Virus record (IMG/VR): IMGVR_UViG_3300022602_000025
Length of the DNA stretch: 64,000 nt
DNA from: a virus
Taxonomy: Duplodnaviria; Caudoviricetes
Strand: one strand, 5' to 3'
Below are positions 1 to 64,000 of the stretch, one piece after another. How positions within the stretch are numbered: position 1 is the stretch's first letter; every line of letters begins with the position of its first letter. Position numbers and translations under genes: made by a program. The notes under the pieces are model-generated. The model did no database searches, had not been told where the DNA came from, and saw only the letters and a program-made list of their open reading frames with translations.

Positions 1-3000
1 TGCGATAAAGAATTAGAACCACAAGTACAGCAATACTTAACATCTATTGTTGGCAAACAAGTAGGTACAGCCAAGTTCTTAGGATTCAAACCAGGTAATA
101 ATCAGTTCTCTGGACTGTTCCAACTACAAGATCCACCTGTTAAAGTACAGATTGACTTTGAGTTTGGTCGTTATGATCCTAAGACTAATGCTCCAGACGA
201 GTGGTATTCATACAGTCATAGTTCAGACTGGTCGGACGTTGAAGCAGGTGTTAAGGGTGTATTCCACAAATACATAGACCGTGCATTACCATACGCTAAG
301 ACTAGTGAAAAATACGTTGCTCGTGTACTTAAGAAGAGTACAAAGATTAGCGATCAGCCTGTTGTAGATGCTGATTATAGTTTTGCTGTAGCAGGTGGTC
401 AAGGTGGTGGTGTAAGTGCCAAGTATAAGCCTTATATCGATCCTACAACAGGTGAGCCAATGATGAAAGATGGCATTCCTGTTATGCAGGAGCTACCTCC
501 TAACCAAAGAGATTACATACAAAATCTAGCACAACAGTTTGAGATCTACTTTGATCGTAAACCAAAAGGCAATGACCTTGAATTACTAAACAGTTTCCAA
601 GGTACTATACAATTAGCAAACAAATATCTTGATGATCAACAACGTCAAGAAGTTGCTAATCGTTTCTTAGACATTTGTTTTGAGCCGGGCTCACAGATGA
701 TTACTAAAAACGATCCTGCAAGTGATCGTGAAGCAAAGTTCGCAGCTATTGATCTTATGGTTGAAAGACTAAAGATGACTGATCCTCAAGGATTTAGAAA
801 ACACGCTGTTGAAATGAGCAAAGCATATGAAGATGCTTTTAGAGTTAAAAAACAACCAATGGCAGAATCTATTTTAAACGAAGCAGATCCTGAACAACCA
901 CAAGTTAAAGCACAACTACGTAAAGGCATGCCGCATTTACGTGATTTAAAGTCAGCAGACTTTTTAGATTTATTAGATGAACTACATCAAGGTAATGGTA
1001 AGTTTGAATTAAAGAATATTCCACTTAATGTTAAAGTAGACGGCTTTGGTGGACGCTTTGGTAAAAATGCAGAAGGCAAACCTTTCATGGGTACTAGCCG
1101 CACAGAGCCGCGCTATGAAGCAAGTTTTGTAAAATATCATCAACAAAAAGGAACCACTGATCCAGATATACTAGGTCGTGCTCAAATGTTTGATGACTTG
1201 TTTAATGAAATGATGGATGCTATTAAATTAGTAGATAGCAAACTAGGTAAAGATTTCTTAATCAACAAACAAGTAACTTGCGAAGTATTATATCTTCCAT
1301 TCGCTACAGAAACTCCAGAAGGCAAATTAAAGTTTGTTGGCATACACTATGACAAACTACCAGATGGTGTGCAACTAGCCCTAGTTCCTTTCCGTGTAGT
1401 AGAAGGCGACACAGGCGAAGATCTACCTGATTCAGATAAGTTTATTAAACAATTAACTAAAGTAGGTAAAGCAGGTAGTGTAATGTTTATTGACAACAGC
1501 CTAACACAGAATGAAGCGTTAGATGTTACAGCACTTGTACCTCCTATGGAAAACATAGCACAGTTTAAGGCTATGTTAGCAAGCAAGAAACGTGATCAAG
1601 CCGCAGAAGTTAAGGCCGCACTTGAGCCAGTTAAACTTGCTCTTGAAAAAGCAATCATTGAAGATCCAAATATTGTTGGTAAAGATTTATTAGGTAAGAA
1701 TTACGAAGGTATTGTTATTAACAGTCGCCTTGGTCCTATTAAAGTTACTAGTCAAGAACAACGTGATGTTATACAGGCTAAGAAAGATGCTATGGCTAAT
1801 GCTCGTACAGAACGTCCACGCGGTGAATCGAAGACCGCTGTAGTTGCTATTGGTAGTTTTGTTGGCCATAAAGGTCACGAAGAACTGTTTAACTATACAA
1901 TTAACAAAGCAAAACAATTAGGTGGTGATCCTTATTTGTTTATTGGTAATGCTGTAGGTAAAAATGATCCAATTCCTCCAGCTACTAAAGTAGAAACATG
2001 GCACAAGATGTATCCTGAATATGCCGATAACATCAGCACAGTTCAAGAAGGTGGTACACTACTACAAAAGATCAAACACGAATTAATCAATCCGTTACCA
2101 GGCAAACCTCCACGTTACGATAATATTGTTATTATGGTAGGTGAGGATCAAAAAGATATGCCTATCGCTGGCGCACTGATGAAAGCTGTTAACAAGTTCC
2201 CAGGATATGAACATGTTAATGTTAAATTAGAAGCGACACCGCGTGGCACCGGAATGAGCTTTACTAAGTTGCGTAATATTTTAAAAGATGTTAATGCGAC
2301 TCCAGAAGAACAATTAAAAGTTTGGGAACAAGGGTTCGATGTTAAAAAATTAGGTGCTGAATGGATTAAGCATCTAATGGATTTAACACGTAAAGGAATG
2401 GGCCTAGGTGAACCACACACTAGTCCAAGCGGAGTAAAAACAAATATGCCAAAGAATGACGATGACTATGCAATTAATTACGGTCCTAAAGGTCTTGCTA
2501 AACCAAAACCAGGTCGTGTTTTAAATGCACTAGTAGCACCTAAAGAACCGCAAGCAGAAAGCGTAGATGGTGGTACAGCAGAAATTAAAAAAGAGCCAGT
2601 AGGTGGCGGTAGTTATGTATCAATGAGTCACATGCCTTGGGAAGCGATTGGACCTAATCCACACGATCCTGATCCAATGAATCCGATGATCCATCATAAA
2701 TCAAATCCTGCTGCATTAAAAGATCGTATGTTAAGAGCAAGCGGACAGTTAAAAGATCTAGCGACTCGAGCACAAACAGCAAGTCCAATGGAATGGCAAA
2801 GCATCACTCGTCATTTTAAAGAACTACAAATGAACATTGACGAGATTGAACACGCACTAGCAGAGTTAGCCAAACAAAGACGTAGAGGCGGTGTTCGTAG
2901 TCGTGGCATTGATAAAAACATTGACGAAAAAATGTTGCCAGCTAGTGCATTTGCTGGTAGCAAGAAAAACAAGTTAGGTACAGCAGGTCAACTACGCAAT

Positions 3001-3558
3001 CAAAAGCGTGGCGCTCGTGCAGGTGACCTAGTCGGTGGCTCTGCAGAAAGTGTAGAAACAGAATGTGCAGGAGTCGGTACTGTTACAGCACAGAATACAA
3101 CTGTTGATGTTAAGCCAAATACATTAAACAAAGAATTGAAAGCATTTTTCCCTAAACAGAAAAAAGCAAAAACAGAAGCCGCCAATGCTGCACAACAGGC
3201 TGCTATCGCTATCGCTAAAAAGAAAGAAAAAGGTGTTGACGAAGATCAGCGACTAGATCCTAAATGTTGGAAAGGTTATCGCAAGCAAGGCACCAAAATG
3301 AAAGGTGGGACAAGAGTTAATAATTGTGTTAAAATAGGTGAAGCGTGGGAAGATGAGATTTCCAATGCTGTTAGCAAATTACTTGAAAACTTTGCAGATG
3401 GTAAAAATCCTGGACGTAAAGGTTTGGCAAAACGTAGTGGTGTTAATACCAAAGCAAGTGTTAGTGATTTAAGAAAGACAGCTAAACATAGCACAGGCGA
3501 AAAGGCTCGCATGGCACATTGGTTAGCTAATATGAAAGCAGGCAAGGCAAAGAAATGA
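1..3558 (+). CDS. 5'-truncated multidomain polyprotein: possible pol-beta-like NTase fragment + ATP-dependent ligase-like (KxDG) domain + HxGH cytidylyltransferase-like domain + short basic C-terminal modules
   Basis: Frame is open from base 1 (CDKELEPQVQQY...), so the Met at 460 is internal. Motifs: VQIDFEF (145-165), KVDGFGGRFG (1033-), YEGIVIN, GSFVGHKGH (HKGH 1867-1878). The C-terminus has CWKGY..NNCV and NFADGKNPGRKG modules separated by (I/L/V)xE sites. Confidence 0.8.
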   Translation, partial: CDKELEPQVQQYLTSIVGKQVGTAKFLGFKPGNNQFSGLFQLQDPPVKVQIDFEFGRYDPKTNAPDEWYSYSHSSDWSDVEAGVKGVFHKYIDRALPYAKTSEKYVARVLKKSTKISDQPVVDADYSFAVAGGQGGGVSAKYKPYIDPTTGEPMMKDGIPVMQELPPNQRDYIQNLAQQFEIYFDRKPKGNDLELLNSFQGTIQLANKYLDDQQRQEVANRFLDICFEPGSQMITKNDPASDREAKFAAIDLMVERLKMTDPQGFRKHAVEMSKAYEDAFRVKKQPMAESILNEADPEQPQVKAQLRKGMPHLRDLKSADFLDLLDELHQGNGKFELKNIPLNVKVDGFGGRFGKNAEGKPFMGTSRTEPRYEASFVKYHQQKGTTDPDILGRAQMFDDLFNEMMDAIKLVDSKLGKDFLINKQVTCEVLYLPFATETPEGKLKFVGIHYDKLPDGVQLALVPFRVVEGDTGEDLPDSDKFIKQLTKVGKAGSVMFIDNSLTQNEALDVTALVPPMENIAQFKAMLASKKRDQAAEVKAALEPVKLALEKAIIEDPNIVGKDLLGKNYEGIVINSRLGPIKVTSQEQRDVIQAKKDAMANARTERPRGESKTAVVAIGSFVGHKGHEELFNYTINKAKQLGGDPYLFIGNAVGKNDPIPPATKVETWHKMYPEYADNISTVQEGGTLLQKIKHELINPLPGKPPRYDNIVIMVGEDQKDMPIAGALMKAVNKFPGYEHVNVKLEATPRGTGMSFTKLRNILKDVNATPEEQLKVWEQGFDVKKLGAEWIKHLMDLTRKGMGLGEPHTSPSGVKTNMPKNDDDYAINYGPKGLAKPKPGRVLNALVAPKEPQAESVDGGTAEIKKEPVGGGSYVSMSHMPWEAIGPNPHDPDPMNPMIHHKSNPAALKDRMLRASGQLKDLATRAQTASPMEWQSITRHFKELQMNIDEIEHALAELAKQRRRGGVRSRGIDKNIDEKMLPASAFAGSKKNKLGTAGQLRNQKRGARAGDLVGGSAESVETECAGVGTVTAQNTTVDVKPNTLNKELKAFFPKQKKAKTEAANAAQQAAIAIAKKKEKGVDEDQRLDPKCWKGYRKQGTKMKGGTRVNNCVKIGEAWEDEISNAVSKLLENFADGKNPGRKGLAKRSGVNTKASVSDLRKTAKHSTGEKARMAHWLANMKAGKAKK

Positions 3559-3926
3559 GAGCGAGTGAATTTATAACTGAATCAGCTGCTTGGCAAAAAT
3601 CTAGCGGTAAGAATAAGAACGGCGGCTTAAACAAAAAAGGTGTCGCTAGTTATCGCAGAGAACATCCAGGTAGCCATTTACAAACAGCCGTAACTACTAA
3701 ACCTAGTAAGTTAAAGAAAGGTAGCAAGGCCAGCAAGCGCCGTAAGAGCTTTTGTGCTCGTATGAAAGGTATGAAGAAACACCGCACTGGAGCAAAAACT
3801 AAACGAGATCCAAATAGCCGTATTAATAAATCTCTGCGTAAATGGAACTGTGAAAGTATTGAACAAATGCAACAAATGATCATTGAAGGTGAACAAATGA
3901 TCAATAAGTTAAAACAAATTTTATGA
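3555..3926 (+). CDS. Highly basic putative head-packaged protein (DUF6321-like) with capsid-targeting-like N-terminus
   Basis: MRASEFITE N-terminus resembles the T4 internal-protein CTS MKTYQEFIAE; K/R-rich; RRKSFCARM and KWNC motifs; ATGA overlap with upstream stop. Confidence 0.65.
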   Translation: MRASEFITESAAWQKSSGKNKNGGLNKKGVASYRREHPGSHLQTAVTTKPSKLKKGSKASKRRKSFCARMKGMKKHRTGAKTKRDPNSRINKSLRKWNCESIEQMQQMIIEGEQMINKLKQIL

Positions 3927-4243
3927 AACAATACTATATAACATCTGATCATCTTCCGCAGGATAGCGATAATGACGCATATCTTGCACCAGACGATCCT
4001 ATACACGAGCTAAAGGTAGTGCAATACCTAGCAGGGCTTGGTGGTGAAGCACGATTACAGGAATATCGCGCCAAAACCGCACAGCACAACAAGGAAATAA
4101 ATAAAGGTAGTAATGTTTCAACAACAGCGGCTGAAAAAGTTCAGCTGATGAAAGATAATAATATTAAACCAGGATCTCCTGAATATATTAAACTATGGTT
4201 TAGTAAACCATTTTTAACTGGCGAAAAGCCTGTGGGAAAGTAA
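3923..4243 (+). CDS. hypothetical protein
   Basis: 106-aa ORF overlapping the upstream stop, in an operon-like run. Confidence 0.75.
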   Translation: MKQYYITSDHLPQDSDNDAYLAPDDPIHELKVVQYLAGLGGEARLQEYRAKTAQHNKEINKGSNVSTTAAEKVQLMKDNNIKPGSPEYIKLWFSKPFLTGEKPVGK

Positions 4244-4636
4244 ATGAGAGCTAGAGAATTCATAAGTGAAAAAGTAAACAAGATTCCTGCGAATCAGCAA
4301 TCTGCTACTCCTGGCATGCGTAGTCATCCAAATCTAGATAACTCTAGTCCATATCACCCATGGCGTTTTTCCGCACACTTTTTAGCTGGCGCAAATGGTG
4401 TCGACGATTATGAACACCAACCAGACCGTGATGGTCCTGCAGGTCAAGCGTTAGTTACAGTTGCATATTCAAAAGGCGATGCTGCTATTATTGATCAAGC
4501 TGAAAAAGCATTCGGCAAAGAAGCAAGGCATACAAAATTATCTCCTCCTGGTTCTAGTGAGGAAAGCGATGTAGGTACAACTAGTCCAGTAGCAAACTGG
4601 ATGAAACCAACGAAAGAAAAGAAAAGTAAAAAATGA
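4244..4636 (+). CDS. Putative head-packaged protein with capsid-targeting-like N-terminus
   Basis: MRAREFISE N-terminus, near-identical to MRASEFITE at 3555; basic C-tail. Confidence 0.7.
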   Translation: MRAREFISEKVNKIPANQQSATPGMRSHPNLDNSSPYHPWRFSAHFLAGANGVDDYEHQPDRDGPAGQALVTVAYSKGDAAIIDQAEKAFGKEARHTKLSPPGSSEESDVGTTSPVANWMKPTKEKKSKK

Positions 4637-5751
4637 GTAAACCAGAAGTATACTTAGACCTAGACGGAGTAGTAGCAGACTTTTTTACAGAGTATGCTAA
4701 ACTTGCCGGCGTTGAAAACGGCAACTACAGAGATATCCCCCCAGCAAAAACAGATCCTACACTAGACAAAATGGTAGGTACTGATTTCTTTAATCGTCTG
4801 CCTAAGTGTCCTAACGCTGATCAACTAGTACACATGATCGTAAAACTATACGGAAAATATCATGTGTGCTCAAGTCCCCTACGTGGCGATCATGAAAACT
4901 CAGAAAAATGGAAAAAGGTTTGGATTCAACGTGAATTGAAACCAGGTCCTGTTGATGTAATCATTACACCAAACAAAGCCAAATATGCAAAACAAGCAGA
5001 TGGTACACCTAACATCTTAATTGATGATAGAGGTAGTAATATCTCTGCTTGGGAAGCCGCAGGTGGTATTGGTATTAAGTATCAGGCAGATGAAGATAGT
5101 CTAAGTAAAGTAGTAGACGGATTTACTCGCGCTCGCAAGATTCTTAAAGGTGAAGAAGAACATAAACCACAACAATTAAAAAGCAAAGATCGTAGCTCAG
5201 GAAAACTAATTGCCAAGAGCGGCGACAGCGATGAAGAACCTAGTTCAGCAGCAGATGTACAAGAGAACGATGAGATAAATCCTCGTTTCCAATCTAGACC
5301 AATGATGGCTAAAGAAACTACAAGATATACTGGATCTGGAATACATCCAAAACTAGTCGATGTACTAAAACAAAGAGGTTATAAAGGACCATATCAGCTC
5401 GGTAAATTAAAAAAATGGTTTGTTCATCTTAAAGATGATGTCGGTGCAGAAGCCGATGATGAAATTATGGTTACAGGCAATGACGTCGAGTACGATGAAT
5501 GGGTTTTGAAACCAAAATACGGAATGTATGCGTTTGGTTCAGAAGGCGGATACATGGAAGGTGACGCTAATAAAGTTATCAAAAATACCGCACCATTAGG
5601 CGAGTCAGCAAGCAGTGGAGCTAGCGGAGTAAGCGGAGGAGCGTCTAATTCAGGAACTGGCCCTTACGGTAACGGTTTTGCATTTGGTGGTCCTGGGGCG
5701 GAATCAGTTAGTTCCAAAAAAAAGAAAAAGCCAAAACTTATTAAGAGATAA
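4633..5751 (+). CDS. HAD-family 5'(3')-deoxyribonucleotidase-like domain fused to a C-terminal low-complexity/basic extension
   Basis: DLDGVVADF motif I, CSSP motif II, LIDDRGSN motif IV; ~200-aa tail with xxE sites and a KKKKKPKLIKR end. Confidence 0.8.
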   Translation: MSKPEVYLDLDGVVADFFTEYAKLAGVENGNYRDIPPAKTDPTLDKMVGTDFFNRLPKCPNADQLVHMIVKLYGKYHVCSSPLRGDHENSEKWKKVWIQRELKPGPVDVIITPNKAKYAKQADGTPNILIDDRGSNISAWEAAGGIGIKYQADEDSLSKVVDGFTRARKILKGEEEHKPQQLKSKDRSSGKLIAKSGDSDEEPSSAADVQENDEINPRFQSRPMMAKETTRYTGSGIHPKLVDVLKQRGYKGPYQLGKLKKWFVHLKDDVGAEADDEIMVTGNDVEYDEWVLKPKYGMYAFGSEGGYMEGDANKVIKNTAPLGESASSGASGVSGGASNSGTGPYGNGFAFGGPGAESVSSKKKKKPKLIKR

Positions 5752-5753
5752 TC

Positions 5754-6398
5754 ATGAACGAAGCTAAAAAAGATCGTAAACGTCCAATATATACAATTAA
5801 ACCTCGTACAGGACACGCACCTACACAAACAGGTGCAGGTGCTCACAAGGATAAAAAGAAAGCTGATAAACAAGGCGATGTAAAGCATAAGAAAAAAGAC
5901 TATGCTGAAGGTCTTGAAGAATTATTATCTAAAATAGTTAAAGAAAATCGCGACATGAATGATCGCGAAGTCAATGGTAACATTATGCCTGCAGAAGGTA
6001 TGGACGAACCAGAAGGCGAAACTCTTAAAAATAGCCTACATACAATTATCCGTGTGGCAACACATCTAGACAAAAGGTTAGATGTTAATGACGATTTCCC
6101 AGAATGGGTAAGCGAAAAGATGGGTGCTATTAAAGGTATGATGGTTAGTGTTATGGATTACTTAATAAGTGATCAAGAAATGTCACAGGACCCAGATGCG
6201 ATGGAAGGTTACGGTTTCGGTGATACACCAAAGCCACAACAAAAGAATACTAAAAATACTTTTACTAAAAAAGTACCACACGGCGGACTACCTGAATCAA
6301 AAGGATGGACACACGATAGTCTAGCAGATAGACTATTTGAACATGAACGCACTTATGAAGAAAAGTTAGCGAACATGCTTAGAAAAATATCAAAGTAA
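5754..6398 (+). CDS. Putative head-packaged polyprotein (basic N-module, acidic helical module)
   Basis: MNEAKK.. start, K/R-rich module, linkers LEE/VKE/LPE/LFE. Confidence 0.65.
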   Translation: MNEAKKDRKRPIYTIKPRTGHAPTQTGAGAHKDKKKADKQGDVKHKKKDYAEGLEELLSKIVKENRDMNDREVNGNIMPAEGMDEPEGETLKNSLHTIIRVATHLDKRLDVNDDFPEWVSEKMGAIKGMMVSVMDYLISDQEMSQDPDAMEGYGFGDTPKPQQKNTKNTFTKKVPHGGLPESKGWTHDSLADRLFEHERTYEEKLANMLRKISK

Positions 6399-6901
6399 TG
6401 CACATTTTTGAAGTTGTTTCCTCGGACTACGAAATCCGTAACTATCATAAGTTAGATCGTATCCTTACCAAACTATGTGAAATGGTTGTCGAAGGTAAGA
6501 AAAGCGATAAAGATTATGGTATGGTTGCTGCAGCCGTTTTAGATCCAGATAACAATATAGTAGCCGGACTTAACTATCCTGGTGAAGATGGTAAACGCAT
6601 ACATGCAGAACATGCTGCGATTGAAGCGTATCATAAAGAGTACGGCGACATTCCAGAAGGCAGTATCATCCTAACTACACTAAGTCCATGTAATACTCAT
6701 ATGGATGAGCGTGATGGACCACCATGCGCCGATCTTATTGAACAAGCAGGCGTACTCAAAGTTTATTGCGGTTACATGGACCCTTCTCAAAACCATGGCA
6801 GTAAGGATCACAGACATTTTAATTTGATGGAAACTGAAAATCTCCAAATTAGAGAACTGTGCCAATCTTTCGCTGATACATTCCTAAAAGATTCAAAATA
6901 A
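6398..6901 (+). CDS. Zn-dependent cytidine/RibD-like deaminase
   Basis: HAEHAA ... SPC-x11-C (SPCNTHMDERDGPPC) and a GYMDP tail typical of RibD-type deaminase domains. Confidence 0.8.
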   Translation: MHIFEVVSSDYEIRNYHKLDRILTKLCEMVVEGKKSDKDYGMVAAAVLDPDNNIVAGLNYPGEDGKRIHAEHAAIEAYHKEYGDIPEGSIILTTLSPCNTHMDERDGPPCADLIEQAGVLKVYCGYMDPSQNHGSKDHRHFNLMETENLQIRELCQSFADTFLKDSK

Positions 6902-6904
6902 TAG

Positions 6905-6933
6905 TTGACACTTGTAGTAAAGTGCTATATAAT
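6905..6933 (+). promoter_or_regulatory. sigma70-consensus (early) promoter
   Basis: TTGACA(6905-6910)-N17-TATAAT(6928-6933), followed by AGGAG and the ATG at 6954. Confidence 0.85.
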
Positions 6934-6953
6934 TAGCATACAGGAGAATAATT

Positions 6954-7259
6954 ATGAGCAAAGTATTTGGCGCACCAGAGCAAGCAAAAATCAAACAACT
7001 TATTTCTGAAGGCGTTACAGTCTTACAAGAAATTGAAGATTTGAATGAAGGTCTAAGCGACACTATCAAAGCTGTTGCAGAAGAACTAGAAGTAAAACCA
7101 AGCATTATCCGTAAGGCAATTAAAATTGCACAAAAGGGTGATTGGGATCGTGTATTCACAGAGTTTGATGATCTAGAAACTATTGTTGAAGTTAGCGGCC
7201 ACGCTATTCGTCAAAGTGACTATGACGCAGAAAATCCAAATCGTAGCAACAATGATTGA
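6954..7259 (+). CDS. Phage dsDNA-binding protein (T4 DsbA / DUF2312-like)
   Basis: 101 aa, helical, with a EEL.VKPSIIRKAIKIA pattern; located upstream of the DNA polymerase. Confidence 0.55.
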   Translation: MSKVFGAPEQAKIKQLISEGVTVLQEIEDLNEGLSDTIKAVAEELEVKPSIIRKAIKIAQKGDWDRVFTEFDDLETIVEVSGHAIRQSDYDAENPNRSNND

Positions 7260-7551
7260 TGCTATATTTGGACCAACCTTAAAATGGATCAAAGATGATT
7301 TTAGAAGTCATCCTTTTCGCTTCTGTATCGAGCTTCTTGCTTGGGCTATTAGTGTTGGCTGTAGTATCACGATGGCCCTTACAGTCCCAAACCCACCTCT
7401 TCTGGTTCTTTACCCTATTTGGATCAGTGGGTGTGCTATGTACGCTTGGGCTAGTTATACTAGGAAATCATTTGGCATGTTGGCTAACTACATCTTGCTA
7501 GTAAGCATAGATTCTGTTGGTCTGATTAGGATGCTAACTAAATATTTGTGA
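7252..7551 (+). CDS. Small membrane protein (about 3 TM helices)
   Basis: Likely start is the ATG at 7252 overlapping the upstream stop; three hydrophobic stretches. Confidence 0.7.
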   Translation: MIDAIFGPTLKWIKDDFRSHPFRFCIELLAWAISVGCSITMALTVPNPPLLVLYPIWISGCAMYAWASYTRKSFGMLANYILLVSIDSVGLIRMLTKYL

Positions 7552-7589
7552 GAAAGGTCCAGCGAGCCATAAGTCGCAATATTGGTATT

Positions 7590-7613
7590 TGTCAGCCGCA
7601 AATGACATGGAGA
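7590..7613 (+). promoter_or_regulatory. Hairpin abutting the DNA polymerase Shine-Dalgarno (candidate translational operator)
   Basis: TGTCA(7590-7594)-GCCGCAAA-TGACA(7603-7607), then GGAGA (7609-7613) and ATG 7618. Confidence 0.4.
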
Positions 7614-7617
7614 AGAT

Positions 7618-10287
7618 ATGAGTTATGTAGATGCCATCTGGAACCGCGATGATGACGTGGTTCGTGTTGTAGAACGTGACCCTAAGAAAGGTCGCATATT
7701 CCAAGAATTCCCCGCACGTTATACTTTCTATTACCCAGACCAACGAGGTAAGTACACATCAATTTATGGTGAGCAACTTTCCAAAGTTACCTGCAAGAAT
7801 TGGAAAGAGTTTATCAAAGAACAAAAGATTCATAGCGGTCACAAGTTATATGAGTCGGACATCAATGCTGTTTTCCGTACACTAGAAGAAAACTATCTAA
7901 ACAAAGATGCTCCAAAACTAAACGTAGCCTTTTTCGATATTGAGGTGGACTTTGATCCAGAGCGTGGATATGCAAGTCCAGAAGATGCGTTCATGCCAAT
8001 TACAGCGATCGCTGTAAAACTACAATGGTTAGATACTATGGTATGTTTGGCACTTCCACCAAAGACTTTAACAATGGCACAGGCCACAGAACTTGTTAAA
8101 GATTTTCCTAATACACATTTGTTTGAAACTGAAGCAGAACTGTTAGAAACATTCTTACAGTTGATCGATGACGCAGATGTTATTAGTGGTTGGAACTCAG
8201 AGGGCTTTGATATCCCGTACACCGTTAATCGTGTAACTAAGGTTCTCTCTAAAGAAGATACTAGACGTTTTTGTTTATGGGATCAATTTCCTAAGAAACG
8301 TGAATACGAAAAGTTTGGTAAGAACGCTGTTACTTACGATTTAGTAGGTCGTGTACACTTAGATAGTCTTGAACTGTATCGCAAGTATACCTATGAAGAA
8401 AGACACAGTTATCGTTTGGATGCTATCGCAGAATATGAATTAGGTCAACGCAAGACACAATATGAAGGTACACTAGATCAGTTATACAACAATGACTTTA
8501 AAAAGTTTATTGAATATAACATCAATGACTGTCAACTTCTTGATGATCTAGATAAGAAATTAAAATTTATTGATCTAGCAAACACACTGGCTCATGAATG
8601 TACAGTATTGCTACAAACAACGATGGGTGCTGTTGCGGTAACTGAGCAGGCTATTATTAATGAAGCCCATAGTAAAGGCTTTATTGTTCCAAGTCGTCCA
8701 CGCAGAGATGACACCGCAGATAACCAAGCGGCTGGTGCGTATGTTGCGTCTCCTAAGAAAGGATTACATGACTGGATTGGTTCAATGGATATTAATTCAC
8801 TGTATCCATCAGCGATTCGTGCCCTTAACATGGGTCCAGAAACTATCGTTGGTCAGTTACGTCCAGATTATACCAAAGAAGAAATTGAAGCCAAGATGGC
8901 TAAAGGTGCCAGCTTCGCAGCTGCTTGGGAAGGTAAGTTCGGAACTAATGAATACGAATTTGTGATGAACAAAGACATTAGTCATGACATTATTGTTGAT
9001 TGGGAAGATGGATCAACTGATGTGTTAAGTGGTGCCCAGATCAATGATGTAATATTTGAAAGTAATCAACCTTGGATGTTATCGGCCAACGGTACAATTT
9101 TCACTTATGAAAAAGAAGGTATTATTCCTGGTTTACTAAAACGTTGGTATGCTGAACGTAAAGAAATGCAGGCCAAATTAAAAGAAGCAATTAAAGCGGA
9201 GAATAAAATTGAAGAAGAATATTGGGATAAGCGACAGCTTGTTAAGAAAATTAATCTTAACAGTCTATACGGTGCTATTCTTAACCCTGGTTGTAGGTTC
9301 TTTGATAAGCGTATTGGCCAATCCACAACTCTTACAGGGCGCAGAATTGCTCGCCATATGGCCGCAAAAGTAAATGAGTATGTAGCAGGTGAATACGACT
9401 ATATTGGTAAGAGCATTATCTATGGTGACACTGACTCTGTATATTTCAGTGCGTGGCCTGTACTAAAGAATGATATCCAAAAAGGACTCATTCCTTGGAA
9501 TAAAGATACTGTTATCCAACTGTATGATCAAATTAGCGATGAAGTAAATGCTACATTCCCTCAGTTCATGTTAGATAGTTTCCACTGTCCAAAGACACGT
9601 GGCGAAGTTATCAAAGCAGGTCGTGAGATTGTTGCTATCAAAGGCTTGTTCATTACTAAGAAACGTTATGCTGTTCTTTATTACGATAAAGAAGGCAAGC
9701 GCCAGGACGTAGAAGGTAAGCCAGGTAAGATCAAAGCTATGGGCTTAGATTTGAAACGTTCAGATACTCCAGAATTTATGCAGAACTTTTTAAGTGAAAT
9801 CTTAGAAAAGGTTTTGAACGGTAGCCAAGAAGAAGAAATTCTAGATCGTATTAGTGAGTTCCGCACTGAATTTAAATCTCGACCAGGTTGGGAAAAAGGT
9901 TCACCAAAACGTGCTAACAACATCACTGACTACGAAGCCAAAGAAAAGAAATTTGGCAAAGCTAACATGCCTGGACATGTTCGTGCAAGTATCAATTGGA
10001 ATACCTTGAAACGTATGCACGGCGACAAATACAGCCAACAGATTGTTGACGGTATGAAAGTTATCGTATGTAAGGTAAAAGACAATCCTTTAGGTTATAC
10101 CAGCGTTGCGTATCCAGTAGACGAAATGCGTTTACCTAAATGGTTCCAGGAATTACCATTTGATCATTCTGAAATGGAAACAACTATTATTAACAATAAG
10201 TTGGAAAACCTAATCGGAGTGCTTGAGTGGGATTTGGAATCAACTACACAAGAAAATACTTTTGGTAGTTTATTCAGTTTCGAGTAA
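7618..10287 (+). CDS. Family B DNA polymerase with 3'-5' exonuclease (T4 gp43-like)
   Basis: ExoI FFDIEVD, ExoII GWNSEGFDIPY, ExoIII YNINDC, DINSLYPS, KINLNSLYG, YGDTDS; C-terminal NTFGSLFSFE. Confidence 0.97.
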   Translation: MSYVDAIWNRDDDVVRVVERDPKKGRIFQEFPARYTFYYPDQRGKYTSIYGEQLSKVTCKNWKEFIKEQKIHSGHKLYESDINAVFRTLEENYLNKDAPKLNVAFFDIEVDFDPERGYASPEDAFMPITAIAVKLQWLDTMVCLALPPKTLTMAQATELVKDFPNTHLFETEAELLETFLQLIDDADVISGWNSEGFDIPYTVNRVTKVLSKEDTRRFCLWDQFPKKREYEKFGKNAVTYDLVGRVHLDSLELYRKYTYEERHSYRLDAIAEYELGQRKTQYEGTLDQLYNNDFKKFIEYNINDCQLLDDLDKKLKFIDLANTLAHECTVLLQTTMGAVAVTEQAIINEAHSKGFIVPSRPRRDDTADNQAAGAYVASPKKGLHDWIGSMDINSLYPSAIRALNMGPETIVGQLRPDYTKEEIEAKMAKGASFAAAWEGKFGTNEYEFVMNKDISHDIIVDWEDGSTDVLSGAQINDVIFESNQPWMLSANGTIFTYEKEGIIPGLLKRWYAERKEMQAKLKEAIKAENKIEEEYWDKRQLVKKINLNSLYGAILNPGCRFFDKRIGQSTTLTGRRIARHMAAKVNEYVAGEYDYIGKSIIYGDTDSVYFSAWPVLKNDIQKGLIPWNKDTVIQLYDQISDEVNATFPQFMLDSFHCPKTRGEVIKAGREIVAIKGLFITKKRYAVLYYDKEGKRQDVEGKPGKIKAMGLDLKRSDTPEFMQNFLSEILEKVLNGSQEEEILDRISEFRTEFKSRPGWEKGSPKRANNITDYEAKEKKFGKANMPGHVRASINWNTLKRMHGDKYSQQIVDGMKVIVCKVKDNPLGYTSVAYPVDEMRLPKWFQELPFDHSEMETTIINNKLENLIGVLEWDLESTTQENTFGSLFSFE

Positions 10288-10297
10288 AGAAATTTCA

Positions 10298-10326
10298 TTG
10301 ACTTTCTTTCATTTTCTAAATATAAT
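10298..10326 (+). promoter_or_regulatory. sigma70-consensus promoter
   Basis: TTGACT(10298-10303)-N17-TATAAT(10321-10326), then AGGAG and ATG 10345. Confidence 0.8.
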
Positions 10327-10344
10327 AATACAAAGGAGATCTAA

Positions 10345-11079
10345 ATGCTAGACCTATTAAAAGACGTAGTAACACATACCCATAACTTGGGTTTCTTAAA
10401 CATTGTAAAAGTCACAGGCGACGAAACATCAACTAAACTTGACTCAATGGCTGATGACCGTTCAGTGATCCTATACGGTGAAGTAAGCGGACCAGTTCCA
10501 GAAATGATTGGTGTATTTGGTATGCCACAACTTAACAAGTTGAAAATTCATTTAGACTGTCCAGAGTATAAAGAGAATGCTTCAATTGATGTTGTTACAG
10601 CACAGCGTAACGGCGATACAATTCCAGTAGGCTTACACTTTGAGAATGCCGCAGGTGACTTCAAGAACGACTATCGTTTCATGAACACAGAAATCATCAA
10701 CGAAAAGTTAAAGACTGTTAAGTTCCGTGGAGTTAATTGGCAGGTTGAGGTTGATCCAACTGTTGCCGCAATCCAACGTTTTAACTATCAAGCACAAGCA
10801 AACGCAGAACACACAACATTTTTAACTAAAACTGAAAATGGTAATCTAAAGTTTGTATTTGGTGATCAAAGCACACACGGCGGCGAGTTCGTATTTGCTA
10901 CAGGTGTTGCTGGTACATTGAACAAAGCGTGGACATGGCCAGTTCAGCAAGTGTTGAGCATCTTGAAAATCGCAGATGCTAATAATTGCAAATTAAGTAT
11001 CAGTAATGACGGTGCCATGCAGATCGCTTTAGACAGCGGCTTGGCAACTTACAAATATATCATTCCAGCTCAGGCTTAA
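10345..11079 (+). CDS. Probable DNA polymerase sliding clamp (gp45-like)
   Basis: 244 aa, alternating helix/beta-strand pattern, immediately downstream of the polymerase; size matches phage clamps. No diagnostic motif, so the call rests partly on context. Confidence 0.6.
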   Translation: MLDLLKDVVTHTHNLGFLNIVKVTGDETSTKLDSMADDRSVILYGEVSGPVPEMIGVFGMPQLNKLKIHLDCPEYKENASIDVVTAQRNGDTIPVGLHFENAAGDFKNDYRFMNTEIINEKLKTVKFRGVNWQVEVDPTVAAIQRFNYQAQANAEHTTFLTKTENGNLKFVFGDQSTHGGEFVFATGVAGTLNKAWTWPVQQVLSILKIADANNCKLSISNDGAMQIALDSGLATYKYIIPAQA

Positions 11080-11081
11080 TA

Positions 11082-11471
11082 ATGATTAAAGGTATTAACG
11101 CTCAAGGTAGTTTTATAACAGTATCAGGCGGAACAGTAAGTAGTACTTACATATCCCCTGGTTCTGCAGGTGCCGGCATGTTGAGATGGAATCCTAATAT
11201 GAACTGTATGGAAGTTAATGACGGTTCTGTTTGGAAAACCCTAGAATCAAGTTATGCAAGCGTTAGTTTGACTCCAGAAGCTGAATCTATTTTACTGTGG
11301 GCTAGACGTAAAATGGAAGAAGATAGGATGATCGAATCTTTACAAGACGACCATCCTGCTGTTAAAATAGCTAAAGAAAACCTAAATAAAGCCAAAGAAG
11401 CCGCATTACGAGCAGAACAACAACTAAAAGCTACAGTAACACTGAGCAAGGAACATGAACAACAAAATTAA
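11082..11471 (+). CDS. hypothetical protein
   Basis: 129-aa ORF with a beta-rich N-half and coiled-coil C-half. Confidence 0.75.
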   Translation: MIKGINAQGSFITVSGGTVSSTYISPGSAGAGMLRWNPNMNCMEVNDGSVWKTLESSYASVSLTPEAESILLWARRKMEEDRMIESLQDDHPAVKIAKENLNKAKEAALRAEQQLKATVTLSKEHEQQN

Positions 11472-11706
11472 AGAACTTGCTAAACAGGCCACAATCAGAA
11501 AATTTGACGGAACTGGAACCGATATAGGAAAACTAGTTCTTGATGAACAAAAGTTCGCCGAGTTGATTGTTCGGGAATGTATTGATACTGCCTTTCATAG
11601 AGGACATCCTGATTTAGAATTTTTGTTGAAACATTTCGGAGTTGAAGAATCCGGTATTAATCAACAACTGAGAAACCGTAGCACTTATTTTGGGAATAAT
11701 CCATGA
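11455..11706 (+). CDS. hypothetical protein
   Basis: 83-aa ORF with SD AAGGAA; contains KFAELIVRECI. Confidence 0.7.
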   Translation: MNNKIKELAKQATIRKFDGTGTDIGKLVLDEQKFAELIVRECIDTAFHRGHPDLEFLLKHFGVEESGINQQLRNRSTYFGNNP

Positions 11707-11855
11707 ACGAACGAGATATGCCTTGGTGGATGGTCGTTATTGGTTTATTAGTTTTGCCAATTATTTTTGTATTTGTTGGCATTAGTAATATACTTAAAAG
11801 AAAAATGTCAGAGGCAAGAAAAAAATTATGGGAACAAAAACGAAATGAAAAGTAG
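11703..11855 (+). CDS. Small single-pass membrane protein (50 aa, missing from the ORF track)
   Basis: MNERDMPWWMVVIGLLVLPIIFVFVGISNILKRKMSEARKKLWEQKRNEK*; overlaps both neighbours. Confidence 0.6.
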   Translation: MNERDMPWWMVVIGLLVLPIIFVFVGISNILKRKMSEARKKLWEQKRNEK

Positions 11856-13473
11856 ACCACCAGTAGATTTAAGTGTATTGAATAAGGATTATGCCTGCTA
11901 TTTGCCAGCTATCAGTAGTTTTTATAGCACATATATAGCAAAACAAAGATTAGAAGAGTTTGTGCCTAAGGATCGTATTCCAGCAGGATTTGATCGCGGT
12001 ATTGAAGGTATGAACTTTTTAAATCCAGAAGAAGGCTATTTTACCTACAAGTATGGTTTGTATTCAGCAGGTCACGCACAGTTAGATCTTAATAAGAGTC
12101 TAACACAAGAGTCTATGATCCAACAACGTGATCGTGCTAACACAATGATCTTAGGTGACTCAGGTGGTTATCAGATTGGTAAGGGTGTTCTAAAATTTGA
12201 TTGGTTAGACTTTGAAGGTAAGAGTGCTAACAAGACTCGTCAAAGCATCTTAGAGTGGCTTGAACTTACAGCAGATTGGTCAATGATGCTGGACGTTCCA
12301 ACATGGGCATGTGACCATGTACACTCTCCAAAGACTGGTTTAAAATCATTTGATGATTGTTTAGAAAAGACAGCATTCAATAACAAATACTTCTTAGAAA
12401 ATCGTTTAGGACAAACTAAGTTCTTAAATGTTCTGCAAGGTAGTGATTGGGATACCGCTGAGAAATGGTACGATAGAGTTAAAGAATTTAGCGACCCTGC
12501 TGTTTGGGGTGATAAAGCTGCAGAAGGTTGGGCATTTGGTGGCGCCAACATGTGTAAAATGGACATTACTCTTAAACGTCTAATGACTATGAGAGAAGAT
12601 GGAATGTTAGTAGGCAAGAATTGGATTCACTTCTTGGGTACAGCACAATTAGATTGGTCATGCTACTTAACACAAATTCAACGTCAGATAAGGAAACACA
12701 TCAATGAAGAAATTACCATCTCTTTTGACTGCGCCTCACCGTTCATCGCAACAGCACACGGCCTCGTCTACACCAACGCAGTCCACACGCCAAAACGGTG
12801 GAGTGTTATTATGGACAAAGCACCAGATAACAAAGCACTTTCAGGATCAGACATCCCGTTCCCCTTTGAATCAACAATCGGCCGCAGATTAACAATGGCA
12901 GATATTGCCTATTACAACTTAGGCAAACGCAAGACAGATGCTGAATTAAATGGTGAAAAATTTGATCACTTAAACCCAGATCACTATCACGAAGTACCAA
13001 GACTTAACAAGTTAGGTAAGATTCCTAACAAAACAAGTTGGGATAGTTTTGCTTATGCACTAATGATGGGTCATAACGTAGAATGTCATATTGTTGCTGT
13101 ACAACGTGCTCAACAATTAATGGATATTGAAATCGCTAAGACTAAAGATAAACTTCATTGGAGTCATTGGAAGAAAGTAAAATCTAACGACATGAGTGAT
13201 GAATATTCAGATTGGGTTCCACGTAATATTCTTTATTTTAATAGTTTTGTTGAAGATTTGTTTAATACAAAGACAAAAGCAGAAGCATTTGAAATGATTG
13301 AACAAGCTACTCCATTCTTGAAAACATTGGAAGGTGCTCGTTTACAAGGCGGACCTGCTGCAAATACATTTGGTTCATTGTTTACAATTGAAACTGTAAC
13401 TAGCCCAGATGAAATTGATCTAGCAAATCCAGACGATGATGAATTGCGAGCATTAGAGGAAAGCGTAGCATGA
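11845..13473 (+). CDS. tRNA/DNA-guanine transglycosylase (TGT/DpdA-like) protein
   Basis: LGDSGGYQ, MMLDVP, LNVLQG, WAFGG, WIHFLG, FDCASP follow the TGT TIM-barrel motif order; no CxCxxC Zn motif; start placed at ATG 11845; C-terminal NTFGSLF. Confidence 0.85.
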   Translation: MKSRPPVDLSVLNKDYACYLPAISSFYSTYIAKQRLEEFVPKDRIPAGFDRGIEGMNFLNPEEGYFTYKYGLYSAGHAQLDLNKSLTQESMIQQRDRANTMILGDSGGYQIGKGVLKFDWLDFEGKSANKTRQSILEWLELTADWSMMLDVPTWACDHVHSPKTGLKSFDDCLEKTAFNNKYFLENRLGQTKFLNVLQGSDWDTAEKWYDRVKEFSDPAVWGDKAAEGWAFGGANMCKMDITLKRLMTMREDGMLVGKNWIHFLGTAQLDWSCYLTQIQRQIRKHINEEITISFDCASPFIATAHGLVYTNAVHTPKRWSVIMDKAPDNKALSGSDIPFPFESTIGRRLTMADIAYYNLGKRKTDAELNGEKFDHLNPDHYHEVPRLNKLGKIPNKTSWDSFAYALMMGHNVECHIVAVQRAQQLMDIEIAKTKDKLHWSHWKKVKSNDMSDEYSDWVPRNILYFNSFVEDLFNTKTKAEAFEMIEQATPFLKTLEGARLQGGPAANTFGSLFTIETVTSPDEIDLANPDDDELRALEESVA

Positions 13474-13997
13474 AGCGAGAATACGAAACAGGTACGGCAA
13501 GTGATGTAACGTTCTTTATTGGAACTGAGATCGAACGTACTCCTGCATTTGGTATGCGTACTCTTTTTGTAGTAGGTACTCATGACGAACAGGTTATTAC
13601 TAGTCTTGCTAAAAATAATGATTGCACACATATCTATTTTGGTGCTAATCAGAGTTTTCCAAGCCTTAGTGTAAACGATGCAGAAGGATGGCGTCCTTGG
13701 GAAGATATGATTGAAGGTTGTTTGAAGGAAGGCTTTTGGTGTACTTTAGATTTTGACGTAGCACAAGCTGAAGGCCTTTTGGAAAGTGCATTAGTTGAGC
13801 ATCGTAGATTTATTCCGCAGATCAGTGTAAAATTACCTTATCTGCAACAGCTAGGATATAATGCTACGATTAAAATTGACGACAAAGGTTTTGAAGCGTC
13901 TAATCCAGGTGTATGGTGTGTACCGATTGGGGCCATTACACAGCGTAAGTATTTCACCAATTGGGATGAGTATGGTAAAGATGAAATCATATCATGA
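13470..13997 (+). CDS. Uncharacterised protein translationally coupled to the TGT-like gene
   Basis: ATGA overlap; 175-aa alpha/beta pattern. Confidence 0.8.
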   Translation: MKREYETGTASDVTFFIGTEIERTPAFGMRTLFVVGTHDEQVITSLAKNNDCTHIYFGANQSFPSLSVNDAEGWRPWEDMIEGCLKEGFWCTLDFDVAQAEGLLESALVEHRRFIPQISVKLPYLQQLGYNATIKIDDKGFEASNPGVWCVPIGAITQRKYFTNWDEYGKDEIIS

Positions 13998-14644
13998 ATA
14001 CAGTAATAGCCAAGCCGATAAAATTTCCTAATCACGGAGTTTTAACAGCACAAATCCCAGACAATATTTTGTTAGAGATAAAAAAAGAAATTGATATTAT
14101 CTCAAAAAATCGTGCCGGGTCTAAACCATTCAATGACGAATTAGTAGGACAGATTGCAGACGAGTACGATCTATCTAACTGTAAGCAATTACTAAAAGAT
14201 TATGTAAATGAATTAGCAGCGGCATATAGCGAACAGTTTACACCACTGTATCTTAAAAGTAGAGCCAATGTTGTGCAAGGGTCTTATATACTTGAACTAG
14301 ATAAACTATGGGTCAACTTTCAAAAGAAACACGAATTTAATCCTCCCCATAATCATTCTGGAGCATTTAGTTTTGTAATATGGATCAAGATCCCGTATAA
14401 TTTAGCTAATGAGTTTAAATTAGCTAATTCTAAAAATTCCAATCAACCTTTGAATAGTGTATTCTTTATGCAGTATTCAGATGTGTTAGGAAAGATACAT
14501 AGCTTTCCATTGCCCATAGATAGTGAATACGAAGGTACAATATTATTTTTTCCATCCGAATTGCTTCACGGTGTAAATCCGTTTTATACTAGTGACGAAG
14601 AGAGGATTTCAGTAAGTGGTAATTTATTTGTGAGACAAATATGA
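13994..14644 (+). CDS. Putative 2OG-Fe(II) oxygenase
   Basis: NPPHNHSGAFSFVIW ... LFFPSELLHGV ... RISVSGN (HxH..H..R double-stranded beta-helix pattern). Confidence 0.75.
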   Translation: MNTVIAKPIKFPNHGVLTAQIPDNILLEIKKEIDIISKNRAGSKPFNDELVGQIADEYDLSNCKQLLKDYVNELAAAYSEQFTPLYLKSRANVVQGSYILELDKLWVNFQKKHEFNPPHNHSGAFSFVIWIKIPYNLANEFKLANSKNSNQPLNSVFFMQYSDVLGKIHSFPLPIDSEYEGTILFFPSELLHGVNPFYTSDEERISVSGNLFVRQI

Positions 14645-15045
14645 CAGGTTCAACATTAAGACAAGATTTTCGCCCAAACAAAATGATCTGGGTCACGTTC
14701 CAGAAGGAAGGCATCCATTGCTATCCTGCGGCGGCTACAGATCCAGCACTAGCTACAGGAGATGAGTATGACGTATCGTTTTTGGCTAGTCCTCATCGCC
14801 ACATCTTTCATTTCAGGGTGTGGATCAATGTGCAACATAATGACAGGGACATCGAGTTCATCCAATTCAAACGATGGCTCGAGTCGCTGTATAATGGTCA
14901 AGGTTCCATTTTGAAACTTGACTATAAAAGTTGTGAAATGATGTCAGACGATTTGTTTGAAGTCATTAGCAAGAAGTATCCAGGCCGCGAGGTTTGGATT
15001 GAGGTCTCCGAAGATGGAGAAAACGGTTCATTTATCAAGTACTAA
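14641..15045 (+). CDS. QueD-like T-fold protein, DpdL-type signature
   Basis: LASPHRHIF (LxxxHRHxF) in place of the QueD CxxxHGH; DRDIEF and SCEM elements of the PTPS/QueD fold. Confidence 0.7.
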   Translation: MTGSTLRQDFRPNKMIWVTFQKEGIHCYPAAATDPALATGDEYDVSFLASPHRHIFHFRVWINVQHNDRDIEFIQFKRWLESLYNGQGSILKLDYKSCEMMSDDLFEVISKKYPGREVWIEVSEDGENGSFIKY

Positions 15046-15065
15046 CTAGAAATAAGGAAATAGAA

Positions 15066-15296
15066 ATGGCACAGCCAAAGTGGTTGAATAAGTATCTTAC
15101 TATGAAACCAGAAGTTACTAAGATCTTCAACGATCTTGACACATGGCACGATCACTGTCGTATTGAGTTGATCGATTTTAATCCAGCTGATTTATATAAG
15201 TCAAAATCTTATAAAGATTGGCAACGTACTCAAGAGTACTTACAACGTAAGGCTCGAAGAGAAGCTAAGGCTAAACATGACCGTTTTTCTAATTGA
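15066..15296 (+). CDS. hypothetical protein
   Basis: 76-aa ORF with SD AAGGA. Confidence 0.75.
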   Translation: MAQPKWLNKYLTMKPEVTKIFNDLDTWHDHCRIELIDFNPADLYKSKSYKDWQRTQEYLQRKARREAKAKHDRFSN

Positions 15297-16377
15297 TTTA
15301 GAAGCAGTCGAAACCAGGTACACGGGTCAATGGAAGACTCATGTACCTGCGTTACTTAAAAAGGCAGGACACGATGTTCAAGTTATATCTGGGCCTACGG
15401 ATATTCCTACAGCCACTACTCCTGGTGCTTTTCTTAATTTTGGTGGTACCAATATATACAAGTCTAGTCAAGTTGAACAAATGGGCAGGCTATTTTGCTC
15501 CGGATCAGTTCAGCCTGGCGATCATTTCCTGTTTACCGATGCTTGGCATCCTGGCATCATAAACCTTAAATATATGAGTGAGCTGTTACAGATTCCTGTA
15601 ACAACACATGGCTTATGGCATGCTGGTAGTTATGATCCTCAAGACTTCTTAGGACGTCTTGTAGGTAAAAAGCCCTGGGTTAGAAATGCTGAGTTAAGTT
15701 TTTATAATGCGTTTGATCATAATTACTTTGCTACAGAATTTCATATCAAGCTATTTTTTGACGAGTTACTAATGGGCGGTTTGAAATCTGAAAACCCATG
15801 GTACGAAGATGATATAGCAGAAGTACTAGGCGGAGCAAATCCTAAAATTGTCCGCACTGGTTGGCCAATGGAGTATATGGATGGTACATTGACTATGTAT
15901 AAGAACATGGATAAACGTGATCTTATACTGTTCCCTCATCGCATAGCGCCAGAGAAACAAGTCGAAATCTTTAGAGATCTAAAAGAACACTTACCACAAT
16001 ATGAATTTATTGTGTGTCAGGATCAACAATTAACTAAGAATGAATATCATAACTTGTTAGGTGAGGCTAAACTTGTGTTTAGTGCTAACTTACAAGAAAC
16101 ACTAGGCATCAGTTGTTATGAAGGTGCTATTGTAGATGCTATTCCAATGGTTCCAGATAGACTAAGTTATACAGAAATGTATTACGACACATTTAAGTAT
16201 CCTAGTGAATGGACAGAATCATTTGAAGCATACACCGTCCATCGCCCAGAACTGTGTGGAAAGATAATCCAGTACATGGATAATTATGAAAAGTTCTTAC
16301 CCCAACTTAGAAAACAAACATTAGACCTAACTAATCAATTCTTCAGTGCTGATGTTTTACTAGATAGGATCAAGTAA
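15277..16377 (+). CDS. GT-B fold glycosyltransferase (GT4-like)
   Basis: ETLGISCYE (EX7E motif); PHRIAPEK donor-binding region. Confidence 0.75.
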   Translation: MTVFLIDLEAVETRYTGQWKTHVPALLKKAGHDVQVISGPTDIPTATTPGAFLNFGGTNIYKSSQVEQMGRLFCSGSVQPGDHFLFTDAWHPGIINLKYMSELLQIPVTTHGLWHAGSYDPQDFLGRLVGKKPWVRNAELSFYNAFDHNYFATEFHIKLFFDELLMGGLKSENPWYEDDIAEVLGGANPKIVRTGWPMEYMDGTLTMYKNMDKRDLILFPHRIAPEKQVEIFRDLKEHLPQYEFIVCQDQQLTKNEYHNLLGEAKLVFSANLQETLGISCYEGAIVDAIPMVPDRLSYTEMYYDTFKYPSEWTESFEAYTVHRPELCGKIIQYMDNYEKFLPQLRKQTLDLTNQFFSADVLLDRIK

Positions 16378-17180
16378 TGTATTTTAGCAGTATAGGTATC
16401 ATAGGAGTAGGTTTTGTAGGTAATGCAATTAGAGATTCTTTTTCAGGAAGTGGTGTAACACGCCTAGTATTGATAGATCAAGATCCTAATAAAACTACAG
16501 GAACTTATGACGACATTATGAACTGCGAGGGCGTATTTGTGTGCGTCCCCAGTCCTATGTCAGATGACGGAAGTTGCGATACTAGCATCTTAGAAAGCGT
16601 TTTAGAACGTTTAAAAGATTACGATGGTGTAATTATCAGTAAATGTACAGCACCACCAGATGTATATGAAAGATTGAACAAGCAGTATAAAAATCTTGTG
16701 CATGTTCCAGAGTTTTTAACAGCGGCCAATGCTGTACAAGATTATGCTAGACAACAATTCTCTATTATTGGCGGAAGTGTACAAGCATACAGATACGAAG
16801 CAGAACGTATTATTAAATCATCATTACCAGATTTACAAGGCGTACAACATTGTTCAATTGGTGAAGCCGCGATGGCCAAATATCTAATCAATACATTTTT
16901 GGCTACCAAGGTGATTTACATGAACGAATTTAAACAACTAGCAGATGCCGCAGGGTTGGACTATGATCGCATTGTTAGGATGACGTCATTTGATGAGCGA
17001 ATTGGACGTAGCCATATGAAAGTTCCAGGCCCAGATGGTGCATACGGATTTGGCGGTGCGTGTTTTCCAAAAGACACTGCGGCATTATTAAAATATGCAG
17101 AAAAACTTAGTGTACCAATGAATGTTTTGGACACAGCCGTCAAGAAAAATACTCTGTTAAGATTGACAGAGCCTAAATAA
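16377..17180 (+). CDS. UDP-glucose/GDP-mannose dehydrogenase family protein, short form
   Basis: GIIGVGFVG Rossmann, CVPSP, KCTAPP, PEFL, KYLINTFLATK, GFGGACFPKD; ends before the usual C-terminal domain. Confidence 0.9.
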   Translation: MYFSSIGIIGVGFVGNAIRDSFSGSGVTRLVLIDQDPNKTTGTYDDIMNCEGVFVCVPSPMSDDGSCDTSILESVLERLKDYDGVIISKCTAPPDVYERLNKQYKNLVHVPEFLTAANAVQDYARQQFSIIGGSVQAYRYEAERIIKSSLPDLQGVQHCSIGEAAMAKYLINTFLATKVIYMNEFKQLADAAGLDYDRIVRMTSFDERIGRSHMKVPGPDGAYGFGGACFPKDTAALLKYAEKLSVPMNVLDTAVKKNTLLRLTEPK

Positions 17181-17231
17181 TCAAGTAAAATAACTTAAAG
17201 ACATCCACGTCATTAACTCGGAGAATAATAA

Positions 17232-17996
17232 TTGACAACATTTACAACAGAAGATCTACAGAACGTGATCAACGGCGCTGACAATATGAGCGATAAAGGC
17301 TACAAAGAATCGAATCTAGCAGATGTCATTCGTGCTAGAATGAAACGTGAAGGTAAGCGTTTTTGGGCAGGCGACAACATTAGCGATTATGTTTCAGAAG
17401 AAGACAAAACAATCCTAATCAAAGAAGCAACTGAAGCATTTGAAAAAGTATTAGATACTTTGCTTATTGATAGAAACACTGATCCTAATAGCCAAGGTAC
17501 CGCTAAACGTTTGGCTAAAATGTATTTTAACGAGATAATGGCAGGCAGATATGACCCAGCACCAGATGCAACAAGTTTCCCAAATGAAGTCGAAGATGGC
17601 TACAAAGGTATGCTCGTGGTTCGTAGTGAGTTGCGTAGCATGTGTAGTCATCATCATCAGCCCGTTGCTGGTGTTGCTTACATTGGTATCATTGCCGCTG
17701 ATAGGCTTATTGGCTTATCAAAATACACTAGAATCGCCCAGTGGTGTGCTAGAAGAGGAACTCTCCAGGAGGAACTTTGTAATGATATTGCTAGGGAGAT
17801 TTCCGCAGCAACAGGATCAAAAAACGTAGCCGTTTATATTCAAGCTGTTCATGGTTGCTGTGAGAACAGAGGTATTATGGCTAAGAGTTCATTAACTCAA
17901 ACTACCGTATTAACAGGTGCATTTAAAGATGACCCAGATACTAAGAAAGAGTTTTTTGACAACATCAAACTACAACAGGAGTTTGCTACAAAATGA
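17232..17996 (+). CDS. folE: GTP cyclohydrolase I
   Basis: SMCSHHHQP, GLSKYTRI, LQEEL, HGCCENRG motifs; TTG start after GGAG. Confidence 0.95.
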   Translation: MTTFTTEDLQNVINGADNMSDKGYKESNLADVIRARMKREGKRFWAGDNISDYVSEEDKTILIKEATEAFEKVLDTLLIDRNTDPNSQGTAKRLAKMYFNEIMAGRYDPAPDATSFPNEVEDGYKGMLVVRSELRSMCSHHHQPVAGVAYIGIIAADRLIGLSKYTRIAQWCARRGTLQEELCNDIAREISAATGSKNVAVYIQAVHGCCENRGIMAKSSLTQTTVLTGAFKDDPDTKKEFFDNIKLQQEFATK

Positions 17997-18220
17997 CAGG
18001 TGACGTAATTCTTTTATTTGTTGTGCTAGGACTCGGCATGCTGATTGGACACAATTGGCACTGGGAAAGTGAACGCAAATACAAAGCACGACTATTAAAA
18101 GAATTAGACAGCGAACTCAAAGATGAATTGCTCGTAGAAAAAAATCTAAACGAAAGTCTCAAACAAGATTTAGCAGATATAAAATCTCAACTACGTAAAT
18201 TACAGATAGGAAAAAAATAA
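17993..18220 (+). CDS. Small membrane-anchored coiled-coil protein
   Basis: N-terminal hydrophobic helix followed by a heptad-rich segment. Confidence 0.65.
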   Translation: MTGDVILLFVVLGLGMLIGHNWHWESERKYKARLLKELDSELKDELLVEKNLNESLKQDLADIKSQLRKLQIGKK

Positions 18221-18582
18221 TGTCAAACGGTTATGCAGTGGCAGTAGATGAAAGCGCATACATGCCATCAAGAAAATCTAAAAAGAAATCAAACTTTGTA
18301 AAACGTTGGCTTTACAAATGGGTATCAGAGGAAGTTGATAATCAACGATTAGAGGAAAAAATGTCAGCAGGAAGTATATCAATTGGTCCGTCAAATCGCA
18401 TAGACAGCGATAAAGGAATCCGTTTCCAAGTATATAAAGCCACTGGCGGATTTGTTGTAGAAACATCACTTTATGATCGTCAACGTGATCGTCATCATAA
18501 TAGCTTACATATTATTACCGATGACCAAGACCTTGGTGCACAAATTGGCAAAATTATCACGATGGAAACATTAAAGGCATAA
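18220..18582 (+). CDS. hypothetical protein
   Basis: 120-aa ORF, TAATG coupling. Confidence 0.75.
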   Translation: MSNGYAVAVDESAYMPSRKSKKKSNFVKRWLYKWVSEEVDNQRLEEKMSAGSISIGPSNRIDSDKGIRFQVYKATGGFVVETSLYDRQRDRHHNSLHIITDDQDLGAQIGKIITMETLKA

Positions 18583-18815
18583 TGGCTATTTTTGATCCAA
18601 GAGATACACATGTTATCCAGAACGGCGGTTCAGCGGTTACTTACATAACTTCAATAGATCAACAGAATGTTTGGCTTAATGAATTTAAAGTAGATCCAAT
18701 CCGTTTAGGACGCATGTGTGACAAATTTCCAGCTTTACAAAAGTCTTGGGAACAGTTTAAAATAACTTATGAACTTTGCAGGAGCCAAGATGACATTGAC
18801 AGACAAATTCCTTAA
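18582..18815 (+). CDS. hypothetical protein
   Basis: 77-aa ORF, TAATG coupling. Confidence 0.65.
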   Translation: MAIFDPRDTHVIQNGGSAVTYITSIDQQNVWLNEFKVDPIRLGRMCDKFPALQKSWEQFKITYELCRSQDDIDRQIP

Positions 18816-19272
18816 TTGGTTAGATAGTATAGGACGCAAGCGTATCATTCTAGATCGACTATGCAACGAGCCTTATCTAGAACGCTACTATCTATTTTTA
18901 AAAGACCGTGAAAATTTTCCCTTTAACGTATTCCTACACAAATTCCTAAAAGGCGACCCAGACGATGTTCATGATCATCCTTGGGGCTATTGCACTTTTA
19001 TTTTGAAGGGCGGTTATTACGAATGGGTTCCTGTCTTTAACACGATAGGTGAAAAAATTAATGAAATACGATATTGGCGTGGTCCAGGTCACTTCCGTAT
19101 TTGTAAGCCTAATAGCTATCACCGTATTGAATTAAAGCCAGGTGTTACAGCATGGACTTTGTTTATGCCTTTGAAGAAAGTGCGTGAATGGGGATTTTTA
19201 GTCAGCAACAAATGGATTCATAACGAAAAATATTTAAAGGATCGCCGTGAACAAGCAAGTAATAGCATATAG
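18790..19272 (+). CDS. Cupin-fold protein
   Basis: HDHPW ... ILKGGYYE ... YHRIEL; SD GGAG at 18781 supports ATG 18790. Confidence 0.7.
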   Translation: MTLTDKFLNWLDSIGRKRIILDRLCNEPYLERYYLFLKDRENFPFNVFLHKFLKGDPDDVHDHPWGYCTFILKGGYYEWVPVFNTIGEKINEIRYWRGPGHFRICKPNSYHRIELKPGVTAWTLFMPLKKVREWGFLVSNKWIHNEKYLKDRREQASNSI

Positions 19273-19744
19273 TGATTATGAAAATTTAATTAGCAATATT
19301 TGTAGAGAAATACATCATAGCGGATGGACTCCAGACTATGTTGTAGGACTTACTCGCGGTGGGTTAATTCCTGCCGTTTTCCTTAGCCATTGGCTAGATG
19401 TTAAAATGAACAGTTTAGACATCAGTTTGCGAGATGGCGGTGATTGCGTTAGTAATCTAGGTATGGCTAGTGATGCGTTTGATGGAGTTAATATCTTAGT
19501 AGTCGATGACATCAACGACACAGGTGCTACATTTAATTGGTTGATGAACGATTGGCAAAATAGTGCTCATCCGTCTAGTGAAGTATGGGAAAAGGTTTGG
19601 AACGGAAATGTTAAATTTGCAGTCGTTGTGGATAACTTATCAAGTAAGTCTAAGGTTAGTATGGACTTTGTTGGTATGGAAATTAACAAAGCAGACGAAG
19701 ATGTCTGGATTGAATTCCCTTACGAGAATTGGTGGAAGAAATGA
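19247..19744 (+). CDS. Type I phosphoribosyltransferase (xanthine/hypoxanthine PRT-like)
   Basis: VVGLTRGGLIPA and ILVVDDINDTGAT PRPP-binding motif. Confidence 0.9.
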   Translation: MNKQVIAYSDYENLISNICREIHHSGWTPDYVVGLTRGGLIPAVFLSHWLDVKMNSLDISLRDGGDCVSNLGMASDAFDGVNILVVDDINDTGATFNWLMNDWQNSAHPSSEVWEKVWNGNVKFAVVVDNLSSKSKVSMDFVGMEINKADEDVWIEFPYENWWKK

Positions 19745-20103
19745 CAAGATTAGAAGGTTTTGTTCCTAAGGGGTGGGGCTCAGAATTTATCTGGGCTAGC
19801 ACTGATCAATACTGTGGCAAGTTAATGAACTTTAACAAAGGTGCAAAGTTTAGTATGCACTTCCATAAAGACAAAGATGAAACTTGGTATGTACAATCTG
19901 GCAGATTTATTGTCCGCTGGATCGATACCAAGACTGCCGAAACACATGATTGGGAAATAGGTGTTGGCACAGTGTGGCACATTCCGCCATGTATGCCACA
20001 TCAACTTATCTGTGTTGAAGCAGGAACAGTTATCGAAGTTAGTACCCCTGATAGTGTAGAAGACAATTATCGTGTAATTCCAGGCGATAGCCAGAAAGGG
20101 TAG
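19741..20103 (+). CDS. Cupin (mannose-6-phosphate isomerase / sugar isomerase-like)
   Basis: KGWG.E ... SMHFH.DKDETWYVQSG ... HQL ... EVSTPD. Confidence 0.75.
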   Translation: MTRLEGFVPKGWGSEFIWASTDQYCGKLMNFNKGAKFSMHFHKDKDETWYVQSGRFIVRWIDTKTAETHDWEIGVGTVWHIPPCMPHQLICVEAGTVIEVSTPDSVEDNYRVIPGDSQKG

Positions 20104-20104
20104 T

Positions 20105-20326
20105 ATGTATAAAACAATTTACACAGAAGTCGAAGTTGATGTTGACTTAGCAGATTTTGACACAGACGATCTAATTGAAGAATTAGAGTCACGTGGCTCG
20201 GGTGTTATGGACTATGGTGATGGCAAAGAAGTGCTAGAATCCATTTACCAAAAACGTAGACTGGGCAAAGATTACCAAGCTGAACTGGAAACCCTAATCT
20301 ATCTAGGACTTGGTCGCATCATATGA
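20105..20326 (+). CDS. hypothetical acidic protein
   Basis: 73-aa ORF between coupled neighbours. Confidence 0.7.
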   Translation: MYKTIYTEVEVDVDLADFDTDDLIEELESRGSGVMDYGDGKEVLESIYQKRRLGKDYQAELETLIYLGLGRII

Positions 20327-20724
20327 AGAAGATAATTGTCAACGGCACATTTGATATCCTACATCAAGGACATATCAGAATGCTAAACACAGCACGTAGC
20401 CTAGGAGACTATCTACTTGTGTGTATTGACACAGACCGTAGGGTTAAAGAACTTAAAGGCGAAAATCGTCCTATCGTAAATCAATACGATCGCAAATATC
20501 ATTTAGAACAGTTACGATCAGTAGATCAAGTTTTGATGTTTGATAGCCAAGAAGAACTTATAGAAATTATTCAAATCTTTAAACCAGACATTATGGTCAA
20601 AGGTAGCGACTACAAAGGTCGTAGTGTAATTGGTGAAACTTATGTACCAGAAGTAATTTATTATGAACGACTCGGTGAATACTCAACAACGAAAACACTT
20701 CAAACTATTATTGATCGGAGATGA
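20323..20724 (+). CDS. RfaE domain II-like cytidylyl/adenylyltransferase
   Basis: NGTFDILHQGHIRML, KGENRPI, KGSDY, YSTT. Confidence 0.9.
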   Translation: MKKIIVNGTFDILHQGHIRMLNTARSLGDYLLVCIDTDRRVKELKGENRPIVNQYDRKYHLEQLRSVDQVLMFDSQEELIEIIQIFKPDIMVKGSDYKGRSVIGETYVPEVIYYERLGEYSTTKTLQTIIDRR

Positions 20725-21445
20725 TTGTGTAGATGTTTATCGTTTTGGAACGGTAGACCGCATATCACCCGAAGCACCTGTACCTGTGTTTAAATTTTCA
20801 CATGATGAAGAAAAACCAGGAATGGCTGCTAATGTACAACTCAATTTAGAAGCGTTAGGCTGTGCTGTCGTTCCTATGCTAGGAAAAGAAAGCGTTAAGA
20901 CTCGTTATATTGACTTGCGATCAAAACAACATATTATGAGATCTGATGTTGACTCTACTTCTACTCCGTTACCATTTGATCATATTCCTTATGATTTAAA
21001 CAACGGTAATGTAGATGCTATTGTTATTAGCGATTATAACAAAGGATATGTTAGTTACGATCTAATAAAAAATCTTCGTAAGGCCTATCATGGTCCTATA
21101 TTTGTCGACACTAAAAAGCATGACCTAGCACAATTAGAAGGGTGCATTATTAAAATTAATATGCACGAATACAGCCAGCTTACTAGCCACCCTAGCGATT
21201 ACACTGACATGATTGTTACCTATGGCGATAAAGGAGTTGTATGGGGTGATTTTGCGTTTAATGCAAAAACTGTCGAAGTAGCTGATGTATGCGGAGCAGG
21301 CGATACATTTTTATCTGCATTGGTCTACGGCTACCTAACTACTAACAGTATGCAAGATGCTATTAATTTTGCGATTAATGCTAGTGCTGTCACAGTACAG
21401 CATTTAGGAAACTATGCACCAACGTTAGAGGAAATAAATGGATAA
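20663..21445 (+). CDS. PfkB/ribokinase-family kinase (RfaE domain I-like)
   Basis: LIGDDCVDVY..RISPEAPVP, SDYNKG, DVCGAGDTF; start could be GTG 20675. Confidence 0.9.
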   Translation: MNDSVNTQQRKHFKLLLIGDDCVDVYRFGTVDRISPEAPVPVFKFSHDEEKPGMAANVQLNLEALGCAVVPMLGKESVKTRYIDLRSKQHIMRSDVDSTSTPLPFDHIPYDLNNGNVDAIVISDYNKGYVSYDLIKNLRKAYHGPIFVDTKKHDLAQLEGCIIKINMHEYSQLTSHPSDYTDMIVTYGDKGVVWGDFAFNAKTVEVADVCGAGDTFLSALVYGYLTTNSMQDAINFAINASAVTVQHLGNYAPTLEEING

Positions 21446-21839
21446 TCATATTTTTAAAGGTATCCCAGATGATATCGATGATAGCGAAGCACCGTGGACT
21501 GAATTAGTAAACGAAGACTATCATGTAAAAGTTTTTGCGGACAAGTATCCTTGTACGCCAGGGCATTTATTGTATGTGCCTAAATATAACACCTTAGGAG
21601 TTTTAAGTGATGCGTTTGAAGATGCAGTTAGATATGGTAAAGGAATGGTGGAAGCCGGAGAATGGGACGGTTTCAATGTGGGACTTAACTATGGCAAAGC
21701 TGCAGGTCAAACTGTCAACTGGCCTCATATACATCTTATCCCACGCAGAACGGGCGATGTCGAAGATCCGGTTGGCGGTGTTAGGAACACAATGCCAGGC
21801 AAAGGCAACTATCGCTCGCCGAACTTTCGAGCAGATTAA
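21438..21839 (+). CDS. HIT-family nucleotide hydrolase
   Basis: PGHLLYVPK, AGQTVNWPHIHLIPR. Confidence 0.85.
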   Translation: MDNHIFKGIPDDIDDSEAPWTELVNEDYHVKVFADKYPCTPGHLLYVPKYNTLGVLSDAFEDAVRYGKGMVEAGEWDGFNVGLNYGKAAGQTVNWPHIHLIPRRTGDVEDPVGGVRNTMPGKGNYRSPNFRAD

Positions 21840-22257
21840 ACCAACGTTTTCTTTGCCTTTGCTAACAGTCGGTCAACCTGGGCAGGTATTGACAGCAGGA
21901 ACAGGACTGTACTCTACTGTACCACAATGGGCGTTTCCAAACAACTCTATCACATTTCACAATAAAGATAGTAAACCTACATTAATCATTACTAACGATG
22001 GTGATGTGGAATGGCACGGTAAACCTAGCGAAGCCGCTGATGCATTAGTGCGTACTTTCCAATTCAAAGTGGAAGATATGAAAGGTGTTACCAAAGCTGC
22101 TAGACGTAGATATTATTTGCGGGCCTGCCAAAATATTCTAAATAAAGCTGAAACTATGGAACATAATGAATTTCTTGACTTTCTACGCAAACATGTGTAT
22201 AATAAAGAAAGACGTGTCATTATGAGTGCATTAAAAGGAGAAGATGATGTTTCATGA
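21757..22257 (+). CDS. hypothetical protein
   Basis: Protein-like composition downstream of the HIT stop; the nearest upstream ATG is 21757, inside the HIT gene; start uncertain. Confidence 0.55.
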   Translation: MSKIRLAVLGTQCQAKATIARRTFEQIKPTFSLPLLTVGQPGQVLTAGTGLYSTVPQWAFPNNSITFHNKDSKPTLIITNDGDVEWHGKPSEAADALVRTFQFKVEDMKGVTKAARRRYYLRACQNILNKAETMEHNEFLDFLRKHVYNKERRVIMSALKGEDDVS

Positions 22258-22483
22258 ATCGATTAAAGTAAATGAATTTTTAGTTAAAGATAATCCTGGT
22301 TTCCGTATGCGTGTACAGGCTTGGGAAGTAGCCAGTCCAAAAGGATTATACAGTTTAGATTTTATCCAAGAATCTAAAGACTCAGATGGCGAAATTATAG
22401 GTACTCAAACTTATAATTTCTTCATGACAGCAGATGAAATTTCTAAATTATGTGAGGGTTTACAAAATGCAAGTAAGAGCTAA
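22244..22483 (+). CDS. hypothetical protein
   Basis: 79-aa ORF with SD AGGAG. Confidence 0.75.
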   Translation: MMFHESIKVNEFLVKDNPGFRMRVQAWEVASPKGLYSLDFIQESKDSDGEIIGTQTYNFFMTADEISKLCEGLQNASKS

Positions 22484-22637
22484 TCCAAACGGTAAAATTG
22501 GTACCTGTGGGTGTGGTCGTAGTCCGACTGGTAATTGTTGCGGATGGCATGGCCTAAGTGAAGAACAGTATCAAGAAGCCCATGCCAAATGGTTGCAAGA
22601 AAACAGCGTTGAAAGCGAAGGCGGAGAAATTGAGTAA
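22467..22637 (+). CDS. Small CDGSH-like iron-sulfur/zinc-finger protein
   Basis: CGCGRSPTGNCCGWH resembles CxCxxS...CDGSH; SD GAGG upstream of ATG 22467. Confidence 0.65.
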   Translation: MQVRANPNGKIGTCGCGRSPTGNCCGWHGLSEEQYQEAHAKWLQENSVESEGGEIE

Positions 22638-23490
22638 GATTAAAATCGCAGAGTTGTTTTACAGCATACAAGGTGAAGGCCGCTATATGGGCGTGCCAAG
22701 TGTCTTTTTACGTACATTTGGTTGTAACTTTAAATGTGCGGGTTTTGGCATGCCACGTGGTGAGCTGAGTACAGAAGCAGATGAAATTGCGGAAGTAAAA
22801 CAGCATTTTACAAAATACGAAGAACTACCGTTAGTATCAACTGGTTGTGATAGTTATGCATCATGGCATCCTGATTTTAAAGATCTAAGTCCCATGCTAA
22901 CAAGTGATGCAATCGCAGATCGCATTATGGAAATCCTTCCGCATAATGAATGGCTAGATGAACATTTAGTCATCACAGGTGGTGAACCCCTGTTAGGTTG
23001 GCAACGTGCTTATCCAGATTTACTTGACAATCCTAAAATGTCTGGATTGAAAGAAATTACTTTTGAAACAAATGGTACTCAGAAACTTACACAAGAGTTT
23101 AAAGAATATTTAAAAACCTGGAATCAACGACAATTTCCACATGGTGATTGTGGGGAGATTACATTTAGTGTAAGTGCTAAACTTCCTTGCAGTGGCGAAA
23201 AGTGGGAAGATGCTATCAAGCCAGAAGTCGTATGCGAATATGAAGAAGTTGGTACAGCATACTTGAAATTTGTCATTGCTACAGAACAAGACTTTGCTGA
23301 TGCAGAATGTGCTATTGGTGCATATCGCGCCGCTGGATTTAAAGGACATGTTTACTTAATGCCAGTTGGTGGCGTTGAAAGTGTATATGCTTTGAATAAT
23401 AAATCAGTGGCACTAATGGCTATGAAACATGGTTTACGCTATAGCGATCGTTTACAAGTTCCGCTATTTAAAAACGAGTGGGGTACTTAA
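22630..23490 (+). CDS. queE: 7-carboxy-7-deazaguanine synthase (radical SAM)
   Basis: ELFYSIQGEG..G.PSVFLRTFGCNFKC...GCDS, ITGGEP, FETNGT, SAKL, YLMP, RLQV; TTG start at 22630 after GGAG. Confidence 0.9.
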   Translation: MSKIKIAELFYSIQGEGRYMGVPSVFLRTFGCNFKCAGFGMPRGELSTEADEIAEVKQHFTKYEELPLVSTGCDSYASWHPDFKDLSPMLTSDAIADRIMEILPHNEWLDEHLVITGGEPLLGWQRAYPDLLDNPKMSGLKEITFETNGTQKLTQEFKEYLKTWNQRQFPHGDCGEITFSVSAKLPCSGEKWEDAIKPEVVCEYEEVGTAYLKFVIATEQDFADAECAIGAYRAAGFKGHVYLMPVGGVESVYALNNKSVALMAMKHGLRYSDRLQVPLFKNEWGT

Positions 23491-23663
23491 TGGCCGAACT
23501 ACATAAAAGAACTGTAATCCGTGCGTTAACATATCGTATCATTGCTTTGCTTATTACAGCTCTGTGGACTGGGTTAAGCGATGCTGTTATTATTCATATC
23601 ATTTTAACAGCCGTGCATTATATACACGAACGCATTTGGCTAAAGATCAAGTGGGGTAACTAA
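23490..23663 (+). CDS. Small membrane protein (DUF2061-like)
   Basis: RTVIRALTYRII ... HYIHERIW.KIKWG. Confidence 0.6.
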   Translation: MAELHKRTVIRALTYRIIALLITALWTGLSDAVIIHIILTAVHYIHERIWLKIKWGN

Positions 23664-23908
23664 TGGAATCAATTGCCGCACCTAAAACTATAGAAGTGTT
23701 TGTACTAGTAAAACAAACAGGGCTAGCGTTCTGTACGATTGGAACAAATAGTGCGGCACTTGGTTCTGGATTCTTTTATACTCTTAAAGAAGCAGAACAT
23801 CAACGTACTATGGAAGTGCTTAGAGAAGAAAGCACACCTAGTTCGTCAAAATCATTATATCATATTTTTGAATTAACCGTACCTAATCCAGGATATAAGG
23901 AAGTATGA
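23663..23908 (+). CDS. hypothetical protein
   Basis: 81-aa coupled ORF. Confidence 0.7.
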   Translation: MESIAAPKTIEVFVLVKQTGLAFCTIGTNSAALGSGFFYTLKEAEHQRTMEVLREESTPSSSKSLYHIFELTVPNPGYKEV

Positions 23909-24192
23909 TGGGTCACGGATACTACGGAAAGAAAGCTATGGCAAATAGTCGTTGGGACGATAGTGAAGTACAAGCAAGTCCACCTTCTGAAGATTACGGA
24001 CTAGGTAGGGCACAATATTGGAAAGTTAAACTATGCTGGACTCCAAGAAAATGCTATATATCAGGTAAACCGTTATGGGGTAAACGTGCATATCATGGTG
24101 AGCGTTGGATCACTGGTCCAGGCGAGCCTATAGTAGAACATTATTGGATTGATAAGTACGAATTCATTAAGTGGCAATTAACAAGGACATAA
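23905..24192 (+). CDS. hypothetical protein
   Basis: 95-aa ORF, W/Y-rich. Confidence 0.65.
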   Translation: MMGHGYYGKKAMANSRWDDSEVQASPPSEDYGLGRAQYWKVKLCWTPRKCYISGKPLWGKRAYHGERWITGPGEPIVEHYWIDKYEFIKWQLTRT

Positions 24193-24193
24193 T

Positions 24194-24571
24194 ATGTTTG
24201 ATAAAATTAAAAAGTTTTTTGATGAAAGAAAAGTCAAAAAGGAAGCGAAGAAATACTTAGTTAAAAATGAGCCCGCAGATGCAAAAACAGCGGCTACTCT
24301 TAAAAAAGAACCCTGGGTATCTGTATTAGATACTCACGTCAATCCAGAGAATCCACGTAATGGATTTTTTGAACTTGACTGGAACGAGTACTTTGTGTTA
24401 ATGTTAACTAAGAACGGTTACAGAGGTACTACTGAAGAAGAAATTGTAGACCAATGGTTCCAAGACCTGTGCCGTGAAATTGGTGCAGAAGATGATATTA
24501 ATATGGAACGTAGAGGTAGCGGATTTGTTACTCGTGCGTTACGTGAAGATGGAAAGGTTGAGATAAGTTAA
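24194..24571 (+). CDS. hypothetical protein
   Basis: 125-aa ORF, SD AAGGA; FFELDWNEYF segment. Confidence 0.75.
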   Translation: MFDKIKKFFDERKVKKEAKKYLVKNEPADAKTAATLKKEPWVSVLDTHVNPENPRNGFFELDWNEYFVLMLTKNGYRGTTEEEIVDQWFQDLCREIGAEDDINMERRGSGFVTRALREDGKVEIS

Positions 24572-25557
24572 TGACATATATTTTGGTAGACACGGCAAAT
24601 ACATTTTTCCGTGCAAGACATGTAGTACGTGGAGACATTTCTGAAAAAGTAGGAATGAGCTTGCACGTCATTTTAAACTCTGTGCGTAAAGCGTGGAAAG
24701 ACTTTGATGGGAAACATGTCATATTCTGCCTAGAAGGTCGTAGCTGGCGTAAGGACCACTATGCGCCGTACAAGCGTAATAGACAAGAAACACGTGATGC
24801 GATGAGTCCAAAAGATGCAGAAGAAGATAAAGTATTCTGGGAAACTTTTGATGACTTCAAAACATTTGTTACTGAAAAAACTAACTGTACTGTATTACAG
24901 CATCCTCAGTTAGAAGCAGATGATTTGATCGCAGGTTGGATTGCCGCACATCCAAATGACAATCATGTTATTATTTCAACAGACGGCGACTTCGCACAAC
25001 TTATTGCTCCCAACGTAAAACAGTATAACGGTGTTACGCAGGTTACAATAACACACGAAGGATACTTTGACGAAAAAGGTAAACCTGTTAAAGATAAGAA
25101 AACTGGAGAAGTAAAACCTGCTCCAGATCCAGAATGGTTGCTGTTTGAAAAATGTATGCGTGGCGACACTAGCGATAACGTGTTTAGTGCATATCCAGGT
25201 GTGCGTACTAAAGGCACTAAAAACAAAGTTGGTCTTTTAGAAGCATTTGGTGATCGTAACTCAAAAGGTTATAGTTGGAACAATCTCATGCTGCAGCGTT
25301 GGACTGATCACGAAGGTGTAGAACATCGTGTGCTAGATGATTACAACCGTAATGTCACTTTGTGTGACCTAACAGCACAGCCTGATAATATTAAACAACT
25401 TATCAGCCAAACAATTAATGAAGCTGTCGAAGCAGATAAAAATATTCCGCAAGTTGGAATTAGACTTATGAAGTTTTGCGGAGCATACGATTTAGCAAAA
25501 GTGGGCGAGCAGATTACAAGTTATGTAGATCCGTTTAACATGAGGTATAATCAATGA
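24571..25557 (+). CDS. rnh: T4-type RNase H / 5'-3' exonuclease (FEN-like)
   Basis: ILVDTANTFFR, LEADDLIA, ISTDGDFAQL, MRGDTSDNV. Confidence 0.92.
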   Translation: MTYILVDTANTFFRARHVVRGDISEKVGMSLHVILNSVRKAWKDFDGKHVIFCLEGRSWRKDHYAPYKRNRQETRDAMSPKDAEEDKVFWETFDDFKTFVTEKTNCTVLQHPQLEADDLIAGWIAAHPNDNHVIISTDGDFAQLIAPNVKQYNGVTQVTITHEGYFDEKGKPVKDKKTGEVKPAPDPEWLLFEKCMRGDTSDNVFSAYPGVRTKGTKNKVGLLEAFGDRNSKGYSWNNLMLQRWTDHEGVEHRVLDDYNRNVTLCDLTAQPDNIKQLISQTINEAVEADKNIPQVGIRLMKFCGAYDLAKVGEQITSYVDPFNMRYNQ

Positions 25558-26030
25558 TCACAGTCGCAAAAGTTTTAGTACCAAATAAGTTTTGGATTTT
25601 AGAAGCAGATGGTGAGAAAGTCGCTACCTTAACTAAAGAGAAGAAAGGATATTCTGTTCTTTGCAAAGGGCAGAAAATGGAATTTCACGACCTTGCTGAA
25701 ATTAAAGAACGATTTGGAATTACACTAGATGCTGCCATAATCAAAAAAGAAAAGACAGCAGAAAAGCCGGATGAAATTTATGGATATCCAGTTAATGGTC
25801 GTGCGTTTGGTCCACTGTGGAATGTCCAAAAGAAACTGCCTATCTATGCTAAAAGCAATAAAAGTAAAAGTCTGTATTGTGCAGGCTACTATGTGATCCG
25901 TTTCCGCAAAGGTTGGGTTAAAAGTTTCTGTCCAAAACTAATTACTTTAGAACGTTATCCGTTTAAGGGTCCTTTTAAAACTGAATTAGAAATGCGTACA
26001 ATTTTAAATACAGTATCCAAGGACACATAA
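25554..26030 (+). CDS. hypothetical protein
   Basis: 158-aa coupled ORF. Confidence 0.75.
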   Translation: MITVAKVLVPNKFWILEADGEKVATLTKEKKGYSVLCKGQKMEFHDLAEIKERFGITLDAAIIKKEKTAEKPDEIYGYPVNGRAFGPLWNVQKKLPIYAKSNKSKSLYCAGYYVIRFRKGWVKSFCPKLITLERYPFKGPFKTELEMRTILNTVSKDT

Positions 26031-26254
26031 TGAAAGCACTCAACACAATACCTATTGAAAACTTCTTAGAACGTGCTAGAATCGCACGAAAAAGCGGTCA
26101 AAAGACTGTGAATTTGCCTATAGATGATGCTGATATGTTAGCTGATAGTCTAGCCACTGTTATGACACGTTTAGCAGGTGAATTAGACGCTATTGCTATG
26201 AATTCACAGCAATCTGCAGCTATTACAGTACAAATGGACGGTGGAAGTTTGTAA
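26030..26254 (+). CDS. hypothetical protein
   Basis: 74-aa coupled ORF. Confidence 0.7.
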   Translation: MKALNTIPIENFLERARIARKSGQKTVNLPIDDADMLADSLATVMTRLAGELDAIAMNSQQSAAITVQMDGGSL

Positions 26255-26263
26255 TATATCAAC

Positions 26264-26298
26264 TAAATATGCGTATATATTTGTAGGATATACGCATA
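26264..26298 (+). promoter_or_regulatory. TAAATA late-promoter-like motif fused to an 11-bp RBS-occluding hairpin
   Basis: TAAATA 26264-26269; TATGCGTATAT (26268-26278) pairs with ATATACGCATA (26288-26298); SD AGGA 26285-26288; ATG 26299. Confidence 0.7.
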
Positions 26299-26583
26299 AT
26301 GAGTCGACCAAAGCCAAACGTACTGTTAGAATTAACAAATAAAAAGACCTATAAAACTGAACAAGTTTTAGAAGCCGAAGCCATCTGGGCGGTGTTTTAT
26401 AAAGACAAGCCCGTGAACCTAAAAACTACCAGTATAATTGCCCAACAGCTAGGACCAAAATATAAAAAAGTTAGTTTTTCTAATAGCGGTCATGCCATTA
26501 ATTTAGCAGAAAAATTAAACAAATTGTTCAATAGCACCGACTTTTCAGTATATAAACTTACAACAGGCGAACGCTTAGAGTAA
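26299..26583 (+). CDS. hypothetical protein (probably late)
   Basis: 94-aa ORF behind the hairpin/late motif. Confidence 0.8.
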   Translation: MSRPKPNVLLELTNKKTYKTEQVLEAEAIWAVFYKDKPVNLKTTSIIAQQLGPKYKKVSFSNSGHAINLAEKLNKLFNSTDFSVYKLTTGERLE

Positions 26584-26993
26584 TGGATGTTAAGCGACAT
26601 TTAACCAAAATTATCAGTAATCATCTAGGTTGGCCTACAGACGCTACTACCCTAGAAAAAAATCATGTACTGATATGGCAAAACCCAAGGAAGAAAGAAA
26701 TAGGTGGTAATCGTTTGACTGACGAAGGGCTGTCCATATTCACAGAAAAAATGGATATGAAAAGTTATGAGATTGACTTTCCAAAAGAAATGACCCTTAC
26801 AAATAAAGTTACAATTTGGTTAGATCGCTTTATAGATGGTCCATATTATATAACCAAAACGTCCATAATTGTTTTTAAAGAAAAAACGGCCGTACAACTA
26901 GTACTGTTTAGCGGCGATGTCCAAAAATTTGGCCTTGCAAAGGTCATGTCTCAAGAAGCCCAAAAAGAAGATTCTGGGCAAACCAGTGCTTGA
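26583..26993 (+). CDS. hypothetical protein
   Basis: 136-aa ORF, TAATG coupling. Confidence 0.75.
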   Translation: MDVKRHLTKIISNHLGWPTDATTLEKNHVLIWQNPRKKEIGGNRLTDEGLSIFTEKMDMKSYEIDFPKEMTLTNKVTIWLDRFIDGPYYITKTSIIVFKEKTAVQLVLFSGDVQKFGLAKVMSQEAQKEDSGQTSA

Positions 26994-27018
26994 CCTTTTA
27001 GATTAATGACGCTATAAT
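26990..27018 (+). promoter_or_regulatory. sigma70-consensus promoter
   Basis: TTGACC(26990-26995)-N17-TATAAT(27013-27018). Confidence 0.8.
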
Positions 27019-27072
27019 ATATACATAGAGCGTTACAAACCCACCATAGTTTTACATAGAAAGGTAAGTTAA

Positions 27073-28155
27073 ATGGCAAAAGACATTAGTGTCAATCGTG
27101 TACAGACACCCAACGAGGCCAAAGCAGCTATTCGTAAGTGTATGAAAGTTGGACGTCCTGTATTCATGTGGGGTCCTCCAGGTATTGGTAAATCAGATAT
27201 CGTCAAACAACTTGGCGATGAGCAAGGACGTGAAGTTATCGACGTTCGTTTGAGTTTGTGGGAACCTACTGACATTAAGGGTATTCCATATTACAACTCA
27301 GATTCAAAGACAATGACTTGGGCACCTCCAGCAGAGTTGCCTACAGATCCAAACAGTACTGCAGTTCTATTCCTAGACGAACTTAATTCAGCAGCTCCTG
27401 CTACACAAGCAGCGGCCTTCCAATTGGTGTTGAATCGTCGTGTAGGTACATACACTTTGCCCAAAGGTGTTAGCATTGTAGCCGCTGGTAACCGTGAAGG
27501 TGATAAAGGTGTTACATATCGTATGCCTGCTCCGTTGGCTAACCGCTTCTTGCACTTGGAATTGCATCACGATCATGCAGATTGGCAAGAATGGGCTGTT
27601 GCTAACAAGATCCATGAACAGGTTGTAGGCTATTTGGGTTTTGCTAAACAAGACTTGTATGACTTTGATCCAAAGAGCTCAAGCCGTGCATTTGCTACTC
27701 CACGTAGCTGGTCATTTGTTTCTGACTTGTTGGGCGATGACGACTTGCCAGAATCTACATTGACTGATTTGGTTGCAGGTGCTATCGGTGACGGGTTGGC
27801 TGTTAAGTTTATGGCACACCGCAAGGTTGCTAAACAGATGCCTAAGCCAGAATCAATCCTCAAAGGCGAAATTAAGAAATTGGAAATTAAAGAAATTTCC
27901 GCTATGTATTCTTTGACAATCAGTATGTGCTACGAACTTCAAACAGCGCATGAGAAGAAAGTTAAAGAATGGAACGAAATGGCAGATTGTTTCTTCCGCT
28001 TTATGATGGATAATTTCCCAACTGAGTTGGTAGTTATGGGTGCTAAGGTTGCTCTTACACAGTATCAATTACCGTTTGACGCTAGCAAGCTCAAGAGCTT
28101 TGATGAGTTCCATGAGAAGTTTGGCAAGTACATTATCTCAGCAATGGAGAGTTAA
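27073..28155 (+). CDS. MoxR-like AAA+ ATPase
   Basis: Walker A GPPGIGKS, Walker B LFLDELN, AAGNR, PLANRF. Confidence 0.9.
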   Translation: MAKDISVNRVQTPNEAKAAIRKCMKVGRPVFMWGPPGIGKSDIVKQLGDEQGREVIDVRLSLWEPTDIKGIPYYNSDSKTMTWAPPAELPTDPNSTAVLFLDELNSAAPATQAAAFQLVLNRRVGTYTLPKGVSIVAAGNREGDKGVTYRMPAPLANRFLHLELHHDHADWQEWAVANKIHEQVVGYLGFAKQDLYDFDPKSSSRAFATPRSWSFVSDLLGDDDLPESTLTDLVAGAIGDGLAVKFMAHRKVAKQMPKPESILKGEIKKLEIKEISAMYSLTISMCYELQTAHEKKVKEWNEMADCFFRFMMDNFPTELVVMGAKVALTQYQLPFDASKLKSFDEFHEKFGKYIISAMES

Positions 28156-28179
28156 GAAAAGGGCCTTAGGGCCCTTTTC
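28156..28179. terminator. Intrinsic terminator-like hairpin (symmetric)
   Basis: GAAAAGGGCC-TTAG-GGCCCTTTTC, a 10-bp stem right after the stop. Confidence 0.75.
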
Positions 28180-28202
28180 CAATTTTAAAAAAGGAAAAAG
28201 AA

Positions 28203-28370
28203 ATGGCTGTAAAATCTTGGTATTTGAGCATTATCGATTCGTCGACACACAAACCCGTATTACATAAAATGTTTTTTACAGCACCAGTAATGAATGCGTT
28301 TATTAAAGAACAAGAAATTTTAGAGAAATATCCAAAACCCCAATACTATATTGTCAAAGAAAATTATTAG
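28203..28370 (+). CDS. hypothetical protein (55 aa, missing from the ORF track)
   Basis: MAVKSWYLSIIDSSTHKPVL...KENY*; SD AAGGA upstream; abuts the next ATG. Confidence 0.6.
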   Translation: MAVKSWYLSIIDSSTHKPVLHKMFFTAPVMNAFIKEQEILEKYPKPQYYIVKENY

Positions 28371-28664
28371 ATGAGTAGATTTACCATAACCAAATTAGAC
28401 CGTAGACACGCTGGCTATAAGCAATTCAGCCATTATATTACTCCACGTTATAAAACCAAATTAGAAGATAAATTGGATTTTTTAAAATGGCGTAAGTGGT
28501 GTTGGGAAACTTTTGGGCCCGGAATGGAAAGAGATTACGCTATAGAATTGGGTAGCGATCACTATCATATGGGCAGATGGGCATGGCATACTCCGCTAGA
28601 AACCAAACGATTATACTTTGCCAGCGAGAAAGATTTGAGTCAATTTTGTCTATTTTGGAGTTGA
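28371..28664 (+). CDS. hypothetical protein
   Basis: 97-aa W-rich ORF. Confidence 0.7.
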   Translation: MSRFTITKLDRRHAGYKQFSHYITPRYKTKLEDKLDFLKWRKWCWETFGPGMERDYAIELGSDHYHMGRWAWHTPLETKRLYFASEKDLSQFCLFWS

Positions 28665-28689
28665 CAAACTGGTAAAAATGTTATATAAT
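28661..28689 (+). promoter_or_regulatory. sigma70-consensus promoter
   Basis: TTGACA(28661-28666)-N17-TATAAT(28684-28689). Confidence 0.85.
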
Positions 28690-28719
28690 ATATACATACA
28701 CTGAAACAAAGGAATTCAA

Positions 28720-29985
28720 ATGGCATCTACCGTAATGAAACAAGAGCGTACTAAAAAGTCTAAAGAACGTGTTTTTACCAATGACGAAAAAAACAAAGTT
28801 GTTGAGAAACTAATTACAGCTCGTGTTGGACTTTTATTGCGTCATCCGTTCTTTGGTAATTTGGCTACCCGAATGAAATTAGTAGATGCATCAGATTGGT
28901 GTGCCACACTTGCTACAGACGGACGTACATTTTATTACAATGTAGGATTCGTATATGAGCTCACTCCAAAAGAATGTGAGTTCGGATTCGCTCACGAAGT
29001 ATTGCATAATGTATTTGATCACATGGGACGCCGTGAAGGTCGTGATCCTCAGCTTTCAAATATTGCTGCAGACTATGCCGTTAATCAAATCTTAAAAGAT
29101 GAACGCATTGGCGAAGTGCCAAGCATGATTAAGATTTTCCAAGATAACAAATATCGCGGCTGGTCATATGAACAAATTTACGCAGACGTTGAAGAGCGGG
29201 CAATTAAGATTGACCTAAATCAACTTGGCGAATTGCTCGACGATCACTTAGATGACGGAGATGACGAAGGTCAAGGCGGCGGTGGCGATCAAGAAGGCCC
29301 AGAAGGCAAAGGCAAAGGTCGTCCAAAACTTACTGCTGAAGAAAAGAAAAAAATCCGCGATGAGATCAAAGAAGCCATGGTCAGTGCCGCACAGGCTGCA
29401 GGAGCAGGTCGTGTACCAGCAGGAGTTGCACGTCTTATCAAAGATTATACTGAGCCAAAAATGGACTGGCGTCAGTTGTTACGCATGAACATCCAAAGTA
29501 TTGTTAAGTCTAACTTTAGTTTTAGCCGTCCAAATCGTAAGTCACAACACAGCGGTGCTGTATTACCAGGACTTATGAACGAAGAAACTATTGATATCTG
29601 TGCTAGTATTGACATGTCAGGTAGTATTAGTGATGCTATGGCCAAAGACTTCATTAGCGAAGTCAAAGGAATCATGGAAGAATACACTGATTTCAAAATT
29701 AGACTATGGTGCTTTGATACTGAGGTTTATAATCTCGCAGAATACACAGCTGATAACGGTGATGAACTGTTGGACTATGAAGTCAAAGGTGGTGGTGGAA
29801 CAGACTTTGAGGCCAACTATAACTTTATGAAAAATGAAGATATTGTGCCTAAAAAGTTTATCATGTTTACAGACGGTTACCCATGTGGTAGCTGGGGTGA
29901 CGAGGACTACTGTGATACCTTGTTTATTATCCACGGAACTGAATCCATAATTCCTCCATTCGGCCAAGTCGCATATTATAAATAA
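28720..29985 (+). CDS. HExxH metallopeptidase-like + VWA domain protein (DUF2201-like), MoxR partner
   Basis: AHEVLH, acidic G/D linker, MIDAS DMSGS, GGGGTDF, MFTDG. Confidence 0.88.
   Translation: MASTVMKQERTKKSKERVFTNDEKNKVVEKLITARVGLLLRHPFFGNLATRMKLVDASDWCATLATDGRTFYYNVGFVYELTPKECEFGFAHEVLHNVFDHMGRREGRDPQLSNIAADYAVNQILKDERIGEVPSMIKIFQDNKYRGWSYEQIYADVEERAIKIDLNQLGELLDDHLDDGDDEGQGGGGDQEGPEGKGKGRPKLTAEEKKKIRDEIKEAMVSAAQAAGAGRVPAGVARLIKDYTEPKMDWRQLLRMNIQSIVKSNFSFSRPNRKSQHSGAVLPGLMNEETIDICASIDMSGSISDAMAKDFISEVKGIMEEYTDFKIRLWCFDTEVYNLAEYTADNGDELLDYEVKGGGGTDFEANYNFMKNEDIVPKKFIMFTDGYPCGSWGDEDYCDTLFIIHGTESIIPPFGQVAYYK
29977..29984 (+). promoter_or_regulatory. T4-type late promoter motif TATAAATA
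   Basis: Exact TATAAATA 13 nt upstream of ATG 29998. Confidence 0.55.
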
Positions 29986-29997
29986 AGTAGGTACATT

Positions 29998-30282
29998 ATG
30001 GCTTTGATAAAAGGTACGATAAATGCACTCAATATTTTGGGTGCTAGAAAATTATCATATATTCCTAAACACTTTGCTGTAATGCGAATCGGTCAAACTT
30101 ATAAGATGTCTGATATAGACAATTGGATTTACCATAATTTAGATAGCAGATATGCTATCGCCAAAAGTCTAAAATTAGATAATAACAATAAGATGATTGA
30201 GATCCAAGAGATAGGGGTCGAGGACGCAAAAGAGCTAACTATGTTAAGCCTTTCGTGTCCTTTCTTAGACAGAAACATATAA
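29998..30282 (+). CDS. hypothetical protein
   Basis: 94-aa ORF. Confidence 0.75.
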   Translation: MALIKGTINALNILGARKLSYIPKHFAVMRIGQTYKMSDIDNWIYHNLDSRYAIAKSLKLDNNNKMIEIQEIGVEDAKELTMLSLSCPFLDRNI

Positions 30283-30296
30283 TATAGGAGATATAA

Positions 30297-30578
30297 ATGT
30301 CTGAACAATTAGATCAAGGTCAAGCAACAACTACTGAACCAGTAGGCGGTGCAGATCAACAACCAGCAGCTCAACCTGCTCCAGAATTAACAGTACAAGA
30401 TTTGAGCAATCTACGTGCTATCATCGATGTATCAGCTCAGCGTGGTGCATTCCGTGCATCAGAAATGGAAGCTGTAGGTGCCGCTTTTAACAAGTTATCT
30501 AAGTTTTTAGATGCTGTAGCACCACAACAAGCACCAGCAGATCAACAACAGGCACCAGCTGATCAACCAGCAGCCTAA
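30297..30578 (+). CDS. hypothetical protein with Q/P/A-rich termini
   Basis: SD AGGAG; QQAPAD repeated at the C-terminus. Confidence 0.8.
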   Translation: MSEQLDQGQATTTEPVGGADQQPAAQPAPELTVQDLSNLRAIIDVSAQRGAFRASEMEAVGAAFNKLSKFLDAVAPQQAPADQQQAPADQPAA

Positions 30579-30590
30579 TAGGAGACTAAA

Positions 30591-31178
30591 ATGAAACACG
30601 TTGGTAAAATGAAAAACAACGGAGCGAGAATTGTAATTGCTTACCGCACTATTCCAGGAGATCCGCATTCTGCATTAGTAATCGGAACCCAGGCACTTAT
30701 GGATTCATATCATGACTCACTTATGAGTCTTGTGGATTCAGAAGCAGGTCAGCAAGCAGATGAATTAGCCGATATCATGGCTGTTCGTAGATTCCCGGAC
30801 GGTTCAAATATGCTACATTGGGTTCATACCAACGGTCATTTGAAGAAAGTCCCTACAAGTGGTGTTCTTGTTACTCCAGATAATAAAACATCAGTTGCGT
30901 TGGATGAGCTAAACAACATCATCGCTCAACAAAAAGGTATTAAGTTAGAACAACTTGCACTAAAGGATGGCTCTAATGCAACCATTCCAACTATTGCAGA
31001 TAAGTCTACACAAACTGAATCCGTTGATACAAGCATTGATGATACATCAAAACTTGAGTTAACTCCTGCAGAAATGCGTTCACGTGCAGATGCTTTATAT
31101 AAAGAAGCTGCTAGATTGCGTAAAGAAGCAGATACAATGGATCCACCAAAAAAGAAAGCCGTTAAAGAGACAGCTTAA
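30591..31178 (+). CDS. hypothetical protein
   Basis: 195-aa ORF, SD AGGAG. Confidence 0.8.
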   Translation: MKHVGKMKNNGARIVIAYRTIPGDPHSALVIGTQALMDSYHDSLMSLVDSEAGQQADELADIMAVRRFPDGSNMLHWVHTNGHLKKVPTSGVLVTPDNKTSVALDELNNIIAQQKGIKLEQLALKDGSNATIPTIADKSTQTESVDTSIDDTSKLELTPAEMRSRADALYKEAARLRKEADTMDPPKKKAVKETA

Positions 31179-31192
31179 TTTAAATCTCCAAT

Positions 31193-31219
31193 AAAAAGCC
31201 CGCTTAAAGCGGGCTTTTT
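31193..31219. terminator. Bidirectional intrinsic terminator between convergent blocks
   Basis: AAAAAGCCCGCT-TAA-AGCGGGCTTTTT, a 12-bp stem with A/T tracts on both sides. Confidence 0.9.
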
Positions 31220-31236
31220 GTTTATGTAGTATATTG

Positions 31237-33054
31237 TTATATAACTATTACTTCAATTATTCCAGACTCGCCTGTAAAATCTTGTAAGGCTTTAGCAAAA
31301 GCTGCGTTTGGACTATCAGTAGGTTGCATAGATTCCCCAAATCCTGATGTAGCACTTGTAACTAGCAAGTCACCTTTCTTAACAGGACCAATTACTTTGC
31401 AAGGCACACGTCCTTTCAATGCAATATATGGATGTGTATCATCTGTTCCTGCTGCAGAATTCAATTTAAATGCAGGCGCACTAGATACAATTCCTGCCAC
31501 TGAAACATCTGCACGATTAGTTGTAAATGTAACTTCTTGACTTCCGCCAACTATTAATACTGTACCTGCTGGATATACTTCATCAGATGCGTATCTTTCT
31601 GCGATATCAGCGTATGTTGCTTGGAAACTTGCACCATTTGCTAGTTGCCATGTGCCATAAACAGTACTTACTGACGAAGTTGTAGTTGTTTTTAGTACGT
31701 CAATAGATAAACTTTGGAATTTAACGTTAGCACGTAAGTCGATATTCTGTGGTAAACTTAATACTGCATCGCCTGTAGGTTGGCTTGTAGCGATCTGATT
31801 TACTGTTCCTGCAATACTTGTTATACCGCCGTTGTTAATTGTAACAGAGCCGCCCAATGCTACACTAGGAACACTTACTGAAATTCCTGTACCGCCTGTA
31901 ATAGCAACTGTATCTGTAGTTAAACTACCAACTGGAATAGTACGAGATGTAATTCCTGCACCTGAGCCGTTTAATAGTGTAGCTGATAAGGTATTAACAA
32001 ACATCGTTGAAGCATTAACGCTGTTAGCATACACAGCATAGAATGATCCACCAGGAGATGCGTTACCTAAAGAAATATTTGCACTTGGATTTGGGTTTAC
32101 AAATCCTGTATTACCAGTTCCTGTAGTTGCAGAAATGATATTAAAATATTGATTACCATTATTGAGTACATTAATATTAAACTTATTACCATTTACAATA
32201 CTAATATTACCTTCAGTACTGTTAGTAATGTGTAATTTCATTACTCCGCCAATACCTAATAACATACCATCATTACTGTTAACTGTTAACGAACCGCTAA
32301 AGTTAGACAATTCAGCACGTTGTAAGTAGTCGCCTGCTGAAACAAATGTACTTAAACCAGTAGTAGGACTAGTAGAAACCATTCCTAATGCTGACATAGC
32401 GGTACCCCACAGTAAAGTTCCTGTTGGGCTACCAGAATTATTTAAAGAAGCACTAATACCTGCGGCATTAGTACCTGCTAGGTTAATACCTCTATATATT
32501 GTGTTGTAGTTTGAATATATACTATCAGTATTGTTAATGCCAAATGCTGCATCTGCTGTAATGCTGATAGGTACGTTGTTAATTTGTGACTCTAATACTA
32601 GGTGTGATAATGTATCTGCACCTGTAATCGTTGCAGGAACTACAGCACCTGTAACACTTGATGTAATTGCAGGACCAATCTTAGTCCAGTCATTGCCGTT
32701 CCAGGCCCATAATGCGCCAACAGCTTTATCCCACCAAAGGTCGCCTAGGTTAAGACCTGTCGTAGGACGGCTAGCACCATTATCTAAAAATCCAAGACTC
32801 TTAAATGATGTGCCAATGTTTACTTTTAATATTTTATTTGAACTATCATACCATACTTCACCTATCAACGGCTTAGTTGGGGGTAAAGGATTTGCAAAAT
32901 TTTCTAACAGTTTAACAAAGTTTTCATTGAATACTTGTCCATAGCCTGTGTAGTTTTTACCTACAAAGGTTAAATCTGAACTTGTAACATCAATTTTACC
33001 GTCCTGTACAACAGTTAAAATTATTCCGTTTGTTTTATTGAGTGTATATGGCAT
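31237..33054 (-). CDS. Tail fibre protein with C-terminal autocleaving chaperone-like (peptidase G2/S74-type) domain
   Basis: Shared fibre N-domain (LTFVGKNY.GYG..FNENFVKLLENFA); C-terminal ATYADIAERY...IALKGRVPCKV.GPV.KGDLL. Confidence 0.75.
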   Translation of the reverse strand: MPYTLNKTNGIILTVVQDGKIDVTSSDLTFVGKNYTGYGQVFNENFVKLLENFANPLPPTKPLIGEVWYDSSNKILKVNIGTSFKSLGFLDNGASRPTTGLNLGDLWWDKAVGALWAWNGNDWTKIGPAITSSVTGAVVPATITGADTLSHLVLESQINNVPISITADAAFGINNTDSIYSNYNTIYRGINLAGTNAAGISASLNNSGSPTGTLLWGTAMSALGMVSTSPTTGLSTFVSAGDYLQRAELSNFSGSLTVNSNDGMLLGIGGVMKLHITNSTEGNISIVNGNKFNINVLNNGNQYFNIISATTGTGNTGFVNPNPSANISLGNASPGGSFYAVYANSVNASTMFVNTLSATLLNGSGAGITSRTIPVGSLTTDTVAITGGTGISVSVPSVALGGSVTINNGGITSIAGTVNQIATSQPTGDAVLSLPQNIDLRANVKFQSLSIDVLKTTTTSSVSTVYGTWQLANGASFQATYADIAERYASDEVYPAGTVLIVGGSQEVTFTTNRADVSVAGIVSSAPAFKLNSAAGTDDTHPYIALKGRVPCKVIGPVKKGDLLVTSATSGFGESMQPTDSPNAAFAKALQDFTGESGIIEVIVI

Positions 33055-33060
33055 AATGTA

Positions 33061-33066
33061 TATTTA
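33061..33066 (-). promoter_or_regulatory. TAAATA late-promoter-like motif
   Basis: 6 nt upstream of ATG 33054; no SD in between. Confidence 0.5.
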
Positions 33067-33068
33067 CG

Positions 33069-35144
33069 TTAAGTCTTAATTATTGGTAATAAGGCAACGT
33101 TCTTAGGACGTGTTTCAGTGCCACCTGTCATACCTGTATAGTATCTACTTTGGTCACTGTCTGTTGCGCTCGATCCAGCAGCTCCATAAGTATTTGGTAC
33201 CTGAGGGAACGGAACTCCACCTTCTGCATATGGATCTTCGTGATGGTGAGCTGCAAACATATCTTCTTGAGTAGAACCAAATGCACGAGCAGGATCTACT
33301 GCACCTCCACTATCCCAACCACGGATAAATTGTCCACGTAGGTCTGGTACATAGAAATAACTTCCGCCGCCGCCGTATGTATAACCAATCTTGCCAAATA
33401 AACCAGGATAATCAATAGTTCTATATGATGTACCATCACATACCAAATATCCAACTGGTGCTGTTTGCATAGCAACATGGAATACTGATCCTGTAGGAAC
33501 AAATTGTAATGTTGTTAATGAATTAGTTAGACTGCTAATGGCTGCATTTAGAGTAGTTACAGCCGCATCTACGTAAACTTTTACAGCACGTTGAGTAGGT
33601 AATCTGTTATCTGAACTAGCAGCTAATGTAGCATCTGTATCAAAAAGATTAATATTTGTATTTGCACTATCAACAATAGTACCAACTGTAGCTGTAGTCG
33701 CTGTTAATGTATTAACTGTAGCGATTCCTACTGACAAACTAGTCATCGTTGCTGAAATAGTCTGTAATGTGTTAGCAAATACTTCCATCCAGGCTTGATT
33801 TGATGCACCTAGATTGTACAAATTGTTTGCATGAGGTAAAATGTGTCCTTGAACATTAGGAGATCCAATAATACCAATTGGAGTGCCACTTGATCCTACG
33901 CTGATATTTTCAGCATACACAGTACTAAAACGCTTAGACGCACTACCTAAATCAGATGATAGATCTGTAATAGGTGCAACGTTTGAACTAGTAGTTAAAT
34001 TCCACAAGCCATCTAATGTACCTGCTGAGAAATTTGATCCTGCACTAACATTAGTTGCATAGATTGTGTTAAATCTGTTAGTAGAAGATCCTAAACCACT
34101 ACCTAAATCAGTAATCGGATACACCGTAGTGTTAACAGCCCAGTTACCTGTAATGGTACTTGTAGTAAGACCAGAATTTAAATCTTTAATATACGCTGAA
34201 CCAAATTTAGCTGTAGATAAACCTAAAGTAACTGTACCGTTACCTAATACAGGATAGAAGCTAGTACCGTTAAATGCTAAACCGTTAACGTTGTTTTGGA
34301 ACTCAACAATACTAGGACTGTTTAAAATTAACGCAGAGCTAGCATCACTGAATGAAATTGTTGATTGAGCCGCATCGCCTACTTGTATTCCAGATGCAAA
34401 TGTCCATGAGTTGTTAATTGTTTCACTAACATTTCTACGTGGATACGAAGTATCTAATTGATCAAGCAATCCTCTGATAACAACATCTGTTGAACTATTA
34501 GAATATCTAGTAGATGTATTATAATTTTTAAGTGTCAATCCTCTATAAACTACAGGAAACCCTGCCACAGCATTAGTAGTTGTATTAACGAATGTTGCTG
34601 TTGACATCACTCCTAACACTTCGTTGTCTAATACAAACTGAACAACGGCATGAGCATTACCTCTATTGTCATTCATTTGTGTTGATGACATTTTAGTTGT
34701 GCCAAATCCTGCAACAGCTTCTGGTCCAATTAATGTTGTTTGGCCTGTGGCTGTAAATGCAAATAGTTGATTGCTAGAACTATTAAACCATAAGTCACCT
34801 GGCTGATGTGCCGATAAAGGTATCCCACCTGCATTTAATAAAGTGTCAGTTGAAGTATTACTGTAAAGTAAAACAGCCAGAGGTCTCCATGTACCGCCAT
34901 CATATACTAATGGACGTAACACATTTGAATTAGTATCGTACCAAATTTGTCCTACTAGTGGATTTCTTGGTTGTGATGATTTAGCAAAATTTTCTAATAG
35001 ATAAACAAAGTTTTCATTTTGGATTGAACCATACCCTGATGTGTTTTTGCCAACCAGCGTCAAAGATGTTGCTGTAGTATCTGCAATACCATCATTTAAT
35101 ACTAGTAATTGTTCGTTGTTTGATTTAAGTAAGGTGTATGCCAT
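33069..35144 (-). CDS. Tail fibre protein with phage tail-collar domain
   Basis: Shared N-domain; C-terminal VPTGSV..APVGYLVCDG..VPDLRGQFIRGWD..ETRPKNVALLPIIK. Confidence 0.85.
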   Translation of the reverse strand: MAYTLLKSNNEQLLVLNDGIADTTATSLTLVGKNTSGYGSIQNENFVYLLENFAKSSQPRNPLVGQIWYDTNSNVLRPLVYDGGTWRPLAVLLYSNTSTDTLLNAGGIPLSAHQPGDLWFNSSSNQLFAFTATGQTTLIGPEAVAGFGTTKMSSTQMNDNRGNAHAVVQFVLDNEVLGVMSTATFVNTTTNAVAGFPVVYRGLTLKNYNTSTRYSNSSTDVVIRGLLDQLDTSYPRRNVSETINNSWTFASGIQVGDAAQSTISFSDASSALILNSPSIVEFQNNVNGLAFNGTSFYPVLGNGTVTLGLSTAKFGSAYIKDLNSGLTTSTITGNWAVNTTVYPITDLGSGLGSSTNRFNTIYATNVSAGSNFSAGTLDGLWNLTTSSNVAPITDLSSDLGSASKRFSTVYAENISVGSSGTPIGIIGSPNVQGHILPHANNLYNLGASNQAWMEVFANTLQTISATMTSLSVGIATVNTLTATTATVGTIVDSANTNINLFDTDATLAASSDNRLPTQRAVKVYVDAAVTTLNAAISSLTNSLTTLQFVPTGSVFHVAMQTAPVGYLVCDGTSYRTIDYPGLFGKIGYTYGGGGSYFYVPDLRGQFIRGWDSGGAVDPARAFGSTQEDMFAAHHHEDPYAEGGVPFPQVPNTYGAAGSSATDSDQSRYYTGMTGGTETRPKNVALLPIIKT

Positions 35145-35155
35145 TGTTTATCCTT

Positions 35156-37072
35156 TTACCATGTACCGTCTGACCATACAAGGTTGCTTCCTGAAGTACC
35201 TACGTTGTAGTTTACCCACACACCGCCCGATACGATATATTGTTTAACAGCTCTATGTACTCCCATCACATAGGCCGGAATATTAGTTGTTGCTTTTATG
35301 GTTGAAGAATATCCAACAACCGCCGCTGATGTTTGTATACCTGCTTGGTCAACATAAACTGCATTGCCAAGGTCAATGTAATTACTAGATACGTTGTTAA
35401 GTGCAGGAGTAGTTACCTTAGTTACTAATACACGAGCACGACCGTTTTCTGCAATACCATATGGACTTGGATCAGTAGGTGGTAACATGTAGGTCAACAT
35501 TTGAATTACAAATATGTCTAGATTAGGATCGTTTACGCTAGCCGCTTGACCTGTTACGTCAATAGTCGGAGCAAACTGTCCAGAACGTGCAACAGATACC
35601 GCAGAGTCAACATAGCCTTTAGTAGCACCTGTATTCGCTGGATCAGATACAGAAGGCGGAGCCATATTGGTAATTTGTTTACCATTCATGCTTACAGATG
35701 TACTGTTAGCTGTGCCTAAGATTAATGGTGCCGCAGGTACTGATCCAATACCGCTATTGTCAATTTGTGTTGTTCCGGCTACAAGGCTAGTTAACGCACC
35801 AAGGCTAGTAATTCCAGGAGCACTAGTAATTGCATAGCCTAAACTGTTTGCTGTTATTACATCATTGCCTGCAATCTTATAAGTTTTATTATACTGTAGG
35901 TCAATATTTTCTGTAGAAGTCCATGCACCTGTGTTTAGGTACCATAGGAAAGATTTATCTGCATATCCGTGTAGAACGATACCGCCGCCGTTAGCAAATG
36001 TATCATTAACAATCGTTGCTGTACTATATGCCAGTTCAATTAATTTATTATCAACACGTAGATCAACTGTAGTAACATAAGTGCCTGTACCATTAACAGT
36101 TAGGTTACCGTCAATAGTTGCATCGCCCGTTACATGCAACGGAGTCTGTGGTGATGAATTAAACACACCTAAGCGTTCGTTAGTAGAATCAAAATATAGT
36201 CCAGGACGGCCTGATGGTGAATTAAGTTCTAAGGCAAAGTCTTCGTTCGTTCCTTCAATGAACATCGCCGCGACTCTAGAACTTGTATAAGTTGATGTGT
36301 TTACATAAAGTTTGATATCGTTGTTTGTACCAATTTGTATACCAGAGTCATTTGACACTTCCATTGGAACAACAATTTGTGTTAGTCTATTTGTATAAAC
36401 AACGTTGTTAGCACTAATACCACCGATGCTATCTGCAGACGTTGCTGTACCATACCATTTAATTCCGCCAATCGAGCTACCGCTATTATTAACATTGAAA
36501 CCAACATTAACAGATGTCATTCCTAGTGAATCAGGAAACGGTGCAGCAAATGTAAAGGCCGTGTTACTCAATATACCCATCAAACTATTATTTGAGTATA
36601 GGTTAGCAACTGTTTGAGTACCACCTTGGTTATCTTGTATTTGTTCAACTACCCAACCTGACTTACCTAGTGCTGCACTATATGGGCTACCAGTTAAGTA
36701 TACATTACCGTCAGAGCTGATAAATTTAAGTTGTTGTGCAACTGTGTCAATCCACAAGTCGCCAGGAACAAGATTAGTAGGCTGGACAGCACTAATGATA
36801 GGACCGCTTGCTGGTCGGAATTGTTGGAATCCGTTATATACATAAAGACGTTGTTCAACTGTGTTAAACCAAAGCTGACCTTCTAATGGATTAGTAGGTG
36901 CTGTGCTATTAGCAAAATTTTCTAATAAACGAATAAAGTTATCGTTAAGAGCTGTACCATAGGCATTAACATTTTTACCTATTAAGGTTACGCTAGTAGT
37001 AACTGAATCGCTTTGCTGATCAGCTAATGTTAATAAAATTTTACCGTTGGTCAGTTTTAATGTATAGCTCAT
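35156..37072 (-). CDS. Tail fibre protein (paralog, no collar)
   Basis: Shared N-domain (LIGKNVNAYG..LNDNFIRLLENFA..P..P..GQLWF); beta-rich body. Confidence 0.8.
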   Translation of the reverse strand: MSYTLKLTNGKILLTLADQQSDSVTTSVTLIGKNVNAYGTALNDNFIRLLENFANSTAPTNPLEGQLWFNTVEQRLYVYNGFQQFRPASGPIISAVQPTNLVPGDLWIDTVAQQLKFISSDGNVYLTGSPYSAALGKSGWVVEQIQDNQGGTQTVANLYSNNSLMGILSNTAFTFAAPFPDSLGMTSVNVGFNVNNSGSSIGGIKWYGTATSADSIGGISANNVVYTNRLTQIVVPMEVSNDSGIQIGTNNDIKLYVNTSTYTSSRVAAMFIEGTNEDFALELNSPSGRPGLYFDSTNERLGVFNSSPQTPLHVTGDATIDGNLTVNGTGTYVTTVDLRVDNKLIELAYSTATIVNDTFANGGGIVLHGYADKSFLWYLNTGAWTSTENIDLQYNKTYKIAGNDVITANSLGYAITSAPGITSLGALTSLVAGTTQIDNSGIGSVPAAPLILGTANSTSVSMNGKQITNMAPPSVSDPANTGATKGYVDSAVSVARSGQFAPTIDVTGQAASVNDPNLDIFVIQMLTYMLPPTDPSPYGIAENGRARVLVTKVTTPALNNVSSNYIDLGNAVYVDQAGIQTSAAVVGYSSTIKATTNIPAYVMGVHRAVKQYIVSGGVWVNYNVGTSGSNLVWSDGTW

Positions 37073-37076
37073 AGTA

Positions 37077-38969
37077 TTAGGTCTTTATAATATAATAAAT
37101 TGATGGGCCATTTGTAGTGGCTATCGGTGATATGTTCGGAATATTAAATGACGAACCAGACCCACCGTAAGGATATCCAGAAAGACGTAAAACGTTCCAT
37201 AACGCAGGATATTGAGTTTGTGTATATGATCCACCATTACATACTAACCAACCTGCTGAAACAAAATTTGTACTTGTTGCCGCCGCGGAAGATATCACTG
37301 TTCCTGTAGGTACTAACGAACCTGCACCGTATCCTGCACCAGGATCAGTATATCCAACATCAGATAAGAAATTAGCCTTGCTAATTTTTACTAATTGTGC
37401 AGAAGGAGTTTGTGTATATAACATCAAATCGTCGCCGGCATACGCTGTTGAAGTTGATGCTTTTGATGTAATTAATGCTGTAGTTGCTGATGTAGATAGT
37501 CTAACTTGACTACCTGCAGCGCCATTAAATGCGATTGTTGCTGTAGTTGCGATATCGCCAACAGCAGAGAAATTTGTCGATTGTGATAACTGTCTTGCCT
37601 GTGTGGCGATACCAATAAACTGTGCCGCTCCTGGAACGTCACTACCAGCTTGGAATATATAACCGTACACGGTACCAAACGATCCGCTTGCTGTACCAAC
37701 TGATAAAATACCGCCGGACTTATATGGAACTAGTGCAGGGTCGCCTGCATTACTACCTGAGTTACCCACTGTGACAAAACTTCTTACTACGTGTTCGCCA
37801 CCTACAGTAAGTGTACCATAGACTCCGGCATTCTTACCAATGTATGCGCCACCACTTACCTCAAATGCTGGGCCAGCTACTCTTGTTAAATTAGTACCAG
37901 TAAACCCTGTATACGATTCTGAATAATCATCTGTATCAGTTACTGTAAGGAAACCATTGAACTTACCACTACCTGTTACATCAAGTGTTTCAGTAGGATA
38001 ACCAATGTTATTAATACCAACACGTCTAATATCATTTGCGGTGTCTTGTTTAATAATCATTACAGGAACAGTAACTCCTGCAGCGTTTTGTAAATTAAAA
38101 CTAAACTCTCCGTCAGTTGGCCAAACGTTTTTAAAGGCTGCGTTGTATGGAGTAACTGAATTTCGTTCTACAACAAATGTACCATCTGAACCAATACGTA
38201 TTGAGTTAGAGTCTGCCGCTACTGTAAGGGCACCTAACATACGTTGATCAATATCTTTTCTAAGGAAACTATCTGCAGGAACTGTTTGTGCAGACGGAAT
38301 CGATAATTGTAAATTGTATGCTGCGTTAGCTATACCATTAATTTTTGTTGCCGCAGAAACGTTAACACCAGAATAGATTGTTGAGAATCCGCTAATGATT
38401 GGATTTGGTTGCCAATTATCTTCTGTACTAATAATTTCTATCGGACTACCATTCACATAGTTAATAACAACAGTATGTGAATTGTTTGAAATGTCGTTTA
38501 GTGTTGTTGAGTAAGTACCTGTTTTTGAAGTACTTGAATAATTAGGACCAACTAAAGTAAAGTCAGTACCATTGAAAATACTCAACTGGTTGTTGTTTGT
38601 GTCAACCCATATGTCACCGATTCTAGCATTTTGACTTGGATTGGCTCCTGTTTGCCATAGACCGTTGACTGGTGGCCAGTGGTTCGCTCCTAAGCCGGCA
38701 CCATCAAATACACGCAATACAAACTTAGTTGGATCGCTAGTATCATACCATAACTGACCTTGAATTGGATTTAACGGTGATGAAGAACTTGCAAAGTTCT
38801 CCAGCATGTGAACAAAGTTTTCATTAACGGCTTGACCATAACCTGGATAGTTACGACCAACTAGTGTAATACTAGTATTGTTAGTGTTTTCAGTGCCGTC
38901 AGCAACTGTGATAATGTTATTACCAAAATTCTTTGATGGATCAGAAAATAGTATTTGATAACCACTCAT
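37077..38969 (-). CDS. Tail fibre protein with C-terminal tail-collar domain
   Basis: Shared N-domain (LVGRNYPGYG..VNENFVHMLENFA); C-terminal VPTGTV..GWLVCNG..YPALW..FNIPN..YYIIKT. Confidence 0.82.
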   Translation of the reverse strand: MSGYQILFSDPSKNFGNNIITVADGTENTNNTSITLVGRNYPGYGQAVNENFVHMLENFASSSSPLNPIQGQLWYDTSDPTKFVLRVFDGAGLGANHWPPVNGLWQTGANPSQNARIGDIWVDTNNNQLSIFNGTDFTLVGPNYSSTSKTGTYSTTLNDISNNSHTVVINYVNGSPIEIISTEDNWQPNPIISGFSTIYSGVNVSAATKINGIANAAYNLQLSIPSAQTVPADSFLRKDIDQRMLGALTVAADSNSIRIGSDGTFVVERNSVTPYNAAFKNVWPTDGEFSFNLQNAAGVTVPVMIIKQDTANDIRRVGINNIGYPTETLDVTGSGKFNGFLTVTDTDDYSESYTGFTGTNLTRVAGPAFEVSGGAYIGKNAGVYGTLTVGGEHVVRSFVTVGNSGSNAGDPALVPYKSGGILSVGTASGSFGTVYGYIFQAGSDVPGAAQFIGIATQARQLSQSTNFSAVGDIATTATIAFNGAAGSQVRLSTSATTALITSKASTSTAYAGDDLMLYTQTPSAQLVKISKANFLSDVGYTDPGAGYGAGSLVPTGTVISSAAATSTNFVSAGWLVCNGGSYTQTQYPALWNVLRLSGYPYGGSGSSFNIPNISPIATTNGPSIYYIIKT

Positions 38970-38971
38970 TG

Positions 38972-39640
38972 TTAGGCTCCGTTAGTAAGACTTTGTATTC
39001 TCACAGTATAGTCAATTTGCAACATTCTGTTTAAAGATTTTTGTACTGGATGGAAAATAACATGAGTTAAAAGCATACCAGTGCCTGGTCCATTAGGACT
39101 ATAAGCACGTAGGCCTAACTCGTCAAATACATAAGAACCGTTTAGGTTAGTAGCGTTATCAAACGCGGCTTGACCTGTTGGCTCGCCAAAGTCCAATAAA
39201 CAACTTACTAAAATATCTGTATATGCTGTACCTGTAATATGTCTAATCTGCATAAAGTTTCTTGCAGGGTCAATATTCAAAATATTGTTTGAGTCAATAT
39301 TCTTAAAATATGTTTGATTGTACAAGTTAGCAGAAAGTCCAACAGCATTCGGAGTTAGGTATGTAATAATTCCTGTTGGATCAATACGACTACCGCCGTT
39401 TCCAAAGCACATTTCTGTGATAAATCCTTGCCCTTGATTGGACATAGATTGTGCCAGACCAATACTAAAATTTTCGTAGTGGATAGCATTACTCTTGTCA
39501 ATAAACACTTCCTTTGTTTCGGGGTCAAAAATCTTAATATGACCACGGATATTCAGGGATCCTTGTTCATTTGGCTGTGCTTCTGGCTGGATTTTTTGTT
39601 GATCTTCAGTCATTTTGTTGTCTTTTGGTTCTTCCATCAT
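38972..39640 (-). CDS. Virion structural protein (tail/baseplate associated)
   Basis: Beta-rich, in the structural block; the true start may be the Met at 39613 because TAAATA lies only 2 nt before ATG 39640. Confidence 0.7.
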   Translation of the reverse strand: MMEEPKDNKMTEDQQKIQPEAQPNEQGSLNIRGHIKIFDPETKEVFIDKSNAIHYENFSIGLAQSMSNQGQGFITEMCFGNGGSRIDPTGIITYLTPNAVGLSANLYNQTYFKNIDSNNILNIDPARNFMQIRHITGTAYTDILVSCLLDFGEPTGQAAFDNATNLNGSYVFDELGLRAYSPNGPGTGMLLTHVIFHPVQKSLNRMLQIDYTVRIQSLTNGA

Positions 39641-39678
39641 ATTATTTATTCGCTTATAAAAGTGAGTAGTTATCCATC

Positions 39679-40896
39679 TTATTTGTAAGTATTCATGCTA
39701 CCCAGCACGAACCAAGCACCGTTTTCTCGCAAAACATCAAAGGAATAAACGCTGTAAGAGTTAGCTGTAGTTACGGGAACTACAGAATTTAGCCAGCTAA
39801 TTGTTGTTGAAATTGTGCTGTTAATAGTAACACCAGTAACAGTACGAGCGGTCGAAGTTTGCTGAACAATAATGTTTACATGGGTACGACTATTTTCTTT
39901 TTCAAATATCTGCAAGTTTGCATTAAAACTTACCATTTGACTTACTGTAGTTGTTGCAGAGCTCGCAGCCGTTGCTGTACTATAGAAGAAGAAATCATTT
40001 ACACCGCTAACGCTTAGATAAGCACTTGCCGTAGTATTAGATACTGCAGCTGTAGCAAATGATGTCGGTAAGTTAGCACTAATAGTTCCGTTGCCAGTAA
40101 CGTTGATCGTACTTCCGTCAGGAATAACACCACCAAGTGTGCTGATTGTAGCAGGAGGCAATGTGTAAAGATTAATTAAACCTTGACTAATTTGCCCTGT
40201 GTAAGTGTTGATAACAATTGAATATCCGTCAACTTTTACACCACCTAAGGTACTTGTAGTTGCTTGAGGTAAGTTATAAAATAGTGTACCAGTACTGTCA
40301 ATCATAATGCCATTGCGGCTATTATCTACTCTAACACCACCCAATGTTGAAGTAGTTGCTGTAGTTAAACTAAACCCAGACAATACACCTGTTAGCGTAT
40401 TAACAAATACTGTTTGATAATCAGGAATCACACCACCTAACGTACCAGTTGTAGCAACAGGTAGTGTATAAGCATTAACTTGAGTTGAGCTAATAATGCC
40501 AGTAGCTGTATTAACAGTAATCGTTACACCGTCAATACGCACACCGCCTAGTTGGCTTGTCGTAGCTGTAACAAGATTTATAATACCTTCAGCATCAACA
40601 TCAAGGCCGTCACCTACGCGAACACCGCCTAGTACATCTCTAGTAGCAGGAAGTAGCGTATATGACGATCCTCCGCCCCCTGGACCGGCAGGGCCTTGGG
40701 GTCCTTGAGGTCCGGTTGGGCCAGCAGGGCCTTGCGGTCCAGTAGCACCAGTAGGGCCAGCAGGTCCAGCAGGTCCCGTCAGTGTGGCTTGTAAGGCCGA
40801 GTAAGTAAGTTTTTTGGTTATACCTTGATCAACAACCACGAACACGCTGTTCGGTTGCATAGTTGATACTATAGGTAATTCCGTAATTTTTGGCAT
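39679..40896 (-). CDS. Collagen-repeat fibre protein with six AT(T)xxLGGV repeats
   Basis: MPKITELP N-terminus, 11 Gly-X-Y triplets, then six ~30-aa repeats. Confidence 0.85.
   Translation of the reverse strand: MPKITELPIVSTMQPNSVFVVVDQGITKKLTYSALQATLTGPAGPAGPTGATGPQGPAGPTGPQGPQGPAGPGGGGSSYTLLPATRDVLGGVRVGDGLDVDAEGIINLVTATTSQLGGVRIDGVTITVNTATGIISSTQVNAYTLPVATTGTLGGVIPDYQTVFVNTLTGVLSGFSLTTATTSTLGGVRVDNSRNGIMIDSTGTLFYNLPQATTSTLGGVKVDGYSIVINTYTGQISQGLINLYTLPPATISTLGGVIPDGSTINVTGNGTISANLPTSFATAAVSNTTASAYLSVSGVNDFFFYSTATAASSATTTVSQMVSFNANLQIFEKENSRTHVNIIVQQTSTARTVTGVTINSTISTTISWLNSVVPVTTANSYSVYSFDVLRENGAWFVLGSMNTYK
40678..40776 (-). repeat. Collagen-like (Gly-X-Y)11 coding repeat
   Basis: GPA GPA GPT GAT GPQ GPA GPT GPQ GPQ GPA GPG. 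Confidence 0.9.
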
Positions 40897-40897
40897 A

Positions 40898-43800
40898 TTA
40901 TGCTCCTTGTAATGGGACTCCGTTTTCGTCTAACAAGTATTGTCCTGTCTCTAATATAATGTATAGGTCTGAAGCAACATTCGAGAATGGTGCTGTACCT
41001 TGTGGTAACTGTGCAGGACGTTCAATCAAGAACTCTGCCTGCGGAGTTAAATTCTCTGCAAGAGTAACTGTCGAATTTGGATTATACCAAATCTGAGATA
41101 TTCTTCTTGTAACTTCAAGTTTTACTCCTGGATCTGGAGTAAAGTTTAAAGTTAGAGATGAAGTTGTTACAGTAAACTCTGGGGAAACTGATGTATCTGC
41201 TGTGCTTGTACTATCGTAAGATAGATCAAAATCATGCACTACAGTACTTAGGCCCGCCTTCAATAACCTGCGTCCCCCGTATTTAACTTCTACTTGGTCT
41301 GCTAAATTAGTATTAAGAATTGTTACAACTTTACCTGAGCTAGTTGTAACCACCTTAGTGCTTGTGTTAAACGTAATATTTTCACCAATATAGAAAGTAG
41401 TTTGTGTACTTGTTGTAGTTACTGTTGAATAATATTGTGTAAATTCCTGGAACGGAATAGTTTGTTCTGATCCTTGATCAAGTACTTGTGTTCCAGATGA
41501 ATGAACAGCTGGAGGAGTTGTACCGTAAGTTCCACGTCTTAATTGTGCTAGAACGTTTCCGCTAATCTGGAAGAATTCAATTCTTTCACCGTTAACTAAA
41601 ATCACACCAGGACGATTAAACGCAATATTTGGTGTTGATAGTACTGAACCATCTTGCACAAAAATATTAGTTGCAGTAGAAGTTAGATCCTGTGTTAGGA
41701 ATGTGCTGTTCTGAGCACTAATACGTTTATAAGATGCGTTACCAAAGATATCATCAAATATTCTATAACCTACTAAGTGTGTAGCAGATAGATTAGCGAA
41801 GCTGGTAATTACTACAGCATCTGAACCACCTGTATAGAACTTATCATCGATAACAACTGTCTGACCGTCAGCCTCAACACGATAATCTACGTTAACAGTT
41901 AGTGGCTTGCCGTTGTATGCTACCCATACATAACTGCTGTTGAATACTGGTCGTTGCATCACATAAGTGTTAGTAGCATGGCCAACATATCTTTCACTTC
42001 TAATTAAATCTGGGTCATGATTCGTAAATGTTGTTATACGAATCACATCAAGATTACGTGCAGGTTTAGTTAATACTACTAGACCATTTTGAACTACATA
42101 GTCGTGACCGACTTTAACTACGATCGCTACAACATCACCTGTGTTAAGATAGTTGTCAGAGAATATAATTTGTTTATTTGGTTGATCAAATACCCAATCA
42201 CTTGTTGGAATTAGCGCACCGTTTACATAAACTTCTAAACTCTTTAGGTCAGTTCTCTTGCTAGGCAATGTTACTGATTGACTAATATCAAATGTAGTTT
42301 GATTGTTAGCTACTTGATAGTATGTAGTAATTGGCGGAGTTAAACGTAGGCCATTCTTAGTTACAATTACTTGGCTGTGGAATGGACCAACATTACCTGG
42401 AGGTTGTGTTAATCCAATAGAAGTAGTTGTTGTTGTAATATTAACAACTTGTTCTACTACTTCACTGAATGACTTAGTTGTTCCTCTGAATAGGTAAACT
42501 TGAATCGTACCTGGTTGACTAATTGATACACGAGCTCTAGATCTGTATGAGTCTAAGTTATATGATTGGTACGCTACGCCATCAATAGTAATATAGATAC
42601 TTCCAACATCTGTATATCTAACACTACTTAGGTATACAGTAGTTGCATTAGTAGTCACTGTTTCATAATAATCTAACAGACCGATAGATCCACCTACAAA
42701 CACAGTAAGCGTTAACCAACCTTGTGCAGGAGTAGATGATGTAAATGTTAATAATTTATTAGAAAAATCAATAGTGTAATCAACATTAACTGTTAGTTTT
42801 GTGTCGTTTAACAACACAAGGACTGAATCTAAGTTAACTGGTTCAGCACCTAATGCAAATGTTTGTGTAATACCATCTGACCAATATCTCTTAGTTGATA
42901 TAACCGCACTTGATGCAGCTGGCTGTGTAAACACAGTAATACCAACAGACTCATGCACTGATCCAGGAACGTGTTCTTCTGGAGCAGGACTATTAATTGT
43001 GCTTAGGAATCCGTTGCCGCCATCTAAAACAATCTCGCTAGGTGTGGTGCCCAGTGCGCCACTTAATTGGCCGTCACTAATTAACCCGCCGCTGATCACA
43101 GCATCAAGTGTATCTGTATCGCTTGGCAATACTGTACCATCGCTAGTTGAGTAACGAAAAATTACTAGAGTTGAAGTATTAGATGCGGTAAACGCTGCAT
43201 CAGGAATAGTCAACGAAGTAAACGTATTAGCGATGTTTGTAGCTGTAGTAAACTCTGCTCTTAAGAATGCACTAGCATAGGCTTGAACTGTGCTGTTACC
43301 TGTGATTGTAACAACTGGAGTACTTGTGTATCCTCTACCGCGAGTATAATCACTTACACCAATACTTGCAAATGATCCATCGTCATTTAATGTAAATGAC
43401 GCAACTGCCTGTGTACCATTCACACTATTTGGTGCTGAGATAGTAACTTGTGTTGTACTGTAAACGTATCCTAAACCAGGATTTGTTAATACAACCTTAT
43501 CAACAGCAGCCGTACCTCGACCAATCAATGTTGGAACAACATTAGATGGGCCGTCAAGTCTAACAGCAGGTGCTGTGCCAATTTGTACGTATGTGTTAAC
43601 CTGCGTAGGGCTAGATCCACCTGGAATAATATCTGGAATAATAAATGGTGGAGCACTAGTTGTAGTAGTTAATGAGTATGAATAATATCCTACTTCAGAA
43701 GCATAGTTGTCCCATGTTGTTGAACCAAACGGTACACTATCAAATCCTGCAGAATAACTGAAAGGTAGTGTATCTATATTCAATCCTGCATAAGACATAC

Positions 43801-46800
43801 CAGACATTAGTTGATCATAATCAGTACCAGGCATACCGCTGCCTGGTTGATAGAAATAATTAATGCGGTCAACAGCAGTATAAAGATCCAAGCTCTTTGG
43901 ATAAGTTACTGTGATAACTTCACCTGCTACAGGAATAAAGTTCAATACAAGATATCCGTATTTTTTACGATATGATGTATTTGGTTGTGGTTGATAAACG
44001 CTTTCGTTTAGTGTAATATTAAACTGATCAATTGTTTGCAATACAGAATTTCTGTAGACAACAATTTCTTTCTTATCAGGGCTTGGTAACCAAGTTAAAC
44101 GGAATATGTCTTTTTCGCCGTCACCTACAAATGAATCAGTAAATGTTGATGTAGATCCAATTTCAGTTATTACATTACCTGATGCATCGTAAGAAGCAAC
44201 GCGGTCAAATTTTAGACCCATTGTCATTAATCTTACGTTACCTGCACCATCTCTAGATTGAATGAACCCTGTTTCAGTTCCTTGACCTAACTGTGCATAA
44301 GCTGTTGCTGTAGTTAAGTTTGTAGAGCCGCCGCCGTTAATAACAACTGTTGGAGTGCTGGAATATCCTAAACCAGGATTTGTTACAACGATAGAAGAAA
44401 TTGTTCCGCCAGTGATGTACGCTTGAGCTGTTGCACCAAAGCCTAGATCACCAGGAGCTGAAATAATTTCGATGTTTGGAACTTGAGTATAATTTGCCCC
44501 ACCGTTTGCGACTATAATAGATTGTACGCCAAAGGTAAAATTATCATACCATGATTTCCATGGGTACTGTGCAAGCAATGAATTTCCAAACTCGATCTTG
44601 TTATAATTTTGAGTCGTTGTATTATAAATCGCTGGTAAGTCAAAGTCTGAAGTAAAGCTAGCAGAATACTCAGTGCTAGTATACTGTTCTGTGAACTTAC
44701 GAACTTTAGTATGATACGGTTTGATCTCATTCAAGAACTGTTCATAGTATTGACTATTTTGCAGTTTGTATGTTGGACGTTGATCGAGACTACCAGCATC
44801 ATTAGTAACACTAATAAATGTTGTTTTAAATGCCCAGTCTAAGAATTTCTGTTCTGTCAACGCATACTTAACAGCCTTAAACCATAAGCGAGTGTTGTAG
44901 AAATTTGTTGGACCATTGAATATATCATTTACAATAGCGTTGATAATAAAGAATGCTTCTTTTACAACGCCTTGATCAAATTCTGTTTGGTCAAAGCCTA
45001 CTTGTTCATCAAACGCATAGGTAGTAAGAGATTCGTTCCAAATTTTATCTAGGATCTTTATAGTACCATTTTCAACAAATATTAAATCCCAATTAGGATC
45101 AAAGGTTCCGCCGTTGCCATCAGTCTTTCTTAAAATATTAAAGAAACCGTAGCCGCCGTCTAATACCTTAACATAAGATCCTGTTGGAATGTCCTGCAAT
45201 ACTTGTAATACATATAAAGAAGGAACAGTCGAAACAACCTGTACTAAAGGATTGAATGTACTATCAGACCAGTGTGCATAACTCCAATACTGTGTAGTAT
45301 CGTATGATTGAGTCTGCGTTCTTGACCAAGTTTGATAATTTTGATCCCACTCGTATACAGCCCATTTACCACCAATAGTGTTGTCTGTTTGAACTACTAC
45401 TGTGTAAGGTCTTACATATAGATAAGGCGCAGAAGTAAAATTCATACCAGAATTTAAAATGTCAATTCCAACGACTTCGCCTGATACATTAATTATTGCT
45501 TGTAGGCTCGCACCGGATGTGTCTCCTACTACTGAAATAGTAGGTGCTACTAAGTATCCATATCCAGGATCTACGATGGTCACGCTTGATATTAATCCGT
45601 TAGTATCAATGTTTGCTGCTAATACAGCGGTTCTTAAAGATTTAGTTGAAATTAGATCTCGTGTATAGATGTCTTCAACCAATTGATCGTACATATCTGC
45701 TGTAGGCAACGGATCTTTAGCATTTAGGTTGTCATAGCTAATATTACCAAGCAATAGTAAATTGATTACAATACTGTTAGTATATTCAATTAGATTTCGT
45801 ACCGCCTCAATTCTGTTAACAAACATACTTTGACGTGGGCGGATTTCTAATCCATATTTTAGCTTGTCTGGTAATGTAGGATCTGGTACTGGATTACCTT
45901 GTGCATCGTAACCTAATAAACTGTCAACAAGTTTGGTTACTAACGCATTAACATTAACGCCTGCAGGATCATCCTCAGTTATGATCGCCCATTCTGTATG
46001 ACGAGGAGCAGCATCTGGAATCGTATCAAAACTAATTTTTAAATTAATCGTATCGCCTACAATAGAATTTTTTATGTTAGCTAACATAACTGCTGTAGGA
46101 CCAATGATTCCTAAGTAAGGCTGTCCTGACGATAAAGGATTTTTAATAAACTGTGCGACTTCAAACGCAGAAATTCTGCGATTCTTAATAGAAGGAACTA
46201 CTGTTTTATTCTTAACCCAGAAATAATAAATGTTTACAAACTGTCCAGTTTGTGCATTATATTTTTGAGCAACTGAAACTGTTGAGTTATCGGTAAACTT
46301 AGGTTGACCGCTAATTCCTTGAGCCAATCCATCGCTTGTATCAGCAATAGCCGCCCACTCACTTGGTCTATAAGTAGAACTTACCCATTCGTATACATCA
46401 ATACTGCTTCCTGGAAATACAGTATTCCAATTATTTTTTCTGTATTCTAGCTCGCCTTGTTCGTACCAGACATACTTAACTGTACTTAGATCCCACCATA
46501 ATTCACCGACGTGTTCATTAGTCCAATTAGCGTTGGCATTAATCACTACTGTACCTGTTCCAATGCTATAAGTAGCAGGGTCAAATGGACTTGTATAACG
46601 CAACTCTTCTTGTGCTGTTCCTAGGAACTGTCCTTTAACTGGATCAATAACATCGATGTAGTCTTTTATTTGTGCTGTTGTAGAATCAATCGTAACGGCA
46701 CTATCAATTGCAGATAGATTTACTAAAGCATCTTGTGTTCTAGCTTGTAACCAGCCATTTACAGTTTCATCAATCTTGTCAAATTCAAATATCTGACCGT

Positions 46801-49800
46801 TGTTATTAGCATTGTAAACAATATTTCCTGGGCTACCAACAAACACACTATTTTGTGTTGCAAGTACGCTTTGACCATAAAGACTATCGCTGATTACTGA
46901 TTGATCAAACAGTTCTTGACTGAACGACCATTTTGTTGCAACGTCAGCTTTGTTGTACGCATGGACCGCGCCAGCATTTTTAATTTGTGAAAAGAATTTT
47001 GTAGACCCGCTATCAAAAGTAGTTTTACGTTTTCTTTCATCGCTAGTGCTATCATTAATATAGATTGAACCGTATTTTACAAATGAATTTGCTAGACGTT
47101 CAGAATAAACATCAAATGATGTATTAGTTGTTTTTGAATTTCCTAAACTTGCAATAACCACTAGACGATTTAACTCATCTATAGAAATATCATGACCAAA
47201 GCTAATATCATTAGAAGATATAGGTGCATGGATTCGTTGGCTGAACACATATTTGTTTGTATCTGTAGACCATACTAACACATCTACAATACCTGACTTA
47301 GTTCCGCGAACTTGATCTGTTGCACTTGGAGAACCAATAAACAGATAATTTCCGTCTTGAGACATTTTAACTGTGTCACCAAAGCTATCAGTTTCTGTAA
47401 ATGCGGCTGGGAATATTGTAGTATCGTTACCTAAAATAAGTTGTGCTTCTGTTGATGTAGATGCAAAGTTATAAACATATACAGCACCAACTCTAACAGT
47501 ATTACCTAATGTATCAAACACAGGATAACCAGGAGCAGACACAGCGACTCTTGATAAATCTGCGTTACCTGACATACTATAACCAAACAAACTTCCTACT
47601 GGAGGTTGATGTGCTAAGGTATGCTGTAATGTTACAGATGCGTTAGGAGTTACGTAAATTGTACTAGTTGTAGCACCTACATTATAAACATATACTGAAC
47701 CTGCTGCTGTATATTCGCCAGGAGCACCTACCATTAAAGTAGTAGAGGTTGAATTTGGTGCTGCTACAAGGCTTGCACCAAAATTAGCATTATCACCATG
47801 ATGTGGTGTTGTAATTGCAATTTGACCAACTTCTTCTAACAGGTTGTAATTTATTAATGATAATTTTACAATACCTTGTTCGACATATCCTGAAGCTGTT
47901 GCTGTAGGAACAGCAAATGCAATAGTACCAGTTGTATAAGTTTTAACACCCGAAGCAGTTGGAGCACTTGCTATCGATAATTGTAGTGTAGCATCAAAGT
48001 ATAGACTCGAACCAAACGAGTTAGTTGTACCTGTGTAGTATGAACCGGTCGCATCGTTTAGTGAATAATTAAACAACGGTAATGGAGTGCTTCCTGGATT
48101 CTTAGAAAGAATATACACACGACCATAATTACCTGTTACAGTATCGTAAAAGTCTGGAGCAGAAACAACAATCTTATCTATGTTACTGTTTGAATAAATC
48201 GTAGCACCAAAATGTTGTGCAACAGATTTAATTCCTGTAGAGTATGCTACAGAAGAATAGTTATTTGTTTTCTCAAACACCGCCCATTGAGGTGATGTAG
48301 CATCTCCGCTAATAGTGTCAACCCAAACTTTTTCGCCGTCCTTCCATCTGTCTAAGAATGGCACATCTGCTAGATTATCAAGTGTAGCTAAACGACTAGA
48401 TTTAAATGCAAACAACAAACCGCTTAACGGAACTGTTAGTGCAGGTAATGTTGATAATGTAGAGTTTACTACAAAGTCTGTTGGACTTAGTATTTGAGAT
48501 ACTACATAAATGCGGTCAATTCCGCCAGCTACGCGGCTAACGCTGATAATATCACCTACAGACAATTGGTGTGTGTAATAAGTTGAGAATATTAAACTCA
48601 CACCAGGTATATCAAACGCAACATTTACAATGTATGTAGGAATCTGTGTTACTCGCAATACATCCCATGAACCAGCAGGTGTATTACCTAACCAAATTGT
48701 GTCGCCTTCTAATAGGCCCTTATTATTTGCAATATCTAGTACGCTATTGTAGTTAAATGCTGTAACTGTGATGTCGTCAAATCTCACATATCCTGCAACA
48801 GGAATTTTAATTTGTGAATCAGCCTGACTAATATCTGATGTGATAAATGTCTGTGCAACATCATAGTCTAAAGGTTTCACTACTAAATCAGATTCTGTTT
48901 TATAGTAGATCGTTCCAGTATTATCTACAGGAACACTAGATACAAAACTAACGATCTGAGGATTTTCGTAAAATGAAGAATTTGATAATGTTGTTTCTAA
49001 TTCTTGATAGGTGTTGTATCCGCCGTATTCACCTATGCGGAACGCCCATTCTTCTTTAAAATCAATATTATTTTTAAATTTGTTTAGTAGGGATTTGCTT
49101 AATTTAGTTAGAGGACTCTTAGTTCCTTTTTCTCTTATGTAACCTTGATAGAATTTATATTGTGCGATTGGATCGCCAATGATATAATTTAGGTATGGAC
49201 GAGGAGTATATCCAACTAAGTGCTGTGCTGCGGCCTGCTGGCCAGCATCAAAGTTATCAATATCTAAACTGTAAAAATCTTCAAACTGTCCAATCTTATA
49301 ATCAAAGTTTGGCAATAGATTTGGTGTAGGTTTAGTATCTAACTGTATCCATTGATTTAAAACAAAACTTGCAGAACCTGTAATTCTTGCTGGTGCTGAA
49401 TAATATTTTCCAGCAAAGCGAACTACATCACCAATAGAATAATCTGTGTACTGTTGCCAGTCGTTTATAATTGCTTGGTCAAATATAAATCCCGGACTAA
49501 AGAAATCGCCGTTCCAATTGGATGTACGGAATCCTTTTAAATTAATACGGTGTTGTCTATATCCGCTTTCAATATCATATACAACATCATTAAACAATGT
49601 AAGATTATTAAAGACAATCACATGTTCTTTTTGTACAAGATTTAGTCTAGCATAGAATAAACCGTCAGTAGTATTAACAGTAGAAACTGTTGTTATTCCA
49701 TCTAATCTAACTACAGTAAAAGAATTTACAGGGAATGGTGATCCGTCTGCTTTTAATAAACTGTATTCATAAAATTCATTTAATAAATTGTCAACTACGC

Positions 49801-52800
49801 CTGTACTTGATGAAAGAACTAATTTATTAGCGAACGGACTTAGTGTAATAACAGAGTTGGCATTCCAATTCTGTGTTGTCCAGAATAAAAATTCTCTACC
49901 TGAAAAATTCCAATCTAATATTTGACCTAGGTCAGTATTGTATTCATCAAAAACAAATCCTTGACTAATCAACCATTGACCATATCCTATGATAGCATCG
50001 TACGCATCTTGTAATGTTGTAAATTCAGTACCGTAAGGAATTACAACAGGTGTAGTTCCAAATGATGTTTTCTTGATTACTGAGATGCCGCCTACAGTTG
50101 GCAAGTACGGTAATACTTGATAATATGTAGCATTGAACGCTGTATCGCTGTTGTGAGTAATTGTAACTCTGTAATATCTATCAGTATAGAATACAATCTG
50201 TCCTGCTTGATATGTAGTATTTTGTGACCATGTCAAGTAAGCTTCTGTAGTGCCACCAACAGTTTCATATTGGTCGACATTAGTTGCATAAGGTTGTAAA
50301 ATTGTAAAATACGGACTGTATTTGTCATATCCTCTGAATATAAATCCTGAAGGAGTTTTTTGTACAATAATACCGCTGATACTTAAACTTTGAGTAGTTG
50401 CACTTTGGTTAAAGAAAATACTATAATCTTCTGCAGGTATCAATACACCAGGATAAGGACTTGTAGGATCAACAGCATCAATAGATACTGTTAATTTGTC
50501 TTTGCTAGCAAATCCACCTAGTTTAACCATTAGGTTATAATTTAAGTTTGTAAGGTCACTAGATAGTTGAGTCAAATAGTTTTGATTTTTAACTAGATTC
50601 GTTTCTATAACAAATACACTATAACCAGAGGCTAATATACGACCTTCAATACCTGTATTATTTCTATACAAAAATTCTGCAACTGTAGCAGGATTAATTG
50701 TTTCTATATTATTTGTTGATGTTTGATAAGATATTTGACCAGCTAGGTTTATAACCATACGGCTAGTATCAAACATTGTTGCTGCATATGAACTAGGACG
50801 AGTTAACGCCAATAGGACCTGCTGGACGAATGGCCAGTAGCTACTACGTCTCCATGCGGTTTCTGCAGGACCTTGATCGCCAAATACCCAGTTAGCACTA
50901 ATCTCAGTGCTTCGTAATACTACTATGCGATTTGGATCTGTTAAGTCAGGAACAGGAGATGTAGCTAGACCAATAGTTGTTGGGTCTAACAATTCTCCCA
51001 TATCATCTACAGGAATTATCTTGCTTAGACCAGGTCTAGCAAATAAAGGATTTATAACGCCGTTGATACGACCTGTTTCTAAGTCGCCCCAGAGAATTCC
51101 GTTTCCACTTGTGTAAGGTGCGGCACCGTACATTGATGTCCACCATGATGGCATTTCTGTAAAGCCTAACATTTCCCATGGTGCAACGTGTGGACGATCT
51201 GTATCGTAGTAATATTTGTAAATTGATCTCCAGCTACCAGATAGTGCCTGACCAGTTACGCTGTCTACTGATCCAGTATAGTTGTAAGTGAATGGATTTA
51301 GTTCATCGTACGATGAGTTTGTTTGATAATCAACACTAAAGAATCCTACCCATTTTAAGAAATCTGCGACCAATATATTATCAATGTCGGCTAGAGAATA
51401 ATCATTAGATCTAAATGCCCCAGGCAATGTTTCGTAAGGAGTTAATAGATCAGGATTAAATTTTACTTTAAGGTTATTATAGATTCGTGTTTCGTATTCT
51501 AATAAGATTGCATCTCTATAATCGCCGTAGGCTACAGTGACACTTCCGTCATGTCCTTGGATAACTTTTGTTGGAGTTATATAAGTGTCGTCTACAAAAA
51601 TGCTAGGTTTAAATGCTGGATATAACCCTAACTTAGTTGGTGTAGGTGGAACATAAGATCCAACAGTACTAGTATAATCTCTTATGGTAATGACATCGCC
51701 AACCGAGATAGTAGCATTAACATAAATTGTAGCGATGTTTGGATCGATAGTATAATCATATCCGTTAGTCAACAACACAGGAGTCTTTGTTGAATCACTT
51801 GCTGATGTAAGGTAAACTAAAATAGCACGTTCACTTAATACTGTCTGATCAAATGAGCTGATTAAACTAAAGTTCTTTACTCGCTTATTAGTAACGGTAT
51901 AAACACGTTCAACATAATTATTACCGTGGCCCAACATATCAGTATAGGTGTACGGGAATGTTAAATCTTTTCCAGAATTTAAATTTGTTAATGCAATATC
52001 TAACGCCTGGGCAGGAGTATAAACTTCTGTTAGCCCAGTAACTTGTTTAATAAGACTAGTTTTAAATTGGTTGTAATCAAATGCTACTTTTCTAATAGCA
52101 TCAACAATGTTATTTTTTTGGTTACCTAAAAAGTAATGTGCGAATACTAGTGGATCAATATGTTGAACTAAACGTGAACCGTATGCGCTTAGATTTGATA
52201 AATCTCTTAAATTACTATTACCTGGGAATGATCCTACAAACAAATCATTATTTTCTACAATAGTAGACACATGGTCACTTAATTCTGTAAATGTAAATGA
52301 ACCGATTGGACCATTCAACGGATTGTTAGTTAAATTAATTGGCGGTTCGTAATATCCATTGCTGTTTGCAGGTTGAGCTGTGTATATTTTAAACAGCACA
52401 GCATCGCCTGATGCAAATTCATTTGTTGGAACAATAAATGCTTTGTTGAGATTCTGACCAATAGTATAGTCAACATTATTAATAATTTTTACATTATTAA
52501 CAAAAACATCTACAGCAAGGTCGGATGCAAATCCTGCATCATCGATCGCATTTATTTCTATATAAGGTGTGGCTTGTTCTACAACTTGGAATTGTAAAAT
52601 AGGAATCGCTTTATCGTTTGATTTAATCCAAACGTTTCTATATTCTTCACCGTTGTCGTTATTGACTTTTAAGAAACCGTCAGCAACTGATAGTGTGCTT
52701 AATACTCCTAAGTCGTAAGTAGTAAATGTATCTGTTGTGAAAAAATTACTAAACAAATAATCACCAACGTTAGAAACATTTTTATATGTTAGCGGAAATC

Positions 52801-54574
52801 CTAAAACAGGATCTGCTGTTCCAGTTCCTCGAGTATAACCAAATATTGCTGTACCTACGAAAGAACTATTATAGATTGTTTGATCAGAGTACTTGTTGCC
52901 ACTGTTATCAAATAACTCGTACAATGGTGCTTGATTTAATGAAGTTTTTTGTTGGCCGAATTGCCATACTACTCCATCATACCACCAATTTGTGCCTTGA
53001 TAGCTTGTACCTCTTGTTACTACTAAGGAATCGTTAAGTGAAGGATCGGCGTCTGCCGCTTCTTCAAGGTTAACAATAACATTATTTCCAGCGGTTACAT
53101 ACTTAACTTCAAATACTTTACCTTTAACTAAAGGATCTGTGTCTGCGTTGAAAATAACTCTAAATCCTTGTTCAACTAATACACCATCAATATAAAATCC
53201 AGGTGAACCTTCAAATGTAGCGATAGCATCTTTAGTTACAGTATCAATTAAATCTACGTTAGGTTTACTGTTTGCACCAAAGTTGAATAATTGAATGTCT
53301 GGCTGGAATTCAATGATAGGACGTTGTGCTCTCATTGCTGTATCATAAACAGGAGGAACTCCGTTTACTTCAGCCACAGCAGCAATTACGTCAGCATGAA
53401 CCCAACGATTGTAACGGCTCCATGGATTTTTATCTTTAGAAGCACGATTAATTGTTACGTATTCAGGAACTAATGGAACATTCGCAAAATCATCAAACGG
53501 ATATTGATCAAAAGGAGTAGCATCAAAGTTTGTATCTAGTGTATTGATCACAAGACCTGCGTTAGATAAACTATCAAAGTCAACTAATTTGATCGCAGTT
53601 CCTACACCTTCAATAATAAATTCTTTATCTTGATATGTGCTAGGTGTTATTGCGCCAGCAAAATGGATTTTCATTCCATTAGAAAATGTAACTCCATTAC
53701 CTGAAATATAAGATTGCTTACCAATAATATCTTTTTCAATATCAATTACTGTATCTTCTGCCAATGCTTTAACATTAATTTGTCCAACGGCATTTGCATT
53801 ACCTTGTGCAAAATAAAATAATATGTCAGGAGTTGTATTATCAATGGTTAGTATAACTTGTCCATTGGCTGTACCGTTGCCTGTCGCATTAGAATATAAA
53901 TCATTTACAGTTTTAGTATAAGCTGTCTTAATATAGAAAGGATACTTACTGTTAACATTGAATACATAAGTTAATCCTCTGTATAATGTTAGTAAAGGAT
54001 TACTTGTTAAGCCGTCAGGAGTGAATACTAGTCCCTGACCGTCTGAACTATCTGTAACGGTATATGTACTTTGTGTTTGTTTTTGTTGACCTGTGATTTC
54101 TACGCTATCAGTACCTGTTGGCAACCAATAGTACTCGCGGAAATTTACAAACTTATCCCAATCAATCATTGGATCGTATGAATACGAACGAGGACGGAAC
54201 AATCTGTCAAGATTATTTGTGTTTGCTCCGTAGAAATTTAATTGATTGATTAAATCGTCAAACCCAGAACTTAAACTGAACTGATTATTTTGATCTTTAA
54301 CAACTAGAGATGGTTGTAACTGATATGCGTTTCTTAAAGCAGTACCGCTATCAATGTAGTTGTCTGTTTCAGGATTATATGTTGGAGTTAATTTATCTCC
54401 CATAAATCCGTTAATACGCTCTAGTTGAGGTTGTTGTATTAATTGATCTAATGTGCTTGCTAAGAATTTAGTGTTTTTATCTGTTCTTAGATAGCCAGGC
54501 AACAGGTCGGATGAGCGACGAGTGTTAGACGGGTTGTTAACGTCAACAGGGTTATTAATATCGTTACTTGCCAT
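40898..54574 (-). CDS. Giant (4558 aa) virion structural protein, probable baseplate wedge-associated (gp7-like position)
   Basis: Single uninterrupted ORF directly downstream of the gp6-like gene; contains FG-GAP-like repeats and G-x-G-Y-x3-P repeats. Confidence 0.8.
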   Translation of the reverse strand: MASNDINNPVDVNNPSNTRRSSDLLPGYLRTDKNTKFLASTLDQLIQQPQLERINGFMGDKLTPTYNPETDNYIDSGTALRNAYQLQPSLVVKDQNNQFSLSSGFDDLINQLNFYGANTNNLDRLFRPRSYSYDPMIDWDKFVNFREYYWLPTGTDSVEITGQQKQTQSTYTVTDSSDGQGLVFTPDGLTSNPLLTLYRGLTYVFNVNSKYPFYIKTAYTKTVNDLYSNATGNGTANGQVILTIDNTTPDILFYFAQGNANAVGQINVKALAEDTVIDIEKDIIGKQSYISGNGVTFSNGMKIHFAGAITPSTYQDKEFIIEGVGTAIKLVDFDSLSNAGLVINTLDTNFDATPFDQYPFDDFANVPLVPEYVTINRASKDKNPWSRYNRWVHADVIAAVAEVNGVPPVYDTAMRAQRPIIEFQPDIQLFNFGANSKPNVDLIDTVTKDAIATFEGSPGFYIDGVLVEQGFRVIFNADTDPLVKGKVFEVKYVTAGNNVIVNLEEAADADPSLNDSLVVTRGTSYQGTNWWYDGVVWQFGQQKTSLNQAPLYELFDNSGNKYSDQTIYNSSFVGTAIFGYTRGTGTADPVLGFPLTYKNVSNVGDYLFSNFFTTDTFTTYDLGVLSTLSVADGFLKVNNDNGEEYRNVWIKSNDKAIPILQFQVVEQATPYIEINAIDDAGFASDLAVDVFVNNVKIINNVDYTIGQNLNKAFIVPTNEFASGDAVLFKIYTAQPANSNGYYEPPINLTNNPLNGPIGSFTFTELSDHVSTIVENNDLFVGSFPGNSNLRDLSNLSAYGSRLVQHIDPLVFAHYFLGNQKNNIVDAIRKVAFDYNQFKTSLIKQVTGLTEVYTPAQALDIALTNLNSGKDLTFPYTYTDMLGHGNNYVERVYTVTNKRVKNFSLISSFDQTVLSERAILVYLTSASDSTKTPVLLTNGYDYTIDPNIATIYVNATISVGDVITIRDYTSTVGSYVPPTPTKLGLYPAFKPSIFVDDTYITPTKVIQGHDGSVTVAYGDYRDAILLEYETRIYNNLKVKFNPDLLTPYETLPGAFRSNDYSLADIDNILVADFLKWVGFFSVDYQTNSSYDELNPFTYNYTGSVDSVTGQALSGSWRSIYKYYYDTDRPHVAPWEMLGFTEMPSWWTSMYGAAPYTSGNGILWGDLETGRINGVINPLFARPGLSKIIPVDDMGELLDPTTIGLATSPVPDLTDPNRIVVLRSTEISANWVFGDQGPAETAWRRSSYWPFVQQVLLALTRPSSYAATMFDTSRMVINLAGQISYQTSTNNIETINPATVAEFLYRNNTGIEGRILASGYSVFVIETNLVKNQNYLTQLSSDLTNLNYNLMVKLGGFASKDKLTVSIDAVDPTSPYPGVLIPAEDYSIFFNQSATTQSLSISGIIVQKTPSGFIFRGYDKYSPYFTILQPYATNVDQYETVGGTTEAYLTWSQNTTYQAGQIVFYTDRYYRVTITHNSDTAFNATYYQVLPYLPTVGGISVIKKTSFGTTPVVIPYGTEFTTLQDAYDAIIGYGQWLISQGFVFDEYNTDLGQILDWNFSGREFLFWTTQNWNANSVITLSPFANKLVLSSSTGVVDNLLNEFYEYSLLKADGSPFPVNSFTVVRLDGITTVSTVNTTDGLFYARLNLVQKEHVIVFNNLTLFNDVVYDIESGYRQHRINLKGFRTSNWNGDFFSPGFIFDQAIINDWQQYTDYSIGDVVRFAGKYYSAPARITGSASFVLNQWIQLDTKPTPNLLPNFDYKIGQFEDFYSLDIDNFDAGQQAAAQHLVGYTPRPYLNYIIGDPIAQYKFYQGYIREKGTKSPLTKLSKSLLNKFKNNIDFKEEWAFRIGEYGGYNTYQELETTLSNSSFYENPQIVSFVSSVPVDNTGTIYYKTESDLVVKPLDYDVAQTFITSDISQADSQIKIPVAGYVRFDDITVTAFNYNSVLDIANNKGLLEGDTIWLGNTPAGSWDVLRVTQIPTYIVNVAFDIPGVSLIFSTYYTHQLSVGDIISVSRVAGGIDRIYVVSQILSPTDFVVNSTLSTLPALTVPLSGLLFAFKSSRLATLDNLADVPFLDRWKDGEKVWVDTISGDATSPQWAVFEKTNNYSSVAYSTGIKSVAQHFGATIYSNSNIDKIVVSAPDFYDTVTGNYGRVYILSKNPGSTPLPLFNYSLNDATGSYYTGTTNSFGSSLYFDATLQLSIASAPTASGVKTYTTGTIAFAVPTATASGYVEQGIVKLSLINYNLLEEVGQIAITTPHHGDNANFGASLVAAPNSTSTTLMVGAPGEYTAAGSVYVYNVGATTSTIYVTPNASVTLQHTLAHQPPVGSLFGYSMSGNADLSRVAVSAPGYPVFDTLGNTVRVGAVYVYNFASTSTEAQLILGNDTTIFPAAFTETDSFGDTVKMSQDGNYLFIGSPSATDQVRGTKSGIVDVLVWSTDTNKYVFSQRIHAPISSNDISFGHDISIDELNRLVVIASLGNSKTTNTSFDVYSERLANSFVKYGSIYINDSTSDERKRKTTFDSGSTKFFSQIKNAGAVHAYNKADVATKWSFSQELFDQSVISDSLYGQSVLATQNSVFVGSPGNIVYNANNNGQIFEFDKIDETVNGWLQARTQDALVNLSAIDSAVTIDSTTAQIKDYIDVIDPVKGQFLGTAQEELRYTSPFDPATYSIGTGTVVINANANWTNEHVGELWWDLSTVKYVWYEQGELEYRKNNWNTVFPGSSIDVYEWVSSTYRPSEWAAIADTSDGLAQGISGQPKFTDNSTVSVAQKYNAQTGQFVNIYYFWVKNKTVVPSIKNRRISAFEVAQFIKNPLSSGQPYLGIIGPTAVMLANIKNSIVGDTINLKISFDTIPDAAPRHTEWAIITEDDPAGVNVNALVTKLVDSLLGYDAQGNPVPDPTLPDKLKYGLEIRPRQSMFVNRIEAVRNLIEYTNSIVINLLLLGNISYDNLNAKDPLPTADMYDQLVEDIYTRDLISTKSLRTAVLAANIDTNGLISSVTIVDPGYGYLVAPTISVVGDTSGASLQAIINVSGEVVGIDILNSGMNFTSAPYLYVRPYTVVVQTDNTIGGKWAVYEWDQNYQTWSRTQTQSYDTTQYWSYAHWSDSTFNPLVQVVSTVPSLYVLQVLQDIPTGSYVKVLDGGYGFFNILRKTDGNGGTFDPNWDLIFVENGTIKILDKIWNESLTTYAFDEQVGFDQTEFDQGVVKEAFFIINAIVNDIFNGPTNFYNTRLWFKAVKYALTEQKFLDWAFKTTFISVTNDAGSLDQRPTYKLQNSQYYEQFLNEIKPYHTKVRKFTEQYTSTEYSASFTSDFDLPAIYNTTTQNYNKIEFGNSLLAQYPWKSWYDNFTFGVQSIIVANGGANYTQVPNIEIISAPGDLGFGATAQAYITGGTISSIVVTNPGLGYSSTPTVVINGGGSTNLTTATAYAQLGQGTETGFIQSRDGAGNVRLMTMGLKFDRVASYDASGNVITEIGSTSTFTDSFVGDGEKDIFRLTWLPSPDKKEIVVYRNSVLQTIDQFNITLNESVYQPQPNTSYRKKYGYLVLNFIPVAGEVITVTYPKSLDLYTAVDRINYFYQPGSGMPGTDYDQLMSGMSYAGLNIDTLPFSYSAGFDSVPFGSTTWDNYASEVGYYSYSLTTTTSAPPFIIPDIIPGGSSPTQVNTYVQIGTAPAVRLDGPSNVVPTLIGRGTAAVDKVVLTNPGLGYVYSTTQVTISAPNSVNGTQAVASFTLNDDGSFASIGVSDYTRGRGYTSTPVVTITGNSTVQAYASAFLRAEFTTATNIANTFTSLTIPDAAFTASNTSTLVIFRYSTSDGTVLPSDTDTLDAVISGGLISDGQLSGALGTTPSEIVLDGGNGFLSTINSPAPEEHVPGSVHESVGITVFTQPAASSAVISTKRYWSDGITQTFALGAEPVNLDSVLVLLNDTKLTVNVDYTIDFSNKLLTFTSSTPAQGWLTLTVFVGGSIGLLDYYETVTTNATTVYLSSVRYTDVGSIYITIDGVAYQSYNLDSYRSRARVSISQPGTIQVYLFRGTTKSFSEVVEQVVNITTTTTSIGLTQPPGNVGPFHSQVIVTKNGLRLTPPITTYYQVANNQTTFDISQSVTLPSKRTDLKSLEVYVNGALIPTSDWVFDQPNKQIIFSDNYLNTGDVVAIVVKVGHDYVVQNGLVVLTKPARNLDVIRITTFTNHDPDLIRSERYVGHATNTYVMQRPVFNSSYVWVAYNGKPLTVNVDYRVEADGQTVVIDDKFYTGGSDAVVITSFANLSATHLVGYRIFDDIFGNASYKRISAQNSTFLTQDLTSTATNIFVQDGSVLSTPNIAFNRPGVILVNGERIEFFQISGNVLAQLRRGTYGTTPPAVHSSGTQVLDQGSEQTIPFQEFTQYYSTVTTTSTQTTFYIGENITFNTSTKVVTTSSGKVVTILNTNLADQVEVKYGGRRLLKAGLSTVVHDFDLSYDSTSTADTSVSPEFTVTTSSLTLNFTPDPGVKLEVTRRISQIWYNPNSTVTLAENLTPQAEFLIERPAQLPQGTAPFSNVASDLYIILETGQYLLDENGVPLQGA

Positions 54575-57500
54575 TAGTAAACAGTTCCATTTGTATTAGT
54601 AATAATAGGTGAAGTTGAATTTATAGATGCGGCTGTAAGTGCATCAATGATTTCAATATCGGTAGCTTGCGCCCCACTAATTAAGATTTCATTTGATTGA
54701 CATGAAATTTCGTATAGGCTACCAAAAGGTAAACTTGCATTCTTTGGAACGATTACAAAGTTTACAATATCTGGTGTCATTGTATTTAAAACATAAGTGG
54801 CCAGCTCACCAAAATTAAATGATTGGCCGAATGTCCAGTTGTCGATGCTGAAGAAACTATTAATCGCAGCTAAAATTCTAGTAGTTAAATCGTTGGTACT
54901 TGTAACTACACCAGGATTTGAAACTGCCTTAAATGTTGCTTGTAGATTTGGATCTGCTTTTGATCCAAATAATACCTTATAGCTAGCAGGACGATACACA
55001 ATCGTATCAGAAATAGATTTAATTGGTTCTAGAGCGTTAGCAAAATTTTCTTCTAAACTAGAACTAGTAGGAGCTAGCGGCAATGTTGCTGTAGCTCCTG
55101 ACAAATAACTGCGGAACGCAGAATCATAACTGTTTGTTAAAATGTAAATGTCAATAATATTTGTTTTGCTTGGATCTAAACGGCGTTCTTCGCCTGTGTT
55201 ATGCTGATAGTGGAATTTAATATTAGCTCTACCTGACTTAGCAAAATAACCAGTGTTAAGCACGAATGTTCTAGATGTTGGATCAAAGTTTTTAATCACA
55301 TCTGGTTGATAAAAATAATATAAAGTATCAGCACTTAGTGGTTCAACACTTGGTGTTGACACATAAGCGGCAAACGCAGCATCTTCATTAGGATAAGCAT
55401 GTACTGGAGTTATAGAAGTATCAACAATAGAATATCTATTTCCGTCTGAACTTAGTTGGAAATAAACAAACTTATCATTATAAGAAGTTTGTGCATTTAC
55501 AGAATTAGGATCAACAATGATATTAAACGCATCTGGATTATCAATCTGACCATCGTTATTCGCATCGTAAAAACCTATAACAACTTTCTTAGGTTCAACA
55601 TACCCATCAAATTCTACAACACTTGATTCTATTTGCCAACGATAATCAACACCTAATGCTGTAGTGCTTGTATTCAATGAGTTAACTGATAGTACATCAA
55701 TTTGGTCTTTGATTGTACGACCGTTCACATAATCATAATTGTTATTATCGTAGTTTACAAAGAACGCTGTTTGATTAGCACTTTCAAATATATAATTCAA
55801 TAATCTATAAGATACTGTGTAATTAGACCCGTTCCATGCAAACAAGATCAACCAACTAGCATCTTTTTGTATGTTTGCTGTGTCGCCTTGATATGTTAAA
55901 CTAAAAGGCGATGTCATATCAAGATTAGAATTGACAATAATAAACCATTGACGTGTATTTTTATCAAAACTTAAACCAAAGTTCTGTTGTGATAAGCATA
56001 GTACGGCTATCTGAGCTTGGAAGGCAACACTAAGAGTAGTAATCAATGTAGGTATAACTTCTACAGGAATCGCACCGCTAGGAATTTTTCCAGATAATAC
56101 AACTGGACCTATTCCTGTTACTAGATTTCCTTTACCTTGATTTGAACCATCTCCTACAACATTTATAACAGTATCCCACATAAACAAAGAAGTTGTGCTG
56201 TCTGGGTTAATTGTTAGTGTGCCGTCTGCAGTAAAATACTTCTGAACACCATTTTCAATAGGTGCTTTAAATTTAATCATTGCACCCGGTGTAATATAGG
56301 TAGCATTGTTGTTGCTGAAGTATCCTAATTGAACAGGAGACCCGCTGAACTGATCTTGAAAATAACCAGTTGTTTGTGCTGTTGTTACAGTAGTCTTATT
56401 CCACTGATAGTTTAACAGTGAAAGTTGTGGACGTGGATAAAAGTCTGTACTAAAGTACCAATTCTTAAATGTGTTTGATCTAATAATCGGTGCTAGTTGA
56501 GAATTAATTGCAGCATACACATCGTTAGCTGTTTGGAATGAAAAATCAAAACTAGGTTGTGCTTCTTCTCTATAAATTATTCCGTCTTTAGCAAAAATAT
56601 CAGTACTAGAATACTGTCCACTGATGTCGCTTAATTCAAAATATTTTGAGATACCGCTACTGATGCGGTTAACACTAGAAATTTTAAGAATGTCATTACT
56701 GATAGACAGAGGAGCGATATTATAATCTTCCCCTGTGATCATTCTGTTTTGCAGATAATAAGTCTGCGGAGCATTCTGTTTGATGCTGGCTAATGATTCT
56801 GGACCACTACTGTTAGTTACAGTATATTGTAGGCTAAGTGTTAATGTAAGTTTTTGTGCAACACCAGATTTATTAACATAAGGAATGGTAATATTAATAC
56901 CAGCCATTTGATCTGGAGTGATTGAATATGTTCTTCCATTACTTTGTCTATAAAATAAAACAAAGTTACCTTTAGGCAAGTCAGCAAAGCTACCATCAGC
57001 AAAGTTTAAATCAATCTGATCGTTAGCTCTTGAAGTAACTGTATAAAGTGTTCTTGTGTTATTTGCAATATTGTTATAGATAACATTGTTGCCAACTAAC
57101 GCATCAACTCGTGTCCATAAGGTCTTATAATTGCCGTTAGCATCTAATTGCCATAGCCATACATCATCGTTATTGATGCCGTTGGCATTGATACCAATAA
57201 TTTCGTTAGCAACAGGATTGTTGATTGAAAACCTAGTTGATGCTAATGTGCCTTGGCGGAAATATGTAAAGAATCCTGTATTTGCTGATCCTGCGCCTTT
57301 ATTGTCGTTTTGAAAAATATAGCTAAATGACTCCGCAGGCTTTGGCGGAGTTTCATAAACATACGTTTGACCTGAGAACGCGGCTCCAGACAATTCAAAT
57401 GTTGTTGGAATGCCGTTGATAGGTTTTGTAATTGTATATACTGGTACATCAACGTTTGTACTGTTAACCTGATATTGATCAGTTGACACGCCGTTTACTA

Positions 57501-58029
57501 CCGCAGAGTCTGATGGTGTACCAAATGATGTGCCGTTAGGCATAGCAGAATTTAAAATACTAACAAACTGTTGATACCAGTTCGCATTAGCAGGGTCATT
57601 CCACCCAATAACTTGGTTAGCTAGATTAAGACCGTTGTTATCAAAAATATTATCTGTGGTTGAAATAGCAGAAATTTTTAATAGTCCGCTGGCAGGTATA
57701 TTACGCTTAGGATTATAACTGATTAACTGTGCAAGACGTAGAACACTATCTTGTCGCTGTGCTGTTTCTAGGAAGTTTTCACGGGCATTTAAGTCAATAC
57801 GGAAACTTAAATTCTGGCCAAGATAAGCAATAAGATCAATGAGAGCGATATATTCGCTAGAATCAATATAGTCATTAAATTCTTCTGGGTAGGTTTCACG
57901 TAGATACGTGATCATTGTGCGGCGCAGAGTGTCAAAGTCATAGCTTTGGAAGTCTGCGTTGCGGAAACTTTGGTAGATCTTAGTCCAATCTTCTGCGACT
58001 AGTAGTTGTGAGTTGGTTGCTGGTATCAT
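54574..58029 (-). CDS. Baseplate wedge subunit (T4 gp6-like), extended
   Basis: N-terminal SYDFDTLRRTMITYLR..FNDY..SSEYIALIDLIAY..FLETAQR.DSVLRLAQLISYNPKR; later ESLASIKQNAP..RMITGEDY. Confidence 0.85.
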   Translation of the reverse strand: MIPATNSQLLVAEDWTKIYQSFRNADFQSYDFDTLRRTMITYLRETYPEEFNDYIDSSEYIALIDLIAYLGQNLSFRIDLNARENFLETAQRQDSVLRLAQLISYNPKRNIPASGLLKISAISTTDNIFDNNGLNLANQVIGWNDPANANWYQQFVSILNSAMPNGTSFGTPSDSAVVNGVSTDQYQVNSTNVDVPVYTITKPINGIPTTFELSGAAFSGQTYVYETPPKPAESFSYIFQNDNKGAGSANTGFFTYFRQGTLASTRFSINNPVANEIIGINANGINNDDVWLWQLDANGNYKTLWTRVDALVGNNVIYNNIANNTRTLYTVTSRANDQIDLNFADGSFADLPKGNFVLFYRQSNGRTYSITPDQMAGINITIPYVNKSGVAQKLTLTLSLQYTVTNSSGPESLASIKQNAPQTYYLQNRMITGEDYNIAPLSISNDILKISSVNRISSGISKYFELSDISGQYSSTDIFAKDGIIYREEAQPSFDFSFQTANDVYAAINSQLAPIIRSNTFKNWYFSTDFYPRPQLSLLNYQWNKTTVTTAQTTGYFQDQFSGSPVQLGYFSNNNATYITPGAMIKFKAPIENGVQKYFTADGTLTINPDSTTSLFMWDTVINVVGDGSNQGKGNLVTGIGPVVLSGKIPSGAIPVEVIPTLITTLSVAFQAQIAVLCLSQQNFGLSFDKNTRQWFIIVNSNLDMTSPFSLTYQGDTANIQKDASWLILFAWNGSNYTVSYRLLNYIFESANQTAFFVNYDNNNYDYVNGRTIKDQIDVLSVNSLNTSTTALGVDYRWQIESSVVEFDGYVEPKKVVIGFYDANNDGQIDNPDAFNIIVDPNSVNAQTSYNDKFVYFQLSSDGNRYSIVDTSITPVHAYPNEDAAFAAYVSTPSVEPLSADTLYYFYQPDVIKNFDPTSRTFVLNTGYFAKSGRANIKFHYQHNTGEERRLDPSKTNIIDIYILTNSYDSAFRSYLSGATATLPLAPTSSSLEENFANALEPIKSISDTIVYRPASYKVLFGSKADPNLQATFKAVSNPGVVTSTNDLTTRILAAINSFFSIDNWTFGQSFNFGELATYVLNTMTPDIVNFVIVPKNASLPFGSLYEISCQSNEILISGAQATDIEIIDALTAASINSTSPIITNTNGTVY

Positions 58030-58060
58030 ATGTTATCAATTGTCCTAGATAACATATTTA
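58028..58060 (-). promoter_or_regulatory. TAAATA late-promoter-like motif fused to a 10-bp hairpin covering the SD and start codon
   Basis: mRNA sense UAAAUAUGUUAUC-UAGGACAAUU-GAUAACAUAUG; arms 58048-58057 and 58028-58037; ATG 58029-58027. Confidence 0.7.
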
Positions 58061-58082
58061 TTGAAAAAATTATATTGGTATA

Positions 58083-58523
58083 TTATTGTTGTGTAACTAT
58101 GCCAAGTTCTTTGTCAAACGATAAGCTCATTTTTTGGCTAACATCAAAGTTTTTATAGAACAGCGTAGCTTCAATTACCATGCCCATATCGGCTTCTGTA
58201 ATTAAAATTTGTGTAGGTGTTACCCTAGGATCTTCGTTTAAAATACGAGTTACATCGTTGCTGATTAATTGCTTAACATCATCAGTAAAAGGTTCGTAAA
58301 TTAGGCTCCAAATAACTGTCCCAAAGTTAGGATTCATTACTCTTTCGCCTTTTCTTGTTTGAAATTGATTGATAATATCCTGTTGTATCAAAGGAAAATC
58401 ATACAATTTAGTAGTCAATGCAGCATCATTAACACTACTAAAGCCTTTATAGAATTGGCTTTGTTGTGCTTGACGTTGATTACTAACGTTTCCAGGATTA
58501 ATTACAATATTTTTATAAGTCAT
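58083..58523 (-). CDS. Baseplate wedge subunit (T4 gp25-like)
   Basis: TRKGERVMNPNFGTVIWSLIYEP..EDPRV. Confidence 0.9.
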   Translation of the reverse strand: MTYKNIVINPGNVSNQRQAQQSQFYKGFSSVNDAALTTKLYDFPLIQQDIINQFQTRKGERVMNPNFGTVIWSLIYEPFTDDVKQLISNDVTRILNEDPRVTPTQILITEADMGMVIEATLFYKNFDVSQKMSLSFDKELGIVTQQ

Positions 58524-58530
58524 GACCTAA

Positions 58531-58538
58531 TATTTATA
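58531..58538 (-). promoter_or_regulatory. T4-type late promoter motif TATAAATA
   Basis: Exact TATAAATA 7 nt upstream of ATG 58523, overlapping the upstream stop. Confidence 0.55.
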
Positions 58539-60690
58539 CTGCGGTTACTTTAAGATCTGGTACTGTAGTACCGCTAGCTTCAAGTACAGCTAGCACTTCA
58601 CGGCGATGTTTGCTAACAACGTCTAATACCATTGAAGGTGTAAAATATCCCTTCTTAGGTGCTGGATCAAAACCACCGTTGGCAAAATACCAACCTGAGG
58701 TTTTAGGATTACTTCCGTCTGCTATCTTGTCATTAGGACCTGCAAATCTAAGAGCAGGCAATAAGATAGTTAGATAAATGTTGGCTAACGTTGGATTAGG
58801 ACAAGCAGAACTTGGCCATCCCCACTTGTTAAAATACTTAAGGACCCAGTCCATCTGTGCCACACGGCCTAACTGACCTAACGCACTAGTTGTTGTTCCT
58901 AAACTAGTTGCGGCTGCTGTACCAAACTGTATAAGTCCTGTATAACCTAAATTATTAGTAATTGAAGGGTCGAACGTTCTATTACTTTCTAAGTTCATAC
59001 AAGCTAGTAAATCAATAGGATCAAACTTTAGTGCGCCTGCTATAGATTTAACTTTATCCAGGAATGGTTGATCTGTTGACCACGGGAATACTTGATTGTG
59101 TACTGAACCTCTATCTTTTGTAGATCCTTTAATTGCAGGATATGACGGGTTAGAACTCGCTCCGCCAGGAATTACAGCACCGTTTGCGGCTACTTGAGCA
59201 GGAGTAACACTAGTGTCTGTTTTGTCTAAACTAAACTGAACAGGATTAATATTTTCATGTTGATCCCAAGGCTCATGGCTAGGTATACGTTGCATAATAG
59301 ACGCAAGATCTGCGGCTTTATAGAATACACCATTAGCCCAAGAACGCTGTCCGTCTCGCTGAGGAACAGCAAATAGTGTTAGTGGTGTTGGACTTGCTGC
59401 AGGTGTTGCTGATATTGCACCAGGTGCTGTAGGACCATTTAAATCAATACGTCCTGCAGATGCTAGAATATTGCCTCCAGATAAACCTAAATCACCATTA
59501 GCACTAAGAGCCAATGTATCTGCTGTACCAATACTCATTTGACCTGCGGCTGTATAACGACCTTCACCGCCTGCGTTGTTGTTTATGTTAGCGGTAGCGG
59601 ATATGGCAACATTTCCTGTAACATTTAAATTAAAGTCTTTAGTTGTGCCTATTTTTATTCCGTCACTAATAATATCAATTTCGTCTCCTGAATTGATATT
59701 AACTTTACCTTCATTAGTTGCAATATTAAAATTACGACCTGCTTCTAAATTAAAATCTCGATCAGCATGGAAGTTAAAGTCGCCTTTAGTACGAATACTA
59801 ATAGAATCTTCACCGTACACATCAATCTTACCAGCACTAGTAAGTTCTATCCATGCTGTGCCTCCAGAATTCGCTATGTAGATCAAATCACTACTATTGT
59901 GTAGTAAGATCTGATGACCTGTTCTAGTACGAATACGTACTAATTCATTTAGGCCATCTTTGTCTCCGTCATCCATAACAAAGGTTGTTCCGCCTAAACG
60001 GCTAACAGGTGCTGTCACACTTGGAGTAATTTGCTTTTTAGGTGCTGTAGAATCAACAGGTCCTGGGGTTGAAATACCATATACTTGGCTAGGTACTTCA
60101 CGTCTGGCACTACTAGATGTAGGTCCTCTGATCGTATCTAATATTAAGCCTTGCTTCAATAATACATCTGCAAACGGATGTACAGGTTTTGTAAAAGTGT
60201 CAGGTGCAGGTATTTGACCATCTCTACTTTTCTTATGATATTCTGCAACAGGTAAGTATCGTGTGCCGTACTTTGTTTCTTGCTCAGGAGTTAGTGCTAC
60301 ATATTCGCTGGCCGCAAGACCCGGAATCATATGATTCTGATATTGATCAGATATACATCCCATCCAGAAACCGCTGTTAACATCGCCGTCTAGGAAAATA
60401 ACCATAATGGTTGTTCCTACGTCCGGAGGAATCATCCAGAATCCGTAAGATTTCTGTACATCATTAAAATTTGAACTATCGTTGCCTTCAAACTTTATCG
60501 AACTTACACCGCTAAATGGACTACAATATCTAAAAGGAAGATTCGTACCATCAAGTTCAGGAACACCAGGAATTGATCTAACTAGAGTTGCTTCTAACAT
60601 ACCCATATAAGTTGTGTCAAGATGGTTTGTTACCTTGGCCAAGTATGGACCAGGTGCTATCCTAACATTTATATTACGAGTATTTTCCAT
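58534..60690 (-). CDS. Baseplate hub/spike protein (gp5/VgrG-like) with C-terminal lytic transglycosylase-like domain
   Basis: OB-fold region (GFWMIPPDVGTTIMVIF..GFWMG), RIRTRTGHQILLH, beta-helix repeats, C-terminal MNLES..GYTGLIQF. Confidence 0.85.
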   Translation of the reverse strand: MENTRNINVRIAPGPYLAKVTNHLDTTYMGMLEATLVRSIPGVPELDGTNLPFRYCSPFSGVSSIKFEGNDSSNFNDVQKSYGFWMIPPDVGTTIMVIFLDGDVNSGFWMGCISDQYQNHMIPGLAASEYVALTPEQETKYGTRYLPVAEYHKKSRDGQIPAPDTFTKPVHPFADVLLKQGLILDTIRGPTSSSARREVPSQVYGISTPGPVDSTAPKKQITPSVTAPVSRLGGTTFVMDDGDKDGLNELVRIRTRTGHQILLHNSSDLIYIANSGGTAWIELTSAGKIDVYGEDSISIRTKGDFNFHADRDFNLEAGRNFNIATNEGKVNINSGDEIDIISDGIKIGTTKDFNLNVTGNVAISATANINNNAGGEGRYTAAGQMSIGTADTLALSANGDLGLSGGNILASAGRIDLNGPTAPGAISATPAASPTPLTLFAVPQRDGQRSWANGVFYKAADLASIMQRIPSHEPWDQHENINPVQFSLDKTDTSVTPAQVAANGAVIPGGASSNPSYPAIKGSTKDRGSVHNQVFPWSTDQPFLDKVKSIAGALKFDPIDLLACMNLESNRTFDPSITNNLGYTGLIQFGTAAATSLGTTTSALGQLGRVAQMDWVLKYFNKWGWPSSACPNPTLANIYLTILLPALRFAGPNDKIADGSNPKTSGWYFANGGFDPAPKKGYFTPSMVLDVVSKHRREVLAVLEASGTTVPDLKVTAV

Positions 60691-60693
60691 TCA

Positions 60694-63594
60694 TTAACCT
60701 TTTTGTAATGCTTGTACTAAAGGACTAGCAGATGCGGCAGTTGTAGGTACCGCTGTTGCTCCCGCTGTTGGTGTAGCGTTAGTCGCCTGGGCAGCATTTG
60801 TCTGTGGTTGACTTGCTGGTATATTTCTAATTGTTTGAGCTGTGATACCTGCAAGTGCAACACCAGCTGCTGCAAGCCCTGCTATATTAATATTGTTTGG
60901 TACTGTACTAGTTACCTGAGTTAGCTGTGAAGCTAATTGACTCTGGGCACCTGGACTCAATCCAGCGATCGATGTTAAATCAATTCCAACAGCGTTGCTA
61001 ACTCCCCTTACATCATTTTGTACAGGAGATTGAATTACATCAAGGCTTGCAGGTGAATTATTAGTGATTGGGTTTGTTTCATAATTGAATATGTATGTTC
61101 CGCCCTGTATAGAATTTTGTTGTTGTGCTGTTGCTACGGCTGTTGCTACTACGTCTGAAGCGATCGCCTGTGCCGCCGGACTTGTGGTAGGTGCCGCTGC
61201 GGCGGCTGAAGTATTTCCGCTTGATAATAAATTGTCAACAGCACTTAGTAATGCCAGTCCGCTGGCGGCTAATCTAATACCAGAGGCAAGATAATCTGCA
61301 CCAGGGCTTAATAAATTCTTTAAATCAAACGATGGAGTTTTTATTCCTGTTTTTTGAACAGTAGAAGGTGCCGCATCTTTTACAACCTGCTCACCTTTAG
61401 CAGGAGTTGTCTTATTAAGAACATTTGGCTGGGCCTGTTCATTACCGACAATCTGTCCAGGCAATCTATTTAAAGTTAATTTTTGTGTAAACTGGCCATC
61501 TCTAAAAGTATTAACCAATGTTGTCACTAGATACAATCCATTATATGGTGCTAGCTTTTCGTCAAACTTCATAAATCCAGTTGCAGGATCAAAGTCAATT
61601 GGTGTTCTAAAGGTTAAACTTATTAACAGCTCACCTTGAGTATACGGAGCTTCGCCTGTATTAGTAAACCCAGGAGATAATAAAATTAAATTTTGTTTAC
61701 CCATACCGCTCGTACATAAGAAGTAAGGATCTCCTAAAATTTCTAAATCTGCCATCACTAGTGCTGTTCTGTTTAAAACAGCTTCGTGTAAATTCTTTGC
61801 TAATTGATAGTATGGCGTTAATTGGGCTTGGCCGCTCTTCTGTCCTAGCTGAGTAGCAACCTCTGTAGTAGATTTAGTATTAACAGCTACAGATTCTTTA
61901 GGAGCCGTTGTTGGAGAACTTTTTTGTTCTTCTGCTTTATCTGTTTTATTTTCCGCTGTCTTTGCATCAACTGTGTTTGCTGGTGATGCACCAGCACCTG
62001 CACTACTTGATACATCAGTTACATTACCCATCAATGCAGGTATAGAGTCAAAGTAAAGGTTATCAAACTTTAAATTAAATTTAATAATTTCTTCATTCTT
62101 GCCTGTATAGATATAGTTGTAAGAACGTTTAACTTCTGCTTTAATATCTTTATATTCTAATTTAGATTGACGGTAACCCGGAACCATAGTTAATGGAATC
62201 TGAAAAGGTTCTACCACATATCTATAATTTGCAAAATATTTGTTGTTAGTTGAGTCGTAGGTATTGTTGTTCAGAGATGTTTCAATTCTAACAGTAAAAT
62301 AAGTTATTTGCTGATTTCCTTGTTCTGCTTTTTTTAGATTTTCTTCGCTTAACAAATTTCTAGTATATTCACTATCACGAATAATACCTGCTATACATTC
62401 GTGTATGCTAGCACCTGCGGCAAAAACTATTGTGCCTTCTTTAGGATTTAGTCCACCAGTAGCGGGACTTGCTTGTGAATTTGCTGTTGTTGCACCTGGT
62501 ACATTACTAAACATGTATCCGTTTTTAAATTGTGCTGGGTCTCCAAATTTAAAAACGTTTGTTGATTTTAATTCATCATTAATTTTTGCAGATAATAACT
62601 CAGAATTTTGATAGTTAGGATCACCAACGTGATTTTGTGTTGGAGGTGAGTACAACATTGCCTGTAAGGTATCTTGAGGCGTATCGACTGTAACTAGCTT
62701 AGGTACAGATAACTCATATGTGTCAAAACCTTTTTGATCTGTTTGCTTTTCTGTTCTTGATTGAATCATTTGATTGATTGCATCAAAGAAGTTAGTCAAT
62801 ACTTCACCAACTGTATTTCCTGTTATCTTAATATCGTTGGAGAGAATATTTGTCTGACCGAATCCCATTTGATTCGTAGCGGCAGTTACTAAATGATACT
62901 TTGTTCCAGATTCGCCCACATCAACATTACATTCAGTAATTGACACACAAAAATATCTAGTTGAAAAATCAATATCTTCCGGAGGAGTATTAATATCAGC
63001 TGTATCTCTCCAACCTTGGAATTTAATTCTTAAACAAAAAGATGCTTTTAAAAAATCAGGATATCCTGCGGCCTTGGCAGATACTGACATGGCTTCTAAG
63101 AATCCGTTCATGCTATAAGGTTCAAATACCTCAAATCTAATGTTAGACGCAATACTTTGTCCTGCTTCGCGAGATCCTGCACCTACAGTACTGTCTATGA
63201 TAACATTGTCAATAAACATATCATAAGAACCAGGACTGTTCTTATTAAATTCCTCAACCATAGATTGTACAGCACCGTAATCTGTCGAAGTCGATGCGAA
63301 AGAACTGTCTGGATTAATTCCTAATCCTTGTCCGCCTTTACCTGACGAATTTATTATTCCGTATTTTCTTAAATCAGCGTTAATGTCTTCAGGATTTTCT
63401 GTAGACAATGTTTGGGGAGTGATTGGTCCAAATGCAAAGTTATAAACAAAAGATCTATATTGGTTTAAAATATTTTGTTGTTGTGCATACAAGACTTTAC
63501 TTGTATCTGTACCATTGTAAATCTGATTAGAAGGATCAACGCCTGCATTGGTGTTGGGAGTTTTATTTTCTACGGTAACGCCCGTTGCAGTCAT
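60694..63594 (-). CDS. Baseplate hub-like protein (gp27/phage late control D-like position)
   Basis: 966 aa; LEILGDPYF and GLYLV..LVNTF.DGQFTQ.LTL.R elements typical of hub proteins; flanked by gp53-like and gp5-like genes. Confidence 0.6.
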   Translation of the reverse strand: MTATGVTVENKTPNTNAGVDPSNQIYNGTDTSKVLYAQQQNILNQYRSFVYNFAFGPITPQTLSTENPEDINADLRKYGIINSSGKGGQGLGINPDSSFASTSTDYGAVQSMVEEFNKNSPGSYDMFIDNVIIDSTVGAGSREAGQSIASNIRFEVFEPYSMNGFLEAMSVSAKAAGYPDFLKASFCLRIKFQGWRDTADINTPPEDIDFSTRYFCVSITECNVDVGESGTKYHLVTAATNQMGFGQTNILSNDIKITGNTVGEVLTNFFDAINQMIQSRTEKQTDQKGFDTYELSVPKLVTVDTPQDTLQAMLYSPPTQNHVGDPNYQNSELLSAKINDELKSTNVFKFGDPAQFKNGYMFSNVPGATTANSQASPATGGLNPKEGTIVFAAGASIHECIAGIIRDSEYTRNLLSEENLKKAEQGNQQITYFTVRIETSLNNNTYDSTNNKYFANYRYVVEPFQIPLTMVPGYRQSKLEYKDIKAEVKRSYNYIYTGKNEEIIKFNLKFDNLYFDSIPALMGNVTDVSSSAGAGASPANTVDAKTAENKTDKAEEQKSSPTTAPKESVAVNTKSTTEVATQLGQKSGQAQLTPYYQLAKNLHEAVLNRTALVMADLEILGDPYFLCTSGMGKQNLILLSPGFTNTGEAPYTQGELLISLTFRTPIDFDPATGFMKFDEKLAPYNGLYLVTTLVNTFRDGQFTQKLTLNRLPGQIVGNEQAQPNVLNKTTPAKGEQVVKDAAPSTVQKTGIKTPSFDLKNLLSPGADYLASGIRLAASGLALLSAVDNLLSSGNTSAAAAAPTTSPAAQAIASDVVATAVATAQQQNSIQGGTYIFNYETNPITNNSPASLDVIQSPVQNDVRGVSNAVGIDLTSIAGLSPGAQSQLASQLTQVTSTVPNNINIAGLAAAGVALAGITAQTIRNIPASQPQTNAAQATNATPTAGATAVPTTAASASPLVQALQKG

Positions 63595-63595
63595 G

Positions 63596-63898
63596 TTAGA
63601 ATCCTAATGCTGTTTTGATTGTAGCAATCTTTGGAAGATAGATTACTTGGCCTGGAACAAAATCATATACTGAATCTCTGATCACGTCTTTATTACGCAC
63701 AGCAAACACCCACCATAATTGACTATCACCGTAAATATCGTTCGCTAATAAATCAGGTCTGTGCATATACAGACTTGTTATTGTAAATTGTATGTCGTCT
63801 ACTTGTGGAGGTAGATCAACAAATTTTAATACGTCAAGATAACCATTAGTTAACGGAGTACTTGCATACGGACTGAATTTATTATATCCAGACGGCAT
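63596..63898 (-). CDS. Baseplate wedge subunit (gp53/LysM-like)
   Basis: Y..RPDLLANDIYGDSQLWWVFA.RN...G..IYLP. Confidence 0.8.
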   Translation of the reverse strand: MPSGYNKFSPYASTPLTNGYLDVLKFVDLPPQVDDIQFTITSLYMHRPDLLANDIYGDSQLWWVFAVRNKDVIRDSVYDFVPGQVIYLPKIATIKTALGF

Positions 63899-64000
63899 TA
63901 TAGATATCCTCCACCTGCTTTAACAGTAGTACCTTGTAACCAATCACTAACTGTATAATTTTGCATTTCGCGTCTACTGTATGTAATGTTCAATGTCAGT
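63898..64000 (-). CDS. 3' end of a structural gene running off the window (possibly gp48/gp54-like)
   Basis: Open frame LTLNITYSRREMQNYTVSDWLQGTTVKAGGGYL*, with TAATG coupling to the next gene. Confidence 0.55.
   Translation of the reverse strand, partial: LTLNITYSRREMQNYTVSDWLQGTTVKAGGGYL

Follow-up and report, generated by a model that had tools for sequence, protein, structure and literature searches.

A 64-kb window of DNA, the whole stretch analysed here, encodes the same heptapeptide, NTFGSLF, at the end of its DNA polymerase and in the flexible tail of a candidate DNA transglycosylase. In this virus DNA modification probably has a physical link to the replication machinery, since the tail peptide of the transglycosylase is the one by which the polymerase would hold its sliding clamp. 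The source appears to be an uncultured jumbo phage, a distant relative of Pseudomonas phage PA5oct, in which a T4-type family-B polymerase, the phage's own PCNA/gp45-type clamp and a remote TGT/DpdA transglycosylase are encoded in a row. Taken as a whole, the reading that a clamp-docked transglycosylase modifies the phage DNA is the one favoured here, and it is reasonably likely to be correct.

The polymerase (889 aa; 7618..10287, + strand) is T4/RB69 gp43-like, matching Pfam DNA_pol_B and DNA_pol_B_exo1, phrog_262 (E 3.7e-205) and the RB69 and T4 polymerase chains in the PDB. Its C-terminus reads ...TTQENTFGSLFSFE, in which NTFGSLF (AAT ACT TTT GGT AGT TTA TTC; 10255..10275, + strand) is followed by SFE and the stop codon, a putative clamp-binding tail that parallels the ...ASLDFLFG terminus of T4 gp43. 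The second protein contains ...GGPAANTFGSLFTIE..., with the peptide at residues 507-513 (AAT ACA TTT GGT TCA TTG TTT; 13363..13383, + strand). Both occurrences reported in the earlier note are thus confirmed at their coordinates. The codons also differ between the genes as it had claimed (4 of 7 codons, 6 of 21 bases), so DNA duplication is not the origin of the shared 7-mer. Across all six frames of the window NTFGSLF occurs exactly twice, and the last 40 residues of every other plausible gene product in the window are free of FxxLF-type peptides. The earlier idea that other fork proteins might carry NxFxxLF did not hold in the window, where a FEN/RNase H homolog and the other proteins lack it; the motif is not a general tag of fork proteins here. 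The FEN/RNase H homolog is among the expected clamp clients in the window whose lack of the motif counts against the favoured reading.

The second protein is a TGT/DpdA-like DNA transglycosylase candidate of 542 aa (11845..13473, + strand), read from ATG 11845 as its likely start; this codon replaced TTG 11767 as the likelier of the two. Its AF2 model (pLDDT 91.8, pTM 0.90) has only tRNA-guanine transglycosylases as top Foldseek matches (E ~2e-6), and VIA-align superposes ~300 residues on such enzymes (Z 18-19.5, rmsd 4.5 Å). By hhalign it aligns with the DpdA of ACP17 over 179 columns (96.4% probability) and with DpdA3 of phiST over 83 columns (82% probability). Residues 105-110, DSGGYQ (12157..12174, + strand), form the catalytic-Asp motif of the TGT superfamily and align with DSGGLQ of ACP17 DpdA; in a 102-sequence alignment reaching down to ~28% identity, D105, S106 and G108 never vary and G107 and Q110 hardly do. 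The candidate nucleophile is D295 in ISFDCASPF (12727..12729, + strand), which is invariant in family alignment A3, aligns with ISYDS of ACP17 DpdA and, judging by sequence, may be equivalent to the nucleophile Asp of TGT. No conserved Zn-site cysteines are evident in the family alignment. The earlier description of the protein as TGT-like is borne out by its fold and catalytic motifs, although no sequence model, including Pfam PF01702 and curated TGT/DpdA models, detects it. The protein belongs to an unnamed subfamily, as it escapes PF01702, and is a remote member of the TGT/DpdA superfamily.

The gene context bears on what this enzyme does. An ATGA overlap, indicative of translational coupling, joins the transglycosylase gene to one for a 175-aa protein without a family match (13470..13997, + strand), a homolog of which occupies the same position in L087. 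A DpdL-like T-fold protein (14641..15045, + strand), a proposed 7-carboxy-7-deazaguanine decarboxylase, is homologous to phiST CGPG_00067 (32% identity, E 4e-17) and has tblastn matches in PA5oct, Phosso, ACP17 and phiST; its LASPHRHIF fits the LxxxHRHxF signature defined for DpdL (PMC10516641, section 16). The window also encodes GTP cyclohydrolase I, FolE (17232..17996, + strand; Pfam PF01227, E 7e-40), the first step of the 7-deazaguanine pathway, and a radical-SAM protein that is a QueE-like candidate (22558..23490, + strand; weak Pfam matches to Radical_SAM and Fer4_12, E ~6e-4). The syntenic block of PA5oct includes an annotated QueE. The remoteness of the transglycosylase from the named DpdA subfamilies and from every curated TGT or DpdA sequence model could mean that it binds the clamp but does not insert 7-deazaguanine into DNA, acting instead on tRNA or on another base or substrate, or serving as a non-catalytic clamp-binding regulator; the 64-kb window has no QueC or QueF gene, and sugar-nucleotide, oxygenase and phosphoribosyltransferase genes are interleaved in it. 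This is unlikely, however, given that the catalytic residues of DSGG(F/Y)Q and the FD Asp do not vary within the family, as would hardly be expected of a dead scaffold, that a clamp tether would imply a double-stranded DNA substrate, and that the gene is linked to FolE, QueE, DpdL, QueF or QueC genes across many lineages. PA5oct DNA, moreover, behaves as G-modified, resisting restriction enzymes with G-containing sites (PMC12191111), and a jumbo-phage survey attributes a system for deazaguanine synthesis and incorporation to PA5oct (PMC7824862).

The peptide of the transglycosylase lies in a disordered linker (residues 500-530; 13342..13434, + strand), where pLDDT falls below 50 at residues 500-524 and 526-530 while the rest of the model is confident, in keeping with the flexible tail after the barrel that had been proposed. 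The motif stops short of the extreme C-terminus, with 29 further residues, mostly acidic, after it; these end in an acidic helix (residues 532-542, DDELRALEESVA; 13438..13470, + strand; helical at 532-541 in the model). The pattern (D/E)(D/E)xKLxxLE of this helix recurs in PA5oct, L087 and both clades of viral contigs.

Conservation of the two tails was assessed in related viral contigs, 160 in all. Among 145 complete polymerase homologs the tail hardly varies, and 141 have FxxLF within their final 12 residues. Of 153 complete transglycosylase homologs, 108 carry FxxLF within the final 50 residues, and most of the others keep xxLF. The motif is therefore conserved among the TGT-like homologs, as the earlier note's reading supposed. 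Many representatives of 50%-identity clusters likewise end in an FxxLF-like peptide. In distant phages the tails of polymerase and transglycosylase, respectively, change together: HFDSLFGW and SFNSLFDVD in PA5oct, NNTDLFDW and NNNDLFGW in Vibrio phage 2.275.O, KFESLFD and TFDGLFDIED in L087, LDDLFDF and VNNLFDFS in L090, and LSTFFEF and NLSLFEF in L221. The mimicry recurs in a second DpdA subfamily, the DpdA2-like enzymes of the T4-like phages ACP17 (SLDDLFE and TLDELFE), Moby (SLEDLFGW and SLDDLFG) and BUCT-ZZ01 (TLDDFFS and SLDSFFD); all these polymerase tails, and all these transglycosylase tails other than those of PA5oct and L087, run to the stop codon. The DpdA1 of phage 9g has a C-terminus resembling a beta-clamp motif, QDLF. 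A resemblance without common function, arising by chance or by compositional convergence of two disordered acidic-hydrophobic tails, might be suspected from the shortness of the motif, from its degradation in a few close homologs (e.g., KLMIVED, NQHFYEE) and from poor pairs, which are weak in Phosso (TTFNDLFTF and KIVEGLF, each at the stop codon) and pf16, the peptide being absent altogether from the DpdA2 of KVP40 and nt-1. Such a coincidence is very improbable and already disfavoured: the seven-residue identity is unique within 64 kb, the motif persists at identities as low as ~30%, across hundreds of homologs whose flanking linker varies, and the same pattern appears in the second subfamily. 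Similarly, in a permutation test on 12 pairs, which were picked by eye, are phylogenetically non-independent and do not include L221, transglycosylase tails matched their own polymerase better than others (p = 6e-5).

The probable clamp gene that had been placed between the two genes (10345..11079, + strand; 244 aa) encodes a two-domain protomer of PCNA/gp45 type, as its AF2 model (pLDDT 92.9, pTM 0.89) and Foldseek indicate, the top 50 PDB matches all being PCNA-type clamps (E ~5e-11, TM 0.6-0.7). At the sequence level it falls into no family except phrog_12062 ('unknown function'). The gene lies directly 3' of the polymerase gene in PA5oct, Phosso, Vibrio phage 2.275.O and ~150 viral contigs. 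Upstream of it, the putative sigma-70-like promoter that had been reported at 10298 is present as TTGACT-17-TATAAT (10298..10326, + strand; 11/12 consensus), the best promoter-like match within 10200-13600; as a consensus match alone it is qualified by the total of promoter-like sites in the stretch, which does not exceed that in shuffled sequences. No terminator-like site was found between the clamp and transglycosylase genes.

Structure prediction of the clamp trimer with tail residues 496-542 of the transglycosylase gave an ipSAE of 0.62, against 0.35 for the best control, a score that is the model's own confidence and may in part be owed to solved PCNA-peptide complexes that the model remembers. 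The calibration of the tool for this mark (58/80 solved complexes, 2/110 mismatched pairs) applies only roughly here, and the docked peptide has a pLDDT of 42-51. In the predicted interface, tail residues 506-516 meet clamp residues 39-42, 123-130, 196, 222-224 and 239-244, the canonical clamp pocket, so the modelling that the earlier note had proposed points to the peptide docking on the clamp. Co-variation of the two tails reveals a common partner only, not which one, and the peptide might dock on another hub of the replisome (e.g., the clamp loader, helicase-primase or single-strand-binding protein), retaining the coupling to replication but not via the clamp ring; in Phosso the transglycosylase gene adjoins those for a primase and a DnaB-like helicase, far from the polymerase and clamp genes, and no partner has been assigned to the conserved acidic helix that follows the motif. 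Such a hub is nonetheless improbable, because the homologous tail of the T4 and RB69 polymerases is a clamp ligand (PMC2988020), the two genes flank that of the clamp here and in most relatives, and in the predicted complex, which beats the controls, it is precisely the motif that occupies the canonical pocket.

With the clamp as the preferred partner, and by analogy with the shared peptide of T4, the disordered linker after the catalytic barrel would display NTFGSLF, which could enter the hydrophobic pocket that lies beneath the interdomain connector loop of a clamp protomer, beside the clamp C-terminus. This would make the transglycosylase one of the clients of the clamp 'toolbelt' (reviewed in PMC9690074, PMC2705854), presumably binding the ring physically and travelling along new phage DNA, either at the fork or with clamps that stay behind it, perhaps the former rather than on finished DNA. 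So tethered, it could scan and modify guanines processively, most likely swapping guanine in double-stranded phage DNA for a 7-deazaguanine base whose synthesis would fall to the neighbouring FolE, QueE-like and DpdL-like genes, and tethering might improve the completeness of modification or its selectivity for phage DNA. The coupling appears not to have been described before, as the earlier note had believed: no paper describing a clamp-docked DNA transglycosylase was found, and the word 'clamp' is absent from the DpdA papers as far as their text is searchable.

The enzyme is well supported in silico as a new client of a docking principle already known, and the closest parallel is T4. There too several proteins of one phage share one short hydrophobic-acidic peptide on a flexible tail (gp43, and gp55 with ...SLDFLYEAND at its end), and the clamp-binding motifs at the C-termini of gp43, gp55 and gp33 can replace one another and work even when internal (PMC2988020). 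Here the polymerase ends in NTFGSLFSFE, the second protein has NTFGSLFTIE plus 26 residues, and (N)xFxxLF(D/E/S)(F) takes the place of SLDFLF as the consensus. The clamp has the trimeric-type two-domain protomer of gp45 and PCNA but no detectable sequence similarity to T4 gp45, and the second client, unlike that of T4, is a candidate DNA base-exchange enzyme and not a transcription factor. Described phage DpdA proteins comprise DpdA1 (9g, CAjan), DpdA2 (nt-1, VH7D), DpdA3 (phiST, CP220) and DpdA4 (HVTV-1), and modification by them is classed as post-replicative (PMC6884629, PMC10516641). The window enzyme resembles them in its TGT fold and DSGG, in its place beside FolE, QueD, QueE and DpdL-type genes and near the polymerase gene, and in its expected function, replacement of G in phage DNA by 7-deazaguanine; a DpdL-like gene is shared with phiST and ACP17. 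However, at 542 aa it is much longer than phiST DpdA3 (259 aa) and only remotely alignable, and the putative clamp-binding tail is a new element relative to described phage DpdA. The nearest precedent for a clamp-bound modification enzyme is T4 alpha-glucosyltransferase, a DNA-hypermodification enzyme for which riding gp45 and modifying during replication was proposed in 2004; a 2025 preprint found no interaction in vitro or in vivo (bioRxiv 10.64898/2025.12.06.692756), which counts against the clamp reading. Unlike the window enzyme, in which the motif is explicit and conserved, T4 alpha-GT and beta-GT lack a gp43-like tail. Cellular enzymes tethered to PCNA or the beta-clamp likewise combine a short linear motif in a disordered region with base chemistry on duplex DNA coupled to replication. 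DNMT1 and UNG2 carry PIP boxes, and the bacterial clamp motif is QL(S/D)LF. The phage system differs from these in its transglycosylation chemistry, in a motif of another class and in belonging to a virus with its own clamp.

The polymerase and the transglycosylase encoded by this phage share a seven-residue peptide, NTFGSLF, and the latter enzyme probably uses it to dock on the phage sliding clamp as the polymerase tail would. The polymerase gene (7618-10287, plus strand, 889 aa) ends in LESTTQENTFGSLFSFE, and the plus-strand open reading frame (ORF) ending at 13473 includes GGPAANTFGSLFTIETVTSPDEIDLANPDDDELRALEESVA directly before its stop. The ORF listing and direct reading thereby confirm an earlier note that had placed the peptide at 10255-10275 and 13363-13383. 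All seven residues are identical. The codons are AAT ACT TTT GGT AGT TTA TTC in the polymerase and AAT ACA TTT GGT TCA TTG TTT in the transglycosylase; as four codons and six bases differ, the match is at the protein level, as the note had argued. In the transglycosylase the peptide is not at the extreme C-terminus. The transglycosylase gene probably starts at ATG 11845 (542 aa), which is preferred because starting at an upstream TTG would make the gene run into a small membrane-like ORF, and with this start the motif occupies residues 507-513, 29 residues ahead of the stop. The tail is flexible, as had been supposed: the motif lies within residues 500-530, the only disordered segment (pLDDT <50) of the transglycosylase model. 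Short linear motifs usually sit in disordered segments. A six-frame scan finds the 7-mer at these two places only in 64 kb; the FEN/RNase H homolog and all other window proteins lack the motif, and no plausible window gene has a further FxxLF-type tail in its last 40 residues. A weak LNKLF (KLNKLFNSTDF, 15 residues before the stop) in a 94-aa ORF at 26299-26583 is the sole further LF-type tail of the window and may be chance.

The polymerase is a family-B enzyme of the T4/RB69 type (Pfam, phrog_262 and PDB matches), the alignment with the RB69 polymerase stopping short of the tail. Its gene is uninterrupted, unlike that of the distantly related Pseudomonas phage PA5oct (L001:5009-6691), which a Hef-like homing endonuclease gene splits into two annotated CDSs. 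Between the polymerase and transglycosylase genes, as the earlier note had it, lies a clamp gene (10345-11079, plus strand, 244 aa). Sequence searches with its product matched only an 'unknown function' PHROG. The AlphaFold2 model, built from 71 homologs, is confident (pLDDT 92.9), only PCNA and viral PCNA-like clamps head its list of Foldseek matches in the PDB (E about 5e-11, TM 0.6-0.7), and by both the protein has the two-domain processivity fold of a PCNA/gp45-type sliding clamp. Homologs are encoded directly 3' of the polymerase gene in PA5oct, Phosso (L004:3001-3741), Vibrio phage 2.275.O and about 150 viral contigs. The PA5oct homolog (EST35_0314, L001:7912-8658), a PCNA-like sliding clamp by fold, is annotated as a 'structural protein' (ESI-MS/MS); unless this annotation is loose, virions would carry the clamp. 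The 'virion structural protein' adjoining the Phosso transglycosylase gene (L002:8211-8933) is not a clamp homolog. The promoter reported at 10298 corresponds to a promoter-like site, TTGACT-17-TATAAT (10298-10326), that matches the consensus, and the consensus only, at 11/12 positions; no terminator-like site lies between the clamp and transglycosylase genes. None of 50,697 phage records matched the locus by megablast.

The transglycosylase has no match in Pfam (PF01702), NCBIfam or PHROGs, and neither phmmer nor a family profile matches it to the PDB. While no sequence model detects a transglycosylase, fold and catalytic motifs bear out its description as a TGT/DpdA-like enzyme. The AF2 model (pLDDT 91.8, pTM 0.90) has the TGT-type (beta/alpha)8 barrel and C-terminal subdomain; TGT and ArcTGT account for all of its best 50 Foldseek matches (E about 2e-6), and VIA-align superposes model residues 13-467 on TGT with Z 18-19.5 and rmsd about 4.5 A over about 300 residues. 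In a 102-sequence family alignment reaching down to about 28% identity, D105, S106 and G108 (DSGGYQ) and D295 (FDC) are invariant, D150 is nearly invariant, and H262 and G265 are invariant or nearly so. At the level of this alignment, the putative catalytic aspartates of the TGT superfamily, that of DSGG(F/Y)Q and the xFD nucleophile, are thus both present. An hhalign comparison with the DpdA of Acidovorax phage ACP17 (96.4%, 179 columns), a protein that groups with the DpdA2-type enzymes of nt-1, VH7D and KVP40, places the DSGG and xSxD segments opposite its DSGGLQ and ISYDS. For the zinc site (CxCxxC...H in TGT), the same alignment contains, at the sequence level, no invariant or nearly invariant Cys; the family consensus has a single Cys, where the window protein has Ala. 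Filing the enzyme under DpdA3 was considered and dropped, as the similarity to the phiST DpdA3 (CGPG_00065; 542 vs 259 aa) is weak and alignable over 83 columns only (hhalign 82%, E 1e-5). DpdA3 and DpdA4 were themselves found only by HHpred. Because fold and catalytic motifs fit but curated sequence models miss the protein, and the link to phiST DpdA3 is weak, it is a TGT-fold, DpdA-like enzyme of an unnamed subfamily and not a member of PF01702. At 50% identity the family falls into 880 clusters, none with a curated annotation, and at 90% into more than 6,000; this large metagenomic family probably consists of DNA transglycosylases.

The motif is widespread among relatives. From 160 related viral contigs, polymerase and transglycosylase tails were extracted. 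FxxLF occurs in the last 12 residues of 141/145 complete polymerases, with the terminal consensus NTF(G/N)xLF(S/D/E)F(E/D/G), and in the last 50 residues of 108/153 complete transglycosylase homologs. Another 21 of the 153 have a looser hydrophobic variant and the other 24 mostly an xxLF core (NISNSLFVEV, GNKDLFDWGD), the motif being degraded in a handful (KLMIVED, NQHFYEE). In the transglycosylases it lies either 1-4 residues from the stop or before an acidic extension of 25-35 residues that ends in a (D/E)(D/E)xKLxxLE helix. In the window this extension has 29 residues (13384-13470) and ends in a short helix (DDELRALEESVA); its (D/E)(D/E)xKLxxLE pattern is kept in PA5oct, the contig L087 and both viral-contig clades, and is absent wherever the motif is at the very C-terminus. 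The extension may serve as a further docking element. Many representatives of the 50%-identity clusters also terminate in such a peptide, but some shorter members, of about 420-470 aa, lack it. One tail-less member lies in a 21-kb context (L225) without clamp or PolB, and two other contexts are too short to tell; the contigs of distant family members are mostly too short to hold a polymerase. In the PA5oct genome, a scan with a degenerate DNA pattern gave as much noise as its control did. Read in frame, the 27 distinct matches among the first 30 of 38 on the plus strand (those up to 224.5 kb) place FxSLF close to the end of a real ORF in the polymerase and the transglycosylase only.

The polymerase tail is nearly constant within close clades, so that distant pairs are the informative ones. 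In PA5oct the polymerase ends in AAAHFDSLFGW and the transglycosylase EST35_0316 contains NSNSFNSLFDVD. The corresponding ends are NNTDLFDW and NNNDLFGW in Vibrio phage 2.275.O, SKFESLFD and (internally) GTFDGLFDIED in L087, and, in the contigs L090 and L221, TLDDLFDF with VVNNLFDFS and LSTFFEF with NLSLFEF. The likeness recurs in T4-like phages, whose DpdA lineage is independent and only remotely related; there the polymerase and DpdA2-like ends are PSLDDLFE and TTLDELFE in ACP17 (gp123, L173:6698-7972), SSLEDLFGW and NSLDDLFG in Moby (gp042, L176:1501-2712), and STLDDFFS and ASLDSFFD in BUCT-ZZ01 (L178:1501-2751). Mimicry is absent or only weak in four further pairs: Phosso (TTFNDLFTF, KIVEGLF; weak), pf16 (VSLEDFFS, with VTLDLMCA in its DpdA; a poor match), and KVP40 and nt-1, whose polymerases end in TLESFFG and whose DpdA2 lacks such a tail. 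For the DpdA2 of nt-1, modification of no more than a small fraction of G has been reported. For a co-variation score, each transglycosylase tail was compared with every polymerase tail by the best ungapped 7-mer (BLOSUM62) and the pairing was permuted among 12 phages, namely the above pairs minus L221, plus the window and L094, a representative of the second viral-contig clade. The sum for the true pairs was equalled or exceeded in 6/100,000 permutations, the tail windows having been picked by eye and the lineages being not fully independent. Resemblance of the tails by chance, to which the degraded motifs and the four poorly matching pairs would be no surprise, is very improbable given this permutation result. 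In phage 9g the genes are ordered DpdA, beta-type clamp, polymerase, and the DpdA1 (gp03, L226:3007-3960), encoded beside the clamp gene, ends in RLQDLFDE, which resembles the bacterial beta-clamp motif QL(S/D)LF; the C-terminus of the 9g polymerase has no such peptide.

Docking on the clamp was modelled with three clamp copies (with alignment) and transglycosylase residues 496-542. The predicted complex reached ipSAE 0.61-0.63 in three runs vs 0.35, 0.22 and 0.00 for three controls, which the tool reads as 'supports binding'. That mark is passed by 58/80 solved complexes and 2/110 mismatched pairs, a calibration that is only rough here because an own alignment and a multi-copy set-up were used. 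The confident part of the predicted interface joins the motif (tail residues 506-516) to residues 39-40, 42, 123-130 (interdomain connector), 196, 222-224, 239 and 241-244 (C-terminus) of one clamp protomer. Peptides that bind PCNA or gp45 occupy the same pocket. Peptide pLDDT in the predicted complex is low (42-51), and the pass may reflect solved PCNA-peptide complexes that the predictor has memorised. The co-variation would equally suit a different replisome hub as the common partner of both tails; with the clamp gene lying between the two genes and the predicted interface coinciding with the motif, such a hub is unlikely. Fold, disorder, conservation, co-variation, the passing complex model and gene context support the earlier note's reading, and computational checks that it had proposed (motif conservation in TGT-like homologs, co-variation of the tails, and a clamp trimer-tail complex) came out in its favour. 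The combined evidence is probably best explained by a DNA transglycosylase that docks on the clamp via a polymerase-like peptide.

The neighbourhood bears on the substrate. Downstream of the transglycosylase gene are genes for a translationally coupled 175-aa protein without assigned function and a 2OG-Fe(II) oxygenase. Next, a T-fold protein (14641-15045) carries LASPHRHIF in place of the CxxxHGH of QueD, fitting LxxxHRHxF, the defined signature of DpdL, a proposed 7-carboxy-7-deazaguanine decarboxylase (PMC10516641). It is 32% identical to phiST CGPG_00067 (E 4e-17) and has tblastn matches in PA5oct, Phosso, ACP17 and phiST. As the window holds this signature and no QueC or QueF gene, the sequence suggests that the inserted base would derive from 7-carboxy-7-deazaguanine and is perhaps 7-deazaguanine itself. 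Farther downstream are a UDP-sugar dehydrogenase, FolE, a phosphoribosyltransferase and a QueE-like radical-SAM protein. With FolE, the QueE-like and the DpdL-like protein, 7-deazaguanine synthesis genes thus accompany the transglycosylase as in phage DpdA systems. The linkage recurs in PA5oct (QueE), Vibrio phage 2.275.O (QueF, QueC, FolE, YhhQ) and metagenomic contigs (FolE). PA5oct DNA resists restriction enzymes with G in their sites (PMC12191111), and a jumbo-phage survey credits this phage with a deazaguanine synthesis and incorporation system (PMC7824862). The gene linkage, the restriction resistance and the survey make DNA the most likely substrate; a clamp-bound protein with another substrate or role, compatible with the docking model as such, is improbable. 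Interleaved with the deazaguanine genes (13470-17180 and 19247-21839) are, besides the coupled protein, the oxygenase, the dehydrogenase and the phosphoribosyltransferase, genes for a PfkB kinase, a cytidylyltransferase-like protein, a HIT protein and a 366-aa protein occupying the place of a Glycos_transf_1 protein in relatives (L088). These hint at further decoration of the base or a nucleotide salvage route. Elsewhere in the window, one very long ORF (4,558 aa; 40898-54574, minus strand) lies among structural genes.

The peptide is found in the jumbo-phage subfamily and in the DpdA2-like enzymes of ACP17, Moby and BUCT-ZZ01, and 9g DpdA1 has its QDLF tail. On these grounds, it is tentatively proposed that DpdA-type DNA transglycosylases of phages could generally dock on the clamp where the phage brings its own, a property not described so far. 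If so, 7-deazaguanine insertion would be replication-coupled and not freely post-replicative; 7-deazaguanine DNA modifications are currently classed as post-replicative (PMC10516641). Guanine replacement ranges from below 0.1% to 100%, and for this range, as for the choice of the phage's own DNA, the field has no explanation. A docking peptide offers a concrete mechanism, processive scanning on clamps loaded in phage replication, which would help explain both the very high or complete replacement in some phages and the direction of the enzyme to phage rather than host DNA. Viral clamp clients would gain a base-exchange enzyme, and a match to the polymerase tail would serve as a sequence rule for finding such clients. 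The idea is open to direct test, as the relatives PA5oct, ACP17, Moby and 9g are culturable.

The earlier note knew of no description of this coupling, and none turned up in the literature searched: 'clamp' occurs nowhere in the central DpdA papers, and searches for work tying deazaguanine or DpdA to PCNA, gp45 or sliding clamps, to the replisome or to processivity yielded no relevant paper. Among known systems, T4 is closest in mechanism, since gp43, gp55 and gp33 have a common hydrophobic-acidic C-terminal peptide that binds gp45; in the T4 genome, gp43 ends in ASLDFLFG and gp55 in SLDFLYEAND. The T4 alpha- and beta-glucosyltransferases, read from the same genome, have no gp43-like tail, and an interaction of alpha-GT with gp45, proposed earlier, was not reproduced in a 2025 preprint (bioRxiv 10.64898/2025.12.06.692756). 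T4 clamp-binding motifs are interchangeable and still functional when made internal (PMC2988020). The transglycosylase is likened to clients of the gp55/gp33 type, as it carries the peptide of its cognate polymerase tail, conserved and co-varying, on a flexible, disordered segment. The docking principle is thus already known, and a DNA base-exchange enzyme is the new client.
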